This document shows, one piece after another, positions 1 to 64,000 of a DNA stretch of 64,000 nucleotides. Below the pieces are notes generated by a model that was not told the DNA's origin, did not search any database, and worked only from the letters and a program-made list of their open reading frames with translations. Position 1 is the first letter of the stretch. The number at the start of each line of letters is the position of its first letter. The stretch is from Allomuricauda sp. (GTDB lineage Bacteria; Bacteroidota; Bacteroidia; Flavobacteriales; Flavobacteriaceae), in assembly GCA_040285615.1 (NCBI GenBank), contig JAVJRL010000012.1:765257-829256 (forward strand), read 5' to 3'. The position numbers and the translations under genes were made by a program.

Positions 1-1666
1 CCTGTTCCAGAATATGACCATTTTCAATAACTAAAATTTGGTCTGCTTTGCGAATGGTGCTCAATCGGTGGGCAATCACAAAGGTGGTTCTACCTTTAGT
101 GAGCTCTCCTAAACTTTTTTGAATAAGCGCTTCGGATTCCGTGTCCAAGCTGGAGGTGGCCTCGTCCAAAACCAAGATCTTAGGGTCTGCTAAAATAGCT
201 CTTGCAATTGCAATTCGCTGGCGTTGACCACCTGAAAGTTTTACGCCGCGTTCTCCAATTAGCGTGTCCAGACCTTTATCAAAACGGTCGGTGAATTCAT
301 CGACGTAAGCTGCTTTTACGGCTTCCCTTAATTTTTCTTCGCTGGCATCAGGTCTTGGGAAAAGTATGTTTTCCCGAATAGTGCCTTCAAATAAAAAATC
401 ATCTTGCAGTACAACGCCCAAGTGTTGACGGAAACTGTTCAAATTTACTTTGGAAAGGTCTTTGCCATCAATGGTGATGATTCCCGAGTCAGGATTTAAA
501 AAACTGGCGGCCAATCCCGCTATGGTGGATTTTCCCGAACCTGAACTACCTACCAAGGCAATAACCTGACCTGGTTCTACATCAAAACTAATGTTGTGCA
601 GCACTTCTTTATCTTCTTCATAAGAAAAACTAACATCGGAAAATGACATACGCCCCTCAACCTTGTCCAATTCAATGGTACGGTTTTCCTCATTCGACTC
701 CTCTTCCAAGTTCATCAATTCCTCTGTTCTGTCGAGACCGGCCAAGGCTTCGGTCAATTGACTTCCCACGCTGCTCATTTGTACAATCGGGGCTATCATA
801 AGTCCCAATAAAACCGTGAACTCCACAAATTCACCTACAGTAAGGCTATCTTGGATGATTTTATAACCGCCAAAGCCCATAACACTAGTTGTCGCGACAC
901 CTAATAAAAAGGTGGATGAGCTTGTCATAAAAGCGGTGGTCGTTAAACTCTTTTTTACATTTTGGTAAAGACGTTCCACGCCAACCTCAAAAACTTCTTC
1001 TTCCTGCTTCTCGGCATTAAAACCTTTGATAACGCGAATTCCGCCCAAAGTTTCTGTTAATCTACCTTTTACCTCTGCATTTATTTTGCCCCTATTCCTA
1101 AAAATAGGACGGATAATTTTAAAAGCCTTAAGTGCGATTATAGCAAAAATGGTCAAAGGGATAAAGGTGAAGAGCGTCATAAAAACGCTTATTTCCATCA
1201 ACAAAATCAAAGAGACCACTGCGGTAATAATTCCTCCCACCAATTGCACCAAACCAGTTCCGATAAGGTTACGGACCCCTTCAACATCCGACATAATTCG
1301 GGATACCAAAGCACCTGATTTTGCATTGTCGAAAAAACGAACGGGCAGCGCCAATACTTTTTTCTGTACCTGAGCCCGCAGTTCGGAAATAAGATATTGT
1401 GCCTGAACACTTAAAATCTTGGTCAATAAAAATGAAGTGACGGCTTGTACCAGTATCGCCAACATCACACCGGCAACCAAATATTTGAGCATGTCAACAT
1501 CTTTGTTTACGATAACATCATCAATCAGATATTTGGAGGCAATCGGAGCAACAAAACTGGCTGCTTTGCTAATAGCAATCAACAAAAGGCCTAGAAACAC
1601 TAGTTTTCGTTTGGGCCAAATAATCGTTTTAAAGGCGGTAAGGATGCTAACTTTTTTATCGGGCAT
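1..1666 (-). CDS. ABC transporter permease/ATP-binding fusion (MsbA/ABCB-type exporter); C-terminus runs off the window
   Basis: Absent from the supplied ORF track because there is no in-window stop. My translation from ATG 1666-1664 gives MPDKKVSILTAFKTIIWPKRKLVFLGLLLIAISKAASFVAPIASKYLIDD... (type-1 ABC exporter TMD). In frame are Walker A GSSGSGKSTIAGLAA (about 550-506) and the ABC signature LSGGQRQRIAIARAIL (238-191). Confidence 0.9.
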   Translation of the reverse strand, partial: MPDKKVSILTAFKTIIWPKRKLVFLGLLLIAISKAASFVAPIASKYLIDDVIVNKDVDMLKYLVAGVMLAILVQAVTSFLLTKILSVQAQYLISELRAQVQKKVLALPVRFFDNAKSGALVSRIMSDVEGVRNLIGTGLVQLVGGIITAVVSLILLMEISVFMTLFTFIPLTIFAIIALKAFKIIRPIFRNRGKINAEVKGRLTETLGGIRVIKGFNAEKQEEEVFEVGVERLYQNVKKSLTTTAFMTSSSTFLLGVATTSVMGFGGYKIIQDSLTVGEFVEFTVLLGLMIAPIVQMSSVGSQLTEALAGLDRTEELMNLEEESNEENRTIELDKVEGRMSFSDVSFSYEEDKEVLHNISFDVEPGQVIALVGSSGSGKSTIAGLAASFLNPDSGIITIDGKDLSKVNLNSFRQHLGVVLQDDFLFEGTIRENILFPRPDASEEKLREAVKAAYVDEFTDRFDKGLDTLIGERGVKLSGGQRQRIAIARAILADPKILVLDEATSSLDTESEALIQKSLGELTKGRTTFVIAHRLSTIRKADQILVIENGHILEQ

Positions 1667-1785
1667 AATAATTTTTAGAAAGAGCCTGCAAGTTACATCA
1701 ATTTAAAAGGATGTCTAATCGATGGCTTTTGATCTCAAAAAGATTACAAACACTATATTTAAGTGTTGTAATTATATAATTGGGT

Positions 1786-2823
1786 ATGTTAAAAGTACAA
1801 TGGTTCAGTTTTTTGTTTTTGATATGCTCATTGTGTGTGGCACAAGGACAATACCCTAAACTGACGGAGATTGTTACCGACAATGCCCAAATATTTAGTG
1901 AGTCACAGTTAATTTCCCTGCGTGGCAAACTATATCAATTCGAATCCGAGACCACCAATCAATTGGTGATTTTGACGATAAACGATCTAGGAGGCGAGAC
2001 CATTGAGCAATATGCTTTCGAAGTTTTCAATCAAAACAAACTGGGTCAAGAAGAGAAGGATAATGGAATTTTGATCCTGTTCTCAAAACTGGATAGGGAG
2101 GTCCGTATAGAAGTGGGTTATGGTCTGGAACCGTATATTACTGATGCCGTGGCTTCACGAATCATCCGAAACACAATGATTCCAAGATTTAAGGAGGAGG
2201 ATTATTTTGGTGGATTGAACACTGCAACGGATCAGATTATTGAATTTTTGAACAACCCCGAGGCTTTGGAAGAATTCAAAGCTGAGATAGAGTCGGAAAG
2301 TGAAATGCCTTGGTGGCTGGTCGGTGTTATAGGATTGTTCCTTATGATTTTTGTTGCCGCAGGTGGGTTTGTCTTTTACAGAGGGTATTCCACATTTATT
2401 GAAATACTTCGAGGAATGTTTATTGGTAAATTGGCAGTGTTCCGAGGTGTTTTTATGGCGGCTTTTATGATGCTCCCTTTGGTTTTTGGATTGGTTTTCA
2501 TGGGGATGCCTTTGTTTTTCATTGTGCTACTGCTCGGTTTCGATGATGAATTGACGCTATTGGCCAATGATTTTACTTGGCTCTTGTTTTTTGTTTTGGC
2601 TTTCATTGTGCTCACCATAGTAATGGTTATAAGAAAAATGAAGGCTAAAGGTGATGAAGATCTTAAACTTTCATTTTTTAAATCCGATAAGGATTATATG
2701 AGCAAAACTTTTTCTTCCACTGGAACACATTCCTTTGGTTCAGGTTCCAGCGGTGGGTCTTCCAGTAGTTTTTCCGGGGGTGGTGGCAGTTCCGGTGGAG
2801 GAGGGGCCAGCGGAAGTTGGTAA
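1786..2823 (+). CDS. TPM-domain (TLP18.3/YgcG-like) membrane protein with Gly/Ser-rich tail
   Basis: ORF 1780..2823 starts at TTG. The ATG at 1786 gives the signal MLKVQWFSFLFLICSLCVAQ. A TPM-type domain is present (VTDNAQIFS..NQLVILTINDLGGETIEQYA..DNGILILFSKLDREVRIEVGYGLE). It is followed by several hydrophobic helices and a GSGSSGGSSSSFSGGGGSSGGGGASGSW tail. Confidence 0.8.
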   Translation: MLKVQWFSFLFLICSLCVAQGQYPKLTEIVTDNAQIFSESQLISLRGKLYQFESETTNQLVILTINDLGGETIEQYAFEVFNQNKLGQEEKDNGILILFSKLDREVRIEVGYGLEPYITDAVASRIIRNTMIPRFKEEDYFGGLNTATDQIIEFLNNPEALEEFKAEIESESEMPWWLVGVIGLFLMIFVAAGGFVFYRGYSTFIEILRGMFIGKLAVFRGVFMAAFMMLPLVFGLVFMGMPLFFIVLLLGFDDELTLLANDFTWLLFFVLAFIVLTIVMVIRKMKAKGDEDLKLSFFKSDKDYMSKTFSSTGTHSFGSGSSGGSSSSFSGGGGSSGGGGASGSW

Positions 2824-2874
2824 TTGTTTCCGATTTCCCGTATTTTCACCAAAATAACTAAACCGATTCCTGAA

Positions 2875-5043
2875 ATGAGAATTACGATCCTTGCAGCGCT
2901 CTTTTTGTTTATTTCCTGTTCCGAACAATCTCAAACTGAGGTTGAACAATGGGAGGCTCAAGCTAAAAACATTACAATTATCCGAGACGATTTTGGAGTT
3001 CCGCACATTTATGGAAAAACCGATGCCGATGCGGTATTTGGATTACTTTATGCCCAGTGTGAGGACGATTTTAATCGCGTGGAACAAAATTATATTTGGG
3101 CCACGGGGCGTTTGGCCGAAGTGGAAGGAGAGGATGCGTTGTACAGTGATCTTCGTGCGAAGCTGTTTATGACAGAAGAGAAAGCCAAGGCTAACTATGA
3201 AAAGAGTCCTGAGTGGTTAAAGGAACTTTGTGATGCCTTCGCAGATGGAATCAATTACTACCTGCATACTCACCCCGAGGTTAAACCCAAACTGTTGACC
3301 CGCTTTGAGCCTTGGATGCCCATGTATTTCAGTGAGGGATCTATAGGAGGCGATATTGAGCGAATATCTACTCGAAAAATCAAAAGTTTTTACGAAAGTG
3401 GGATGGAATTACCAGAAATGGAAACCCTTGAAATCAAAAAAGAGGAAGAAATGGCAGAACCTCAAGGTTCCAATGGAATTGCCATCTCCGGGGACTTGAC
3501 TGAATCTGGAAATGCGATGCTTTTGATCAACCCCCATACTTCATTCTATTTTAGAGGGGAGGTTCATGTGGTAAGCGAAGAAGGTTTAAACGCATACGGG
3601 GCTGTTACCTGGGGCCAGTTTTTTGTGTATCAGGGATTCAATGAAAAAACAGGTTGGATGCATACATCGACCTATACCGATGTGATGGATGAGTTCAAGG
3701 AAACCATTGTAAAAAATGATGGCAAACTTTTTTATCAGTATGGGGAGGAATTGCGACCTGTGGATTCCAGTTCCGTTACTTTAAAATATAAGGATGGGGA
3801 AAGTTTAAAAGAGAAAACCTTCCCAATGTACCGAACGCACCATGGGCCGATAACCCACCAAGTGGGCGACCAATGGACAGCTTCTGCCATGATGTGGGAA
3901 CCTGTAAAGGCGTTAGAGCAATCCTACATACGAACCAAGCAGGATGGGTATGAAGGCTTCAGGAAAATGATGGATATCCGAACCAATTCATCTAACAATA
4001 CGGTTTATGCTGATGCAGGAGGGAACATCGCCTATTTCCATGGCAATTTTGTCCCAAAACGCGATACCGTTTTTGATTATACCGAGCCTGTGGATGGCAG
4101 CAATCCCAAAACCGATTGGCAAGGACTGCATACCGTGGATGAAAACATTTTGGTCCTGAATCCGGAAAACGGTTGGATTCAAAACTGTAATTCCACTCCA
4201 TATACTTCAGCACTGGAGTTTAGTCCAAAGCGAGAAGATTATCCCAATTATATGTCCAGGGACCAAGAAAACTTTAGGGGAGTCCACGCCATTGAGTTAT
4301 TGACTGATCGAAGTGGATATACTTTGGATGGACTTATCGAACTTGCCCATGACCCTTATTTACCAGCCTTTGAGGCATTGATTCCAGGATTGGTAAAAGC
4401 GTATGATGCTAATCCAACCCCAGAATTAGAGGAGGCCATTGAAGTTTTGCGTATTTGGGACTTTACTACATCCAAGGAATCCGTCGCTATGACTTTGTCA
4501 CATTATTATGGAACCCTTTGCTATTCAAAGGCGGAAAGACCCGAAGGGATGTACTCGATGCAATGGGTGGAATATTGGGGAGATGATTGGGACAATCAGA
4601 AAAAATTAAAATTTCTAAAGGAAACATTGGACAAGTTGGAAGCTGATTTTGGAACTTGGAAAATGCCTTGGGGCGAAGTAAACCGTTACCAACGATTAAA
4701 TGGGGATATTCGTCAAGCTTTTGATGATGCCAAACCCAGTATTCCAATCGGTTTTGCCAGTGGACGATGGGGTGCATTGGCTGCTTATGGCGCTCGTTAC
4801 GATAATAACACCAAAAAGATTTACGGTACACGAGGCAACAGTTTTGTAGCTGCTGTGGAATTTGGTGATAAAGTGAAGGCGAAGACCATGTTAGCTGGAG
4901 GTCAAAGCGGTGATCCGGATTCGCCACATTTTAATGATCAAGCGCAACGCTACGCCGATAAGGAATTTAAAGATGCTGCTTTTTACAAGGAGGATGTTTT
5001 AAAACGTGCCGAAGTAAGGTATTCACCGGGCGAAAAATATTGA
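2875..5043 (+). CDS. Penicillin acylase family (Ntn hydrolase, S45) lipoprotein; possible acyl-homoserine-lactone/beta-lactam acylase
   Basis: ORF 2824..5043 starts at TTG. The ATG at 2875 gives the lipobox MRITILAALFLFISC. Also present are the conserved YGKTDADAVFGLLYAQCEDDFNRVE region, the candidate self-processing nucleophile in PQGSNGIAISG, and a size of about 720 aa, which is typical of the family. Confidence 0.85.
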   Translation: MRITILAALFLFISCSEQSQTEVEQWEAQAKNITIIRDDFGVPHIYGKTDADAVFGLLYAQCEDDFNRVEQNYIWATGRLAEVEGEDALYSDLRAKLFMTEEKAKANYEKSPEWLKELCDAFADGINYYLHTHPEVKPKLLTRFEPWMPMYFSEGSIGGDIERISTRKIKSFYESGMELPEMETLEIKKEEEMAEPQGSNGIAISGDLTESGNAMLLINPHTSFYFRGEVHVVSEEGLNAYGAVTWGQFFVYQGFNEKTGWMHTSTYTDVMDEFKETIVKNDGKLFYQYGEELRPVDSSSVTLKYKDGESLKEKTFPMYRTHHGPITHQVGDQWTASAMMWEPVKALEQSYIRTKQDGYEGFRKMMDIRTNSSNNTVYADAGGNIAYFHGNFVPKRDTVFDYTEPVDGSNPKTDWQGLHTVDENILVLNPENGWIQNCNSTPYTSALEFSPKREDYPNYMSRDQENFRGVHAIELLTDRSGYTLDGLIELAHDPYLPAFEALIPGLVKAYDANPTPELEEAIEVLRIWDFTTSKESVAMTLSHYYGTLCYSKAERPEGMYSMQWVEYWGDDWDNQKKLKFLKETLDKLEADFGTWKMPWGEVNRYQRLNGDIRQAFDDAKPSIPIGFASGRWGALAAYGARYDNNTKKIYGTRGNSFVAAVEFGDKVKAKTMLAGGQSGDPDSPHFNDQAQRYADKEFKDAAFYKEDVLKRAEVRYSPGEKY

Positions 5044-5052
5044 GGAAACTGT

Positions 5053-5718
5053 TTAGTTGTTTTTTTCTATGCCGCTATCCTCTTCTTTAACAATAATCAG
5101 ACTTGCTTTAGAGCCTGTGGAAAGGTTCCAACGGTTGTTGTGAATGACTACGCCTTTATCATCGGTTACAATGACCTGCGCTGTATTTGGCCCAGAAGAG
5201 CCTTGGTTAAGAGCCTCGAACTCTATGCGGTTGAAACCTTTTACCAAATCTAGGTTGATGCCTTTAAAAGAACCACCAAGCAAGAGATTATATTCCGCAA
5301 CCTCACCATTTACATAGATTTTGATTCGGTCACCATCCACATATTCGTGGTCCCTGGCTACAATGCCGACAAATTTGGCGGTGGTTTTAAAATCGCCTAA
5401 ATATTGGTCTCCAAAATGCTCGTTGGCACCTTTTTCTCTTTTTTCAATTACTTTAGGGTCGATGACCATATCATGGCCAGCTTGAAGCAATTCTCGGTCC
5501 GGCAACATTTTAACTCCGGGTTTTTCATTTTTGGAAGTAAGATTTTCATCTAATACCGAAGGCATGCGAAGTAATGTACCTTGATTACTTGCTTTTACAT
5601 CAAGTTTATTATTGTTGCCAATTTTCAACGGTCGTGTAGTGGGTAAGTCCGACGATTGTGCGAATGTCGAAACCAACCCAAAAGTAATTCCCATTAAGGT
5701 GAAAATCAGTCTTTTCAT
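5053..5718 (-). CDS. Hypothetical secreted protein
   Basis: ORF 5053..5733. The internal ATG at 5718 gives the signal peptide MKRLIFTLMGITFGLVSTFAQ. I recognise no family motif. Confidence 0.5.
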   Translation of the reverse strand: MKRLIFTLMGITFGLVSTFAQSSDLPTTRPLKIGNNNKLDVKASNQGTLLRMPSVLDENLTSKNEKPGVKMLPDRELLQAGHDMVIDPKVIEKREKGANEHFGDQYLGDFKTTAKFVGIVARDHEYVDGDRIKIYVNGEVAEYNLLLGGSFKGINLDLVKGFNRIEFEALNQGSSGPNTAQVIVTDDKGVVIHNNRWNLSTGSKASLIIVKEEDSGIEKNN

Positions 5719-5794
5719 AACAAGAGTAAGCAAGTGTATTCATATAAAATTAGCAAATACCTTGCCACCAACATGATAAATTGTAGTTAAATCG

Positions 5795-6937
5795 TTAATC
5801 TGCAGGCTTTTTTTTGTCTTTCCCTTTCAAACCAAATAGTGGATGCAATATTGGAATACGCAAAATAATCAAGTCGTAAATCAACCAACTTATTCCAAAT
5901 GTTCCCACAATTAGTACCATCGCTTTTGGAAAAAGCCCCCAATCAAGGTTCATCAAATAGTAGGCAATGCCAACGGTAATGGTCTGGTGCAAGATGTAGA
6001 ATGGATAAACGGCCCTGTTCGCGTAGGCAAGTCCAGAACTAGGTTTGTTGAGGTATTTAGCGGCGAAGGCAAAGAGGACTAATATCCACGACCAAATGTT
6101 TACCACTTTTAGAAGTGCTTCTGTGAAATGAATAACATAACCGTCTTCAAAAAATAGCCATATAATTGCCTGACCCGAAAACCCAATAATTCCTAAAATC
6201 AAAGCTTTAAACTTTATTTTAGCAATTGTTTGCCAAAACACATCTCCCGTAGCTATCAATACAAAACCATAAAAGAAGAGGATAATGCTAAATATAAAAT
6301 TGAACCAATCATCTACCAAAGCGTGGGTGATAGGGAAGAAGGGTTGGATCAATGATTCTGCAAAGTAGAGAGGAATCACAAATATATATATGCCCCAAGT
6401 TTTTTGAATCGTCCTTTTTACCCAATCAATAAATCGGGTTTGGTGTTTTCTTAGGTAGACGAAAAGTGGTGCTAGTATCCACGAGAAAACCAAAAGATAA
6501 GGCAAAAACCAGAGGTGGTGCCAACTTGTGTTTCCTTCGGGGTAGATGCCATCAAAAGCAACCGTGGTAAAATATTCCCAGTAAGAACCTGAGAAAGCAC
6601 CCTCGACCACCCGTTCAAAATATATTTGTGGAGGTACTATCAAAATCATACCTGCAACCAAAGGGATACCCAATCGGAGAAAACGCTCCCATACAAATTT
6701 GCCCATGCTTCTTTTGCCCAAAGCATAATAGGTTCCCATGCCCGATATTACAAAAAGAATAGGCAGTCGCCATTGGTTCAAGAACAACATGGGCCAGCGG
6801 AGCCAATCGTAAATCACATTGTTTTTGATATGCCAACCCCATGGAACAAAGAACATCCCAACATGGTAAAAAATAAGTAGCCCGAATACAATGACCCTTA
6901 GCCAATCCAAATCGTAACGTCTGATAGTAGTTTTCAT
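5795..6937 (-). CDS. Acyltransferase family 3 (OpgC/OafA-like) integral membrane protein
   Basis: N-terminus RYDLDWLRVIVFGLLIFYHVGMFF is the classic acyltransferase-3 start. About 10 hydrophobic helices follow, for a total of 380 aa. Confidence 0.8.
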   Translation of the reverse strand: MKTTIRRYDLDWLRVIVFGLLIFYHVGMFFVPWGWHIKNNVIYDWLRWPMLFLNQWRLPILFVISGMGTYYALGKRSMGKFVWERFLRLGIPLVAGMILIVPPQIYFERVVEGAFSGSYWEYFTTVAFDGIYPEGNTSWHHLWFLPYLLVFSWILAPLFVYLRKHQTRFIDWVKRTIQKTWGIYIFVIPLYFAESLIQPFFPITHALVDDWFNFIFSIILFFYGFVLIATGDVFWQTIAKIKFKALILGIIGFSGQAIIWLFFEDGYVIHFTEALLKVVNIWSWILVLFAFAAKYLNKPSSGLAYANRAVYPFYILHQTITVGIAYYLMNLDWGLFPKAMVLIVGTFGISWLIYDLIILRIPILHPLFGLKGKDKKKPAD

Positions 6938-7026
6938 CCTAAAATTTTTTCCAAAGATGAAAAGTGTCGTTTAGATACAAGTTTTTTTTGAACAGGGAAA
7001 CGTCCTGAATTGCAATAATGGAGAAA

Positions 7027-8190
7027 TTACACTCTTTTTTGCTTCATAAATGCAGATGGCGATTGGCCGGAATGTTTTTTAAATGCATTGTAAAAGGCTG
7101 ATTTGGATTTGAAACCAACGGATTGGCCAATGGCCTCCACGGTAAGATGCTTGAATTCGGGGTCCAACAGTCTTTGTTGGGACAGTGCAATCCTTTTTTG
7201 GTTGATGTAGTCATTGAAGTTTACTCCTGTTTCGGAATTAATCAGTTTGGAAATGGTATTGCCATTGGTTTCCAATTTTTCCGCTACCTTTTTTAGTGTT
7301 ACATCTTGATGGGAATAATATTGTGATTCCATCATAAAGTTTTCTATGTTTTCGAATTCAATGGAATTGCTGGCCAAGGTCTCATATTTTTCTGCAATCC
7401 ACGATTTTTCAAAAAAGCGAGATTCTGAAAGAATGAAAAAGGAGGTAAGGAAAATTGTTACTGTCTGTATTATTCCAATGATATGATCTCCACCATCATC
7501 ATCATAATTCAAGTAAATAATGAATAAGGATAGCATCAGGACAAAAAAGAAAATAACTGTATTTCTCGAAAAAATATACTTGTCCACTTTAATATTCTTT
7601 GGGGAGACCCAACCCTTTTTTCTTGTTTTTATCACCAATAGGAGTGAAAGCACTAAGTAAAATGCGAAACTGAACAAGACCAACCATCTAAACTGATCTT
7701 TGATGAAATGATAGGAATAATCCATATCTCCAGGAACCTCCACAAAACCCAAGTCTCGGTGGTAAGCACCCAAATAGGCATTAAGTTTTACCTGAATGGG
7801 GCTTAAATAGTAGTTGATTTGAGAAATAGCGTACAGTATAGGCAATACAAAATGTGGCCAATGTTTTTTTAGGGTGATGGGTTTCCGTTCCAATAAAGTG
7901 AATAGAAAAAAATACAATGTCGGAGTAATCAGGAGTACCAAAAATTCCGTGGAATCATTTAAATGGATCACATGTTTGATGAGACCCGTATAGCACAGAT
8001 ATACATCCAAAAAAACCAGACATTGCACCAAAAGCGACCAGCCAAACAAATTGATGGCCGATTTCCATTTGGTCCTCAAAAAAATAACTAAAGCCAAGAA
8101 AAATCCTTGAACAATGCCCAATAGCATAATATGCGAAGCAAGGTCGTAGTGAATGGGAATTTGATCAAATATAATCTTTACATCATCCAT
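7027..8190 (-). CDS. AraC-family transcriptional regulator with polytopic N-terminal membrane domain
   Basis: The C-terminal double HTH is LKKVAEKLETNGNTISKLINSETGVNFNDYINQKRIALSQQRLL...VEAIGQSVGFKSKSAFYNAFKKHSGQSPSAF. The N-terminal 250 aa or so are strongly hydrophobic, with about 7 helices. Confidence 0.8.
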   Translation of the reverse strand: MDDVKIIFDQIPIHYDLASHIMLLGIVQGFFLALVIFLRTKWKSAINLFGWSLLVQCLVFLDVYLCYTGLIKHVIHLNDSTEFLVLLITPTLYFFLFTLLERKPITLKKHWPHFVLPILYAISQINYYLSPIQVKLNAYLGAYHRDLGFVEVPGDMDYSYHFIKDQFRWLVLFSFAFYLVLSLLLVIKTRKKGWVSPKNIKVDKYIFSRNTVIFFFVLMLSLFIIYLNYDDDGGDHIIGIIQTVTIFLTSFFILSESRFFEKSWIAEKYETLASNSIEFENIENFMMESQYYSHQDVTLKKVAEKLETNGNTISKLINSETGVNFNDYINQKRIALSQQRLLDPEFKHLTVEAIGQSVGFKSKSAFYNAFKKHSGQSPSAFMKQKRV

Positions 8191-8270
8191 TTTATGGGTG
8201 TAAGTTGTATCTTGAAGACAAAGTAAAATCGAAAAGTACCATTCTTTTTTTTAATCAAACCTTCGCCAAC

Positions 8271-9530
8271 ATGAAAAAGCGACAATTCTTACGTCATCTA
8301 GGCAATGCTGCTATCGCTGCCCCACTTTTTCCAATTACGCTCGATATCGGATCTATTGATGAAACCCCTTATCCAGATAAAAATAGCGAGGAGTTTTGGG
8401 AACGAATTAGGAAAGATTACAAACTGAAGCCAGAATACATTAACCTAGAAAGTGGCTATTATAATATTGTTCCAACCCCAATACTGAATAAATACATGGA
8501 GCATGTACAACATGTGAATTATGAAGGCTCTTATTACATGCGTACCGTGCAATGGGAGAACAAGAAAAAGGCTGCCGCTCGAGTAGCGGAGCTTGTTAAT
8601 TGTTCGGAAAAGGAATTGATTATTACAAGAAACACAACGGAGTCCTTGGATATGATTATTGGTGGGTATCCTTGGGAAAACGGTGATGAGGTGATATTTG
8701 CGGTTCAGGATTATGGGGCAATGCAAGTTCATTTTGAACAGATGGTAGAGCGCTACGGAATTGTTTGTAAAAAGGTGTCCTTGCCCAACCACCCTGAGTC
8801 TGACGAAGAAATTGTATCCCTCTATGAATCGCAAATAACACCAAAGACCAAGTTATTGATGATTTGCCATATGGTTAACGTTACGGGACAAATTTTACCA
8901 GTTCGAAAAATATGTGACATGGCACATTCTCATAATGTTGAGGTGATGGTTGATGGTGCCCATTGTGTTGGTCATATAAAGGTTGATTTGGTCGAATTGG
9001 ATTGCGATTACTACGGTTGCAGTTTGCACAAATGGTTATGTGCCCCTTTAGGGGCGGGCATGCTGTATGTGGCAAAAAAGAACATTCCGACAATTTGGCC
9101 TTTACTGGCAGAACACGAAAATGATAAGACCAAAATACGCAGACTCAACCATACGGGAACCCATCCTGTGCATACGGACTTGACCATAAACGACGCTGTG
9201 GATTATTTGGAAATGATAGGAATGGAGCGCAAAGAAAACCGTATGCGGTATTTACAGCGATATTGGAGCGATCAATTGCGAGACGTGGACAATGTGGTGA
9301 TAAACACTCCTATTGAACCGCATCGGAGTTGCGGAATCGCAAACGTGGGTCTCAAGAACCTGAAACCAAGCGATATGGCCAAAACCCTATTGGATGAATT
9401 CAATGTGTGGACTGTGGCTATAGATTTTGAAAATGTGCACGGATGTAGGATTACTCCAAATGTTTTTACAACTACCGAAGAGTTGGATCAATTTGTAGAT
9501 GCCATTAAAATAATGGCAAAACGAGCTTAG
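8271..9530 (+). CDS. Aminotransferase class V-fold PLP-dependent enzyme (cysteine desulfurase/isopenicillin-N-epimerase-like) with Tat-like signal
   Basis: ORF 8205..9530 starts at TTG. The ATG at 8271 gives MKKRQFLRHLGNAAIAAPLFP, which has the Tat-type KRQFL pattern. The PLP lysine context is YYGCSLHKWLCAPLGAG, and DGAHCVGH is also present. Confidence 0.8.
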   Translation: MKKRQFLRHLGNAAIAAPLFPITLDIGSIDETPYPDKNSEEFWERIRKDYKLKPEYINLESGYYNIVPTPILNKYMEHVQHVNYEGSYYMRTVQWENKKKAAARVAELVNCSEKELIITRNTTESLDMIIGGYPWENGDEVIFAVQDYGAMQVHFEQMVERYGIVCKKVSLPNHPESDEEIVSLYESQITPKTKLLMICHMVNVTGQILPVRKICDMAHSHNVEVMVDGAHCVGHIKVDLVELDCDYYGCSLHKWLCAPLGAGMLYVAKKNIPTIWPLLAEHENDKTKIRRLNHTGTHPVHTDLTINDAVDYLEMIGMERKENRMRYLQRYWSDQLRDVDNVVINTPIEPHRSCGIANVGLKNLKPSDMAKTLLDEFNVWTVAIDFENVHGCRITPNVFTTTEELDQFVDAIKIMAKRA

Positions 9531-10423
9531 TGGTGGATGTAATCTTGAAGTTTTTCAGGACCTTCCAATAAAACCCGAACAATTTGAAGTGTACCATCGG
9601 GCTTGGTATCAATATGCCATTTAATGAGGGCTATTGTTCCATTTTCAATCTCAATACCCGTGATGCTCCTTGGGTGAACACAGCTCCCATCATTAAAAAA
9701 AGGAATTTGACCAGGCTCTGGAAACCGAGGTCGATGTGTGTGCCCTGCAAGGGTAATAAGCAAGTTTTTCTTTAAAATCCAACGTTTGATACGCTTTTCA
9801 ATGCGGATAAGCTCTTTGTAGTTTTTGGCTGGACTGGTAGGGTCGGCAATACCCACCACCTGGAGGGGTTTCCATAATATGCGTACCAAAAACCTACCGA
9901 TACGCCAACACACATAATTCCACCAATCCGCTTGATGGCCGTGCACACAAAAAACTTCTTGTCCGGTATCCGAATGTTTTAAAATAAGTGCTTCATGATA
10001 GGTGATGCCTTCGAAAAGTTCTTTGTCGGAACCATCAATAGGTTCAAAATAATGGGAAAGATGTTTGTCCACATAATCAGGGTCTCTATACACCATATCG
10101 TGATTTCCCCAGAGCATATGGAGCCGCTTTTCCAAATGGAACCGTCGTAAAAGTTGATACACATTTTTATGCGCCTCAATAATAGAATCAAAACTTAGAT
10201 TTTCCCAAAGTTCATCTCCATCACCAAGCTCAATATAGGTGAAACCCTCTCTATAATAATGATTGAGGGCATGGAAATAGATGTTTCGGTTGTTGGCAAA
10301 GTCATCAGCAAAACTATTATCCCCGCGATGACAATCACTAAAAAAGATGAATTTGGAATCCTCATCGAATGGGATCGTCATTGCGTTTTTGTAGGCTCTT
10401 TCTAATCGGGTTGAAGAGGACAT
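9527..10423 (-). CDS. Metallophosphoesterase (calcineurin-like)
   Basis: ORF 9527..10579 would overlap the divergent gene. The ATG at 10423 (MSSSTRLERAY) removes that overlap. Motifs present are FFSDCHRGD, LGDGDELWEN, LWGNHDM, VHGHQAD and LAGHTHRP. Confidence 0.8.
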   Translation of the reverse strand: MSSSTRLERAYKNAMTIPFDEDSKFIFFSDCHRGDNSFADDFANNRNIYFHALNHYYREGFTYIELGDGDELWENLSFDSIIEAHKNVYQLLRRFHLEKRLHMLWGNHDMVYRDPDYVDKHLSHYFEPIDGSDKELFEGITYHEALILKHSDTGQEVFCVHGHQADWWNYVCWRIGRFLVRILWKPLQVVGIADPTSPAKNYKELIRIEKRIKRWILKKNLLITLAGHTHRPRFPEPGQIPFFNDGSCVHPRSITGIEIENGTIALIKWHIDTKPDGTLQIVRVLLEGPEKLQDYIHH

Positions 10424-10540
10424 GGAAAAGTTTTTGCTAATTATCCTTAAAAATGGTGATTTGCCCATAAAGATATCCATTAATGGGCATGCATTCCTAC
10501 TTTTTGTAACTTTGACGGCTAAACCTCGACTAACTTGGGA

Positions 10541-12916
10541 ATGAAACACGATTACCATTCGGAAAGCCCACTTGTTCAATTAGTAAGTTTCAACAAATTA
10601 TTGGAACATTATGATGAACAGCTTAGTAGCTCCAATTCACATGTTTCTGCAAGGGCAAAATATGTTTTGGAGATGCAAGCCCCGTATCCGGAATTGAGAG
10701 AAGGCTTTTCTGATTTGTCCTTGTTGGAAAAACACAAGGATGTGATTCGAGTGATTTTGGAGGACTCTTTTTCTCCAATTTTAACCAAGAATGAAATCAA
10801 GACTGCATCCACACCCTTTGAAAATTTGGTATTCAACTCTTCTGAGCGGTTTCGTCAAATCTTGAAAGATGCAGGGGAAGATTTTGACTTGGAAATAACC
10901 AATATACCTTACGAGTTCGGATACATTATGAGATGTACCGTAATCTTAAAGTTCTATTACGGCTATAATTTAGATTTTAGGCGTCCTTTCTTTTATGACA
11001 TACCAGACACTAATGGAGTGATGCGTAGGTACCGTATTTTGTACAATGCGGATTTTATGGAAATTATTCCAACCGACAAGGCCAAGGAGATTACACAAGA
11101 TGATGTGGATGAGTTGTTGGACAACTTTTACAACTTGGATTTGTGGAAAGAAAAAATACCACCAAATAGTTTTACCGCCAAAGGCTTTGTAATATCCAAT
11201 ATGTTCGATGTAACTGCCGAGCATTCCGTTTCGGAAATAAAGTCAACCTTGATAGGTAAGACCCAAAAGGGCAAAGAGTCCTTTATGGAAAGTTTCGAAG
11301 ATACCTTTAGGTCTTTTTTTAAACTAAATGATATTAAAGTAGGGTTCGCAGGATATGATTCAAGAGCCAATCACTTTTTTAAGATATATGGTAAGGGAAT
11401 GGACAGTTATATCCTTAATGGTAAGGATACAGAGATGTGTGATTCTACTTTTTGTAATTACTCCCATGGAAAACTGTTCAAAGAGAATAAGTATTTCGCT
11501 ATCTCCAATGTGGAGCAATATTATAAAAAAACGGAGGGTAAGGTTCAGCCCTATAAAAACTTAATGGATCAAGGCATTAAAAGTGCCATTTTGGCGCCAA
11601 TTTCTGTCAATGGAGAGCTGTTGGGTGTACTTGAGCTGGTTTCTGGTAAAGTGAACGAGCTGAATAGTGTTAACGCAAACAAGTTGGACGATGTAATGCC
11701 GTACATTATCGCGGCCGTAATGCGAACCATCGAGGAAGAAGAGAACTTAATTGATGCGGTTATTCAGCACGAGTGTACATCTGTGCATCCATCGGTATAT
11801 TGGAAGTTCCAGGAAGAAGCCAAACGGTTTATGGCAGACGAGTTGGCTGGCAATGAACCCATGTTCGAAGAAATTGTTTTCAAAGATGTATATCCATTAT
11901 ATGGTCAAATTGATATAAAGGATTCTGCAAAAGAACGTAATCTTGCCATCCAAAGAGATTTGATGATCCAGCTTTCTGAAATCAACGATGTTTTGGAGAT
12001 CGCTTTCAAAAAATACAAGCTTCCGATTTATGAGGAGTTGATGTTCAGAGTAAACAATTATTTGAACGAGGTTAAAGAGGCATTGTTTACCCATACGGAA
12101 CAAGCCGTCTTTGATTTTGTAAAAGAAGAGGTGGACCCCGTATTCAATCACCTTCAAAAAGAAGATGATGAAATTGCTGTGCTTTTGGATAAATATGGTG
12201 AGAAAATAGACAAGACCACCGAAAGTTATTACGATCATCGCAGAAATTACGATAATAGCGTAATGGAAGCCAATATGAAACTGGCTGCTCTTTTGGACAA
12301 AAAACAAGAGGAAGCCCAAGACATGTTCCCACATTATTTTGAGCGTTATAAAACCGATGGGGTGGAGCATAATATGTACATTGGAAGCTCAATTGCAAAG
12401 GACCAAGAATTCAACGAACTTTTCTTGAGTAATCTAAGGTTATGGCAGCTTCAGGTTATGTGCGAAATGGAGAATAAGTACTACGCCCTAAAGCCGCATC
12501 TTCCAGTTAAATTGGATGTGGCATCCTTGGTATTGGTATATAGCACTTCTCTGGCCATCCGTTTTAGAATGGATGAAAAACGATTTGATGTAGATGGCAC
12601 CTACAACGCCAGATATGAAGTCATCAAAAAACGAATAGATAAATCCTTTATTAAGGGGACCAACGAGCGCCTTACACAAAAAGGAAAACTTGCCATTGTG
12701 TACTCGCAACGCAAGGACGAGAAAGAATATCTGCGTTACATTAGTTTTTTAAAGGCCAAAGGATACTTTACCAACAACATTGAGATTGTTGAATTGGAAG
12801 GTGTTCAAGGTATCTCTGGATTAAAAGCGATACGAGCCGAGATTTTATATCAAAAGGATAAAAAATCAGAGCGTTCCTATACGTATGATGACCTTATGGA
12901 GGAATTAAGCTCTTGA
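10541..12916 (+). CDS. Large GAF domain-containing protein of unknown function
   Basis: ORF 10535..12916 starts at TTG and the first ATG is at 10541. A central GAF-like segment is present (IKSAILAPISVNGELLGVLELVSGKVNELN). The flanking 330-aa N-terminal and 400-aa C-terminal regions have no motif I can name. Confidence 0.65.
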   Translation: MKHDYHSESPLVQLVSFNKLLEHYDEQLSSSNSHVSARAKYVLEMQAPYPELREGFSDLSLLEKHKDVIRVILEDSFSPILTKNEIKTASTPFENLVFNSSERFRQILKDAGEDFDLEITNIPYEFGYIMRCTVILKFYYGYNLDFRRPFFYDIPDTNGVMRRYRILYNADFMEIIPTDKAKEITQDDVDELLDNFYNLDLWKEKIPPNSFTAKGFVISNMFDVTAEHSVSEIKSTLIGKTQKGKESFMESFEDTFRSFFKLNDIKVGFAGYDSRANHFFKIYGKGMDSYILNGKDTEMCDSTFCNYSHGKLFKENKYFAISNVEQYYKKTEGKVQPYKNLMDQGIKSAILAPISVNGELLGVLELVSGKVNELNSVNANKLDDVMPYIIAAVMRTIEEEENLIDAVIQHECTSVHPSVYWKFQEEAKRFMADELAGNEPMFEEIVFKDVYPLYGQIDIKDSAKERNLAIQRDLMIQLSEINDVLEIAFKKYKLPIYEELMFRVNNYLNEVKEALFTHTEQAVFDFVKEEVDPVFNHLQKEDDEIAVLLDKYGEKIDKTTESYYDHRRNYDNSVMEANMKLAALLDKKQEEAQDMFPHYFERYKTDGVEHNMYIGSSIAKDQEFNELFLSNLRLWQLQVMCEMENKYYALKPHLPVKLDVASLVLVYSTSLAIRFRMDEKRFDVDGTYNARYEVIKKRIDKSFIKGTNERLTQKGKLAIVYSQRKDEKEYLRYISFLKAKGYFTNNIEIVELEGVQGISGLKAIRAEILYQKDKKSERSYTYDDLMEELSS

Positions 12917-12917
12917 G

Positions 12918-14111
12918 TTAGAAAATCAATCTCTCCGGGCCAAAAAACCGAAAGGCAATACCAAAGGCAATAACAGATATAATGATACCGAACATAAAAA
13001 TGTTGTAGGTTAAACGCAGTATCTTATATTTTCTATTTAAAACAATACCCAAATAGTAGAGGTCTTTTGTAAGTGAGGAGTACACATAGTCTTTATCCTT
13101 TACCAGTTCTTGTACCGCTGACTGATATTCCTCAAGACCCATTTGGTGGAAGTTCCCAAAGAACAATAGGTTCACCCTTCTTTTTTCCACATCTTCCTTG
13201 GTGAATTTACCGCTTGTGATATTGGGCCGGGTAGCCAACACGGACAGGACCATAGAAACAACGCTGAACAGGATTAATATAAATGTGGGATAAATCATAT
13301 AGGTGTTGGATGGATTGTCCAATTTGGTAAGTAAGTTGGCCAATACAAGTGAAATAATAATGGCATTCACGGATAACAATATGTTTGCCTTTGTGTCTGC
13401 AATATCACTAAGTTTTAGGTGATTTCTCAAAGTTACTCGATACAAGGTCTGTACACTTCTATCAGGGCTTTCACTTTTATATTTTGCTTTTAAAGCTTCC
13501 TTTTTGGCAATCTTTTTTTCAGCCTTTTTCTCTTTGAGTAGTTTTTTTAGATTTTGTTGTTTTCCCTCTTCCCAATTCTCTTTAGCATAGTCCGTGAAAA
13601 AATTATGCTTTGTTCGGAACATTTTAATGTTCTTGTCCCTCCATTCTTTGGCGGAATAATCAGCAACTCCTAATTCTTTGAGTTCCTCTTTTAAAAAATC
13701 GGTGGTTTCCCAATAACTTTTCTTGGCAAAATGGGATATATCCGCATCCCTGATGATTCCTTCCAAGAGGTTCGAGGGCTCGTTGCACATTTTTGTTGCC
13801 ATAATCAACGAACATACTTGCTCGATACCTTTAGGGTCGTAGCCATTTTTATCGAGAAAGTCTCTGGCAATTGCACAGCTATTTTCTTCATGGTCTTCAC
13901 AACCTTTTATATGGCCAACATCGTGGAACCATGAGGCTAGCAATAATCTCTCGTTTTCAACCTCTTCAAGATTATAATAATTGAGCAATTCTTTAGTACT
14001 TTTAACCACTCGTTGGGTATGTCGCAAGTTGTGGTACAAGAACCTGGAATCAAGCTTTTCCGTTAACAGTTTAGAAACGAAGTGTTTAGTTTTTTCAACA
14101 ATTTCCGACAT
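12918..14111 (-). CDS. HD-domain phosphohydrolase fused to a Pycsar-effector-like (DUF5706-type) transmembrane domain
   Basis: The N-terminus has HD motifs (YHNLRHTQRV, SWFHDVGH, RDADISH). A Lys-rich linker follows. The C-terminus has LYRVTLRNHLKLSDIADTKANILLSVNAIIISLVLANLL plus two further TM helices. I recognise this as the membrane module of PycTM-type effectors. Confidence 0.7.
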   Translation of the reverse strand: MSEIVEKTKHFVSKLLTEKLDSRFLYHNLRHTQRVVKSTKELLNYYNLEEVENERLLLASWFHDVGHIKGCEDHEENSCAIARDFLDKNGYDPKGIEQVCSLIMATKMCNEPSNLLEGIIRDADISHFAKKSYWETTDFLKEELKELGVADYSAKEWRDKNIKMFRTKHNFFTDYAKENWEEGKQQNLKKLLKEKKAEKKIAKKEALKAKYKSESPDRSVQTLYRVTLRNHLKLSDIADTKANILLSVNAIIISLVLANLLTKLDNPSNTYMIYPTFILILFSVVSMVLSVLATRPNITSGKFTKEDVEKRRVNLLFFGNFHQMGLEEYQSAVQELVKDKDYVYSSLTKDLYYLGIVLNRKYKILRLTYNIFMFGIIISVIAFGIAFRFFGPERLIF

Positions 14112-14165
14112 ATATCCAAATTAGGACATCCAAATTACAAAATTTTGGAATCAACCTTGTCGGAT

Positions 14166-17100
14166 ATGAAGAAACATTACCTACTACTCTTATTGATTGT
14201 TTTGGTGCATGGTTGTGCTACCTATGAAACCAAATACGCCGAGCCTTTTTCTGTAACTACTGGATTGGTTGAAAGGGAGTTGGAGCATACTTTTTATTTG
14301 ATTGGTGACGCGGGTAAATCTCCAATGGGTGACTTGAACCCTACCTTAAAAAGGTTTAAAAATGTTCTTGATGTTGCTGATAACAACAGTACTGCAATTT
14401 TCTTGGGAGATAACATATATCCGGCAGGGTTTGTAGATAAGGATGGTGACCGTGATGGTTATGAACGCTCCAAACACTATTTGGATGCCCAGTTGGCCAC
14501 CTTGGAAAATTTTAAGGGAAATACCATTTTTATTCCAGGTAATCACGATTGGTACAGCAATGGCTTAAAAGGTCTTAAAAGGGAGGAAGAATATGTTGAG
14601 GATGTATTGGATGATAATGAAGCATTTCAACCAGAAAATGGTTGTCCTATCGAAGACATTGAAATCAATGAAAATACAATGGTCATTGCCATAGATACAG
14701 AATGGTATCTCGTTAATTGGGACAAGCACCCGACCATGAACGATGAGTGTGAAATAAAGGATAGGGGTCGCTTTTTTGAAGAACTGGAGAGTTTGATCAA
14801 AAAGAACAGGGATAAAACGGTAATCATTGCTATGCACCACCCAATGTTTTCCTATGGTTCCCATGGTGGTCAATTTTCCTTTAAACAAGGCATGTATCCC
14901 AGTGGAGGAAAGGTGCCATTACCCATTTTAGGGTCCGCAGTCAATCTATTGAGAAAAACTTCTGGTGCTACATCGGAGGACTTATCCAATAAAAGGTACA
15001 ATGAATTAAAAAACAGGATACTCACCCTTTCACAATACTCGGATAAGATAATTTTTGCCTCAGGGCACGAACATACCCTCCAATACATCGAGGAGTATGG
15101 AAAACCTCAGATCGTAAGTGGTTCTGGATCAAAAACGGGAGCAACCCGATTGTTGAACGGTAGTAAGTTTTCAACCGGAAGAAATGGCTATGCCATATTA
15201 AAAGTATATAAAGATGGCTCATCCCAGGTTGAGTTTTATGGTGCTAATACCCATTCAACCGCCTTGTTATATCAAACAGAAGTGCTTCCACCCGATAGGT
15301 CAGATAAAAAAATAGAACTTTCTGATGATTTTCCTGCATACAAAATGGCATCCGTTTATTCTCCCGAAGAGATTGATAAAAGTGGATTCCATAAATGGTT
15401 GTGGGGTCTGCGATATAGAAAGTATTATGCTACCAAAGTTAAAGCTCCTACCGTACGTTTAGACACCCTTTTCGGTGGCTTGACCGTTGTTCGTAAGGGT
15501 GGTGGTAACCAATCGAACTCTTTGCGACTGGCAGATCGGGAAGGTAGGGAATATGTGATGAGGGGTTTGCGAAAAAGTGCTGAAAGATACTTGCAGGCCA
15601 TTGCCTTCCAAGATCAATACATTATTGGACAATTTGAGGATACCTACACGGAAAAATTGTTGTTGGACCTGTATACGGGTGCACATCCCTATGCTCCTTT
15701 TACTATGGGTAAACTATCGGATGCTCTTGGAATGTTCCATACCAACCCAAAGCTGTATTACGTTCCCAAGCAATCTGTTTTGGGGGATTTTAATAAGAAG
15801 TTTGGAGATGAGTTGTATATGATAGAAGAGCATGTTTCCGATGATCATGATAATTTGGAAAGCTTTGGTTACACCAAAAAAATCGAGAGCACCTACGACC
15901 TTATGGACAAACTCAGGGAAGATGAGGAGTACAGCATCGACCAAAAGGAATATGTTAAAGCTCGTCTTTTTGACATTCTTGTCGGAGATTGGGATAGGCA
16001 CGTAGATCAATGGAGGTGGGCAGAATTTGAGACTGAAGATGGAAACAAAGTGTACAAACCAATCGCCAGGGACAGAGATCAGGTGTTTTCCCGATGGGGT
16101 GATGGCCTTATCATGAAATTTGGGTCCAGAACGGTTCCAGCACTTCGTATTTTTGAAGGGTTTCATGAGAAAATAAGAAGCGTAGAAGGATTTACTTCCT
16201 CACCAAGAACGTTTGCCTTGGATATGGCCCTGCTATCGGAAACGGATTTGAAGATGTGGATAGATCAGGCCAAGTTTATTCAGCAAAAATTAAATGAAGA
16301 AATTATTGATGATGCGTTTTTGGCCTTCCCTGAAGAAGTTAGGGATGAAACTTTGACCGAAATCAAAAATATACTTCTGGCCAGAAAGAAAAACCTGGTC
16401 CAAACAGCCATGGACTACTATGCAGTTTTGAATAAGTATATTGTTGTCACGGGAACGGATAAAGACGATTATTTTAATATTGTTTCCCTTCCCAATGGAG
16501 ATATTGAAGTAAGCGCCTATAGAATTAAAGGGGGTGACTATACGGATTTGTTCTTCAATAAAGTATATAGCCCAGATTATACCAAAGAGATTTGGATCTA
16601 TGGTTTGGATGATGATGATGTGTTCAATGCAAAAACAGAAACATCAAAAATAAAAGTGCGCATTGTTGGTGGACAGAACAATGATGTTTATAAAATTTCC
16701 GAAAACTCCAAAAAACTGCTGGTTTACGATTTCAAGTCCAAGAAAAATACCTTGGATAGTGCTTATGGGGGAAAAATCAACTTGATAAATGATTACAATA
16801 CCAATACTTACGAGTTTTTAAATATTAAAGCGAGTAATAACCAAGTACTGCCTACAATTGGTTTTAATCCAGATGACGGGGTTAGAATAGGGTTGACCGA
16901 TACCTATACATTTAATGGGTTCAGAAAAAATCCGTTTACACAACAACATACGTTTAATGCGGCCTATTATTTTGCAACCAATGGTTTTGACCTCGGATAT
17001 ACGGGGGAGTTTGCTCATGTGTTTAATAAGGTAAACTTAGAGCTACATGCCCTATTTACCAGTCCCAATTTTACCAGAAATTTTTTCGGTTTCGGAAATG

Positions 17101-17879
17101 AAACTGTTAATAATGACGATGATGAACCTAAGGGATTGGATTACAACAGGGTCCGAATACGAACCCTTAAGTTTGCACCTTCATTGGTATGGCGTGGATT
17201 TTTCGGTTCCAAAGTGCGTTTGGGTGTAGCTTACGAGAATATTGAGATTGAAGAAACTCAAGATAGGTTTATCAATGAGTTTTATTTGGAGAATGGAGAG
17301 GAAAATCATTTGAGTTTCTTTGGCGTTGATGCTGAATACAGCTATTCCAACACCGATAACGAGGCATTTCCAACGTTGGGAATGGCGTTTGCTTTGGAAG
17401 GTGGTTTTAAGACCAATCTAGATGAATCATCACGGTCGTTTGGGTATGTAATTCCATCATTTTCCTTGGACCATAAAATTACTGCAGATGGCCGATTCGT
17501 CTTGGCCACTAAGTTCCAAGGGCATTTTACTATTGGGAATGGCTACGAATTTTATCAAGCTGCCAGCATTGGTGGCGACAACGGTCTTCGTGGCTTCCGT
17601 TTCCAACGGTTCTCAGGTAAAACGGCATATTTTCAAAATACAGATTTACGATATAGTTTTAGGCGTACAAAGACAGGTGTTCTTCCCGTAACCCCTGGTG
17701 TTTATGGAGGGTTCGATTATGGTCGCGTTTGGTTTCCTGGCGAAGATTCAGACAAATGGCACAATTCTTATGGAGGTGGATTTTTCTTGAACGGTGCAGA
17801 TGTGCTGTCTGCTAATTTTGGATTATTTAATAGTGCGGATGGACTACGTTTTGCCTTTGGCCTTGGATTTGGATTTTAA
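14166..17879 (+). CDS. Outer-membrane metallophosphoesterase-Omp85 fusion protein
   Basis: ORF 14082..17879. The ATG at 14166 gives the lipobox MKKHYLLLLLIVLVHGC. The N-terminal metallophosphoesterase motifs are IGDAGK, FLGDNIYPAG, IPGNHDW, AMHHP and ASGHEH. The C-terminus is a surface-antigen/Omp85-type barrel (GLRGFRFQRFSGKTAYFQNTDLRYSF...) ending in GLGFGF. Confidence 0.75.
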   Translation: MKKHYLLLLLIVLVHGCATYETKYAEPFSVTTGLVERELEHTFYLIGDAGKSPMGDLNPTLKRFKNVLDVADNNSTAIFLGDNIYPAGFVDKDGDRDGYERSKHYLDAQLATLENFKGNTIFIPGNHDWYSNGLKGLKREEEYVEDVLDDNEAFQPENGCPIEDIEINENTMVIAIDTEWYLVNWDKHPTMNDECEIKDRGRFFEELESLIKKNRDKTVIIAMHHPMFSYGSHGGQFSFKQGMYPSGGKVPLPILGSAVNLLRKTSGATSEDLSNKRYNELKNRILTLSQYSDKIIFASGHEHTLQYIEEYGKPQIVSGSGSKTGATRLLNGSKFSTGRNGYAILKVYKDGSSQVEFYGANTHSTALLYQTEVLPPDRSDKKIELSDDFPAYKMASVYSPEEIDKSGFHKWLWGLRYRKYYATKVKAPTVRLDTLFGGLTVVRKGGGNQSNSLRLADREGREYVMRGLRKSAERYLQAIAFQDQYIIGQFEDTYTEKLLLDLYTGAHPYAPFTMGKLSDALGMFHTNPKLYYVPKQSVLGDFNKKFGDELYMIEEHVSDDHDNLESFGYTKKIESTYDLMDKLREDEEYSIDQKEYVKARLFDILVGDWDRHVDQWRWAEFETEDGNKVYKPIARDRDQVFSRWGDGLIMKFGSRTVPALRIFEGFHEKIRSVEGFTSSPRTFALDMALLSETDLKMWIDQAKFIQQKLNEEIIDDAFLAFPEEVRDETLTEIKNILLARKKNLVQTAMDYYAVLNKYIVVTGTDKDDYFNIVSLPNGDIEVSAYRIKGGDYTDLFFNKVYSPDYTKEIWIYGLDDDDVFNAKTETSKIKVRIVGGQNNDVYKISENSKKLLVYDFKSKKNTLDSAYGGKINLINDYNTNTYEFLNIKASNNQVLPTIGFNPDDGVRIGLTDTYTFNGFRKNPFTQQHTFNAAYYFATNGFDLGYTGEFAHVFNKVNLELHALFTSPNFTRNFFGFGNETVNNDDDEPKGLDYNRVRIRTLKFAPSLVWRGFFGSKVRLGVAYENIEIEETQDRFINEFYLENGEENHLSFFGVDAEYSYSNTDNEAFPTLGMAFALEGGFKTNLDESSRSFGYVIPSFSLDHKITADGRFVLATKFQGHFTIGNGYEFYQAASIGGDNGLRGFRFQRFSGKTAYFQNTDLRYSFRRTKTGVLPVTPGVYGGFDYGRVWFPGEDSDKWHNSYGGGFFLNGADVLSANFGLFNSADGLRFAFGLGFGF

Positions 17880-18733
17880 TCCAATTTCAACTCATAAAGT
17901 TTTCGTCCCCCGAATCTGTTCTCTTCATCGGCGATCAAGAGTGTATTGTTGTTCGTAAAACAAATCGATTCAACCTGAGTGTCAGTTTTTAAATCAATTA
18001 TTTTTATTGATGCTTTGGTCAAGTCCGGAACGTTAAAATCCGTTAGTAAAAATACGAACCCATAGCTTAATAAGGCTATGGTGTTGCCATTCGGAGAAAT
18101 ATCGGCGCTAGTCACCGAGCAATGGTCTTGGTCGGCACATAAGAACAACGAGCCCAAAAATTCTGCCTCGTATTTCCCTTTCTTGTCCGGTACACGATAA
18201 ATCAAAGTGTTTCCAGAGTATGGCCTTGTACGATTTTTAGTGAAGATGTATAGATGGTCATTTAGGTGAAAAAACCCTTCTGTATCAAAATAAAGACTGT
18301 CTTTTTTGGGTGGGAAATCTTTTTGTTGCGGGTAGTTGAATTCAATCTTGTCGGCGTTTGGTTCCTTTTTGTCCATTTGGTCTTTTGGAACCTTATAAAT
18401 GGTTAAATCCTCACGTTCATTCGCATTATTGCCAAAATCCCCTATATAAAGATTGCCGGCATCATCCATGGTCAAATCTTCCCAATCTTTGTTTTTGGCG
18501 TGGTCAATCTTTAATGATTCTTTGATGTCCCCATCCTTGTCTACCCTATATATTTTATCCTTATTGCCACTGTCCTCAATCACCCAGATTTTACCGTCAT
18601 TGGTAATCTCCATGCCAGAAACTTCTTTTAGTTTGGAGGGGAATTTGCCCAACTTATCCAATTCGCCCAAATAAGTTGTTTGGGCACAGGCTTGTGCTAC
18701 GATTAATAAAAAAACAGGGATGAGTTTATTCAC
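17876..18733 (-). CDS. Hypothetical secreted protein, beta-propeller-like (resembles the SdiA-regulated/phytase-like fold)
   Basis: The signal peptide is MNKLIPVFLLIVAQACAQ. Repeated motifs such as EVSGMEIT..KIWVIEDSGN..IYRVDKDG and DAGNLYIGDFGNN are present. The start overlaps the upstream gene's stop by 8 nt, which suggests operon linkage. Confidence 0.4.
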   Translation of the reverse strand: MNKLIPVFLLIVAQACAQTTYLGELDKLGKFPSKLKEVSGMEITNDGKIWVIEDSGNKDKIYRVDKDGDIKESLKIDHAKNKDWEDLTMDDAGNLYIGDFGNNANEREDLTIYKVPKDQMDKKEPNADKIEFNYPQQKDFPPKKDSLYFDTEGFFHLNDHLYIFTKNRTRPYSGNTLIYRVPDKKGKYEAEFLGSLFLCADQDHCSVTSADISPNGNTIALLSYGFVFLLTDFNVPDLTKASIKIIDLKTDTQVESICFTNNNTLLIADEENRFGGRKLYELKLD

Positions 18734-19628
18734 TGGGCTCTTTTATGGGCAAATAGATTTCAGCTTTCCATTTAAGCTGATTGCCTTCGTTTTTCGGATT
18801 GTCATGGAATACTTCAATAGGGGTTTCTTCTACCTCTATGTTGTTCTTTTTTGCGTAGTCCAACAATGCGTACCAAGCACGGTCAGAGGTGATATAATTG
18901 CCATTGTACTCCGCTTTCAAGGCTTTTTTCCTGAATATCCTTTTATATTCTATATCCGTGCCAATGGGAAGCTTTTCTGAACGTATTATGGGTCGGCCAA
19001 AATTAAAATGAATACTATCGTTTACTTGGTTCCATTCAGTGATTTCAATCATAGGAAAGCCATCAAATTCGACACCGTTATCTATGAGTGTGCCCATGAG
19101 ATAACTAAAATTTCGCATCATTTCATCAGCCTTCTGAAGTTGAGTGCTTTTGATAGGAACGTAAGCAATGTATTTGGTTGGCATCTCTGATTCTCCAACA
19201 ATGCGTACTTTAAATTTCTCCTTATGCTCTTTTAGTTCTTCCATAAAATCCAATACGGTCGCTCTACTTCTTTTTTCAAAATCCGTATCGGAAAAAGGCA
19301 CGAGTAATTTGTTTTTAAGGCTATGATCTACATCTTTGACTTTCACCTTAACTCTTGAAGTTGAATCCGTAATCGGTTCTATTTCCCAGTTATAGATATT
19401 AATGGAATCTCCAAATGTCAACTTCTGGGAAAGATGCAATAAATCGCCATCTTGTTGCATTTTTTCCGAGTTACCCAGATTACGGGCCCAATGTTTTAGG
19501 CTTTGGTTGATATCTCCTGGAAATGTTTCTGCCTTAAAGCGAATGATATAATCGGATGGCTTTATAAATAGATACCATAAAATTCCCCCTACCACAAAGG
19601 CAAGGATTATAGAAATAATCTTCCTCAT
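18726..19628 (-). CDS. Membrane-anchored protein with C-terminal GyrI-like/SRPBCC-type small-molecule-binding domain
   Basis: The N-terminal TM helix is IISIILAFVVGGILWYLFI. The C-terminus (YITSDRAWYALLDYAKKNNIEVEETPIEVFHDNP..WKAEIYLPI) matches the GyrI-like effector-binding pattern. Confidence 0.45.
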   Translation of the reverse strand: MRKIISIILAFVVGGILWYLFIKPSDYIIRFKAETFPGDINQSLKHWARNLGNSEKMQQDGDLLHLSQKLTFGDSINIYNWEIEPITDSTSRVKVKVKDVDHSLKNKLLVPFSDTDFEKRSRATVLDFMEELKEHKEKFKVRIVGESEMPTKYIAYVPIKSTQLQKADEMMRNFSYLMGTLIDNGVEFDGFPMIEITEWNQVNDSIHFNFGRPIIRSEKLPIGTDIEYKRIFRKKALKAEYNGNYITSDRAWYALLDYAKKNNIEVEETPIEVFHDNPKNEGNQLKWKAEIYLPIKEPSE

Positions 19629-19650
19629 AACTAAAGCACAAAAATACAGA

Positions 19651-20982
19651 TTAGCCTTTTGTCATCTCCAATTTGTTCACAATAAATTTCCCAAGGTCCC
19701 TACCTTGTTTAATTCCAACTTCAATGGCCGCACGATAATGGATACCGCCATACATTCGACTTAATGCAGCTTCGTCAGATGCCTGGTTAAAAGAGGTATA
19801 GGAACGAACAGGTAGGCCATAAGCTAGTTCGGTATCATCATCAAAGGCAAAATTATCCCCAAAAATATCTGTTAGCGCTATGGCAGCAGCACCAGATACT
19901 ACGCTATGTCCGCTTGTATATTCTGGGAACGGAGGCGTTTGCAGTACAGGCTCCCAACTATCATCTATATACTCGTTGATAACCGTTTCTGGACGTATAA
20001 GGTTACTTCTGTATTTTTCGTCCCAACAACTAATAAAAGCATCGGCTATGGCGATAGAAGTCTTTGTATATGCATACACTGTTTTGGCAAAATCCGCATC
20101 CGTTTTTCTCGATGCTATTTTGGTAATGCCAATCCAATGTGCACCTGGAGTAATCTTTTTTGTTGCGAACATCAGGTGACCTCGGGTTACAGAAACATAA
20201 GGGTTGCAGTCCCAAAATTGAGCAATTGCTATTTCGTCCGATTTGTCACCTTTGCCAATCATATTTTTTCGTACTTCATATACCTCCATAACCTCTTCGT
20301 AAAACTTAGAGTCTTTATCCATTGAGAATTCTGGCGGTGGAATGGGTTTGAACTGCTGCGCGGAATCAATTGCGAACGGACGAATTTTTTCCCAATGCGG
20401 CTCAATACCGTTCATGTAGGCTGGGGGAGTAGGTTGCCAGCGCGAAGGATCGTCGGAGTCCACGGAGAACTTGGGCATGGTACGTGTTTCCTTATAGTTG
20501 TCCTTGTTCATCCATTCGCCAACAAAATTGGCCACCTCCATACCATATTCTTTGGAGGCATTGAAAACGGCCTCGTTCTTGTCCATCCAGTTGATATAAA
20601 GACTGTCCCTAAAGCTCTCCATTCTTTCCTCGGAAAAGATAAGTCTTTTGCTAAGGTCCATATGGGCAATCAACGCTGCCATTTCGTAATTGATGTTCTC
20701 GCTGTTCTTGGGTTCAGGAATACTTTCCAGGCCAGTTACCTGTCCTGCCAATGATTTATAGGTGTCGTTGTTCTTGGCTATTATCTCATAAGCCGCAATA
20801 TTCGGATAGGCAAATATTCTACTGGCCACAGGTGGGGAGAATATATCGTGAATCATTATCTCAATCACTTTATCTACCGAGGCATGATATTCTTCAGGAG
20901 TAATTTCAATAGGTTCTTGCTTTTTTTGGCATGATGCCAGAACCAATAATAGTGCTGCAATTAAACTTATTCTTTTTTTCAT
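19651..20982 (-). CDS. PAP2-superfamily / vanadium-dependent haloperoxidase-like lipoprotein
   Basis: The lipobox is LLLVLASC. The PAP2/VHPO tripartite motif is present as KYRSNLIRP (Kx6RP), PEYTSGHS (SGH) and SRMYGGIHYRAA (SRx5H). Confidence 0.7.
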   Translation of the reverse strand: MKKRISLIAALLLVLASCQKKQEPIEITPEEYHASVDKVIEIMIHDIFSPPVASRIFAYPNIAAYEIIAKNNDTYKSLAGQVTGLESIPEPKNSENINYEMAALIAHMDLSKRLIFSEERMESFRDSLYINWMDKNEAVFNASKEYGMEVANFVGEWMNKDNYKETRTMPKFSVDSDDPSRWQPTPPAYMNGIEPHWEKIRPFAIDSAQQFKPIPPPEFSMDKDSKFYEEVMEVYEVRKNMIGKGDKSDEIAIAQFWDCNPYVSVTRGHLMFATKKITPGAHWIGITKIASRKTDADFAKTVYAYTKTSIAIADAFISCWDEKYRSNLIRPETVINEYIDDSWEPVLQTPPFPEYTSGHSVVSGAAAIALTDIFGDNFAFDDDTELAYGLPVRSYTSFNQASDEAALSRMYGGIHYRAAIEVGIKQGRDLGKFIVNKLEMTKG

Positions 20983-20992
20983 GGCCTTGCTA

Positions 20993-23900
20993 TTACTTAT
21001 TGATTTTATAAACTTGTACTTTATCGTTATTGAATACTGCTAACAAATAATTTTGATTGTTCAGTGTGATTGTTTTTAAATGGCGAATTGATTTTTTGGT
21101 AAAGTCCAATCCCAATTGGTTGCCCAAAAGAATGTTGTCCTCACTCTTGATGAGGGCTCCCGGGAAGGAATCCAATCTACCATGGTAAGGTTTTACCCCA
21201 AAGTAATTACCGCCAACCAGCACTTCGGTATTACCGTCACCATCAAAATCATTAACTAAAAATGACATAATGGGCGCTACTTGAAGTTCACTTTTGAAAG
21301 GGACAAAAACAAAGTTACCATTATCATTTCTTAAATATCCTGATTTTAATGTGTTGACCTGAAGTAGGGCAGATGCGTCCAATATCTCTTCTCCAAATAT
21401 TTCCTCCATGGTGTCGCCAGCAAAAGATTGGTAGGTGTTATATTTCTTTTTAAGGTATACCATTTGAGAGGCCAGCCCATCCAAAGTTTCCAATGGATAG
21501 TAGTTGCCATTTTTTTCCATGGCGGTAACCGTTTCGGTTTGACCATTGTCATCAAAATCGTTGAAATATAATTTCATGGGATGCTCCTTCGAAGCTTTGA
21601 ATTTGGAGTTGGTTCCCCAGTTTCCAAGGAGGTAATCAGTGTCTCCATCTCCATCAATATCAAAGGCTTCAATGGTCTGCCATAACCCTTTAAGATCTAG
21701 TGATGCAACTTCGGTAAAAGAACCGTTTTCTTGCTTTAGAAACTTTGGAGACATCCATTCTCCGACTATAATGATATCGGTAATGCCATCTTCGTCAAAG
21801 TCGGTCCAAATAGCATCGGTAACCATTCCTTGGGAAAATTTCTCAAAATCTTTCTTCACTTTAAAACCTCTATTGTCATTTTCCAATAAGTAAGAGTTGG
21901 CAGGAGCACCAAACTTAGCTGTAATCGTATGTCCGCCTATAAAAACATCCAAATCCCCATCTTCATCAAAATCAAAAGGCTTGATCACGGAAGAGTTCTG
22001 ATAGTATTCTGGGAGTTTCGTACTTGTAAAAGCACTGTCTTGCTGAATATAATAGGCATCCAGTAAAGGGTCGGATTTGCCAAAAAAGTCACCACCGCCG
22101 GAGGTAGAAATCAAATCATTTTTTCCATCCTCGTTAAAGTCCGCGATGACTGCCGATACATTTTCCAGAATGGAATCTTTTTGAATACCATCAAATTGTT
22201 GATTGGCAAAGATGGAATCTTGTTGCACATAAATTTGTGAAGGTTCATATTTTGACCCTCCAAAGAAAATGTCATCCTTACCATCTCCATTTAAATCCCC
22301 AATTGCAAAAGCAGGTCCTCTATCCGAAATTTGGTAAGGGATGAGTTTTTCCCTGTTAAAATCGGTATAGTTGTCCTCCGCATGTGTAAAATCCAGTCCA
22401 AAATTGTCGTTTTCAAGGCTGAACAAAGGTTTATTGCCTTTGTGAAGGGAATTATAATCAAAGGGTTTTGTGTTTGTTGGCTCTATTGTGAGTGTTTGGT
22501 TTACCGCAACATTCTGTAAAACCTGATAGCTTTTGTCAGGCCAAATTATTTTGATGGAGTCCACTACGGTTATGTTGTTATAACCAAAATGAAGCATTGG
22601 TTCGGAGGATGCCTGAAAGCCCCTTGTTGGGAACAGTTCTTTGAACTGCAGCCCTCCATTGGAGTATGCATATACTTTTGTGCCAATACCAAACCTGTTC
22701 TTAGTGGAATAATTGAACGTTAGCTTCAGATAATTTTTCTTATCGTTTGTTTTGTTGATGTATAAGGAAGCTGGTTGATTGATATTGTTGGTTACAATAT
22801 CCAAATCGCCATCACCATCGAGGTCTCCCATGGCGGTTGCACCGGAAATCAGTGTGTCCTTAGCAATCCATTTTTCAGACATATCTTGAAAATGAAGCTC
22901 TTCACCTCCTTTGTAAACGTAGTTGTGTACACTTCCAGAAGGCATCAAGTCCAACGCTTGTTGATCTACAAGTTTAGTATTGTCGATTTTACTTTTGATT
23001 TGGTCACTTGAAACGAACTTGATAAAATCCAAATCGTTGGGTCTTTTGGGAATTCCGTTGGAAATGAAAATATCTTGATGGCCATCTTGGTCAAAGTCAC
23101 CAAAAAGCCCACTCCAGCTCCAATCAGTGGCGGCAATACCACTCATTAAAGCGGTCTCCATAAAATTTCCATCAGGTTGGTTTACAAATAACATGTTGCG
23201 TGTAAATTGATAATGGTACCCAAAACGATCAATCCTCATTTTTTGGGTCTGGATATTATCATCTCCTTCTGAGGATTTTAGGGCCGCTTCGTCTTCGGGT
23301 AACATGTCCAAAGAAATAAAGTCGGGTCTGCCATCATTATTGATATCCGCGACATCGTTGCCCATGGAAAAACGAGAGGTATGTCCAAAATATTTTTTTA
23401 AACTTTCAGTGAAAGTGCCGTCACCATTATTGAGGTAATAATAATCGTCTTCGTGAAAATCGTTTCCCACATAAATATCAGGGTACCCATCTTGATTAAA
23501 ATCTGCAATGGCCAATCCTAGTCCATAACCATTAATACCCCCGTATATACCAGCTTCTTCGCTTACATCGGTAAACTTTCCATTATCATTTCGCAAAAGT
23601 TTGTCCCCTGTTTCGTATCGGCGCTCATATCTCAAATCAAAACGACCAAAGGAATTTTGGGTATGTACGGCATGGTTTAGGAGATACATATCAAGGTCCC
23701 CGTCCAAATCATAATCAAAGAATGTGGCGTTGGAACTGTATGAATCAAAATCAAGACCATATTGGGAGGCACTTTCGGTAAATGTGTTATCCCCGTTATT
23801 GATATACAATTCGTTAAACCCGTCAAATCCGTTGATGCCCACTACAGCACAAACATAAATATCCAAGAGACCATCGCCATTTACATCGGCCATGGTAGTT

Positions 23901-24232
23901 CCCGTATTCCAATCACTATTACCCTCAACACCAGCGGAGTTGGATATATCTTCAAATTTCAGATTGCCCTTGTTTAGGTACAATTTGTTTTTTACTTGAT
24001 TTCCGGTAAGGAAAATATCAGGCAATCCATCATTATTGATATCGCCAATGGAGACACCGCCACCATTATAAAAATAGAGATAGTCCAAAATGCTCAGGTC
24101 CTTTGTAGTGGTGAGCGTATTGGTAAATTCCACCCCGGTTTTTTGTGGGTCGGGGTTTTCAAACAGACTCCCTCCCTTTTTACAAGAAACAACCAAGGAT
24201 ACGGTTAACAATATGATTAGAAACCTATTCAT
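20993..24232 (-). CDS. VCBS/FG-GAP repeat protein with central ASPIC/UnbV domain (CRTAC1-like) lipoprotein, paralog 2
   Basis: The lipobox is LTVSLVVSC. There are many DINNDGxxDI / DxDGDGDxD calcium-type FG-GAP/VCBS repeats. The UnbV-like block is GIGTKVYAYSNGGLQFKELFPTRGFQASSEPMLHFGY..IKIIWPD. Confidence 0.85.
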   Translation of the reverse strand: MNRFLIILLTVSLVVSCKKGGSLFENPDPQKTGVEFTNTLTTTKDLSILDYLYFYNGGGVSIGDINNDGLPDIFLTGNQVKNKLYLNKGNLKFEDISNSAGVEGNSDWNTGTTMADVNGDGLLDIYVCAVVGINGFDGFNELYINNGDNTFTESASQYGLDFDSYSSNATFFDYDLDGDLDMYLLNHAVHTQNSFGRFDLRYERRYETGDKLLRNDNGKFTDVSEEAGIYGGINGYGLGLAIADFNQDGYPDIYVGNDFHEDDYYYLNNGDGTFTESLKKYFGHTSRFSMGNDVADINNDGRPDFISLDMLPEDEAALKSSEGDDNIQTQKMRIDRFGYHYQFTRNMLFVNQPDGNFMETALMSGIAATDWSWSGLFGDFDQDGHQDIFISNGIPKRPNDLDFIKFVSSDQIKSKIDNTKLVDQQALDLMPSGSVHNYVYKGGEELHFQDMSEKWIAKDTLISGATAMGDLDGDGDLDIVTNNINQPASLYINKTNDKKNYLKLTFNYSTKNRFGIGTKVYAYSNGGLQFKELFPTRGFQASSEPMLHFGYNNITVVDSIKIIWPDKSYQVLQNVAVNQTLTIEPTNTKPFDYNSLHKGNKPLFSLENDNFGLDFTHAEDNYTDFNREKLIPYQISDRGPAFAIGDLNGDGKDDIFFGGSKYEPSQIYVQQDSIFANQQFDGIQKDSILENVSAVIADFNEDGKNDLISTSGGGDFFGKSDPLLDAYYIQQDSAFTSTKLPEYYQNSSVIKPFDFDEDGDLDVFIGGHTITAKFGAPANSYLLENDNRGFKVKKDFEKFSQGMVTDAIWTDFDEDGITDIIIVGEWMSPKFLKQENGSFTEVASLDLKGLWQTIEAFDIDGDGDTDYLLGNWGTNSKFKASKEHPMKLYFNDFDDNGQTETVTAMEKNGNYYPLETLDGLASQMVYLKKKYNTYQSFAGDTMEEIFGEEILDASALLQVNTLKSGYLRNDNGNFVFVPFKSELQVAPIMSFLVNDFDGDGNTEVLVGGNYFGVKPYHGRLDSFPGALIKSEDNILLGNQLGLDFTKKSIRHLKTITLNNQNYLLAVFNNDKVQVYKINK

Positions 24233-27200
24233 TTAGTGCAAAAATCTTTGGTTTGTTGTTGTTTACGGCTGCTATAACAAAGGTGTTTCCGTTTTTATCC
24301 TTGAACTGCTTTAGGTATTTTACTTCGTCCCGAACCTTGAATCCGCTGGTTTCATAATCTTGCCAAGTGAATCCGAGATTGCCATCCCCCAGCAATAAAT
24401 TTCCTTGACTGGCATCCAAACGGGAGAATTGGGGTTTAAACTCGTAATTGTTACCAGCCATAATCAAATCCAAATTACCGTCATTGTTTACATCGGTACA
24501 GGTGATGTCGCATACGCAAGAAAGTTGCACACGCGGGGGTAAGTTTTTAATAGTGAACTTTCCATTCCCCTCATTTATTGCAATGACCGATGCAGAGGTT
24601 TCTGCCATTTTTACAATGGATTTCTCCATCACCTCTTCTGGAAAAAGTTGGTGAATGGTACGGTGGGCATAATCTGATGCTTTCAGGTTTTGCTTCTTAA
24701 GTGTAGGCAATTGGTCCGTGAGTTCTCTTTTTTGATGAATTGGATAGTCACCACCGTTTTCCTGCATGGTCACGATTTGCTCAATGGTACCGTTATTGTC
24801 ATAGTCGTTGATATACATTTTCATTGGGGCATATTCCGTTGGCTTGTAGTGAAGGTTAAGCCCTTGATTTCCTAGAATTAGGTCTGGATCTCCATCACCA
24901 TCTAGGTCTGCAGTCTCCACGGTGTTCCACCACCCATATAAACTATCCAACGAACTGTTCATTTTTGATAACCTTCGTCCTGTGTTTTTGTAGATTTTTG
25001 GTGTATCCCATTCCGCGGTTATGATCAAGTCTTTTTTGCCGTCTCCATCGATGTCTTCCCATTTGGAATCGGTTACCATTCCAGCATTTTTCAGGTCATA
25101 TCCTAATCTTTCAGTTACATTGGTAAAGGTTCCATCACCCATATTTTCAAGGAATAGATGGTCGGGCGATACTCCATATACTCCAACTATATTGCGTGAC
25201 CCGATAAAGAGGTCGATGTCTCCATCATCATCAAAGTCATACGGGGAAATCGTTGAAATGTTTTTAAACGTGGAGGGTAATTCATTTTTCGATTTGGAAA
25301 AATTACCGTCACCATTATTGACATACAAACGTGCTCGGTAATTGCGTTGCATATTCACGTCATTGCCGCCGGAACCTACAATCAAATCCAGGTCACCGTC
25401 ACCGTCAGCATCAAAAAAGGCAGCAGCAACATCTTCGTACTCCTTGTCTTCGTCAAAAGCAGCAATTTTCCTTGGAGTTACTTTACCGTTTCCGTTATGG
25501 AAATATATTTCTCCAGATTGACCTTTTGCCCCACCAATAAAGAAATCCTCGTTGCCATCGTTATTAATGTCTCCGACCGCCAATGATGGGCCTTCTTGGG
25601 AAAGTTTGTGAGAGATAAGGCCTTCGTAATCAAAATCGTTGTAATTATCTTCTTTATGTGGCGATACTACATTGGTTTTCAATTCCCTGAAGAAAGATTT
25701 TTTAGCTTCCTTTTTGGGTATTGTATAAGTTTCTGTTGCATCGGAGTGGTTAAGGGTCAATACTTGATTGACGTCAACATTTTCCAATTTTTGAGTGAGA
25801 TTGTCCGGCCATACAATACGAATGGAGTCCAATTTATCGGATTTGCCCAAGCCAAATGTCATATCGTACTGAATGGATGATTGAAAACCTCTGGAAGGAA
25901 TCAATTCTTGATTTACGATGTTGCCATCGAAATAGAGTTTGGCAAGCGTTCCTACTGCAAATGGGTTGGTCTCTGGCCCTTTGAACTTCAATTGGATGTA
26001 ATTGTTATTTAATTGGGATTCGGTATTGTTTTTATAGATAAATGCTGGCGTATTTACATTATTAATCACTAAATCCAAATCGCCATCATTATCTAAATCG
26101 GCATAAGCTGCACCGTTAGAGCGGGTAGGTAGTTCAAAACCCCATTCCTTGTTGGCATTGGTAAAGGAAATATCACCATTGTTCTTGTAAGCGTAGTTAG
26201 GTTGTGGTTTAATCGGCATTTTACTGATGATAGAATCTATGGATTCCTTTTTACCTGTAAGCGCCATTTTTTGGACAATCTCATTGGCAAAAAAGTCCAC
26301 AAAGTCCAAATCTGTAAGGTCGTGATTGATACCATTGGTAATAAAAATGTCCTTGAGACCGTCGTTGTCCATATCGAACATAAGCCCCGCCCAGCTCCAG
26401 TCGGTGGCATCGATGCCACTATAGTAAGCTACTTCGGAGAATGTTCCATTCCCGTTATTGAGCTGTAATGTGTTTTGAATATACTGTTGGCCAAAATCCT
26501 TACTCTGTTTTATGTTAAAAACATTGTACCCTTCAAATTCCATTACGGATTTTACTCTTGACTCTTCTTCGGGCAACATATCCGTTATAAAAATATCGTT
26601 ATGTCCATCGTTATTAATGTCCGCAACGTCGATTCCCATCGCAGAAAGACTCAAGTGGGAGGTCCATTCTTTAATTTCTTCATTAAATGTCCCATCTTTT
26701 TGATTGATATAGAGGTAGTCCCTTTCATAAAAATCGTTCGAAACATAAATATCTGGGTAAAGGTCACCATTAAAGTCTGTCACCAATACACCAAGGCCAA
26801 AACCTATCAAACTTCCATAAATACCGGCATCTTCACTTACGTCTACAAATTTACCGTCGTCATTTCGTAATAACATATCTCCAACACCTTTGAATATATG
26901 AGGTACGCCTTCCCAATCTTGTGCTCTAACTTCACGCTGCTCGGCATAACCAAGACTGCTTACTGGAATATTGCTGTTGTTGAGAATGTATACATCCAGA
27001 TCACCATCTTTGTCATAATCAAAAAAGGAGGCGTGAGTTGTAAACCCGGTATTCGCTAGATTATATTCTTCGGCTTTTTCAGTAAAGGTTAGGTCACCAT
27101 TGTTAATGTAAAGGTCGTTATCGTGGTTGTTCCCTTCCATATTTCCGGCATTGGATACATATATGTCCAAAAGGCCATCGTGGTTAATGTCGACCATAAC

Positions 27201-27572
27201 AACCCCTGTGGACCATGGTTTGTTACCTAGCACACCTGCACTTTCAGAGATGTCTTCAAATTCCATGTTGCCCCTGTTGAGATATAGCCTATTGGGTTCC
27301 ATATTTCCAGTTAGGTAAATATCCTGGAGTCCATCATTGTTGATGTCACCAATCGCTACGCCTCCACCGTTGTAAAAATTACGGTATTTAAAGATGTTGA
27401 AGTTTTTCTTATTCTGTACTTTATTGATGAAGGTGACCCCCGTTTCTTCTGGCTTCAACAGGGTGAAAAGTGTTTCTGTTTTCTCTTCTTCTTTAGATTG
27501 AGCACCTTCTTTGTTATTACATGCCACTAGGCCCATGAGAAGAAGAGTTACAGTAATATATTTCAGTTTCAT
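24225..27572 (-). CDS. VCBS/FG-GAP repeat protein with central ASPIC/UnbV domain (CRTAC1-like) lipoprotein, paralog 1
   Basis: The lipobox is LLLMGLVAC. The repeat architecture matches 20993..24232. The UnbV-like block is AVGTLAKLYFDGNIVNQELIPSRGFQSSIQYDMTFGLG..IRIVWPD. There is an 8-nt overlap with the downstream paralog. Confidence 0.85.
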   Translation of the reverse strand: MKLKYITVTLLLMGLVACNNKEGAQSKEEEKTETLFTLLKPEETGVTFINKVQNKKNFNIFKYRNFYNGGGVAIGDINNDGLQDIYLTGNMEPNRLYLNRGNMEFEDISESAGVLGNKPWSTGVVMVDINHDGLLDIYVSNAGNMEGNNHDNDLYINNGDLTFTEKAEEYNLANTGFTTHASFFDYDKDGDLDVYILNNSNIPVSSLGYAEQREVRAQDWEGVPHIFKGVGDMLLRNDDGKFVDVSEDAGIYGSLIGFGLGVLVTDFNGDLYPDIYVSNDFYERDYLYINQKDGTFNEEIKEWTSHLSLSAMGIDVADINNDGHNDIFITDMLPEEESRVKSVMEFEGYNVFNIKQSKDFGQQYIQNTLQLNNGNGTFSEVAYYSGIDATDWSWAGLMFDMDNDGLKDIFITNGINHDLTDLDFVDFFANEIVQKMALTGKKESIDSIISKMPIKPQPNYAYKNNGDISFTNANKEWGFELPTRSNGAAYADLDNDGDLDLVINNVNTPAFIYKNNTESQLNNNYIQLKFKGPETNPFAVGTLAKLYFDGNIVNQELIPSRGFQSSIQYDMTFGLGKSDKLDSIRIVWPDNLTQKLENVDVNQVLTLNHSDATETYTIPKKEAKKSFFRELKTNVVSPHKEDNYNDFDYEGLISHKLSQEGPSLAVGDINNDGNEDFFIGGAKGQSGEIYFHNGNGKVTPRKIAAFDEDKEYEDVAAAFFDADGDGDLDLIVGSGGNDVNMQRNYRARLYVNNGDGNFSKSKNELPSTFKNISTISPYDFDDDGDIDLFIGSRNIVGVYGVSPDHLFLENMGDGTFTNVTERLGYDLKNAGMVTDSKWEDIDGDGKKDLIITAEWDTPKIYKNTGRRLSKMNSSLDSLYGWWNTVETADLDGDGDPDLILGNQGLNLHYKPTEYAPMKMYINDYDNNGTIEQIVTMQENGGDYPIHQKRELTDQLPTLKKQNLKASDYAHRTIHQLFPEEVMEKSIVKMAETSASVIAINEGNGKFTIKNLPPRVQLSCVCDITCTDVNNDGNLDLIMAGNNYEFKPQFSRLDASQGNLLLGDGNLGFTWQDYETSGFKVRDEVKYLKQFKDKNGNTFVIAAVNNNKPKIFALNE

Positions 27573-27840
27573 TTATTGTTCTGTTTTTTGACCAAAAAAG
27601 TGGGAGCATTATTGTCCATCATCATGACGAACTATTCTTTCCCATTGATAATCAGTTTTCAATTTTTCTGGTGTTCACCTGCAAATTTTCAATTTTGATT
27701 TAAGCAATGATATTCATTTGTTCCTATAAGCTTGAAAATCTCCCAAGCTACCAAGAAGGAAAATTATCTCAAAATTATTTACAAACATTAATGTTTCATT
27801 AATCTTTTCTTTATTGTTTTTAGCCTTTTAGGTAAAATAG

Positions 27841-27871
27841 AAATGCCGCCCTATAATGGTGGGCGGCATTT
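27841..27871 (-). terminator. Rho-independent terminator downstream of susD
   Basis: A perfect 11-bp stem, aaatgccgccc (27841-51) pairing with gggcggcattt (27861-71), encloses a 9-nt loop. On the minus-strand RNA it is followed by CUAUUUUACC. It lies 30 nt after the susD stop. Confidence 0.7.
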
Positions 27872-27900
27872 GTATTAAAAACAGTTTAAACTTAACTTGA

Positions 27901-29493
27901 TTAGTATCCTGGGTTTTGTACTAGGTTAGGGTTAGCCAAAACGTCAGCTTCTGGGATTGGGAAAATTAGTTTTGTTTCATCCCCTGCTTCTTTAAGGTTC
28001 CAAGCTCTTAGGTATTGTCCAAACCTAATCAGGTCTTGTCTCCTGGTCATTTCTTGGTACATTTCCCTTCCTCTTTCAGCTAACAAATCTGCTTCGGTAA
28101 CTGCGGCAAGTGGAGATGCACCCCTCTTATCCCTAAGTTCATTGATCATGGCCAAAGGATTGTTACCCATTCTGAACATGGCTTCAGCTTTCATTAGATA
28201 GGCATCACCAAAACGATATCTTACAACGTGTTGTCTTCTATCGCCACCTTCTTCATTGGGGTGGTATTTCAGCATTCTGATACCAGAGGTTTCCAGAACA
28301 TCGTTATCACCGGGAGATGTATATTCGGCTTTTTCAGTTTCCCTGGTAAATACCAAAGGAATTCCTCCGACATTATCTCTTGCATTCAATGGAGTTCCAT
28401 CTTGCTCATACTGTTGGTTAATTAGGAAACCTAAACCTATACCAAGGTTTTCAGCATTGGCAGTACTTGGGTCGTGAACCATACCTCTACGTTCTTCTTG
28501 TCCATCATCTGGATAGTTGGTATCAGATGGTCCTTCGAATAAATCATAGAATTCTGCAAGTGTGGTAAAACCATTCCAACCACCTCCATCATTGAAACCT
28601 GGGAAGTTTTGATTATAGTGCAGTGTATGCCATATTCTAGCCCCTGCATCAGAAGGAACCCACCAAATGGTTTCTGTATCATTGCTTGGTTTAAAGATGT
28701 CAAAAAATTCTCCTGATTCGGCAAGGGTGTAACCACTGTCAGCAATATCATCAACTGCATCGATAACCACTTGCATGTCTGCTGCCTGTGGGCTGGAACC
28801 AAGATACACGTGTTTGTTCAAATGAAGTTGTGCCATCAAATGTAGAGCAGAAGCTTTTGTAGGGTTTGATTTCGAAGCAATACCATCTCCTGCGGTTACA
28901 TCCGGTAAATCTTGAATGGCAATGTTTAAATCACTAACAATTGAGTCAATGGCAGCTTGACCGGTCAATACTTCAGGAATTGCACTGTTTGGAAGGTCTA
29001 CATCCCTGTAAGGCACCTGTCTCCACATGTCCAAAATCCAAGACATGGCCCAAGCTCTGTAGAACCGTGCCTCCGCTTTTTGCTGCGTGATATCCCCGCT
29101 TGCTGTGTTAACACTTTTAGGGCTTATAACCCTAGTAGCGTTGATGGTTACACTGTTGAGTTGTTGCCATGGTACAACAATATCAGATAACTCGGCATTC
29201 CATGTTTGTCTGTGAATAGACAACCATCTGCCATTATCTCCCCAGTCGGTACCTCTTGTGGGTACTACATATTCGTCTGTGGATACTTCATTTAGTGCAA
29301 AGAGTCCTTCTTGGTTTCCCAATTGGCCACCAGCCACAATGTTTCTTAGGTTCGCAACTTCACCTTGAACATTTGCGACTCCGGCGAACCCGTCTGTAAT
29401 CAATGAGTCTGTACCTTCAATCTCCAAATCGGTGCAAGAAAACACCAAGGAGGCCAAAAGTGTAAGATTTAAATATTTAGTTATTTTCTTCAT
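27901..29493 (-). CDS. susD: SusD/RagB-family nutrient-binding outer-membrane lipoprotein
   Basis: The lipobox is LLASLVFSC. It lies directly downstream of a SusC-type TonB-dependent transporter. The C-terminus is typical of the SusD fold (RFGDAYLMKAEA..., ERGREMYQEMTRRQDLIRFG). Confidence 0.9.
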   Translation of the reverse strand: MKKITKYLNLTLLASLVFSCTDLEIEGTDSLITDGFAGVANVQGEVANLRNIVAGGQLGNQEGLFALNEVSTDEYVVPTRGTDWGDNGRWLSIHRQTWNAELSDIVVPWQQLNSVTINATRVISPKSVNTASGDITQQKAEARFYRAWAMSWILDMWRQVPYRDVDLPNSAIPEVLTGQAAIDSIVSDLNIAIQDLPDVTAGDGIASKSNPTKASALHLMAQLHLNKHVYLGSSPQAADMQVVIDAVDDIADSGYTLAESGEFFDIFKPSNDTETIWWVPSDAGARIWHTLHYNQNFPGFNDGGGWNGFTTLAEFYDLFEGPSDTNYPDDGQEERRGMVHDPSTANAENLGIGLGFLINQQYEQDGTPLNARDNVGGIPLVFTRETEKAEYTSPGDNDVLETSGIRMLKYHPNEEGGDRRQHVVRYRFGDAYLMKAEAMFRMGNNPLAMINELRDKRGASPLAAVTEADLLAERGREMYQEMTRRQDLIRFGQYLRAWNLKEAGDETKLIFPIPEADVLANPNLVQNPGY

Positions 29494-29504
29494 TTTGCAA
29501 TTTT

Positions 29505-32500
29505 TTAAAATGTAACATTAACCCCAAAACTATATGTTCTAGGTCTTGGGTATTGAAGATAATCAATAGAAGCTGATGGCAAGCCATTAGCTGGTACGTC
29601 TGTTGTGCTCACTTCTGGGTCTAAACCACTATAGTCTGTTATTAAAAACAAGTTTTGACCGTTTACACTAAGACGCATGCTTTTGAATGTGCCTTCACCA
29701 CTTAATGGAACGTTATATGAAATTGAAGCCGATTGAAGCCTTACAAAATCTCCTTTTTCCAAGAAATATGTACTTGGATTTGTTGCGGATAAAGTAATTC
29801 CGTTGTCCACAACACTTGTTAAATTATTTCTACTTCCAATCTGTGGAGCTGCAAACAAAGCGTTAGCTGTATTGTTGTATACATAGTGTCCAAATTGACC
29901 AGAGAAGAACAATGCTGCATCCCAATTCTTATATGAAGCGGATGTGGAGAATCCTGCAATGACTTTTGGTAGCCCTGATTTATCCAAAACAGTGGGGTCT
30001 GTTTCTACGTTGTAGTTTTCATCAACTAAACGAAGGTTGTAGGTAAACAGCGGTTTTCCATCTGTAAGGATTTGCGAAGTTGTACCTGTGAGCCCTTGTC
30101 CGTATAGGTTACCGGCGCGAATATCGGGTCCAGCATAATCAGTTAGTTCGTTCTGGTTGTATGAAATGTTGAAATTAGCATTCCAGTTGAAGTCCTCAGA
30201 TCTTACAATGTCGTAGTCCAAGCCCAATTCAATACCTTGGTTAACAATTACCCCATCAACATTTTGGAAAACAAATGGAGATGTTGCTGGCTGAACAGCA
30301 GGTAAATTCAATAGGATATCACTGGTTTCCTTACGGTACAAATCAATGTTACCTGTAAAGCGATCATTGTTGAAACCAAAATCGATACCAAATCCATATT
30401 GAGTTGTTTCTTCCCATTTAAGGTCTGGATTAGCAAATGCTACCTCAGAAGTCGCCGGTGCGGTAATTTGTGAATTGGCCCCAATACCTAATTGGTTCCA
30501 TCTGGTTCTGTTCACAAATTGACCGTAACCAAGACCATCTTGGTTACCAGTGATACCCCAGCTCAATCTCATTTTCAAAGTTGAGAAAGCGTCTCCTGTG
30601 AAATCTTCTTCATTTAATTTCCAAGCGAAGGCAGCTGATGGGAAGTAACCGTATTGGTTGTTTCCACCAAATCTTGATGATCCATCCGCTCTAACAGTGG
30701 CAGTAAACAGATACTTGTCATAAAGCGTATAATTAACCCTTCCAAAGAACGATTGAAGTTCATCTGTATTATCAAAGGTGTCTACGGTAAATGCATCCAT
30801 TGAAATAGTAGGTAAACTCAGTGTGCTTTCATTCACATTAGGTGTCAATCCTAAAATTCTAAATTGATCACCGGCATCGACATCATTTTGAAATGTACCA
30901 ATACCATATGCTTGATAGTTACTTGCAAGATTGTAGGTTGCATCATAGGCACTATTGGTCATATCCACTATTTCACTTAATACAGAAGTTCCATATCCTT
31001 GTCCTAACATGTTTTGTCCCTTCCTGTTAAAATCTTGAAATGAATAACCGATAAGAGCATCCAAATTGGAGTTGTCAAATTGCTTTTGATAGTTTAGCGT
31101 TAATTCCACCAATCTATTCTCTGTGTCAAGGTTACTTACAGCGGCACGGCCGTTGTTTTCAGCACCATTGTTCAAAGCCAATATTTGAGGACCAGATACC
31201 TGTCCCCTTGCGGAGCTGGATGTATCATATCCAAAATTTATCTTAGCAGAAAGTTCATCTGTAATGTCATACTCCAATGATAGGTTTCCAAGAAATCTAT
31301 CAGTATGGGTATTGTCATCGTAATAGGCCAATAGGTTGGCAGGATTTCTATCCGGCGCAGCACTAATGTTTGGATTGGCAGGTAATGTTGGATTAGCGTA
31401 ATAAGCCGAGGCTAATAAATCACCTGTACTACCAGATGTTCTACTTATGAAAGGTGCTTGGTCGTTAATTCTAGAAACCGTGGTTTGAAGATTAACCCTA
31501 AGCTTGTCGTCAAAAAATCGGTGTGCGGCGTTTACCCTACCGGTAATTCTTTCCAAATTCGTATTTTCGATAACACCAAATTGTTTGGAATAACCGAATG
31601 TTGCTCTAACGTTGCCTTGTCCATAATTTTGGGAATAGGATAAGTTGTTGTCAGTAGAGGCGGTGGTTCTAAAAATGTAGCGCTGCCAATCAGTAGAGCC
31701 TCCCAAGTTGGACCCTCCTCTTTCAACAAACTCGTCAGCAGACAAAAGATCATATTCGTTGGCTACAGAAGAAATATTTAATGTAGAAGAGAAGCCCCAT
31801 TGTCCATTGGACCCTCCACCTTTTCCTGATTTGGTAGTAATTACAACTACACCATTCGCACCTCTGGAACCATATATTGCGGTTGCAGAAGCATCTTTTA
31901 AGATACTCATGCTCTCAATATCATTCGGGTTTAAGAAGTTCAATGGGTTTTTGGAACCACTGGTACCAACCCCAACGTCGGCACCACCTGCGGATACATT
32001 TTCGTTGGTTACTGGAACGCCATCAATAACAAATAGTGGACTGCTATTTGATCTAACAGAGGCAGTACCACGAATTCTAAGTGTAATTCCTGCACCTGGT
32101 TCACCACTGGTTTGTGTAATTTGAACCCCGGAGGTTTTACCTTGAATCAACTGTTCCGGAGAAGAGATAACCCCTTGGTTAAAATCTTCAGAGGTTACAG
32201 CGGCAACCGCTCCGGTCGCATCTTTTACGGTAGTTTGACCGTAGCCGATTATAACAACCTCATCCAGAGCTTGGGCATCTTCTTCTAGGGAAACGTTAAT
32301 GGTAGATTGGCCACTTACCGCAATTTCCACGGTTTTATAACCAATATAACTAAAAACCAATGTAGCAGAATCCGCAACATCGTTAAGGGTGTAGTTACCA
32401 TCAAAATCGGTTTGCGTACCATTGGTAGTTCCTTTAACCAATACGCTCGCCCCCGGCAACGGCCCGTTTGCATCCGAAACGGTACCTGATACTGTCTGAG

Positions 32501-32567
32501 CTTTCGCCAACCCAAAGCATAAAAATGCTCCAAGCAACAAAAAGCTTTTTAGTAGCGTAATCTTCAT
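29505..32567 (-). CDS. susC: SusC/RagA-family TonB-dependent outer-membrane transporter
   Basis: A signal peptide is followed by a carboxypeptidase-regulatory-like domain (VSGTVSDANGPLPGASVLVKGTTNGTQTDFDGNY) and a plug (VVIIGYGQTTVKDATGAV...ILKDASATAIYGSRGANGVVVITTK). The barrel ends in YSFGVNVTF. Total length is 1020 aa. Confidence 0.95.
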   Translation of the reverse strand: MKITLLKSFLLLGAFLCFGLAKAQTVSGTVSDANGPLPGASVLVKGTTNGTQTDFDGNYTLNDVADSATLVFSYIGYKTVEIAVSGQSTINVSLEEDAQALDEVVIIGYGQTTVKDATGAVAAVTSEDFNQGVISSPEQLIQGKTSGVQITQTSGEPGAGITLRIRGTASVRSNSSPLFVIDGVPVTNENVSAGGADVGVGTSGSKNPLNFLNPNDIESMSILKDASATAIYGSRGANGVVVITTKSGKGGGSNGQWGFSSTLNISSVANEYDLLSADEFVERGGSNLGGSTDWQRYIFRTTASTDNNLSYSQNYGQGNVRATFGYSKQFGVIENTNLERITGRVNAAHRFFDDKLRVNLQTTVSRINDQAPFISRTSGSTGDLLASAYYANPTLPANPNISAAPDRNPANLLAYYDDNTHTDRFLGNLSLEYDITDELSAKINFGYDTSSSARGQVSGPQILALNNGAENNGRAAVSNLDTENRLVELTLNYQKQFDNSNLDALIGYSFQDFNRKGQNMLGQGYGTSVLSEIVDMTNSAYDATYNLASNYQAYGIGTFQNDVDAGDQFRILGLTPNVNESTLSLPTISMDAFTVDTFDNTDELQSFFGRVNYTLYDKYLFTATVRADGSSRFGGNNQYGYFPSAAFAWKLNEEDFTGDAFSTLKMRLSWGITGNQDGLGYGQFVNRTRWNQLGIGANSQITAPATSEVAFANPDLKWEETTQYGFGIDFGFNNDRFTGNIDLYRKETSDILLNLPAVQPATSPFVFQNVDGVIVNQGIELGLDYDIVRSEDFNWNANFNISYNQNELTDYAGPDIRAGNLYGQGLTGTTSQILTDGKPLFTYNLRLVDENYNVETDPTVLDKSGLPKVIAGFSTSASYKNWDAALFFSGQFGHYVYNNTANALFAAPQIGSRNNLTSVVDNGITLSATNPSTYFLEKGDFVRLQSASISYNVPLSGEGTFKSMRLSVNGQNLFLITDYSGLDPEVSTTDVPANGLPSASIDYLQYPRPRTYSFGVNVTF

Positions 32568-32662
32568 AAATAATTAATTTTAAGTTTAGTTAATTTTAAT
32601 TCAAGTGTTAAACATATATAAAAAAAAGGTTAATCTAAATTTAAGTATATTGCAAAATATAA

Positions 32663-32676
32663 CGAAAACGGTTTCG
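32663..32676. promoter_or_regulatory. Candidate LacI-family operator (CG-centred imperfect palindrome)
   Basis: The sequence cgaaaa-cg-gtttcg has 5 of 6 symmetric positions around a central CG, which is the usual LacI-family operator geometry. It sits in the susC/lacI divergent spacer, about 96 nt upstream of the susC ATG. This is a single site and is not supported by comparison with other genomes. Confidence 0.3.
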
Positions 32677-32934
32677 TGTTAATAACTTTCGGAAGTGTTG
32701 ATTTCACAGATATAAATAAGTCAGTTTGTTTAAATCCCAGTAAAAGGAGCAATAATTAAGAATACAACAAAAACTGCTCTAATATAGCGATTTTATTTTT
32801 TGAACCATATCATTAAGTATTACAAGAGGATACATTTGTTCTCTTTTTGTTAAAAAAGTAGGATTTCTGTACGGCCTTATACCTTAATTGAGTAATTTTC
32901 CGTTCAAAATCATTTCGCTTTAAACTTTTCATCA

Positions 32935-33954
32935 TTGAAAGCCAAGATTACCTTAAAAGATATAGCCCGTGAGCTTGAGGTGTCCATATCCACCGTTTCC
33001 AAGGCACTTAAGAATAGTGAGGAAATAAGCAGGGATACTAAAGATAAGGTGCAAGCCTTCGCCAAACTTTACAATTACAAGCCGAATAACATTGCGATTA
33101 GTCTAAAAAATAAAAGGACCAAGAATATTGGGGTCGTAATTCCAGATATTGTTCATCATTTTTTCACCACCGTTATTAGGGGTATTGAGAAATATGCAAA
33201 TGCTAGAGGGTATAACGTAATTGTTTGTCTTTCCGAAGAATCTTTTGATAAAGAGGTAATCAATATGGAAATGTTGGCCAATGGAAGTATTGACGGGTTT
33301 ATAATGTCACTTTCCTCGGAAACACAGGAAAAATCCGATTATAACCACCTTAAGGAAGTAACTGAACAGGGTATTCCCGTAGTGCTTTTTGATAGGATAA
33401 CCAATGAAGTGGACTGCGATAAAGTGATCATTGATGATGAACTCGGAGCTTATCAAGCTACCAATAAATTCATAGATCAAGGAAAAAAGAAAATAGCACT
33501 TATCACAACAGATGATTATCTCAGTGTAAGTAAGGCCCGTACCAAAGGATATAGAAAAGCGCTAGAAGAGAGCAATCTTGGAATTGATGAATCTATGATC
33601 CTAAAAATGCCATCGATGGAAATGGATGAATTGGCCATCAAAACTTTTTTAAACGAAAAAGAGCCTGATGCCGTATTGTGTGTAAATGAAATCTTTGCGG
33701 TCTACAGCATGCGATTGGTTCAAGAAAAAGGCCTTAAAATTCCCGAGGATATCGCATTTATTGGGTTTACTGATGGTGTTTTGTCAAAATATGCGAACCC
33801 CAGCCTTACCGTTGTGGCACAACATGGAGAAAAAATGGGAGAGGTGTCTGCAAAAATGTTGATAGATAAAGTAGAAAGTGAAGCCGAGGAAGAAACCTAT
33901 CAAACCAAAATACTGGAACCTACTTTGGTGATCAGGGATTCTATTGCACACTAA
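32935..33954 (+). CDS. LacI-family transcriptional regulator
   Basis: The N-terminal HTH is ITLKDIARELEVSISTVSKALKNSEEIS, followed by a periplasmic-binding-protein-like sugar-binding core. The start codon is TTG and there is no in-frame ATG nearby. Confidence 0.9.
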   Translation: MKAKITLKDIARELEVSISTVSKALKNSEEISRDTKDKVQAFAKLYNYKPNNIAISLKNKRTKNIGVVIPDIVHHFFTTVIRGIEKYANARGYNVIVCLSEESFDKEVINMEMLANGSIDGFIMSLSSETQEKSDYNHLKEVTEQGIPVVLFDRITNEVDCDKVIIDDELGAYQATNKFIDQGKKKIALITTDDYLSVSKARTKGYRKALEESNLGIDESMILKMPSMEMDELAIKTFLNEKEPDAVLCVNEIFAVYSMRLVQEKGLKIPEDIAFIGFTDGVLSKYANPSLTVVAQHGEKMGEVSAKMLIDKVESEAEEETYQTKILEPTLVIRDSIAH

Positions 33955-33983
33955 TTAAGTTTACACTTTTCATTCATGGCAGC

Positions 33984-35855
33984 ATGAAAACTATAAAAAC
34001 CCTCACTTTTTTAATAATTCTCGTGACCGTATCTTCGTGCAAGCACGAACGCAATCCAAATCCGACCACCCAGCCAATGAAGAAGAAAGAAGTAGTCTAT
34101 CAGGTATTTACCCGCTTATTTGGAAACACAAATACGACCAATAAACCTTGGGGTACCATTGAGGAAAATGGCGTGGGCAAGTTTGCAGATTTCTCAGATA
34201 CGGCTTTGTCCAAAATAAAGGATTTGGGAGTAACCCATGTTTGGTATACAGGTGTGCCGCATCATGCAGTTATAAATGATTATACGGGTTATGGCATTTC
34301 CAACGACGACCCCGATGTGGTGAAAGGAAGAGCAGGGTCACCCTATGCCGTTAAGGATTATTACAATGTAAACCCTGATTTGGCGACCGACCCCTCAAAA
34401 AGATTGGAAGAGTTCAAAGAACTTATACAACGAACACATAATGCCGGCTTAAAAGTAATTATCGATATAGTTCCCAACCATGTGGCAAGAAATTATGAGG
34501 GGATGACCAACCCCAAAGGTGTCGAGGATTTTGGTGCTTCGGATGACACAAGTAAAGAATATGAAGTAAACAACAATTTTTACTACATCCCTGGCGAACC
34601 ATTCAAAGTTCCAGAATGGAAAGATGGATATTTACCCTTGGGAGGTGATGAAAACAGGTTGGCCGATGCAAAATTTGAAGAAGTCCCTGCAAAATGGACA
34701 GGAAACGGATCCCGATTGGCACAACCTCATTTTAATGATTGGTACGAAACCGTAAAAATCAATTATGGTGTGCGTCCAGATGGCACAAAAGACTTTGAGG
34801 AACTGCCCGAAGAATACCGTAATAAAGATTATGAAGCGCATTTTGAGTTTTGGAAAGATAAGACCATTCCGGATTCCTGGCATAAATTTAGGGACATAAC
34901 ACAGTATTGGTTGGATTTTGGTGTAGACGGCTTCCGTTTTGATATGGCCGAAATGGTACCGGTAGAATTTTGGAGCTACCTCAATTCCAATATTAAAATA
35001 AAAAACCCTGAAGCTTTTTTATTGGCCGAAGTATACAATCCAGACTTGTACCGTGATTATATCCACCAAGGTAAAATGGATTACCTATATGACAAGGTAG
35101 AGCTTTACGATAGCATTAAGCACATTATGAAGGGTTATGGCTGGACGGACCATATTCCCGTAGTGCAAAAAGGGATGGCAGACATTGAACATCATATGCT
35201 CCACTTTTTGGAAAATCATGATGAGCAACGTATCGCCAGCCCCGATTTTGTGGGAAATGCCCAATTGGGAAAGCCCGCCATGGTAGTTTCTGCAACAATT
35301 AGTACCTCGCCTACTATGATCTATTTTGGGCAGGAAGTCGGAGAACCAGGAGCTGAGAATGCAGGCTTCGGAAAATCCACACGCACTTCCATTTTTGATT
35401 ATATCGGAGTGCCCTACCACCAAAGATGGGTCAACAATAAAAAGTTTGATGGCGGTCAATTATCCGAAAAGGAAAAAAGCTTACGTGATTTCTACAAACG
35501 ACTCTTAAACTTTACCATAAATAGTGAAGCGTTGATGGGTGAGTACCAAGAAATTCACTTTTATAATAAAGATAACACCGAAGGCTACGATCATAGGGTG
35601 CTCTCCTACGTAAGATGGTCAAGTGATGAAAAGCTAATTGTCCTGTCCAATTTTGATGCACATAAAGTTTATTCCTTCAGCTTAAAAGTTCCTGAGGAGG
35701 TAATTTCCAAATGGAAGTTGAAGGATGGTAAATATCCATTGACCGAAGCATTGTATGGCGAGCTTAAAACAAATATGGCCATAAACAATGGTCAAGGTCA
35801 AATCCAAGTGGAATTGGAGCCATTGCAGTCCTATATTTTTAAGATTACAGAATAA
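33984..35855 (+). CDS. Alpha-amylase family (GH13) lipoprotein
   Basis: The lipobox is ILVTVSSC. The GH13 conserved regions are VIIDIVPNHVA (I), GVDGFRFDMAEMV (II, nucleophile Asp), LLAEVY (III, Glu) and FLENHDEQR (IV). Confidence 0.9.
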   Translation: MKTIKTLTFLIILVTVSSCKHERNPNPTTQPMKKKEVVYQVFTRLFGNTNTTNKPWGTIEENGVGKFADFSDTALSKIKDLGVTHVWYTGVPHHAVINDYTGYGISNDDPDVVKGRAGSPYAVKDYYNVNPDLATDPSKRLEEFKELIQRTHNAGLKVIIDIVPNHVARNYEGMTNPKGVEDFGASDDTSKEYEVNNNFYYIPGEPFKVPEWKDGYLPLGGDENRLADAKFEEVPAKWTGNGSRLAQPHFNDWYETVKINYGVRPDGTKDFEELPEEYRNKDYEAHFEFWKDKTIPDSWHKFRDITQYWLDFGVDGFRFDMAEMVPVEFWSYLNSNIKIKNPEAFLLAEVYNPDLYRDYIHQGKMDYLYDKVELYDSIKHIMKGYGWTDHIPVVQKGMADIEHHMLHFLENHDEQRIASPDFVGNAQLGKPAMVVSATISTSPTMIYFGQEVGEPGAENAGFGKSTRTSIFDYIGVPYHQRWVNNKKFDGGQLSEKEKSLRDFYKRLLNFTINSEALMGEYQEIHFYNKDNTEGYDHRVLSYVRWSSDEKLIVLSNFDAHKVYSFSLKVPEEVISKWKLKDGKYPLTEALYGELKTNMAINNGQGQIQVELEPLQSYIFKITE

Positions 35856-35973
35856 AACGGACCAAAAGAACAATAGTTCCATTGCTGCAATTGCGTACTG
35901 TTTTCTTCCAACAGGAAATGATAAGGTTTTTTCATTTTCAAATTGTATTTTTAACCTTCAAAACCCAACCAGA

Positions 35974-36726
35974 ATGAAGAAGAATTTATTTGTAGCTCTT
36001 GTAGCTATTTTGCTTTTAACAAGTTGTGAGATGACAAAATCAAAACCTTTGGTAATTGGACACAGAGGTGCCATGGGTCATGAGACCGAGAACACCTTAG
36101 CGTCAGTCCAGAAAGCTTTAGATCTTGGAGTAGACATGATTGAAATAGACGTGTTTAGGATCCAAAGTGGTGAAATAGTCGTTTTTCATGATGAAAAAGT
36201 GGATAGACTAGCCAATTCAGGGGGAAATATTGAGGAATATAATATTGTTCAATTAAGACAGCTCACTTTGAATGGGGGGCATAAAATCCCGATGCTCCAG
36301 AGTGTGTTGAAACTAATTAATAATCAAGTGGCTTTGAATATTGAGCTTAAAGGAGCTGGAACTGCAGATAAAGTCAATCAAATAGTAAACTATTATGCAG
36401 AAAAACAAGGTTGGAGCCCAGACAATTTTATCATTTCCAGCTTTAAATGGGATGAGCTAAAGGATTTGAGAAGCCTTAATAAGGATATAAAAATTGCAGT
36501 ATTAACGGAAGAAGACCCAACCAAAGCCATTGCTATTGCAAAAGAACTAAATGCAGTCGCCATAAATCCCAACTTTAAAAGACTTACCAAAGAAAACACC
36601 GCAAAAATTCAGGAAGAGGGATTTAAGGTATACACATGGACGGTAAACGAACCCGAAGACATTCAAAAAATGGTTGAGTTCGGGGTTGATGGAATTATTA
36701 CCAATTACCCTGAACGTGTGAATTAA
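35974..36726 (+). CDS. Glycerophosphodiester phosphodiesterase lipoprotein
   Basis: ORF 35788..36726 overlaps the GH13 gene. The ATG at 35974 gives the lipobox MKKNLFVALVAILLLTSC. GDPD motifs are VIGHRGAMGHETENT, MIEIDV and VVFHDE. Confidence 0.85.
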   Translation: MKKNLFVALVAILLLTSCEMTKSKPLVIGHRGAMGHETENTLASVQKALDLGVDMIEIDVFRIQSGEIVVFHDEKVDRLANSGGNIEEYNIVQLRQLTLNGGHKIPMLQSVLKLINNQVALNIELKGAGTADKVNQIVNYYAEKQGWSPDNFIISSFKWDELKDLRSLNKDIKIAVLTEEDPTKAIAIAKELNAVAINPNFKRLTKENTAKIQEEGFKVYTWTVNEPEDIQKMVEFGVDGIITNYPERVN

Positions 36727-37991
36727 TGTTCGACGTCATAATAGTAGGAGGCGGAGCTGCAGGATTTTATGCGGCTATTCAAATCGCGGAACTATCGCCC
36801 GACTTAAATATTGCCATTTTTGAAAGAGGCAAAACCGTACTTTCCAAAGTAAAGGTTTCTGGAGGAGGAAGATGCAATGTGACACATGGTGAATTTTTAC
36901 CAAAAGAATTGGCGACCAATTACCCAAGAGGTGAAAAAGAACTTTTGGGACCTTTCCATAAATATGCCCCTATGGACGTGATGTCCTTTTTTGAAGAACG
37001 AGGGGTCCCCCTCAAAATTGAAGAAGATGGTCGTGTATTTCCGAAAAGTGATTCCTCTCAAAGTATTATAGATTGTTTGGTTGGTGAAGCCGACCGATTG
37101 GGGGTTCATGTTTTAAAAAATAGCTCTGTAAAAGACATCAACAAAACTGATGGGGGGTGGCAAGTCACCACCATGAACAAGCACTACCAGACCAAAAAAT
37201 TGATGTTGGCTACAGGCAGTAACCCCAAAATCTGGAAACAGTTGGAAAATTTGGGACATCATATTGTATCTCCGGTGCCTTCCCTGTTTACTTTTAATAT
37301 CAATGACAAAAGGATACAAGGCATTCAAGGCATAAGCACTTATGCTATGGTTGAGGTTGTTTCCAGGAAAACTTTCCAGACAAACAAACAAGCACTTAAC
37401 CTTAAAAGTAAGGTCAAGGATGATACGGTCCTTTACGCTGATGGCCCACTTTTGATAACACACTGGGGATTGAGCGGCCCTGCTATTCTGAAACTTTCCG
37501 CTTGGGGAGCTAACATCCTGCACGATTATAAATATTCTTTTAGAATAAAAGTGAACTGGTTGCCCGATTATAGCACGGAATCCATGGGGGCCTATCTAAA
37601 AGATTTAAAAGGAGTCGAGGCTAAAAAAACCGTTATGCGCACCAATGTTACCGAACTTCCAAAGCGTCTGTGGAAACGTTTGGTGGAAGCGGCCAATATT
37701 GCACCTGAAGAACGCTGGGGAGACATCAATAAAGAGCAGCTTCAAGGACTGTCCGAACAATTGACGGCCTCATCATTTAAGGTAGAGGGGAAAAGCACCT
37801 TCAAAGAGGAATTCGTTACGGCTGGTGGGGTGGATCTAAAAGAAATCAATTTTAAGACTTTTGAGAGCAAATTACATTCCAACCTCTACTTTGCTGGCGA
37901 AATCATCAACGTAGATGCCATTACTGGAGGGTTTAACTTTCAAAATGCATGGACTGGCGCCTATACTGCTGCTCAGGCTATAGTTTCCTAA
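36726..37991 (+). CDS. NAD(P)/FAD-dependent oxidoreductase, HI0933/BaiN family
   Basis: MFDVIIVGGGAAGFYAAIQ is a dinucleotide-binding fold. SGGGRCNVTH and the C-terminal FAGEIINVDAITGGFNFQNAWTGA are typical of the HI0933-like family. The start overlaps the upstream stop (TAATG). Confidence 0.85.
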   Translation: MFDVIIVGGGAAGFYAAIQIAELSPDLNIAIFERGKTVLSKVKVSGGGRCNVTHGEFLPKELATNYPRGEKELLGPFHKYAPMDVMSFFEERGVPLKIEEDGRVFPKSDSSQSIIDCLVGEADRLGVHVLKNSSVKDINKTDGGWQVTTMNKHYQTKKLMLATGSNPKIWKQLENLGHHIVSPVPSLFTFNINDKRIQGIQGISTYAMVEVVSRKTFQTNKQALNLKSKVKDDTVLYADGPLLITHWGLSGPAILKLSAWGANILHDYKYSFRIKVNWLPDYSTESMGAYLKDLKGVEAKKTVMRTNVTELPKRLWKRLVEAANIAPEERWGDINKEQLQGLSEQLTASSFKVEGKSTFKEEFVTAGGVDLKEINFKTFESKLHSNLYFAGEIINVDAITGGFNFQNAWTGAYTAAQAIVS

Positions 37992-37994
37992 AAA

Positions 37995-38723
37995 TTATTG
38001 CAATGCTAAAGCAACCCAAGCCGCTATTGATGCTCCCAAAATAGGTCCTACAATGGGTATCCAAGCATAGTTCCAACCATTACTTCCCTTATTTTTTAAG
38101 GGCAATAGCGCATGAACAATACGTGGTCCTAAATCCCTGGCCGGGTTTATTGCATAGCCAGTCGTGCCCCCCAAAGAAAGCCCAATGCCCCAAACAATGA
38201 GGGAGACAGGTAAGGCTCCCAAAGAACCCAATCCGATAATAGCATTGTCGGTGGATAACACTGCATCCGTAAAATAAAGTACGGAAAACACTAGTACAAA
38301 CGTGCCCAATATCTCGGAAAAAAGATTGGAAAAAGTATTGGGTATGGCAGGAGCGGTGCAAAAGACACCTCTTTTGGTACCGCCATCCTCTGTGGCATCA
38401 AAATGTTTTTTGTTCACGAGCCAAACGCAGAATGCGGCAAACATGGCCCCGATAAACTGAGCCATAATATAGCTAGGAACTTCACTCCATGGAAATTCAC
38501 CAGCAACAGCAAGCCCAATGCTAACTGCAGGGTTTATATGTGCACCGCTATAGGGCCCCGCAACAACAACACCGGTGTATACGGCAAATGCCCAACCGGT
38601 AGTAATTACAATCCAGCCAGAGCCATTACCGTAGGTTTTTTGTAGTGAGACATTAGCATTTACGCCACATCCGAGTACCATCAACAAAAAAGTACCTACA
38701 ATTTCAGATACAAAAGGAGTCAT
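37995..38723 (-). CDS. glpF: MIP-family glycerol uptake facilitator
   Basis: Two NPA boxes are present (HINPAVS and INPARD) within six hydrophobic helices. It is adjacent to glpK. Confidence 0.9.
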   Translation of the reverse strand: MTPFVSEIVGTFLLMVLGCGVNANVSLQKTYGNGSGWIVITTGWAFAVYTGVVVAGPYSGAHINPAVSIGLAVAGEFPWSEVPSYIMAQFIGAMFAAFCVWLVNKKHFDATEDGGTKRGVFCTAPAIPNTFSNLFSEILGTFVLVFSVLYFTDAVLSTDNAIIGLGSLGALPVSLIVWGIGLSLGGTTGYAINPARDLGPRIVHALLPLKNKGSNGWNYAWIPIVGPILGASIAAWVALALQ

Positions 38724-38761
38724 ATATATGGAATGTTAGTGTTTAAACTGTTTTGAAATTT

Positions 38762-40258
38762 TTAAGGGTTCTCCGTCCAAAATTCAAGTGCTTTGATGGC
38801 CTTGTACCAACCTTTTATACCTTCATTGATGGCTTCTCGCTCTTTGGTAGGATTAAAATGCACATCGGTTTGCCAAATATCTTGAATTTCCTCCGGGCTT
38901 TCCCAATAACCAACGGCCAGCCCCGCCAAATATGCAGCGCCCATTACCGTTGTTTCCACAACTTTTGGCCGAACTGTAACGGTATTCAATACATCGGCCT
39001 GAAACTGCATCAGCATATCGTTTACAGTAGCTCCTCCATCAACTCGTAATTCTTTGATGGAAATTCCGGAATCAGCCTCCATCGCCTTGAGGATATCCAT
39101 AGTTTGGTAAGCAATGGATTCTAGAGCTGCACGTGCAATGTGGGCATCGGTACTGCCTCTGGTCAATCCAAAAATGGTTCCTTGTGCTTTTTGGTTCCAA
39201 TGGGGAGCACCCAAACCCGCAAAAGCCGGAACAAAAACTACTCCTCCCGAACTATCAACGGAACTAGCAAGTTTTTCTACTTCCGAAGAGGTTTTTATAA
39301 TGTTTAAACTGTCCCGTAGCCATTGGACCACCGCACCTGCTATAAAGATACTTCCTTCTAGTGCGTAATGGGTTTTTCCGTTGATTTTCCAAGCCACAGT
39401 GGTAAGAAGGTTATTCTTGGAAACAATAGGTTTTTCACCAATGTTCATCAGCATAAAACAACCTGTACCATAAGTGTTTTTGACCATTCCTTGTTTGGTG
39501 CACATTTGACCGAACAATGCGGCTTGTTGGTCACCCGCTATTCCTGCAATTGGAATTGGAGTGGCAAACAAATTAGGACTGGTACGGCCGTAGATCTCGC
39601 TGGACTGTTTTACTTCTGGCAGCATGGTTTTGGGAATGCTCAACAATTCCAAAAGCTCATCATCCCAATCCATGGTGTTGATGTTAAACAGCATGGTACG
39701 GCAGGCATTCGTTACATCCGAAATGTGAAGTCCTCCATCTGTCATTTTCCAAATAAGCCAAGAATCGATGGTGCCCAGCACCAAATCACCAGCTTCTGCT
39801 TTCTCTCTGGCACCTTCAACATTATCCAATATCCACTTTACTTTGGTGCCCGAGAAATAGGAATCTATGACCAATCCTGTTTTTTCACGAATCATTTCTG
39901 ATTTACCTTCTTTCTTTAATACATCACAATAATCTGCGGTACGTTTATCTTGCCAGACAATGGCATTGTAAACTGGTTCACCAGTGTTTTTGTCCCAGAC
40001 TACAACAGTTTCACGCTGGTTGGTAATACCAATGGCAGCCAATTGCGATGCCTTGAGTCCTTTTTTGCTCACAGCCTCTGCAGCCATCCCGGCTTGGGTC
40101 GACCAAATTTCATCCGGATCATGTTCTACCCATCCTGGTTTTGGAAAAATTTGGGTGAATTCTTTTTGTGCAACGGAGATTATTGTTCCCTTCTTATCGA
40201 AGACCACGGCACGGGAACTTGTGGTGCCTTGATCCAAAGCAAGGATATATTGATTCAT
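38762..40258 (-). CDS. glpK: Glycerol kinase
   Basis: [34 protein letters not shown] and [10 protein letters not shown] are present over 498 aa, the canonical FGGY kinase GlpK pattern. Confidence 0.97.
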
Positions 40259-40318
40259 TTTGTTAATTTAAATGCGTCTGAATTTAATAAAATTAATCAG
40301 AGTAAAGAATCAATTAAC

Positions 40319-40858
40319 ATGTCAAAAACCTTCATTGCCCTTTTGAGGGGAATAAATGTAAGCGGTCAAAAGAAGATTGAAATGGCCAAGTTGAGAGTCG
40401 TTTTGGAAGATTCAGGACTTCATAATGTTCAAACATATATTCAAAGTGGAAATATTGTTTTTGAAAGTGAACAGGCTGATAAGGAGGAACTTCAGCGAAT
40501 AATTGTTGCTGCCATCCACCAGCATTTTGGATTTGATGTGCCGACTTTGGTGATTGAGGAAAAAGATATCGGACAAATTCTAGATGCTAATCCGTTTGCC
40601 CATGAAGGTGAAGAGAACAAATTGTACTATGTTTTGCTTAAAAATCCACCAGAAAAAGAATTGGTGAAACAGTTTAAGCAGCTTCATTTTCAAAATGAAG
40701 ATTTCCATATTGCCGATACCTGTATGTATTTACTTTGTAAAAATGGGTACGGAAGGGCAAAACTCAATAATAATCTTGTTGAAAAGAAGCTGAGAGTGGA
40801 AGCAACAACTCGAAATCAGAAAACTATGAAAAAATTACTGGAAATGATTTCGAATTAA
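40319..40858 (+). CDS. DUF1697 domain-containing protein
   Basis: ORF 39950..40858 is an antisense extension into glpK. The ATG at 40319 gives MSKTFIALLRGINVSGQKKIEMAKLR, the hallmark DUF1697 N-terminus. Confidence 0.8.
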   Translation: MSKTFIALLRGINVSGQKKIEMAKLRVVLEDSGLHNVQTYIQSGNIVFESEQADKEELQRIIVAAIHQHFGFDVPTLVIEEKDIGQILDANPFAHEGEENKLYYVLLKNPPEKELVKQFKQLHFQNEDFHIADTCMYLLCKNGYGRAKLNNNLVEKKLRVEATTRNQKTMKKLLEMISN

Positions 40859-41331
40859 CCGTTAAGCTCCCAAATCTTATAATTCAGTGCAGAGGCAAAG
40901 GCAACCCAAAGCACATAGGGAATCATCAAAAGCGCAGCGGGCTTACTGATTACTTTGAACCATTTAATGGTAAGGATGATCATTGTTAATAAAGCTAGAA
41001 TAACCACCATTCCTCCAAGTGGATTTTTAAGTCCAAAGAAGACAATACTCCAAAGCGCATTGAGCAATAACTGAAAAACAAAATGATAAAGCGCTGTCTT
41101 TACCCAAATATGATGATAGCCTTTGGACCAAACGATTCCGGCGGCAACCCCCATCATAATATATAAGGCTGTCCAAACAGGTGCAAAAAGGTAGTTAGGT
41201 GGGGTGAACGATGGTTTGTTCAGCGTAACATACCAGTCGTTAACAGAGCTTTGGGTCGCTATGCCGGAAAGGAATCCAATGGCGAGGCAGACCAAAACGC
41301 TTAGGGCTATATAGGGAATTCTTTTTTTCAT
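40855..41331 (-). CDS. tspO: TspO/MBR family tryptophan-rich sensory protein
   Basis: 158 aa with five TM helices. Motifs are WYVTLNKPSFTPPNYLFAPVWTALYIMMGVA and NALWSIVFFG. Confidence 0.9.
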   Translation of the reverse strand: MKKRIPYIALSVLVCLAIGFLSGIATQSSVNDWYVTLNKPSFTPPNYLFAPVWTALYIMMGVAAGIVWSKGYHHIWVKTALYHFVFQLLLNALWSIVFFGLKNPLGGMVVILALLTMIILTIKWFKVISKPAALLMIPYVLWVAFASALNYKIWELNG

Positions 41332-41424
41332 GGTTGGCGCAACTTCGACTAAAATAAGAATTTATTTCAATCCGATTTCCAGTAAGTTTGCCGCTGCTTA
41401 TATTTGCTCAAATATCCACGCCCA

Positions 41425-42510
41425 ATGACGGAAAAAGATTTTTTGCCCGGCGCTTACCAAAAATTCCCGGAAAATGGTAAAGTAACATGGAAAGCACCCA
41501 GCAATATTGCCCTCGTAAAATATTGGGGAAAAAGACCGGTTCAGATTCCGGCCAATCCATCCCTAAGTTTTACTTTGGATACTTGTGCGACCACAACTTC
41601 CGTTTCTTTTGAGGAAAAGGATGCCAATGATATACTTTCCTTTGATTTGTTTTTTGAGGGAAAGCCCAAGGACGATTTTAAACCCAAAATCCGGACTTTT
41701 TTGGAACGGATTGAGAGGTATGTGCCTTTTTTGAAGAAGTATCATTTTACTATCGAGACATCCAATTCTTTTCCCCACAGCAGCGGAATTGCCTCTTCTG
41801 CCAGTGGAATGGCAGCCCTTTCCTTGTGTTTGATGGATATTGAAAAACAACTGAACCCAACTATGGATGAAGCACTGTTTTACGCTAAGGCGTCATATTT
41901 GGCCCGTTTGGGGTCGGGAAGTGCCTGTCGAAGTATCAAAAGCAATCTGGTACAATGGGGTGAACATGGGAACATTCCCAATAGTTCCGACCTGTACGGC
42001 ATTGAATATCCGTTTGATGTGGATCCAGTTTTTAAAAGCTATTGTGATACCATTTTATTGGTGCACAAAGGACAGAAACAGGTAAGCAGCACGGTGGGAC
42101 ATCAATTGATGCACGAACATCCTTATGCCGAAAATAGATTTCAACAGGCATTTTCCAATTTAGATAAGCTAAAGCCTATTTTGGCAAATGGTGATTTGGA
42201 AGGATTCATCAAACTAGTGGAGAGTGAAGCGTTGACTTTGCATGCCATGATGATGACCAGCATGCCTTATTTTATATTGATGAAACCGGATACGCTGGAA
42301 ATTATCAATAAAATTTGGAAGTTTAGAGAAGAAACCAAAACGCCTGTTTGTTTTACGCTCGATGCTGGAGCCAACGTACATATGCTTTACCCTTCATCAG
42401 CAAAGGAAAAAGTATTGGGTTTTATTCAGGATAAGTTGATTGAACATTGTGAAAATGGCCAGTATATTCATGATCGAGTGGGGGTGGGTGCAATCAAAAT
42501 AAACGGTTAA
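41425..42510 (+). CDS. mvaD: Diphosphomevalonate decarboxylase
   Basis: ORF 41404 starts at TTG and the ATG is at 41425. Motifs are APSNIALVKYWGKR and the GHMP motif FPHSSGIASSASGMAAL, plus ARLGSGSACRS. Confidence 0.9.
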   Translation: MTEKDFLPGAYQKFPENGKVTWKAPSNIALVKYWGKRPVQIPANPSLSFTLDTCATTTSVSFEEKDANDILSFDLFFEGKPKDDFKPKIRTFLERIERYVPFLKKYHFTIETSNSFPHSSGIASSASGMAALSLCLMDIEKQLNPTMDEALFYAKASYLARLGSGSACRSIKSNLVQWGEHGNIPNSSDLYGIEYPFDVDPVFKSYCDTILLVHKGQKQVSSTVGHQLMHEHPYAENRFQQAFSNLDKLKPILANGDLEGFIKLVESEALTLHAMMMTSMPYFILMKPDTLEIINKIWKFREETKTPVCFTLDAGANVHMLYPSSAKEKVLGFIQDKLIEHCENGQYIHDRVGVGAIKING

Positions 42511-42515
42511 AAATG

Positions 42516-42535
42516 AACAGCTAAGCTGTTTTTTT
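42516..42535 (+). terminator. Rho-independent terminator after mvaD
   Basis: The stem aacagc / gctgtt has a 3-nt loop and is followed by TTTTT. It starts 6 nt after the stop codon. Confidence 0.6.
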
Positions 42536-42650
42536 ACGTTATTTGCCTAGATTTTAGACCATGTAAAACAGGTTTTAAAGACAAAATCGATTTGTTTATC
42601 GAATTTTATCAAATATTAAACAAAATTTGTTTGTATCTTAGCAGTACCAT

Positions 42651-43589
42651 ATGAAAGGTCCATTATTTTATTCCAAGATTTTATTGTTCGGTGAGTACGG
42701 CATTATTAAAGACTCCAAAGGACTTTCTATACCCTATAATTTTTTCAAAGGAGCGCTTAAATGGGACAAGAACCATTCCGAAATGGCGCAAAAATCCAAT
42801 AAAAGTCTAAAGGCTTATGCTAAGTATTTGAAAGTACTTGAGCTCAAAGAAGAAGGCTTGGTTTCTTTTGATATCGAAGCGTTGGAAAAGGATGTGGCCG
42901 ATGGAATGTATTTTGACAGTTCAATTCCGCAAGGATACGGGATTGGAAGTAGTGGTGCTTTGGTTGCTGCTATATACGACCGGTATGCTACGGACAAAAT
43001 CACGGTTTTGGAAAATTTGACCCGCAAAAAATTGCTTCAGTTGAAGAAGATTTTCGGGAAAATGGAATCTTTCTTCCATGGGAAATCCTCTGGATTGGAT
43101 CCATTGAACAGTTATTTGAGCTTACCGATTCTTATTAATTCCAAGGACAATATCGAATCTACCAGTATTCCTTCACAAAATACTGAAGGAAAAGGTGCCG
43201 TATTTCTATTGGACAGTGGGATGACGGGTGAAACCGCACCCATGGTTCAATTGTTTATGGAGAACATGAAGCAGGAAGGTTTCCGGAATATGATTAAGGA
43301 TCAGTTTATAAAACATACAGATGCCTGTGTTGAGGACTTCTTGAACGGCAACGTAAAATCGTTGTTTGGTAATTTAAAGCAACTTTCGCACGTGGTTTTT
43401 GATCATTTCAAGCCAATGATTCCATCTAAGTTCCACCAACTTTGGCAAAGGGGAATAGAGACCAATGATTACTACCTTAAACTTTGTGGTTCTGGTGGAG
43501 GAGGATACATTTTAGGCTTTACCCAGGATCTGGAAAAGGCCAAAAAGTCACTTGAAGGCCATACTTTGGAAGTAGTTTACAACTTCTAA
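42651..43589 (+). CDS. GHMP-family kinase, probable mevalonate kinase
   Basis: KILLFGEYGIIKDSKGLSIPY is present, along with the GHMP ATP motif PQGYGIGSSGALVAAIY and the C-terminal KLCGSGGGGYILGF. It is next to mvaD. Confidence 0.75.
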   Translation: MKGPLFYSKILLFGEYGIIKDSKGLSIPYNFFKGALKWDKNHSEMAQKSNKSLKAYAKYLKVLELKEEGLVSFDIEALEKDVADGMYFDSSIPQGYGIGSSGALVAAIYDRYATDKITVLENLTRKKLLQLKKIFGKMESFFHGKSSGLDPLNSYLSLPILINSKDNIESTSIPSQNTEGKGAVFLLDSGMTGETAPMVQLFMENMKQEGFRNMIKDQFIKHTDACVEDFLNGNVKSLFGNLKQLSHVVFDHFKPMIPSKFHQLWQRGIETNDYYLKLCGSGGGGYILGFTQDLEKAKKSLEGHTLEVVYNF

Positions 43590-43598
43590 AACAAACTC

Positions 43599-44504
43599 AT
43601 GCTTAGTAGAAAAAACAAACTCTTGCTTTTTAAGCTGTTGAGTCTGTTTTCTGTGGTTCGAGGTTATAATATTTTGGTGATTACCTTGGCGCAGTACTTG
43701 GCATCCATCTACATTTTGGCCCCCAATATTCCAATACGGAATGTTATTCTGGATCTAAATCTGTTTTTAATCGTCACCGCTTCTGCACTTACGATTGCCA
43801 GCGGGTACATCATCAATAATTTTTACGATGCCGAAAAAGACCTAATCAACAAGCCTACTAAAAGCATGCTGGACCGTTTAGTGAGCCAACGATTTAAACT
43901 CACCACCTATTTTATACTCAATTTTTTAGCGGCTTTTGCGGCTAGTTATATTTCGTTTAGGGCAGTTTTGTTTTTCTCGGCCTATATTTTTGGTATCTGG
44001 ATTTACTCCCATAAACTAAAGCGTATACCTTTTGTGGGCAATTTGGTGTCTTCTACTTTGGCCATTGCCCCATTTTTTGTGGTATTTGTATATTATAAAA
44101 ACTTCCAAACGGTAATTTTTGTGCACGCCATTTTTCTTTTCTTATTGATTTTGGCCCGTGAAATGATCAAAGATTTGGAAACCATGCCAGGTGATATGGC
44201 CCAGAACTATAAGACCATTCCCATTATTTATGGTCCGAACGTATCAAAATCCATCATTACCTTGTTAATTACGTTAACCTTGATTCCTGCCCTTTTGCTT
44301 ATCAGAATCTTTGATGTTGGATATATGTACCTGTATTTTATGGCATGTATTGCGCTTTTGATTTTTTTCTTGGTTTTATTGTGGAAAGCAGGTGCTAAAA
44401 GGCATTACGTTTGGCTACACAATATCATCAAATTTATTATTGTGGCTGGGGTTATCAGTATCCTTTTAATCGATGTGGATGTGGTGCTGAACCGAATTTT
44501 GTAA
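43599..44504 (+). CDS. UbiA-family prenyltransferase (DGGGP-synthase-like)
   Basis: About 8 TM helices. The first Asp-rich motif is NNFYDAEKD (NxxxDxxxD) and the second region is REMIKDLETMPGDMAQNYKT. Confidence 0.85.
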   Translation: MLSRKNKLLLFKLLSLFSVVRGYNILVITLAQYLASIYILAPNIPIRNVILDLNLFLIVTASALTIASGYIINNFYDAEKDLINKPTKSMLDRLVSQRFKLTTYFILNFLAAFAASYISFRAVLFFSAYIFGIWIYSHKLKRIPFVGNLVSSTLAIAPFFVVFVYYKNFQTVIFVHAIFLFLLILAREMIKDLETMPGDMAQNYKTIPIIYGPNVSKSIITLLITLTLIPALLLIRIFDVGYMYLYFMACIALLIFFLVLLWKAGAKRHYVWLHNIIKFIIVAGVISILLIDVDVVLNRIL

Positions 44505-44564
44505 TTCTTTGTTCTTTAGGTTTTTTGGAACTTAAAAAGACTACATTTGCAAAAAATTCGACTG

Positions 44565-45407
44565 ATGGCGAAATCAGACAATAACAGAGGTAGTAGACCT
44601 TCCAAAAACTTCAAGGGCGGTGACAGAAAAAAACCGTTTGACAAAAAATTTTCTTCAAAGCCAAAGCAGAGCGAACCTCATAAAAAATCCAACCCTGATG
44701 AAATTCGGTTGAACCGCTATATTGCCAATGCCGGTATCTGTTCCCGAAGGGAGGCGGATACCTTTATTGCAGCTGGGAGTGTTACGGTAAATGGGAAAAC
44801 GGTAACCGAAATGGGTTTTAAGGTAAAACGTTCCGATGATGTCCGTTTTGATGGCAAACGACTCAATCTGGAGAAGAAGGAGTACATTCTGCTAAACAAA
44901 CCCAAGAATTTTATCACTACTACCAGTGATGAAAAAGGGCGTCGTACTGTAATGGAGTTAATATCCAGCGCCTCAAACAATCGCTTGTTGCCAGTAGGTC
45001 GTTTGGATAGGAATACTACTGGACTTTTACTATTCACCAACGACGGTGACCTTACCAAAAAATTGACTCATCCCAAGCATAATGTACGCAAAATTTACCA
45101 TGTACATTTGGACAATAACCTAAGTTTGGCGGATCTGCACAAAATAGAGGCTGGTCTCGAATTAGAAGATGGACCAATTGCCGTAGATGGTGTTAGTTTT
45201 ATACAAGGGGCACCCAAACGCGAGGTGGGAGTGGAGATCCATAGCGGGCGTAACCGTATTGTACGTCGTATCTTTGAGCATTTGGGCTACAACGTTACCA
45301 AATTGGACCGCGTTATTTTTGCAGGACTTACCAAAAAAGATCTACCACGTGGCCATTGGAGACATTTAACCGAGCAGGAGATAATTAATTTGAAGAATAT
45401 AAAGTGA
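44565..45407 (+). CDS. Pseudouridine synthase, RsuA/RluB family, with basic N-terminal tail
   Basis: ORF 44547 starts at TTG and the ATG is at 44565. The S4 domain is IRLNRYIANAGICSRREADTFI and the catalytic motif is GRLDRNTTGLLLFTNDG. Confidence 0.9.
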   Translation: MAKSDNNRGSRPSKNFKGGDRKKPFDKKFSSKPKQSEPHKKSNPDEIRLNRYIANAGICSRREADTFIAAGSVTVNGKTVTEMGFKVKRSDDVRFDGKRLNLEKKEYILLNKPKNFITTTSDEKGRRTVMELISSASNNRLLPVGRLDRNTTGLLLFTNDGDLTKKLTHPKHNVRKIYHVHLDNNLSLADLHKIEAGLELEDGPIAVDGVSFIQGAPKREVGVEIHSGRNRIVRRIFEHLGYNVTKLDRVIFAGLTKKDLPRGHWRHLTEQEIINLKNIK

Positions 45408-45517
45408 TTTCTTTAGGGATTGATTGTTAAAGAGAGGCTTATTGGTTTTGTATAACCCACAGATGCAGTTATATAAGGTTTAAGTTTAGTCCATTAGGAT
45501 TTGATTTTGCCTTAATA

Positions 45518-45802
45518 CTATTTCATATCCAAATGAATTCCTTGTAAGAGGAAATCAATCAAGCCTTCCCAGTCTAGGATTGCCCAGAGGATGGGAAAAA
45601 CAAATAGTAAGTAAATTATAATGTAACCTACTCTGGTCCTTTTTAGGAAACTAATAAGGAAATATACAAGAAGATAATACAGAAACAGGAAGCCAAAAGC
45701 AATACTAAAAATTGGCATAAACCCACCTAAGAATAGTGAGGCAAGAGTACTTGCCAGAAGCAGTATCAGTATTATTTTGGTTGTAGCTTTTATTTTGTTC
45801 AT
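45518..45802 (-). CDS. Small hypothetical membrane protein (3 TM helices)
   Basis: 94-aa ORF, strongly hydrophobic (IILILLLASTLASLFLGGFMPIFSIAFGFLFLYYLLVYFLI). No family recognised. Confidence 0.4.
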   Translation of the reverse strand: MNKIKATTKIILILLLASTLASLFLGGFMPIFSIAFGFLFLYYLLVYFLISFLKRTRVGYIIIYLLFVFPILWAILDWEGLIDFLLQGIHLDMK

Positions 45803-45936
45803 TATCCTTGCCCAATGGTTCTGTTTCGAGGAATGTGCCTGGTTAAGATCGATAATTTATTTTGATAGTACTATTGATAATTGATAAATACACCTTTCGG
45901 GTTGATGGATTGAAGTTTACAGGTGGGTTTTAACAC

Positions 45937-48126
45937 TCACCGATTAAACCAATACGTAAATTTGAGCGTCAACGACCATAAATTACCTTCGAGTGGTGAT
46001 AATTGTTCGTTGTTGTTAAAAACCAAAAATAGGTCGGATGCAGGGGCATAGCGCCATTGCAATCTGGAGTTGATGCCAAAATTGTTGCTCTGTTCATTGT
46101 ATTGGAACAGCGTATTCCAAAAGAGTTTATTGGTAAAGGTAATGTCCGCCTCGGTACCCACGAGCCAAAAATCGGTGGTGTACCACGGTTCAGGTAAATC
46201 CAAATTATTGTAGCTCAGGTTGGCACCCAAACTCACGTAGGGTTGAAAACGGTAGCCCAATTGTGCATTTATATTGGTTCGGTATCCACCAGAAAAGTAA
46301 CGTCCCAGTCTAGTGGTCATATTATAAGTAAACAAACTTTTAGGACGGGAATTGTATTGCAAATAAACCCCGTTCCAATGATGTTGCGTACCTGCCGCCA
46401 ATTCCTCTTTTCCAGTGTTGGTAGGGTCAAAAGGGGCCAAGAGCTGAACATATTCGTTAAAAACATCAACCCCCAAAGAGCTACGATCGATAAAATTTAC
46501 CGCATACCCTACAATAGACACATAGTCGGTGGAGTTCATGCTTGGGTCGAAATAATAAAACCCGGTGTACTGTGGACCATGGCTAACCACTTTTTCACTC
46601 GCGGGCAGAAATAGATAACCTACGGAACCTTCCAACTTGATGTAATTATTCCGTGGTACAAAACCCACTTCAGAGGTAAAGTTTTCGGAAATATATTCTT
46701 GTTGTACCCGCCAATTCCATTTTCTGCTCCTATATTCCAAATGCGCACCTTGCGCAAAACCATTGTAAGATGAATCGGGCCCAAACGATTTGAGCATAAA
46801 TGCCTTACCGTTGTATTTGTTATCGGCAGAGGCCAAATTGTATTCCAATCCAAGGTTTCTGTTAAACTTCGTGTATTCGGTTTTTAGACTATCCGCCAAA
46901 GCACTGTAATCCAACGACTCCTTGTTTACAAACATTAAGCCTATATTGGAACGGGAGAACACTTTTTGTTGCAGTGATAGTACCGCAAAGTTTTGACTGG
47001 GCAAACCTGTTTCATCCACATTGTCGGTCTGCATATCCATCAAACCCAAACGGAGGTTTCGGTTGAGGTTTCCACTTACACGGGCACCTGCGATAATGGG
47101 AACGCCCAAACCAATTCTACGTGAAAAAAAAGGACGAATGGCATCATATCCAAAACTGGCGAAGAGATCTGCATTTTCAAGGAAAAACTGTCGTCTTTCA
47201 GGGAAAAAGAGTTCAAATCGAGTTAAGTTGGCCACTTGTCTGTCTGCTTCAACCTGTGAAAAATCTGGATTTAAGGTCAAGTCTAAATTCAAAGATGAGG
47301 TGAGTCCCAATTTTACATCACCTCCCACCTTAAATTCATTGTCATAGGTAATATCATCTATACTTGAATTGCCCACCGTACCCAACACATAGGGGATAAG
47401 AGAGTAGTTGAGCCCCTGTTTGGGTGGAGGATTGTCCCAGACCATAGTGCCTGTATAGGCCAAAGAGGCCGTTGGAAACTGCCTTGGAATAGGGGTCCAG
47501 CTCGATTTTTCGTTGGTACTCAAATCCAATCTTGAAAAATTGATGCCCCATTCCTTTACATCTTTTTCATATCGAATGGATTTAAAGGGTATGGCCATTT
47601 CCACCACCCATTTATCTTCATAATTCTGTACTTCGGATACCCATTTGCTGTCCCAATTGAGGTCTATGCTCCCTCCGTTGGACATGGTACCATCCCACTG
47701 CGCTCCATAGGCGTTTGCCCCAAAGCTAAAACCAGTGGTCTGGTTGTTGAACGGGTCCATGAACAACAGGAAATTATCATTGCCCCCAAAGGAGAAATCC
47801 CTACGGAGCGATTCCACCACATAAGTATTCCCTGGGGTCTTAAAAAAAGTGGCCAAGAGATATAGCTGTTTGTTGTCATAAGCCATTTTTACCTCGGAGG
47901 GTTGGGTGGCCTTTCGGTCGTCCATGGGCAATACCATAAAAAAGTCATTGGCAGCTTCTGCTTTTTGCCATGTAGCCTCGTCTCCCTTACCGTCTATGGT
48001 AAAGGTTTCGTCGGTTTTGAACAGGTGGATTTTATAATCGGCATTTTTCTTTTGGGCAAACGAAAACGCGCAAAAGAACATAGCAAAGGCTATGAAAACG
48101 GGGGGTAAAAAGGCTCGGTAGATCAT
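45937..48126 (-). CDS. CBM9-like/DUF5916 domain-containing outer-membrane-type protein
   Basis: ORF extends to 48174. The ATG at 48126 gives the signal MIYRAFLPPVFIAFAMFFCAFSFAQ. The N-terminal IDGKGDEATWQKAEAANDFF is CBM9-like. The long beta-rich C-terminus ends in TLKFTYWFNR. Confidence 0.7.
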   Translation of the reverse strand: MIYRAFLPPVFIAFAMFFCAFSFAQKKNADYKIHLFKTDETFTIDGKGDEATWQKAEAANDFFMVLPMDDRKATQPSEVKMAYDNKQLYLLATFFKTPGNTYVVESLRRDFSFGGNDNFLLFMDPFNNQTTGFSFGANAYGAQWDGTMSNGGSIDLNWDSKWVSEVQNYEDKWVVEMAIPFKSIRYEKDVKEWGINFSRLDLSTNEKSSWTPIPRQFPTASLAYTGTMVWDNPPPKQGLNYSLIPYVLGTVGNSSIDDITYDNEFKVGGDVKLGLTSSLNLDLTLNPDFSQVEADRQVANLTRFELFFPERRQFFLENADLFASFGYDAIRPFFSRRIGLGVPIIAGARVSGNLNRNLRLGLMDMQTDNVDETGLPSQNFAVLSLQQKVFSRSNIGLMFVNKESLDYSALADSLKTEYTKFNRNLGLEYNLASADNKYNGKAFMLKSFGPDSSYNGFAQGAHLEYRSRKWNWRVQQEYISENFTSEVGFVPRNNYIKLEGSVGYLFLPASEKVVSHGPQYTGFYYFDPSMNSTDYVSIVGYAVNFIDRSSLGVDVFNEYVQLLAPFDPTNTGKEELAAGTQHHWNGVYLQYNSRPKSLFTYNMTTRLGRYFSGGYRTNINAQLGYRFQPYVSLGANLSYNNLDLPEPWYTTDFWLVGTEADITFTNKLFWNTLFQYNEQSNNFGINSRLQWRYAPASDLFLVFNNNEQLSPLEGNLWSLTLKFTYWFNR

Positions 48127-48258
48127 TGTTTGTTTAGTGCAGCAAAAGTAATGATTTACTTTCATTTTTAACAATAGATCATAATTGTCCCTCTTGAATT
48201 AACAAATAAATATTTTTAAGGTTAATAATTACTTATTTGGATGTAAAAAGGTGCACCA

Positions 48259-49098
48259 TCAATCTTCCAAACTACTGAATTCGACAAATTCATATTGAGG
48301 AGAAGCCTCCAATAATTGGCGTAAAATAGCGGCATGCCCATTGCCAAAAATTACCAAAATCCGTTCTTCTGGACTTTGGGTGATATTGATGAGCTTGGAA
48401 AAGATTCGAACATTGCGGTTGTACCACCAAATGGATAAAAAATCCGCCCCTTGCCCGTCACCCGTTGCAATGGAGCCTGTAAGGTAAAGTCCAAAATTAA
48501 AATTGTGACCTTCCCGTGTATTCATGGCTTTGATAAAGTCCAATAAGTGCACATCCTTCATTTTTTTATCCCGATAGTCAAAATAGTCCTCGGCGTAATC
48601 CCAAAATGGGTCATTTACCTTCCAATTTATCTTGTTCGTAAGTTTATTTAAGAATGTGGAATCCTGTTTCTCCAGATCACTTTGTAACGAAGAGGTATCT
48701 ATTCCATAAATTGAATCCAACCCTAGATCGGAGGCGATACGCATTCCCAATTGGTAACGCTCATCTCGGCTACTACGATGTTTTCCGTTTTTATATTCCT
48801 CAAACTTTTGCATGGTGTTCCAAGATGGTCTTGCCTCAATGGCAATTTTGGTGGGCTCAAATTTTTTAATGTAGGCAACCAACTCTTCCAGTTCGGATTT
48901 TTTGGGCTCTTTTAAAACATCGATTTTATTCTCTTCGGCTGTTTTTACTTCGTCCAATCCTGGGAAATCGAAATGAAAGGTGCCTACGACAAGAACTTTC
49001 GTTTTTTGGGCAGGATAGAACTCGGAAGGTGATTTTAATTGGGATTGAGCGAAGGAAATAGTTGAAATTAAAATGAATAGAATGGAAAACTGACGCAT
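48259..49098 (-). CDS. Hypothetical secreted protein (DUF5694/TraB-GumN-like)
   Basis: The signal peptide is MRQFSILFILISTISFAQ. Motifs are KVLVVGTFHFDFPGLD and ERILVIFGNGHAAILRQLL. The family assignment is from memory only. Confidence 0.5.
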   Translation of the reverse strand: MRQFSILFILISTISFAQSQLKSPSEFYPAQKTKVLVVGTFHFDFPGLDEVKTAEENKIDVLKEPKKSELEELVAYIKKFEPTKIAIEARPSWNTMQKFEEYKNGKHRSSRDERYQLGMRIASDLGLDSIYGIDTSSLQSDLEKQDSTFLNKLTNKINWKVNDPFWDYAEDYFDYRDKKMKDVHLLDFIKAMNTREGHNFNFGLYLTGSIATGDGQGADFLSIWWYNRNVRIFSKLINITQSPEERILVIFGNGHAAILRQLLEASPQYEFVEFSSLED

Positions 49099-49290
49099 GG
49101 TTAATGTTTTTTTAAGGATGACAGGGAAGGAGGATTGTTACAGTTTCAACTTGAGGACTAAATATTCCATTTACTTCCACTTGATGTGAACTCAATATTT
49201 TTTGAAGCAAACATTCGAATCAATTTATTGGCTTCAGTTTGTTTTATGGAAAATTAGTAGCTTTGGATATTTGGACTAAAACTAATAATC

Positions 49291-50883
49291 TTAGTATTTC
49301 ATATCCTCAAACAACGTCCATTCGTTGGGGTCCAAAACAATGGAATCGGGTCGGTCTTTGCTTTCGATTGCTATGTTTTGGTTACGCTGATCTACTTTAA
49401 TGGTTTTGATTGTCATTTTACCATCTTTCACTATACCTATTTCCAAAGGAAATTCAAATACGTGATGGTCTTGGAGTTGCTGTACTTTTAGGTTGACCTT
49501 TCCGTTGCTATGATCCCAATTCCATTTGATCTGAGGGTGGCCCTTTATAAATAGCCATTGCTCAAAAAAGGATGTTAGATCTTCGCCTGATACTTTTTCC
49601 ATTACATGCCGAAAATCGTCGGTAAGTACATTGCTGTTTTGGTAGGTGGCGTAGTAGTTTCGGATGCCTTCCCAAAATATACCATCTTCCAATTTGTGAC
49701 GTAGCATGTTCAACACCCATCCCCCTTTTTCATAGGTGTTGGTGCTCAATACCTTCATAGGGTCTTTTATACTGAGGTCCACAATGGGCGCAGGCTTTTT
49801 TTGGTAGTAATCAAAAATCTCTTTTTTGTCGATGGCCAATTCTTTTTTTCTACGTTCATCTCCATACTCACTTTCCAAATAAAGAATGGAGAAGTAGGTG
49901 GCAAATCCTTCACTCAACCAAACGTGGTTCCAGCTTTTCTCCGTCGCGGAATTTCCGAACCATTGGTGGGCAATTTCGTGGGCAATCAATGGTTCCACGG
50001 TTTTATTGCCCGTGACCGAATTTTCAAAATAGGCAATGGTCCCTGCATTTTCCAGTCCACCCCATTGGGTCTTTGCCTGCATGTTGGCCAGTTTGGCGTA
50101 CGAATATGGCCCGATATGATCAATAAAATACTCAAGCACATTTCCTGCAACGCTGTAATCACCAAATCCTTCCAAACGGTTTTGCGGATACACCCATGCT
50201 GAAACTTCAACACCATCAATATCATCAACCAATCGACTTGCAAATTCTGTGACGCCGATAGTCATCACTTTAGTGGCCACGGGAGCAGGTTCGTTATAAA
50301 TGGTAAGTTTATAACCGTTTTCCAAATTGCTTTCTTCTACTTTTTTACCAGTGGCCACCACATCGTAATGATCAGGCGCGGTGATCTGGAATTCCACACT
50401 TGCCTTATCGTACGGATGGTCCACTGATGGCAACCAATGTCTGGCCAAGTTGGGCCAATTGTCGCCAAAAAAGGAACGTTTTCCAAATTTGGTAGAGGCT
50501 ATGACCAACCCTCTTTCTGGAATTCCTTGGTATTTGACGGTAAAAGCTTGTATCGAATCGCTAGAATTCTTCGGAACTATGTTGATTTTGTTGTTGCTAT
50601 ATGTGTAGCTGGCTTGGGAGTCGTTTTCCAACACTTCGGTGACTTCCATGCCAAATTCCCCTGACTTTTGGACAAGGTCCAAGGAAAAGGGCCCCACATT
50701 TTCTTTGAACTGAACAGTTACGTGAGCTTCCCCTTTAATTTCGTTGGACGCATCATTTAAATGAAGACCAAAAACATAGTTTTGGATATCAACGGATTCG
50801 TTTTTCGCATACACATCCTGTGCAAACGAAAAATTGGAAAAAGTAACAAATAGAAAAAAACTAAGTAAAATTCTGATTGACAT
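49291..50883 (-). CDS. M1-family zinc metallopeptidase (aminopeptidase N-like)
   Basis: The HEIAHQWFGN zinc motif is present with the downstream WLSEGFATY glutamate and a GLENAG (GAMEN-like) exopeptidase motif. It has a signal peptide. Confidence 0.9.
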   Translation of the reverse strand: MSIRILLSFFLFVTFSNFSFAQDVYAKNESVDIQNYVFGLHLNDASNEIKGEAHVTVQFKENVGPFSLDLVQKSGEFGMEVTEVLENDSQASYTYSNNKINIVPKNSSDSIQAFTVKYQGIPERGLVIASTKFGKRSFFGDNWPNLARHWLPSVDHPYDKASVEFQITAPDHYDVVATGKKVEESNLENGYKLTIYNEPAPVATKVMTIGVTEFASRLVDDIDGVEVSAWVYPQNRLEGFGDYSVAGNVLEYFIDHIGPYSYAKLANMQAKTQWGGLENAGTIAYFENSVTGNKTVEPLIAHEIAHQWFGNSATEKSWNHVWLSEGFATYFSILYLESEYGDERRKKELAIDKKEIFDYYQKKPAPIVDLSIKDPMKVLSTNTYEKGGWVLNMLRHKLEDGIFWEGIRNYYATYQNSNVLTDDFRHVMEKVSGEDLTSFFEQWLFIKGHPQIKWNWDHSNGKVNLKVQQLQDHHVFEFPLEIGIVKDGKMTIKTIKVDQRNQNIAIESKDRPDSIVLDPNEWTLFEDMKY

Positions 50884-50891
50884 AAATTCAA

Positions 50892-50919
50892 GTTGAAAGC
50901 CTTAGGCTTAAATTTCAAC
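50892..50919 (-). terminator. Hairpin between argH and the M1 peptidase gene (weak terminator or start-site structure)
   Basis: On the minus RNA the sequence is GUUGAAA-UUUAAGCCUAAGGC-UUUCAAC, with a 7-bp outer stem and an inner GCC/GGC pair. It is followed by UUGAAUUU and ends 8 nt before the peptidase ATG. The U-tract is poor. Confidence 0.3.
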
Positions 50920-50933
50920 CCAATTTATCCATT

Positions 50934-52217
50934 TTACTCAAAAACTTTGTCCATTTTCTCCTTTATCTGTTCCAAACACAGATTGCCCAGGCTTCCTTCG
51001 TGGGTATGGTCAATATCCCGTTTTGGTTTAAAATTACCATTTTCAATGGCCTTACCCATAGTTTTATAGGCATCACGGAACGGCATCCCGTTTTTTACAA
51101 GTTCGTTCAAAGTGTCGACACTAAAGAGATAATCGTATTTGGGGTCGTCCAAAATGTTTTTGTTTATTTTGATCTCTTTAAGACTGAAGGTTATCATCTC
51201 CAAACAAGCATGCATATCCTGTAACGCGGGAACAATTACTTCTTTTACCAATTGAAGGTCCCTGTGGTAACCACTGGGTAAATTGTTCATGATTAAGATG
51301 AGTTGATTGGGTACCGCTTGTATTTTGTTGCACTTGGCCCTGATCAATTCGAACACATCGGGGTTCTTTTTGTGAGGCATAATGCTACTTCCAGTGGTAA
51401 GTTCGTTAGGAAAGGAGATAAAATCGAAATTCTGGCTCATGTAGAGGCAAATGTCCATCGCCATTTTGGATAGCGTAGCGGCAACGCTCGAGATTCCGAA
51501 TGCAGTTGCTTTTTCCACTTTCCCACGTCCCATTTGGGCAGCGACCACATTATATTTTTGGGTGGTAAAATCCATTTTCGCAGTAGTAAAGCTTCTATCG
51601 ATTGGGAAGGAGCTTCCGTAACCTGCTGCACTACCCAATGGGTTTTGGTCAGCAACTTTATGTGCAGCCTGTACAAAGTACAGGTCGTCTACCAAACTTT
51701 CAGCATAGGCGGAAAACCAAAGCCCAAAAGAAGAGGGCATGGCAATTTGAAGATGAGTGTACCCGGGTAACAATACATTTTTGTGCTTGTCGGCGAGTTT
51801 CATCAATAGATCGAACAAGGTTTTGACCTGACTTTTGATTTCGGTCAACTCATCTTTAAGGTACAATTGCATGGCCACTAGCACCTGATCGTTTCGGGAT
51901 CGAGCGGAATGGATTTTTTTACCCGTATCCCCTAATTTTTCGGTCAGCATGAACTCAATTTTGGAGTGCATGTCCTCAAAATCATCCTCAATGATAAATT
52001 TTCCCTTTTCAATGTCCTTGGCAATGGCATCCAATGCTTTTACAAGGTCTTTGGCTTCGTCTTCAGAAATCAATCCAACCTTGCCCAGCATTTTTGCGTG
52101 GGCCTTGGAGGCGATTACATCATATTTTGCCAATACCAAATCAAGTTCGCGGTCGTTACCAACGGTAAAGTGGTCTATTTTTTTATCGGTGCTGAATCCT
52201 TTGTCCCAGAGTTTCAT
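50934..52217 (-). CDS. argH: Argininosuccinate lyase
   Basis: MKLWDKGFSTDKKIDHFTVGNDRELD is present, along with the fumarate-lyase signature region GSSIMPHKKNPD. Total length is 427 aa. Confidence 0.95.
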   Translation of the reverse strand: MKLWDKGFSTDKKIDHFTVGNDRELDLVLAKYDVIASKAHAKMLGKVGLISEDEAKDLVKALDAIAKDIEKGKFIIEDDFEDMHSKIEFMLTEKLGDTGKKIHSARSRNDQVLVAMQLYLKDELTEIKSQVKTLFDLLMKLADKHKNVLLPGYTHLQIAMPSSFGLWFSAYAESLVDDLYFVQAAHKVADQNPLGSAAGYGSSFPIDRSFTTAKMDFTTQKYNVVAAQMGRGKVEKATAFGISSVAATLSKMAMDICLYMSQNFDFISFPNELTTGSSIMPHKKNPDVFELIRAKCNKIQAVPNQLILIMNNLPSGYHRDLQLVKEVIVPALQDMHACLEMITFSLKEIKINKNILDDPKYDYLFSVDTLNELVKNGMPFRDAYKTMGKAIENGNFKPKRDIDHTHEGSLGNLCLEQIKEKMDKVFE

Positions 52218-52318
52218 AGTTTTTCTTTTGTCATTCCCATGAAGATGGGAACCTTAATTAAATTGTTCTCGAAGGTCCCTTTGACTGCGCTCAGGGTACA
52301 TTTAAGAACTGATATTGG

Positions 52319-53389
52319 TTACTGTAAAAATCCCATTAGGGTTTTGATGTAAATATCTATTCCTTCTTCAATTTCATTTACAAAGATAAATTCGTTGGCT
52401 GAATGCGAACGAGTGCTGTCACCCGGACCCAATTTAACCGATTGACAGGTCAATGCAGCTTGATCGGACAAGGTAGGTGAACCATAGGTTTTTCTGCCAA
52501 GAGCCAATCCACTTTTTACCAAATCGTGGTCTGGGTCTATGGAAGATGAGTTCAATCGTAAAGAACGTGGTGTCATTTTACAAGGCGCTTCTTTTTGAAG
52601 GATGTCTGCTATTTCCTGATTGCTGTAACAATCGTTCACGCGGACATCAATCACCAAATCGACATGGCCTGGTACTACGTTGTGCTGATTGCCCGCGTTA
52701 ATTTGCGTTGTGGTCAGTTTTACTTCACCCAAAGCATCAGAAACTTTATCAAAGGAATAATCTTTGAGCCATCGCAATACTTCGATAGTGTTGTAAATCG
52801 AATTGTTATCGTTTGGATGCGCAGCGTGCGAGGGAGTTCCTTCAACAACGGCATCAAAAACCACCAAACCTTTTTCAGCGATGGCCAAATCCATCAAGGT
52901 GGGTTCACCCACAATGGCCACATCAATTTTTGGTAGAATGGGGAGCAATGCTCTGATGCTTTTTTCTCCGGCATCTTCTTCTTCACCTGTAGCAGCCATA
53001 ATTATGTTATGACTCAGGTTCTCCTTTTCATAAAAATGAACAAAAGTGGCCAAAAGCGATACCAAGCATCCACCTGCATCATTACTCCCAAGACCATACA
53101 GTTTACCATCTTCAATATGGGCATCAAAAGGGTCTTTGGTGTATGCGCTATTCGGTTTTACGGTATCGTGGTGGGAGTTTAGTAGCAAGGTGGGTTTGCT
53201 TTCATCAAAATGTTTGTTGAAGGCATAAATGTTATTATGCTGTCTTTTGGTCTTGACTCCAAATCCCAGCAAAAATTCCTCAATGGCATCACCTGTTTCA
53301 TCTTCTTCACCAGAAAAGGAAGGTGTACTGATGAGTTTTTTTAGTAGTTCTAGGGCTTTTCCCGTTAATATATCTTGATATATTTTCAT
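52319..53389 (-). CDS. argE: M20-family deacylase (acetyl/succinyl-ornithine deacylase, ArgE-like)
   Basis: ORF extends to 53449. The ATG at 53389 overlaps the argB stop (ATGA). M20 motifs are LLLNSHHDTVKP, GSNDAGG and ATGEEE. Confidence 0.85.
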   Translation of the reverse strand: MKIYQDILTGKALELLKKLISTPSFSGEEDETGDAIEEFLLGFGVKTKRQHNNIYAFNKHFDESKPTLLLNSHHDTVKPNSAYTKDPFDAHIEDGKLYGLGSNDAGGCLVSLLATFVHFYEKENLSHNIIMAATGEEEDAGEKSIRALLPILPKIDVAIVGEPTLMDLAIAEKGLVVFDAVVEGTPSHAAHPNDNNSIYNTIEVLRWLKDYSFDKVSDALGEVKLTTTQINAGNQHNVVPGHVDLVIDVRVNDCYSNQEIADILQKEAPCKMTPRSLRLNSSSIDPDHDLVKSGLALGRKTYGSPTLSDQAALTCQSVKLGPGDSTRSHSANEFIFVNEIEEGIDIYIKTLMGFLQ

Positions 53390-54165
53390 AAAGTCAATGT
53401 CGTATAATCTGAATTGTCTACTTCGAGCATATTGGTGTTTCCTACGCAAACTTTGGAGACCTCATTGCGTAAAGCATAAAAGCAGTTGTGCATTTTGGGA
53501 AGCATTCCATCCGCAATAATGCCATAGGCCAAAAGTTCATCATAGCCTTTGGAATCTATATGTTTGATTACGGAGTTTTCATCTTCCACATCTTGAAGTA
53601 CTCCTTTCTTTTCAAAGCAATAATATAGCGTAGTCTCAAACTGGTCGGACATGGCAATGGCCAATTCCGCAGCAATGGTATCGGCGTTGGTATTCAACAT
53701 TTGTCCTTTTCCATCGTGTGTGAGCGCACAAAAAATGGGAGTAAAACCCGCTTGAAGCAATTTAAAAATTCCGTAGGTGTTTACCATATCCACATCACCG
53801 ACATAACCAAAATCTACATTTTTTTTTGGTCTTTTATGTGCTCGGATGGCATCGGCATCGGCACCGCTCATTCCAATGGCATCGGTACCCAATGATTGCA
53901 ATTTGGCAACTATTTTTTTACTGTATAATCCCCCGTAGACCATAAGCGCGATGTCCAAGGTTTCGGCATTGGTAATACGTCTTCCGTTTACCATCTTGGA
54001 TTCTACACCCATTTGATTGGCCAATTCTGTGGCCTTATTTCCACCTCCGTGTACCAAAATTTTATTGCCGTCCAACTTAGAGAACAGCCCCAATACATGT
54101 TTACACTTTTCTGCGTCCTCTATTAGGTTACCGCCTATTTTTACTACGGATAATTTTTGTTTCAT
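53386..54165 (-). CDS. argB: Acetylglutamate kinase
   Basis: LSVVKIGGNLIED, ILVHGGG and LNTNADT are amino-acid-kinase fold motifs. Total length is 259 aa. Confidence 0.92.
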   Translation of the reverse strand: MKQKLSVVKIGGNLIEDAEKCKHVLGLFSKLDGNKILVHGGGNKATELANQMGVESKMVNGRRITNAETLDIALMVYGGLYSKKIVAKLQSLGTDAIGMSGADADAIRAHKRPKKNVDFGYVGDVDMVNTYGIFKLLQAGFTPIFCALTHDGKGQMLNTNADTIAAELAIAMSDQFETTLYYCFEKKGVLQDVEDENSVIKHIDSKGYDELLAYGIIADGMLPKMHNCFYALRNEVSKVCVGNTNMLEVDNSDYTTLTL

Positions 54166-54166
54166 G

Positions 54167-54913
54167 CTATGTATTTATAATTCCCCCATCAATGGTCACT
54201 GTGGTTCCGGTAATCCAAGAACTATCATCAGAAACCAAAAAAAGCACAAGTTTAGTAATATCTTCAGGTGTGCCCAACCTTTTTAACAATGTAGTCCTTT
54301 TCGCATTTTCAACAGCAGTTTCTGGGTTTTCGAAGGCCTTGGCGGATTCCCATAATAAAGGCGTATCCACTGGGCCAGGACAAATGGCGTTCACTCTAAT
54401 TTTTGGTGCATAATCCACTGCCATTTGCTTCATTAGGGCGACGGATGCTGCTTTTGAAGCACAGTAGGCAGGATGGTTGGGAAAACTCTTAAAGGCAGCG
54501 ATTGAGGCATTGATCAAAATGTTGCCTTGAGATTCTTTTAGTAAGAAGGGGAGCGCATATTTGCAAAGATAAAATATGGAGCTCAAATTGGTGCTGATAG
54601 TGTTCTGCCAAATATCAATAGGCAGCTCTTGAACATTCCCTAAGCCGAGAACACCTGCGTTTAATGATAGGATATCCAATTTACCAAAAGTTTCCAGAGC
54701 GGTATCGACCAATTTTTTGTTGTAAGATGGGTCGGTAATATCTCCGGAAATGAACACGGCATTATCCAGACTTTCTTCCAAAGCCTTTCCTCTTTCTTGG
54801 TTTCTGCCAGAAAGTACTAAACTGGCTCCTTCGGAGGAAAACCCTTTGGCAATGGCCTTTCCCATTCCGCTTGTAGCCCCGGTTACTATACAGACCTTTT
54901 CCTTTAGTTTCAT
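54167..54913 (-). CDS. SDR-family oxidoreductase embedded in the arg operon
   Basis: The cofactor motif is VCIVTGATSGMGKAIA, the NAG motif is LNAGV, and the catalytic pair is S...YCASK. It is separated by 1 nt from argB and has a 4-nt overlap with argF'. Confidence 0.9.
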   Translation of the reverse strand: MKLKEKVCIVTGATSGMGKAIAKGFSSEGASLVLSGRNQERGKALEESLDNAVFISGDITDPSYNKKLVDTALETFGKLDILSLNAGVLGLGNVQELPIDIWQNTISTNLSSIFYLCKYALPFLLKESQGNILINASIAAFKSFPNHPAYCASKAASVALMKQMAVDYAPKIRVNAICPGPVDTPLLWESAKAFENPETAVENAKRTTLLKRLGTPEDITKLVLFLVSDDSSWITGTTVTIDGGIINT

Positions 54914-55848
54914 TTGTCTTCCAATATATTCTTCAATACAATTTGAGCTGAAAAAACCCTATTTTTAGCTTGTTCCACGACCAAGGATTGATCACTATCC
55001 AAAACAGCATCCTCCACAATCATATTTCTTCGAACGGGTAGACAGTGCATAAACTTGGCTTTACCCAATTTCTCTTTGGTGATGGTCCAATTAGTGTCTT
55101 TGCTCAAAACCTTTCCGTAATCGGAATAACTGCTCCAGTTTTTCACGTAAACGAAATCAGCATCTTTTAATGCTCTATCTTGGTCGTATTCAATCTTGCA
55201 TCCTTGGGTCAATTCGGAATTAAGTTCATATCCCTTTGGATGAGTGATTACGAAATCTGCATCCTGTAATTTCATCATCTGTATAAACGAGTTGGCCACC
55301 GCATGGGGCAACGCTTTAGGGTGAGGTGCCCAAGAAAGTACGACTTTGGGTTTCTTTATGGTTTCGTTCTCTTTCAAAGTTATGGCATCTGCCAAAGCTT
55401 GAAGTGGGTGACCCACCGAACTTTCCATATTTACCACAGGAATGGAAGCATACTTTGCAAATCCGTTGATGACTTCTTCTGCTTCGTCCTTTTCCTTGTC
55501 CTTCAAACCGGCAAATGCACGAATTGCAACGATGTCGGAATATTGAGAAACCACTTGCGCAGCCTCTTTAATATGTTCCGAAGTACCTTGGTCCATTATG
55601 GTTCCATCACCGTATTCCAAAGCCCAGCCTTCGTTGCCAAAATTCATGACCATTACTTCCATGCCAAGGTTCATGGCGGCCTTTTGCGTGCTAAGGCGGG
55701 TTCTTAGGCTATTGTTGAAAAACAACAGACAAATTGTTTTTCGCTTGCCCAAATCCTCAAACTGATAAGGGTCTTTTTTTAAGGTGATTGCTTTATCCAC
55801 CCAATCGGGGAGGGATTCTATATCGTTGACTGTTAAATAATGCTTCAT
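54910..55848 (-). CDS. argF': N-acyl-L-ornithine carbamoyltransferase (argF'-type; succinyl-ornithine type expected in Bacteroidota)
   Basis: The carbamoyl-phosphate motif is NNSLRTRLS. HPLQALAD, the characteristic SWAPHPKALPHAVANS segment of the acyl-ornithine transcarbamylases, and HCLPVRRN are also present. Confidence 0.85.
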   Translation of the reverse strand: MKHYLTVNDIESLPDWVDKAITLKKDPYQFEDLGKRKTICLLFFNNSLRTRLSTQKAAMNLGMEVMVMNFGNEGWALEYGDGTIMDQGTSEHIKEAAQVVSQYSDIVAIRAFAGLKDKEKDEAEEVINGFAKYASIPVVNMESSVGHPLQALADAITLKENETIKKPKVVLSWAPHPKALPHAVANSFIQMMKLQDADFVITHPKGYELNSELTQGCKIEYDQDRALKDADFVYVKNWSSYSDYGKVLSKDTNWTITKEKLGKAKFMHCLPVRRNMIVEDAVLDSDQSLVVEQAKNRVFSAQIVLKNILEDK

Positions 55849-56972
55849 TATAATGCTTTTTTCAGCGCTTCAAAAAATAGGTCTATGTCTTCTTTGGTGA
55901 TGTTCAACGCAGGCAAGAACCGTAACAACTTCTTGTTTTTGGCACTTCCTGTGAACATGTGCTGTTCCATGATCATTTTTTTACGAAGGGGGGCAACCTC
56001 AAAATCGAATTCCAGTCCAATCATCAATCCTTTTCCTTTTATATTTTTGATTTCTGGAATCTCTGCAGCTTTTTCTTTGAAATATTTACCAAGTTTAGCC
56101 GCATTTTGAATTAGACTTTCATCCTCCAGAACTTCCAGAACCGCAAGACATGCTACACATGCCAAATGGTTACCTCCAAAGGTGGTTCCCAAAAGTCCGT
56201 ACGATGGTTTGAATGACTCGTGAATCAATATGCCACCAACGGGGAAACCATTCCCCATGCCCTTGGCAATAGAAATGATGTCAGGTTCGATTCCATGATG
56301 CTGAAAAGCAAAGAATTTACCACTGCGTCCGTAGCCCGATTGTACTTCATCCGCGATAAGGACCACGTTGTTTTCCTTGCATTTGTTGGAGATGAATTGG
56401 AAGAATTCTGTGCTAGGTTCGTCCAATCCACCTACTCCTTGGATGGCTTCCAAAATTACGGCACAATACTCATCAGAAGTGATTGCTTTTTCAAAAGCTT
56501 CTTTATCATTCAATGCTAAGAAAGTGACCTTTTGTTGTTTGTTGATTGGGGCATTGATGCTAGGATTGTCCGTAGCAGCAACGGCGGCTGAGGTTCTTCC
56601 GTGAAAACTATTGGTAAAAGCGATTACTTTGGACTTTCCCGTGTGGAAAGAAGCCATTTTTAAGGCATTTTCATTGGCTTCCGCTCCTGAATTGCACATA
56701 AAAAGGTCATAATTTTCACAGCCTGATAATTTTCCTAATTTTTCGGCCACCGCTTCTTGTAAGGGATTTTGGACGGAGTTGCTATAAAAAGCCATGTTGT
56801 CCAATTGCTCCTTGATTCGTTTAACGTAATGCGGGTGTGTATGTCCAATGGAAATTACGGCATGACCACCATAAAAATCCAGATATTTTTGTCCTTTATC
56901 GTCCCAAACTTCAATGCCTTTAGCCTTTACTGGGGTTACGTCATAAAGCGGGTATACGTCGAATAATTTCAT
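55848..56972 (-). CDS. argD: Class III aminotransferase (acyl-ornithine aminotransferase)
   Basis: YLDFYGGHAVISIGHTHP and LIADEVQSGYGRSGKFFAFQ are present. The PLP lysine lies in DIISIAKGMGNGFP. Confidence 0.9.
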   Translation of the reverse strand: MKLFDVYPLYDVTPVKAKGIEVWDDKGQKYLDFYGGHAVISIGHTHPHYVKRIKEQLDNMAFYSNSVQNPLQEAVAEKLGKLSGCENYDLFMCNSGAEANENALKMASFHTGKSKVIAFTNSFHGRTSAAVAATDNPSINAPINKQQKVTFLALNDKEAFEKAITSDEYCAVILEAIQGVGGLDEPSTEFFQFISNKCKENNVVLIADEVQSGYGRSGKFFAFQHHGIEPDIISIAKGMGNGFPVGGILIHESFKPSYGLLGTTFGGNHLACVACLAVLEVLEDESLIQNAAKLGKYFKEKAAEIPEIKNIKGKGLMIGLEFDFEVAPLRKKMIMEQHMFTGSAKNKKLLRFLPALNITKEDIDLFFEALKKAL

Positions 56973-56974
56973 TT

Positions 56975-57769
56975 TTATCCCTTTCTGATTTGACTGATTT
57001 TTTCAAATGAGGAAACAATTCCCCTGATCAATGATGAACTCAACCCTTGGTGCTCCATTTCGTTCAAACCTTCAATGGTACATCCTTTAGGTGTGGTTAC
57101 CCTATCTATTTCTTCTTCGGGATGACTACCCGATTCAATCAATAGACTTGCGGCTCCGTTACAGGTGTGCATGGCCAATTCTTGCGCCTCCTTTGCATCA
57201 AACCCCAATTGGATTGCCCCTTGTGTCGTGGCGCGAATCAAACGCATCCAAAAGGCAATTCCACTTGCGCAGATTACTGTTGCGGCTTGCATTTGTTCCT
57301 CAGGAATTTCCATGGTATGACCCATACGGTTAAAAATGGCCTTGGCTAGATCAACCCGTTTTTTTCCAAGTTCATTACTACAGATGCACGTCATGGATTT
57401 ACCTACCGAAATGGCGGTGTTGGGCATACTTCGGATGATGAACTTATCCGAACCGATGATTCCCTCAATTTTTGAAATACCGAATCCTGTAATGGTACTG
57501 ATCACCACGTGTTTTTCGGTGAGCAGGTCTTTGACTTCTTCCAAAATAGAAGCAAAATGTCCCGGTTGCACGGCAAAAACAAGAATGTCCGAATTTTTAA
57601 CGGCTTCTTGGTTATCGGAAGTAACGGTTACGTTTCCGTATTTTTCAAATTCCTTGATGGATTCGGTGTTTCGTTTGGTGAGGTACATGGTAGTGGCTCC
57701 ATTGCTATGCAATATGCCTTTGGCAATGGCCAGTCCCAAATTTCCCGCTCCAATGATGGCTATTTTCAT
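56975..57769 (-). CDS. proC: Pyrroline-5-carboxylate reductase
   Basis: MKIAIIGAGNLGLAIAKG is a Rossmann motif. The C-terminal VTTPKGCTIEGL is the P5CR signature. Confidence 0.92.
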   Translation of the reverse strand: MKIAIIGAGNLGLAIAKGILHSNGATTMYLTKRNTESIKEFEKYGNVTVTSDNQEAVKNSDILVFAVQPGHFASILEEVKDLLTEKHVVISTITGFGISKIEGIIGSDKFIIRSMPNTAISVGKSMTCICSNELGKKRVDLAKAIFNRMGHTMEIPEEQMQAATVICASGIAFWMRLIRATTQGAIQLGFDAKEAQELAMHTCNGAASLLIESGSHPEEEIDRVTTPKGCTIEGLNEMEHQGLSSSLIRGIVSSFEKISQIRKG

Positions 57770-57779
57770 GATGGTTATT

Positions 57780-58754
57780 TTAAAATACTCCTGCTTTTAA
57801 CAACAGACCTTCGGTTTCAGGGAAGCCGAACATCAAATTCATATTTTGTACTGCTTGTCCCGATGCGCCTTTCAATAAATTATCGATAGCAGAGGTAATC
57901 AAAAGAAGGTCATCGTGTTTGTGCAAATGGATGTGGCATTGGTTGGTGTTCACGACTTGCTTTAAATGCAATGCTTCTTCCGACATATGGGTAAAGGCAG
58001 CATCTTTATAAAAATCGTTGTACAGCTCTTTTGCTTCCTCCAAGCTACCGTTGTAGTTGGTGTAGGCGGTGGCCAAAATCCCTCGGGTAAAGTTTCCTCG
58101 ATTGGGCAAGAACATCAGTTTTCCGACAGACTTACCGAAGGAATTCAAGCTTTCTCCTATTTCTCCCAAATGTTGGTGTGTAAATGGCTTGTACCACGAA
58201 ACATTGTTGTTTCTCCAGCTAAAATGAGATGTAGCCGATAGTCCTACACCAGCTCCGGTACTTCCTGTAACAGCGTTGATATGTACATCATTCCCTAGGA
58301 TACCTGCTTTTGCCAATGGTAACAATGCCAATTGGATGGCGGTTGCAAAACAACCGGGGTTTGCAATGGCCTCTGCGGATTTTATGGCAGACTTGTTCAA
58401 TTCTGGAAGCCCATAAATGAACCGTTGACCATTAAAAACGGAATCAGCCTGTAATCTGAAATCGTTGCTGAGGTCAATGATTTTTGTTGATGTCGAAAAT
58501 TTGTTCTCATTCAAAAATGAAGTCGAGTTTCCATGCCCCAAACAAAGAAATACCACATCAACCTCTGGATTAACCTCTCCAGAGAACTTCAAATCCGTTT
58601 GTCCCAACAAATCCTGATGAGCGGAAGTTATGGGTTTGCCCGCTCTTGTGGTACTGTACACAAAGTCAATCTCCGTTTTTGGATGATTGAGTAGTAGCCT
58701 GATTAACTCACCGCCCGTGTACCCAGAACCTCCTATGATTCCTACTTTGATCAT
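57780..58754 (-). CDS. argC: N-acetyl-gamma-glutamyl-phosphate reductase
   Basis: MIKVGIIGGSGYTGGELIRLLLNHP is present. The active-site Cys lies in IANPGCFATA. Total length is 324 aa. Confidence 0.95.
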   Translation of the reverse strand: MIKVGIIGGSGYTGGELIRLLLNHPKTEIDFVYSTTRAGKPITSAHQDLLGQTDLKFSGEVNPEVDVVFLCLGHGNSTSFLNENKFSTSTKIIDLSNDFRLQADSVFNGQRFIYGLPELNKSAIKSAEAIANPGCFATAIQLALLPLAKAGILGNDVHINAVTGSTGAGVGLSATSHFSWRNNNVSWYKPFTHQHLGEIGESLNSFGKSVGKLMFLPNRGNFTRGILATAYTNYNGSLEEAKELYNDFYKDAAFTHMSEEALHLKQVVNTNQCHIHLHKHDDLLLITSAIDNLLKGASGQAVQNMNLMFGFPETEGLLLKAGVF

Positions 58755-59938
58755 GAATCTTGGTTTACGTGATTGGCAATTTTTCCTGAGTTGGACAAAA
58801 TTTTGATGAATCCCTTGGCCTCATCGGCGGTCCAACCCTTGTTCATTTCACCATAACTTCCAAAGGAAGCGTTCATCAAATCATGCTTGGAAGAGATTCC
58901 GTTCAATTCAAATCGGTAGGGGTGCAAAGTCACAAATACATCTCCTGACACATGCTTTTGAGTATCGGTCAAAAAGGCTTCGATGTTTCGCATGACCTCA
59001 TCCAAATAGTTTCCTTCGTGCAACAACATTCCATAAAAATTGCCCATTTGTTCTTTTTGGTATTGCTGCCATTTGCTCAGAGTATGTTTTTCCAGCAAAT
59101 GGTGTGCTTTTATAATGATCAAGGGAGCAGCAGCTTCAAAACCTACTCTTCCCTTAATACCGATAATGGTATCGCCAACGTGAATATCCCTTCCAATAGC
59201 ATATTTGGAGGCAATGGCAGATAATTTTTCGATGTTCGCCACAGGGCTGCCCTGTTCGCCATCCAAAGCAACCAGCTCGCCATTTTTAAAGGTCAATTTC
59301 AATTCTTTCGGCAATTCTTTTTCCAATTGACTTGGGTAGGCACTTTCGGGTAAAGCTTGGTGAGAGGTCAAAGTTTCGTCACCTCCAACGGATGTTCCCC
59401 ATAATCCTCTATTGATTGAATATTTTGCCTTTTCCCAAGGATAGTCGATTCCGTTTTTTTGCAAGTAGTCGATTTCTTCTTCCCTTGCCAATTTTTTATC
59501 CCTGATTGGGGTAATGATTTGAATTTCCGGCGCGAGGATTTGAAAAATCATGTCAAATCTTACTTGGTCATTGCCTGCTCCTGTACTTCCATGGGCTATA
59601 TACTTGGCTCCAATTTTTTTGGCATGATTGACAATCTCTATGGCCTGCACAATTCTTTCCGCACTTACCGAAAGGGGATAGGTGTTGTTTCTAAGTACAT
59701 TTCCGTAGATGAGGTATTTCACCACTTTGTCATAAAAGGTGGAAACGGCATCAATGGAAGTGTAGGAGGTGGCACCCAGAGCAATCGCTTTTTCTTCAAT
59801 ATCCTCTATTTCAGCTTTGCTGAAACCTCCCGTGTTCACACTTACGGCATGCACTTCGAACCCTTCTTCTTGCGAAAGATACTTTGCACAATAAGACGTA
59901 TCCAATCCGCCACTATAGGCTATAACTAATTTTTCCAT
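58751..59938 (-). CDS. argG: Argininosuccinate synthase
   Basis: The ATP-PPase motif is VIAYSGGLDTS. AHGSTGAGNDQVRF is also present. Total length is 395 aa. Confidence 0.95.
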   Translation of the reverse strand: MEKLVIAYSGGLDTSYCAKYLSQEEGFEVHAVSVNTGGFSKAEIEDIEEKAIALGATSYTSIDAVSTFYDKVVKYLIYGNVLRNNTYPLSVSAERIVQAIEIVNHAKKIGAKYIAHGSTGAGNDQVRFDMIFQILAPEIQIITPIRDKKLAREEEIDYLQKNGIDYPWEKAKYSINRGLWGTSVGGDETLTSHQALPESAYPSQLEKELPKELKLTFKNGELVALDGEQGSPVANIEKLSAIASKYAIGRDIHVGDTIIGIKGRVGFEAAAPLIIIKAHHLLEKHTLSKWQQYQKEQMGNFYGMLLHEGNYLDEVMRNIEAFLTDTQKHVSGDVFVTLHPYRFELNGISSKHDLMNASFGSYGEMNKGWTADEAKGFIKILSNSGKIANHVNQDS

Positions 59939-60002
59939 TTTTTTTTGATTCTTTAAATATTGTTGTCATACGGAGCATTCTGGACTATGCTCGAATTGAC
60001 AT

Positions 60003-60617
60003 TTATTTATCTTTCTTTTTAAGAAAAAGGCTTTCTTTTATACTTTTTAATCTTTTAAAGGCCTTTTTGTTGATTTTTTCGGGTTCTTGTTTTTGTGCTT
60101 TTGGGTCGTGCAACATTCCTGTGCACAGACACATTTTTCTGTCGGTTCGTGTGAGAATGTCAAAATTCTTGCAAGTTTGACAGCCTTTCCAGAATTCGGG
60201 GTCGTCCGTAAGTTCGGAAAAGGTGACAGGTTTGTAGCCGAGCTCATAGTTCATCTTCATTACCGCCAGTCCTGTAGTGATACCAAAAATTTTGGCATCT
60301 GGGAATTTTTTTCGTGATAGATCAAAGACTGCTTTCTTAATTTTCTTGGCAAGCCCTTGATTTCTATAATCTGGATGCACAATCAAACCCGAGTTGGCCA
60401 CGAAATCTTTGTTTCCCCAGACTTCGATGTAGCAGAATCCGGCAAACTTATCTCCATCCAAAGCAATAATAGCATTGCCGTTTTGGAGACGTTTTATGAT
60501 ATATTCGGGCGTACGTCTAGCGATACCGGTACCTCGGACTTTAGCCGAATCGGTGATGGTATCACTAATGATCTGTGCGTATTTAAAATGTGATTCGTTA
60601 GCAACAATAATTTCCAT
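60003..60617 (-). CDS. GNAT-family N-acyltransferase (first gene of the arg operon; ArgA-like role inferred) with C-terminal Cys cluster
   Basis: ORF extends to 60692. The ATG at 60617 gives MEIIVANESHFKYAQ. The GNAT acyl-CoA motif is VHPDYRNQGLAKKI. The C-terminus has CQTC-x13-CLC followed by a Lys-rich tail. Confidence 0.8.
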   Translation of the reverse strand: MEIIVANESHFKYAQIISDTITDSAKVRGTGIARRTPEYIIKRLQNGNAIIALDGDKFAGFCYIEVWGNKDFVANSGLIVHPDYRNQGLAKKIKKAVFDLSRKKFPDAKIFGITTGLAVMKMNYELGYKPVTFSELTDDPEFWKGCQTCKNFDILTRTDRKMCLCTGMLHDPKAQKQEPEKINKKAFKRLKSIKESLFLKKKDK

Positions 60618-60708
60618 TGCAAGCGATAGTTCTGTAAAAAATTGAAAAAATGTATTTGGAGATTTTGCGGAAATGGACTCACCTATTTCCAATAGTTATG
60701 TTGCACCC

Positions 60709-60792
60709 TTACGGGCGACGACGGCGGGGAGTAAACGGACTAATAGGAGCAGCAATGCTCAAAGTAGATATTATGTACAATTGTCCTTTCAT
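60709..60792 (-). promoter_or_regulatory. Candidate arginine-operon leader peptide ORF (27 codons, four consecutive Arg codons before the stop)
   Basis: My own translation of the minus strand runs from ATG 60792-60790 to TAA 60711-60709 and gives MKGQLYIISTLSIAAPISPFTPRRRRP*. The Arg codons CGC CGT CGT CGC occupy 60726-60715. The stop lies 91 nt upstream of the first arg-operon ATG (60617). The ORF is too short to appear in the supplied track. Confidence 0.4.
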
Positions 60793-60812
60793 TCTGTGGC
60801 TAATGTACAAAT

Positions 60813-60824
60813 TAATTCGAATTA
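60813..60824. promoter_or_regulatory. Perfect 12-bp palindrome TAATTCGAATTA upstream of the arg leader (possible operator)
   Basis: The palindrome was read directly from the sequence. It lies between the stop of the upstream gene (60839) and the leader ATG (60792). Its function is unknown. Confidence 0.25.
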
Positions 60825-60838
60825 GACTAAAGTTCAGA

Positions 60839-62191
60839 TTACTTTTTGAAGAAATGTAACTTTTTTGGCCTGCTACCTATCATTTCATAAATAAAGAAGC
60901 CGATTACCAAAATGTATTCAATGGCCAACAACCACAAATTCTCTTTGTAGTCTGGGTTGGAATAGGCATAGTAACTGAGAATAATGGTGCAAGACCATAC
61001 CAAAGGGAACCTATAATTAGTGAAGATGGCAAAGCCTAACAAGAAAACCACATACCACGGATGAACGGTGCTGGAAAGAAAATAGTAAATGGCAAGCGCG
61101 AAAACCATTGAGGTGATGACGCTATCCAGTTTTTGGTTTTTCCGTAGGAATGCAATCAACAATACAATCATTACTATCGCTTTGGTAAGCATAGAACCAT
61201 AGGAATCGATAAGTTCCCATGGTTTGGCTTCGTAATAGGTGATGGCAATTTTTTTTACCACATTGTAAATGCTGGCATTGAATTCAAAATTGGAGAACCA
61301 CAGCCCAACGGTCTCTGAATAATTATCTATAAAAACAGGAGAGTAAAAGGGGAGTAGCAGTGCTGCACATCCCAATATAACAAGGGTATAAAAAACAGCA
61401 CTCTTTTTAAGTCCAAAATATTTTATAAAGATGGGCAGAAACAATAGTGGCATCAATTTTACCATAATGGAAATGGCATAAACGGGTATTGCCCATAACC
61501 ACTTGTTTTTTGATATGAGGTACAGGGCCCACACAAAAAAGAAGAGCATTACGCCTTCATAATGGAGATTGCCGGTGAGTTCAATAATGACCAATGGATT
61601 CAAAAAGTACCAAAAAGCCATGTGATTTGCCTTGTTGAGGTTCTGTAGTAGCTTTCTTCCGAAATAAAGCACACCCAAGTCTGCCAAGATTACCGTTAAA
61701 CGCATAGCAATCATGGAACCCATTACGCTTCCTCCCCCTAAAATTGAGGCGATTGCGAAAAGAATTTGGTTTACGGGGGGATAGTTGCTGTAGTGTCGTG
61801 CATTGAGGTCAGTCATTCCTTCGCGCAACTCGTTCATGCTGGCAAAGGATACCGTACCCTGTTCCATAATCTGGTCCGGTGTGTACAAATAAGGATTTAT
61901 CCCATTTTTAATGAGTTCACCATCCCAAATGAATCGGTAAAAATCTTGTGAAAGATTAGGTTCTGCAATCAAAAACACCAACCTAAACAGGATTCCGACA
62001 ATCAAAAGGAATTTGAAGTTCCATTTTTCAAATTGGATGAGTTTGTAGCACAAGAAAAAGAGTGCTCCAAAAAGCATAAACAGCTTTACAAAATCCGTAC
62101 GGACCAAGTTGTAAGCAAAACTCCAATAGAATAAAATACAAGCGACGGCAAAAAGTATCGGGTATCTATGCAGTCGCCAATAAGATTGCAT
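60839..62191 (-). CDS. Polytopic membrane protein, GT-C-like glycosyltransferase (DUF2029/mannosyltransferase-like)
   Basis: 450 aa with about 12 TM helices. An extracytoplasmic loop motif, DFYRFIWDGELIKNGINPY, follows the early helices, as in GT-C-fold enzymes. It is linked to two GT2 genes. Confidence 0.5.
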   Translation of the reverse strand: MQSYWRLHRYPILFAVACILFYWSFAYNLVRTDFVKLFMLFGALFFLCYKLIQFEKWNFKFLLIVGILFRLVFLIAEPNLSQDFYRFIWDGELIKNGINPYLYTPDQIMEQGTVSFASMNELREGMTDLNARHYSNYPPVNQILFAIASILGGGSVMGSMIAMRLTVILADLGVLYFGRKLLQNLNKANHMAFWYFLNPLVIIELTGNLHYEGVMLFFFVWALYLISKNKWLWAIPVYAISIMVKLMPLLFLPIFIKYFGLKKSAVFYTLVILGCAALLLPFYSPVFIDNYSETVGLWFSNFEFNASIYNVVKKIAITYYEAKPWELIDSYGSMLTKAIVMIVLLIAFLRKNQKLDSVITSMVFALAIYYFLSSTVHPWYVVFLLGFAIFTNYRFPLVWSCTIILSYYAYSNPDYKENLWLLAIEYILVIGFFIYEMIGSRPKKLHFFKK

Positions 62192-62200
62192 GTGTATGGA

Positions 62201-63685
62201 TTAGGCCTTGGAAGTTAAGGATTTAAAGAATACAAATCCGAAACCTAGGAACAACATGAGGTGGAAAGGGAACAATCCATAGTCGTTCAATGGTATGGCA
62301 CTGTACATTCCGAAAAGGAAATAAATCATTAAAGCAAACTCCAAAATCATGTTGGGAGACAATTTGGTGGTCAAATATTTATTGCCCTTCCAGGTGTCCT
62401 TTATACTATTGATATTGAACTTTGGAGTTCGAACAAATTCACTTCGTTTTCCCAAATGTCCTTCCAAAACAGCCACGCTATTGTGCAAAGAGAAGCCCAA
62501 TGCCACCGAGAAGAAGGTAAAGAAGAGTTTAATGTAGTCCACAAAATTATCAAAACTGCTACCCTGAATACTTTTATAGGTAAACCAATAACATACAAAT
62601 AAGATGATGGTACTCAAAATAAAGAAGCTTGTCACTTCAAAAACCCAACCTAAATGTCCGTAGGTATTTTTGATGTAGAGCATTGGAATGCTCAACAAAG
62701 CTACGGTGAACACGCATAGGAACATGGAGCTGTTCAACAAGTGCATTACACCATGAAATTTGGTTTTGAAAGGTATGTTTTTGGAAGTGATAACACTCCA
62801 AACTGTTTTTCTAAAGTTTTCAGCACCACCTTTGTTCCAACGGAACTGTTGCGAGCGCGCCGCACTTATAACGACGGGAAGCTCAGCAGGGGTTTCCACA
62901 TCTTCCAAATACTTGAATTTCCAATTTTTCAATTGTGCACGGTAGCTCAAATCCAAATCTTCGGTAAGGGTGTCGCCTTCCCAGTTTCCTGCATCAAAAA
63001 TGCATTCTTTTCTCCAAATACCTGCAGTACCGTTAAAGTTAATGAAATGTCCTTTCGAATTTCTTCCTACTTGCTCTAAAGTAAAGTGGGCATCCAAAGC
63101 AAAAGCTTGGATACGGGTAAGGGTAGAGTAATCTCTGTTGATGTGTCCCCAACGGGTCTGCACCACACCAATTTCCTCATCCTTAAAATAAGGAACGGTC
63201 TTTTTTAGCCAATCGGACTCTGGAAGGAAGTCTGCATCAAAAATGGCGATAAAGTCACCTTTGGCGATTTCCAAACCTTCTTTAAGGGCTCCTGCCTTAA
63301 ATCCTTTTCGGTTTTCCCTTCGGATGTGTTGAATGTCCAAACCAGTTTCTTGAAGTTCTTTGACCCTTTGGGCTGTTTCTATAACCGAATCATCTGTAGA
63401 GTCATCCAATACCTGGATTTCCAATTTGCTTTTTGGATATTCTATTTTGGCGATGTTCTCCAACAAACGCTCCATTACATATTCCTCGTTGTAGATGGGA
63501 AGTTGAATGGTGACGAATGGAATTTCTTTGGGATCGAGTAGGTTGAATTTTGGAGCCTCTTCGTTTCTTTTCTTGTAACCGAGATAGTTTACCAAGAGAT
63601 TCAATTGCGCAAGGCTGTAAAAGAATATCAAAAGTAAGGCGAAACTATAAATAGCAATGATGATGTAAGCAATAGCAAGTCCCAT
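62201..63685 (-). CDS. Family 2 glycosyltransferase, processive (cellulose-synthase-like) type
   Basis: An N-terminal TM helix is followed by QVLDDSTDDS, FDADF, TEDLDLS and QQFRWNKG (QxxRW). C-terminal TM helices follow. Confidence 0.85.
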   Translation of the reverse strand: MGLAIAYIIIAIYSFALLLIFFYSLAQLNLLVNYLGYKKRNEEAPKFNLLDPKEIPFVTIQLPIYNEEYVMERLLENIAKIEYPKSKLEIQVLDDSTDDSVIETAQRVKELQETGLDIQHIRRENRKGFKAGALKEGLEIAKGDFIAIFDADFLPESDWLKKTVPYFKDEEIGVVQTRWGHINRDYSTLTRIQAFALDAHFTLEQVGRNSKGHFINFNGTAGIWRKECIFDAGNWEGDTLTEDLDLSYRAQLKNWKFKYLEDVETPAELPVVISAARSQQFRWNKGGAENFRKTVWSVITSKNIPFKTKFHGVMHLLNSSMFLCVFTVALLSIPMLYIKNTYGHLGWVFEVTSFFILSTIILFVCYWFTYKSIQGSSFDNFVDYIKLFFTFFSVALGFSLHNSVAVLEGHLGKRSEFVRTPKFNINSIKDTWKGNKYLTTKLSPNMILEFALMIYFLFGMYSAIPLNDYGLFPFHLMLFLGFGFVFFKSLTSKA

Positions 63686-64000
63686 TATTTTAAACTGTAT
63701 TTAAAGATCCAACCCAATATTTTTATGCCCGCAAATATAGTACCTTTTACTGTACCTGATACTTTTGAGATGCCAATTCTTCGTTTGTAACGCACTGGTA
63801 CTTCGATATATGACATTTTTTTCCTCAAAATTTTCAATTGCATTTCCACAGTCCACCCATAAGTTGTGTCCTGCATTTCCAATTCTTTGAGCTTTTCATA
63901 TTTTATCGCCCTAAAAGGTCCTAAATCCGTAAATTTTGACCTGAAAAACAATCGCATTAAAAATGTGGCCAAATTGTTCCCAAAAACTTGTTGTGGAGTC
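63685..64000 (-). CDS. Family 2 glycosyltransferase (Dpm1/polyprenol-phosphate glycosyltransferase-like), C-terminal part only
   Basis: The track ORF 63685..63972 starts at TTG, but the frame stays open to the window edge (…TPQQVFGNNLATFLMRLFF…). The DLGPFRAIKYE and GWTVEMQLK motifs are typical of this GT2 subgroup. Its stop overlaps the start of the next gene. Confidence 0.75.
   Translation of the reverse strand, partial: TPQQVFGNNLATFLMRLFFRSKFTDLGPFRAIKYEKLKELEMQDTTYGWTVEMQLKILRKKMSYIEVPVRYKRRIGISKVSGTVKGTIFAGIKILGWIFKYSLK

Follow-up and report, generated by a model that had tools for sequence, protein, structure and literature searches.

We propose that the arginine-biosynthesis operon in this stretch of DNA is headed by a short leader ORF that likely serves as a regulatory sensor of arginine. 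The window, that is, the whole 64-kb stretch under analysis, carries both the operon and its leader on the minus strand. The operon (50934..60617) comprises GNAT, argG, argC, proC, argD, an N-acyl-ornithine carbamoyltransferase gene, SDR, argB, argE and argH, as assigned with NCBIfam and Pfam, which confirms the ten-gene arg content given downstream of the spacer in the initial annotation. We place the start of its first gene, GNAT (60617-60003), at ATG 60617 because the homologs of its product are 204-206 aa long; some annotation pipelines carry this gene across the hairpin termed H2 below. Within the 221-bp spacer upstream of the operon (60618-60838) lies the leader ORF (60709..60792, minus strand), of 27 codons plus a stop, which runs from ATG 60792-60790 to TAA 60711-60709 and encodes MKGQLYIISTLSIAAPISPFTPRRRRP. 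Its tail reads CGC-CGT-CGT-CGC-CCG-TAA on the minus strand: a run of four Arg codons (60715..60726), the presumed sensor, read by the tRNA-Arg with anticodon ICG, then a single Pro codon (60714-60712) and the stop. Two hairpins, H1 and H2, follow in the RNA. The initial annotation had pointed out the ORF with its four Arg codons, both hairpins, the T-runs at 60650-60636 and the operon ATG at 60617, and every one of these coordinates was reproduced, as were the hairpin sequences.

Comparison of orthologous loci shows the ORF, its reading frame, its promoter-proximal site, the cluster of CGY codons and the two hairpins to be under selection and specific to this operon. This conservation supports the candidate Arg-sensing leader peptide of the initial annotation, whereas leader translation, the response to arginine and the whole of the output step are inferred.

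The leader reading frame and its promoter

Translation initiation without a Shine-Dalgarno sequence is normal in Bacteroidota, and the leader is laid out for it. A Bacteroidetes sigma-A "-7 box" (TACATTAG; consensus TAnnTTTG) lies at 60800..60807 on the minus strand and, as TACATTTG or TACTTTTG, is conserved in 70 of the 80 species compared, where 7 nt (range 5-10) separate it from the leader ATG. We relied on this box and set aside a sigma-70 scan because the sigma-70 model does not apply to Bacteroidota. Published work locates the -7 box at -12..-5, or 4-5 nt before the transcription start (PMC9723704; PMC6847099), a geometry that predicts a start near A60795, 3 nt before the leader ATG. The leader would thus be nearly leaderless, dispensing with a Shine-Dalgarno sequence, and the ORF, which is upstream of and co-oriented with the biosynthetic operon, would on the same promoter geometry lie inside the operon's transcript. 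It is the sole short ORF in the window with an amino-acid run right behind a -7 box. A start some 3 nt from the predicted 5′ end also invites the idea that a ribosome stalled there protects the message from 5′-end-dependent decay, in the manner of ermC, and raises mRNA levels without a change in termination. Such protection would have the right polarity and require no RNA switch, but it leaves H1, H2 and the U-tracts found behind H2 in some genera unaccounted for, and we regard it as extremely unlikely.

The arrangement recurs in about 200 orthologous loci, drawn from more than 25 genera of Flavobacteriaceae: a -7 box precedes by about 7 nt an ORF of 22-31 codons that ends in (R)RR-P-stop or R-P-R-P-stop, with 83-98 nt between the leader stop and the GNAT-argG operon. 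Of 80 species-level loci, 75 carry the ORF and others a version that starts with GTG; it also occurs in nearly all of 120 metagenomic loci. The species-level set is limited to the 80 closest species. Among 151 unique orthologous sequences the leader frame alone is open, the five other frames containing 63-268 stops. Alignment gaps are multiples of 3 in 567 instances versus 6, and the distance from box to stop moves in steps of 3 nt (85/88/91/94 nt). Identity is 44% in the N-terminal part and 90% over the last five codons. The comparison of orthologous spacers proposed in the initial annotation therefore came out in favor of the leader: N-terminal codons, third positions and flanks drift, while the frame, the promoter-proximal site and the terminal Arg cluster stay constant. 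An antisense ORF was also considered and rejected, as stops occur in all antisense frames.

Could the ORF nonetheless go untranslated, or have arisen by chance within a conserved element that acts as non-coding RNA or as DNA? Its last three codons are indeed frozen at the nucleotide level by H1. Yet only one frame in six is open throughout the 151 unique sequences, indels come in multiples of 3, promoter box and start codon keep a constant distance of 7 nt, and codon variation at Arg, Pro and Phe is synonymous only; furthermore, the G.U pairs and non-palindromic arms of H2 exclude a DNA operator there. We give this explanation next to no credence.

The Arg codons themselves are enriched, clustered and restricted in kind. 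Arg makes up 15.6% of leader residues versus 2.8% in the window's genes (5.5-fold), and the 64-kb window contains a single run of four consecutive CGY codons in any frame, where Markov simulations predict 0.005. The last six positions hold two to four Arg codons in 69 of 70 species, and likewise across the 151 unique ORFs; some leaders have just two (RPRP-stop, RRP-stop) and one (L031) has a single one. Lineages with a different C-terminus or ORF position still keep Arg-rich mini-ORFs, which end in RRT, RRRIGLRRTFVRA, RMRRFVR, RRRCAF or RRFARRPLWA before the stop. At positions -5 and -4, Arg is written as CGT or CGC only (274/274 cases), whereas the window's genes favor AGA/CGA/CGT. This confinement to CGT and CGC, with third-base wobble and against the genome's preference for AGA/CGA, points to sensing at the level of the codon or the tRNA.

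A different reading of the same C-terminus is that the nascent peptide itself is the sensor, with F-x-P-x-R-R-R-P stalling at Pro-stop when free L-arginine is high and thereby repressing the operon, on the model of TnaC, SpeFL or the fungal arginine attenuator peptide. Conservation of the last 8-9 residues at the amino-acid level, with synonymous codon change (Phe as TTT or TTC; Pro as CCT 33, CCC 38, CCA 7 and CCG 3 times), is what an arrest peptide would leave behind, and the F-x-P motif before the Arg run is part of this pattern. A C-terminal Pro is known to slow peptide release, and the invariant Arg-Pro-stop matches the end of TnaC (HRP-stop). An arrest peptide, however, should tolerate all six Arg synonyms, and the exclusive use of CGY argues instead for a constraint on the tRNA or the RNA; the H1 stem, retained even where untranslated, accounts for the frozen CGC-CCG; and the tail is missing altogether from lineages that end in RRT, RRFVR or RRRCAF. 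Known bacterial stalls at stop codons, moreover, activate the genes downstream, the opposite of what a biosynthetic operon requires. Taken together, we find arrest by free arginine very unlikely, and sensing through the Arg codons remains our preferred reading of the ORF.

Two hairpins in the leader RNA

The first hairpin, H1 (CGCCC-GUAA-GGGUG; 60704..60717, minus strand), takes its 5′ arm from the last Arg codon and the Pro codon and holds the stop codon in its tetraloop. It is predicted by RNAalifold from 45 sequences, and its 4-bp stem, GCCC/GGGY, is kept in 25 unique variants that exchange G.U for G-C pairs and in one case C-G for A-U. Where the leader ORF lies far upstream, the stem survives as a non-coding GCCC-N5-GGGC.

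The second hairpin, H2 (GGAAAU-A-GG-UGAGU-CC-AUUUCC; 60669..60690, minus strand), combines a co-varying lower stem with an unchanging apex. Five pairs of the lower stem are 100% paired in 52 unique variants through compensatory changes and G.U pairs, which identifies the structure as RNA on the operon strand, while the apex (bulge-UAGG / UGNGU / CC) does not vary among the more than 25 genera. H2 is unique in the window and found only before the GNAT-argG operon: its exact 22-mer recurs in 120 metagenomic loci, and each of the 113 copies that could be assessed is followed by a GNAT homolog at a distance of 45-57 nt. Searched against Rfam, neither 60300-61200 at E<=10 nor the whole window at gathering score yielded a relevant family.

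Several other roles for H2 were considered and set aside. A DNA operator or ARG box was rejected because the arms co-vary via G.U pairs and are not DNA palindromes. Read-through or frameshifting into the UAG/UGA triplets of H2 was rejected for lack of a conserved frame (81/44/26), and a gene-60-like bypass to the CCG after H2 for lack of a conserved landing triplet. Pairing of the H2 3′ arm with the GNAT start codon was likewise dismissed, the real starts being variable (ATGAAA, ATGGAT and others). A search of the window for a trans target of the H2 loop returned two near-complements, which is not above chance.

Between the two hairpins lies a single-stranded spacer (60691..60703, minus strand) whose sequence varies but whose length is fixed: of 169 unique leaders, 161 have a spacer of 12-14 nt. 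Complementarity to H2 is lower in the native spacers than after shuffling (mean z +0.33, p 6e-7), and we take it from these statistics that the spacer is selected to stay unstructured. The leader as a whole is less structured than its shuffles (z +1.21).

Considering the constancy of these elements, the RNA itself might be the main regulator, with H1 and H2 forming a site for a protein or a small ligand, possibly arginine at the bulged, G-C-rich apex, and with the ORF reduced to a second layer or a means of ribosome delivery. The invariance of the UAGG/UGNGU/CC apex in more than 25 genera, against a co-varying lower stem, speaks for such a site, as do the fixed 12-14 nt spacing, the failure to find an RNA partner for the apex, the retention of the UGAGU loop on a different stem in a Lutibacter-like leader, and the one lineage that keeps H1-H2 about 170 nt away from the ORF. 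Against it, the element, for all its possible likeness to arginine-binding bulged hairpins, makes a poor ligand pocket because it is very small and its linker sequence is unconserved, and no candidate binding protein is encoded nearby. Arg-rich ORFs, furthermore, accompany the hairpins in every lineage examined. We therefore hold it improbable that the hairpins, rather than the ORF, carry the main signal.

From ribosome occupancy to operon expression

Between H2 and the operon lies an untranslated, G-poor and A/U-rich stretch (60618..60668, minus strand) with T-runs at 60650-60636, a candidate pause or termination zone that may double as the translation-initiation region. G accounts for 5.7% of such stretches versus 13.3% across 603 further 5′ regions from the genomes that carry them, and falls to 3% at +48..+71 after the leader stop, while C reaches 32-45% in the 3′ half of the leader ORF. 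The first run of at least four T follows H2 at a median distance of 19 nt, and 139 of 169 leaders (82%) have at most two T in the 8 nt after H2. Consistent with the caveat of the initial annotation that no canonical hairpin-plus-U terminator was to be seen, a scan for intrinsic terminators in 60300-61300 found no terminator-like site. In Gelidibacter, Neptunitalea, Aureibaculum and a Lutibacter-related metagenomic lineage, on the other hand, H2 is directly followed by U4-6, which ties H2 to termination.

Does the leader then operate as a classical attenuator of the trp or his type? In such a scheme H1 would be the 1:2 pairing and H2 the 3:4 terminator, and stalling would free GGGUG and the spacer to form a 2:3 antiterminator with H2, GGGUG pairing with CCAUUUCC. 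The layout is trpL-like, with cognate codons in a hairpin 5′ arm and a second hairpin after it; about 10 of 65 leaders (L008, L010, L018 and L038 among them) have an extended hairpin, built from GGGUG, the spacer and the H2 loop and 3′ arm, that is iso-energetic with H2; the probability of H2 drops from 0.95 to 0.74 with a ribosome at the first Arg codon; and some genera do place a U-tract behind H2. No alternative pairing is conserved, however. RNAalifold returned only H1 and H2 in the search for an antiterminator, and a duplex scan for partners of each H2 arm gave none at a consistent position. In constrained folds evaluated against shuffled spacers, the best fold competing with H2 is a median 3.5 kcal/mol worse; native spacers avoid H2; and the window's own minimum-free-energy fold retains it, with no U-tract detected behind it in the window and none in 82% of leaders. 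The suggestion in the initial annotation that stalling could switch downstream folding thus finds no support, the search for mutually exclusive structures by folding and covariation having yielded none that is conserved. With no antiterminator detected, and with no U-tract behind H2 in most lineages, the classical RNA-switch model does not fit, and we judge it quite unlikely.

We favor, on balance, a simpler scheme in which the leader ORF couples expression of the arg operon to the supply of charged tRNA-Arg, with ribosome occupancy as its output. When arginine is plentiful, the ribosome would pass the terminal CGY cluster, terminate at the UAA inside H1 and leave. H1 and H2 would then fold, exposing about 170 nt of untranslated RNA that is first C-rich and then G-poor, and RNA polymerase would be halted prematurely at or just after H2. 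In the window's clade the halt would most likely be brought about by Rho or by pausing at the downstream T-runs; in genera with a U-tract on H2, the hairpin itself would serve as an intrinsic terminator. Under a shortage of Arg-tRNA, a ribosome parked on the CGY codons would cover both the 5′ arm of H1 and the C-rich 3′-terminal part of the ORF, keep the termination machinery from engaging and let polymerase read on into GNAT-argG. More tentatively, we suggest that the output runs through ribosome occupancy or Rho and not through an RNA switch. Of the three outputs named in the initial annotation, namely downstream folding, Rho access and translation, Rho access is the most plausible candidate. 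In base composition, the C-rich ORF end and the G-poor downstream RNA would fit a rut-like surface; G-poor leaders are also typical of translation-initiation regions in this phylum, which counts against the Rho reading.

Whether the fold is computed with the ribosome on the first Arg codon, with it on the stop codon or without a ribosome, H2 is predicted to form (P 0.74, 0.95 and 0.83), which counts against the occupancy model; since H2 folds whatever the position of the ribosome, the computations do not show how stalling alters the outcome. The invariant H2 apex, the fixed 12-14-nt distance between H1 and H2 and the conservation of F-x-P also fall outside what the occupancy model explains. 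The Pro-stop ending, with its slow release, is ill suited to a leader that must clear fast, and may be a by-product of the H1 stem. The leaders with two Arg codons, or with the single one of L031, also weigh against the model.

Alternatively, the leader could be an attenuator that combines a leaderless Arg mini-ORF with an H1-H2 module and works free of an antiterminator in a bacterium that does not initiate by Shine-Dalgarno pairing, the H2 apex serving as a sensor or docking site for arginine, an arginine-responsive RNA-binding factor, RNA polymerase or Rho. We consider this combination rather unlikely. If true, the operon would integrate tRNA charging with a second signal, and the leader would represent a bacterial counterpart of the fungal arginine attenuator whose RNA component has no described relative.

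Relation to known leader peptides

Arginine operons are textbook cases of control by a repressor, ArgR, and leader-peptide attenuation is known for Trp, His, Leu, Thr, Ile/Val and Phe. In agreement with the initial annotation, which knew of no characterized leader peptide for a bacterial arg operon, we found none for an arginine-biosynthesis operon in the searched literature, Rfam, Pfam or NCBIfam. Six leader peptides searched against NCBIfam and Pfam gave no match at E<=10, and the leader peptide is absent from a 15-billion-protein collection and was never annotated as a gene.

One close resemblance is to trpL, hisL, leuL, thrL, ilvL/ivbL and pheL, which likewise are short ORFs before a biosynthetic operon with a run of codons for the operon's own amino acid near the end, and whose classical attenuators share the placement of cognate codons in a hairpin 5′ arm and of a second hairpin before the first gene. 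Unlike these, the arg leader would sense arginine, is nearly leaderless with no Shine-Dalgarno sequence, has no detected antiterminator, and carries an H2 with an invariant apex and, in most lineages, no U-tract. Flavobacteria are no strangers to the strategy, as they use leader-peptide attenuation for ilv, his, trp and aromatic operons. Examples from the same phylum are the Bacteroid-trp leader and the ilvE and hisG leaders of Flavobacterium psychrophilum, whose his leader, unlike the arg leader, ends in a long canonical terminator stem (PMC9723704).

In its proposed output, the arg leader would resemble tnaC and speFL, which act by Rho-dependent attenuation with a ribosome held near the end of the leader ORF (review PMC12360218). 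These have no RNA switch; the parked ribosome masks the adjacent Rho loading region, and the arg leader may work alike. All have a leader of about 24-34 residues with C-rich RNA next to the known or predicted stall site, and the arg leader shares its Arg-Pro-stop ending with TnaC. The signals differ: tnaC and speFL respond to free Trp and ornithine, respectively, in the exit tunnel and serve catabolic induction, while the likely signal of the arg leader is uncharged tRNA-Arg and its target is biosynthetic.

Other systems share the amino acid. The fungal arginine attenuator peptide, of about 24 residues, is encoded by a uORF of arg-2/CPA1; this too is an upstream ORF that controls an arginine-biosynthesis gene in response to arginine, with a ribosome stalled near its stop. 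It differs in being eukaryotic, in blocking scanning, in sensing arginine through the nascent chain, in having no Arg run and in its unrelated sequence. Pausing at Arg codons under arginine limitation is the input of Staphylococcus aureus rbfL (PMC13009471) and of the speF leader orf34/SpeFL of Salmonella and Escherichia coli (PMC6386406), as proposed here for the arg leader. In rbfL, by contrast, the codons are the rare AGA/AGG, and the leader occludes an RBS and represses translation of a biofilm regulator (PMC13009471); neither rbfL nor orf34/SpeFL controls arginine biosynthesis. Finally, E. coli argL is a small translated ORF upstream of an arginine gene, and a stop codon introduced into argL alters argF expression (bioRxiv 10.1101/511675). 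It overlaps the argF start in another frame, at a proteobacterial, ArgR-controlled locus of different architecture, and is not reported to have an Arg-codon run or to sense arginine.

The leader ORF corrects the annotation of loci in which it was never called, and could find use as a compact arginine-responsive control element for flavobacterial genetics. It offers a natural test case of attenuation with leaderless, Shine-Dalgarno-independent translation and apparently without an RNA switch, and bears on the biology of Rho and pausing in Bacteroidota, which is almost unexplored. Its strong conservation in Flavobacteriaceae, dominant degraders of marine polymers, would mean that these bacteria follow a different regulatory logic for the synthesis of a nitrogen-rich amino acid.

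A conserved arginine-codon leader ORF

The leader ORF comprises 27 codons (MKGQLYIISTLSIAAPISPFTPRRRRP) on the minus strand, from an ATG at 60792 to a TAA at 60711-60709, and its sequence reads into the Arg run CGC CGT CGT CGC (60726-60715), then CCG, then the stop. Hairpin H1 (CGCCC-GUAA-GGGUG, 60717-60704) takes in the final Arg codon together with the Pro and stop codons, and is followed on the same strand by hairpin H2 (GGAAAU-A-GG-UGAGU-CC-AUUUCC, 60690-60669), T-runs (60650-60636) and the start ATG of the operon's first gene, GNAT (60617), all lying where the initial annotation had placed them. The operon's ten genes run GNAT, argG, argC, proC, argD, N-acyl-ornithine carbamoyltransferase, SDR, argB, argE and argH. 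Four successive CGY (CGT or CGC) codons occur once in the six frames of the 64-kb window, where Markov simulations expect 0.005 per window.

Orthologous GNAT-argG loci were compared in 80 species genomes, 120 metagenomic contigs and five further named genera, the GNAT protein placing the window in Flagellimonas/Allomuricauda. An ATG-initiated ORF with at least three consecutive Arg codons ends 83-98 nt upstream of GNAT in 59 of the 80 species, and most of the remainder carry the same ORF ending in RPRP, RRP or RLRP before the stop; Arg-Pro-stop thus closes the ORF in 75 species in all. Seventy of these have a Bacteroidetes -7 box (TACATTTG-like) 7 nt (range 5-10) upstream of the ATG and an ORF of 22-31 codons; Urechidicola, Aureibaculum and two further loci (L073, L074) have a GTG start at the same place. 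Among 151 unique leader sequences, the other five frames contain 63-268 stops each, alignment gaps are multiples of three in 567 cases and not in 6, and box-to-stop distances step through 85, 88, 91 and 94 nt. Between-species identity is 44% over codons 2-16 and 90% over the last five codons. Arginine makes up 15.6% of leader residues versus 2.8% in the window's own genes, which prefer AGA, CGA and CGT, and all 274 arginines at positions -5 and -4, counted from the stop, use CGT or CGC, with the T/C wobble free. Given the single open frame, the three-nucleotide gaps, the pattern of drift and the CGY-only arginines, these comparisons show coding selection on the ORF and, on its Arg cluster, a constraint at the codon or tRNA level. 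The proposal that a short ORF with an Arg run would be kept in orthologous spacers while its flanks drift has held, and the candidate is supported as a conserved, operon-specific, Arg-codon leader ORF.

Flavobacterial promoter maps place TAnnTTTG at -12 to -5, with the start site 4-5 nt past the box (PMC9723704; PMC6847099). This geometry and the 7-nt gap between box and ATG predict a transcription start at A60795, about 3 nt upstream of the leader ATG. Ribosomes would then read the ORF from an almost leaderless mRNA, as is feasible in Bacteroidota, a phylum that does without Shine-Dalgarno pairing. In F. psychrophilum, about 5% of mRNAs are leaderless (PMC9723704). Just one other short ORF, of 13 codons (MLHFKKLQNEENN, 29518-29477, minus strand), directly follows a TAnnTTTG box in the window.

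Several neighbouring genes, all on the minus strand, merit comment. The mechanical GNAT ORF (60003-60692) reaches a TTG at 60692, across H2, and since some database homologs are 221-230 aa (e.g., P0065, P0098 and P0121) rather than 204-206 aa, some pipelines probably over-extend GNAT through the leader RNA. Within the operon, proC (56975-57769) lies between argC and argD, and an SDR-family oxidoreductase gene (54167-54913) between the carbamoyltransferase gene and argB. The argE-like deacylase ORF (52319-53449), if begun at its first TTG, overlaps argB by 64 nt; its true start is probably further downstream, because NCBIfam matches begin around residue 30. Just upstream of the leader, a 450-aa protein (60839-62191) has no Pfam match. 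Just 31 nt separate the stop of its gene from the leader's -7 box, many loci conserve its C-terminus (GQKLVIRKN-stop-like) and its position, and the Leptobacterium counterpart matches MptA_B/GT87 glycosyltransferase families.

Hairpins H1 and H2 and the search for a switch

Consensus folding of 45 diverse leaders by RNAalifold predicts H1 and H2 as the only structures, with no antiterminator. Five positions of the lower H2 stem are paired in all of 52 unique variants, with compensatory changes that include A-U to C-G, U-A or G-C as well as GGGAUU/AAUCCC, GGAGUU/AACUCC and GGAGCU/GGCUCC, and the stem contains G.U pairs that become mismatches when read on the other strand. This one-strand covariation indicates an RNA helix and led us to reject a DNA operator. 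The H2 apex, made up of bulge-UAGG, a UGNGU loop and CC, does not vary among the leaders compared, and the UGAGU loop is retained even in a Lutibacter-like leader whose stem differs. The exact H2 22-mer, single-copy in the window, occurs in 120 metagenomic contigs, with 113 of 113 assessable copies preceding a GNAT homolog by 45-57 nt. H1 keeps a 4-bp GCCC/GGGY stem, and the H1-H2 spacer varies in sequence while measuring 12-14 nt in 95% of leaders. UAG and UGA triplets lie 4 nt apart within H2, the window's UGA being in the leader ORF frame 10 codons past the UAA; they hold no conserved frame relative to the ORF across 151 leaders (81/44/26).

The initial annotation had suggested folding the leader in search of covariation and of mutually exclusive structures; the former is evident in the H2 stem, and no conserved alternative appears in consensus or constrained folds. 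Shuffled versions of the 239-nt leader fold at least as well as the native one (z = +1.21). Partition-function folding gives H2 a probability of 0.74 with a ribosome at the first Arg codon, 0.95 at the stop codon and 0.83 with none. The best duplex partners of each H2 arm are scattered along the leader at no consistent site, an iso-energetic alternative to H2 exists in only about 10 of 65 leaders, and constrained folding, with shuffled spacers for comparison, puts the strongest competitor a median 3.5 kcal/mol above H2. Complementarity to H2 is significantly lower in native than in shuffled spacers (mean z = +0.33, p = 6e-7). As for termination, 82% of leaders have at most two U in the 8 nt after H2, the first U-run begins a median 19 nt past H2, and H2 followed by U4-6 is confined to a few genera. 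A terminator scan of the window's own leader region detected no canonical site, in agreement with the earlier remark on this point. Thus, with no conserved antiterminator, and with no U-tract after H2 in most leaders, two defining features of a trp/his-type attenuator, antiterminator and intrinsic terminator, were tested and not found in the window's clade. Across window 44001-64000, hairpin-plus-U terminator-like sites number 13, fewer than in shuffled sequence (21.6 +/- 4.4), and none lies at the end of the arg operon.

Variant lineages and a possible output

Mariniflexile, Gelidibacter, Confluentibacter and Neptunitalea (L070, L076, L077, L080) carry, besides the RRP-stop-H1-H2 module, an extra upstream Arg-rich mini-ORF (e.g., MNTLKNKIRPSSPGFRASITRRSF, MILMKNKIRPSSPAMVLRRRCAF and MKNIILNIRRNYPTRSPERRRCM) between roughly -300 and -220 from the GNAT ATG (position 2501 in those loci), an arrangement that reads as a two-tier leader. 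Six metagenomic loci (L088, L089, L140, L155, L157, L182), whose GNAT is about 68% identical to the window's and whose closest named relatives are Lutibacter/Urechidicola, instead have an Arg-rich leader ORF ending in TPPPTTYRMRRFVR about 170 nt upstream of an H1 variant and an identical H2. There H1 persists as a non-coding GCCC-N5-GGGC, a short U-run follows H2, and GNAT apparently starts at TTG. Survival of the H1 stem so far from the ORF shows that a constraint on the RNA keeps CGC-CCG frozen in the window's clade, and that the Arg-rich mini-ORF and the H1-H2 module are two recurring components which that clade has fused. In Lutibacter-like, Urechidicola and Zhouia loci (L201, L202, L204), the upstream neighbours are threonine dehydratase, a divergent hisG and a divergent chorismate-binding TrpE-like enzyme; since each is another amino-acid biosynthesis gene, two regulated leaders may share one intergenic region.

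The sensor side, an Arg-codon leader ORF, is well supported, whereas support for the output side is weak. Cytosine accounts for 32-45% of the ORF's 3′ half, and G content past H2 is 3-6%, as compared with 13% across 603 other 5′ regions. By halting at the CGY codons, a ribosome would shield this C-rich stretch together with H1's 5′ arm; once a ribosome has completed the ORF and left, about 170 nt of untranslated RNA would be exposed. Output by ribosome occupancy and Rho is therefore only our tentative first choice, the likeliest reading on offer yet still somewhat doubtful; tnaC and speFL share this occupancy logic with the opposite signal (reviewed in PMC12360218). It does not account for the lack of variation in the H2 apex, for the constant H1-H2 spacing, which would match the geometry of a hairpin-stabilised polymerase pause, or for the F-x-P before the Arg run. 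Considering that this F-x-P is kept as amino acids, with all four Pro codons in use, an arrest-peptide component is possible; as the main mechanism, however, arrest is at odds with the CGY-only Arg codons, with the RNA explanation for Arg-Pro-stop and with its wrong polarity.

Relation to known leaders

The leader matches no Rfam family and no Pfam or NCBIfam leader-peptide model, none of ten leader peptides looked up occurs in a 15-billion-protein collection, and the full-text literature searched yielded no leader peptide for an arg operon, whether in Bacteroidota or in other groups, in line with the earlier remark that none was known to be characterised in bacteria. The F. psychrophilum transcriptome reports ilvE, hisG, trp and aromatic leaders and none for arg (PMC9723704). 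The nearest functional relatives are classical leader peptides, tnaC/speFL, the fungal arginine attenuator peptide, S. aureus rbfL, whose rare Arg codons serve translational control (PMC13009471), and the E. coli argL smORF, which overlaps argF (bioRxiv 10.1101/511675). The arg leader would work like a leader-peptide attenuator, yet lacks two of the features that mark the classical type, and ribosome occupancy with Rho is the output we tentatively prefer. Robust, missing from annotation and widespread in an important bacterial family, the element would bring arginine within the reach of ribosome-mediated attenuation, in an architecture that is leaderless, SD-less and switch-less.
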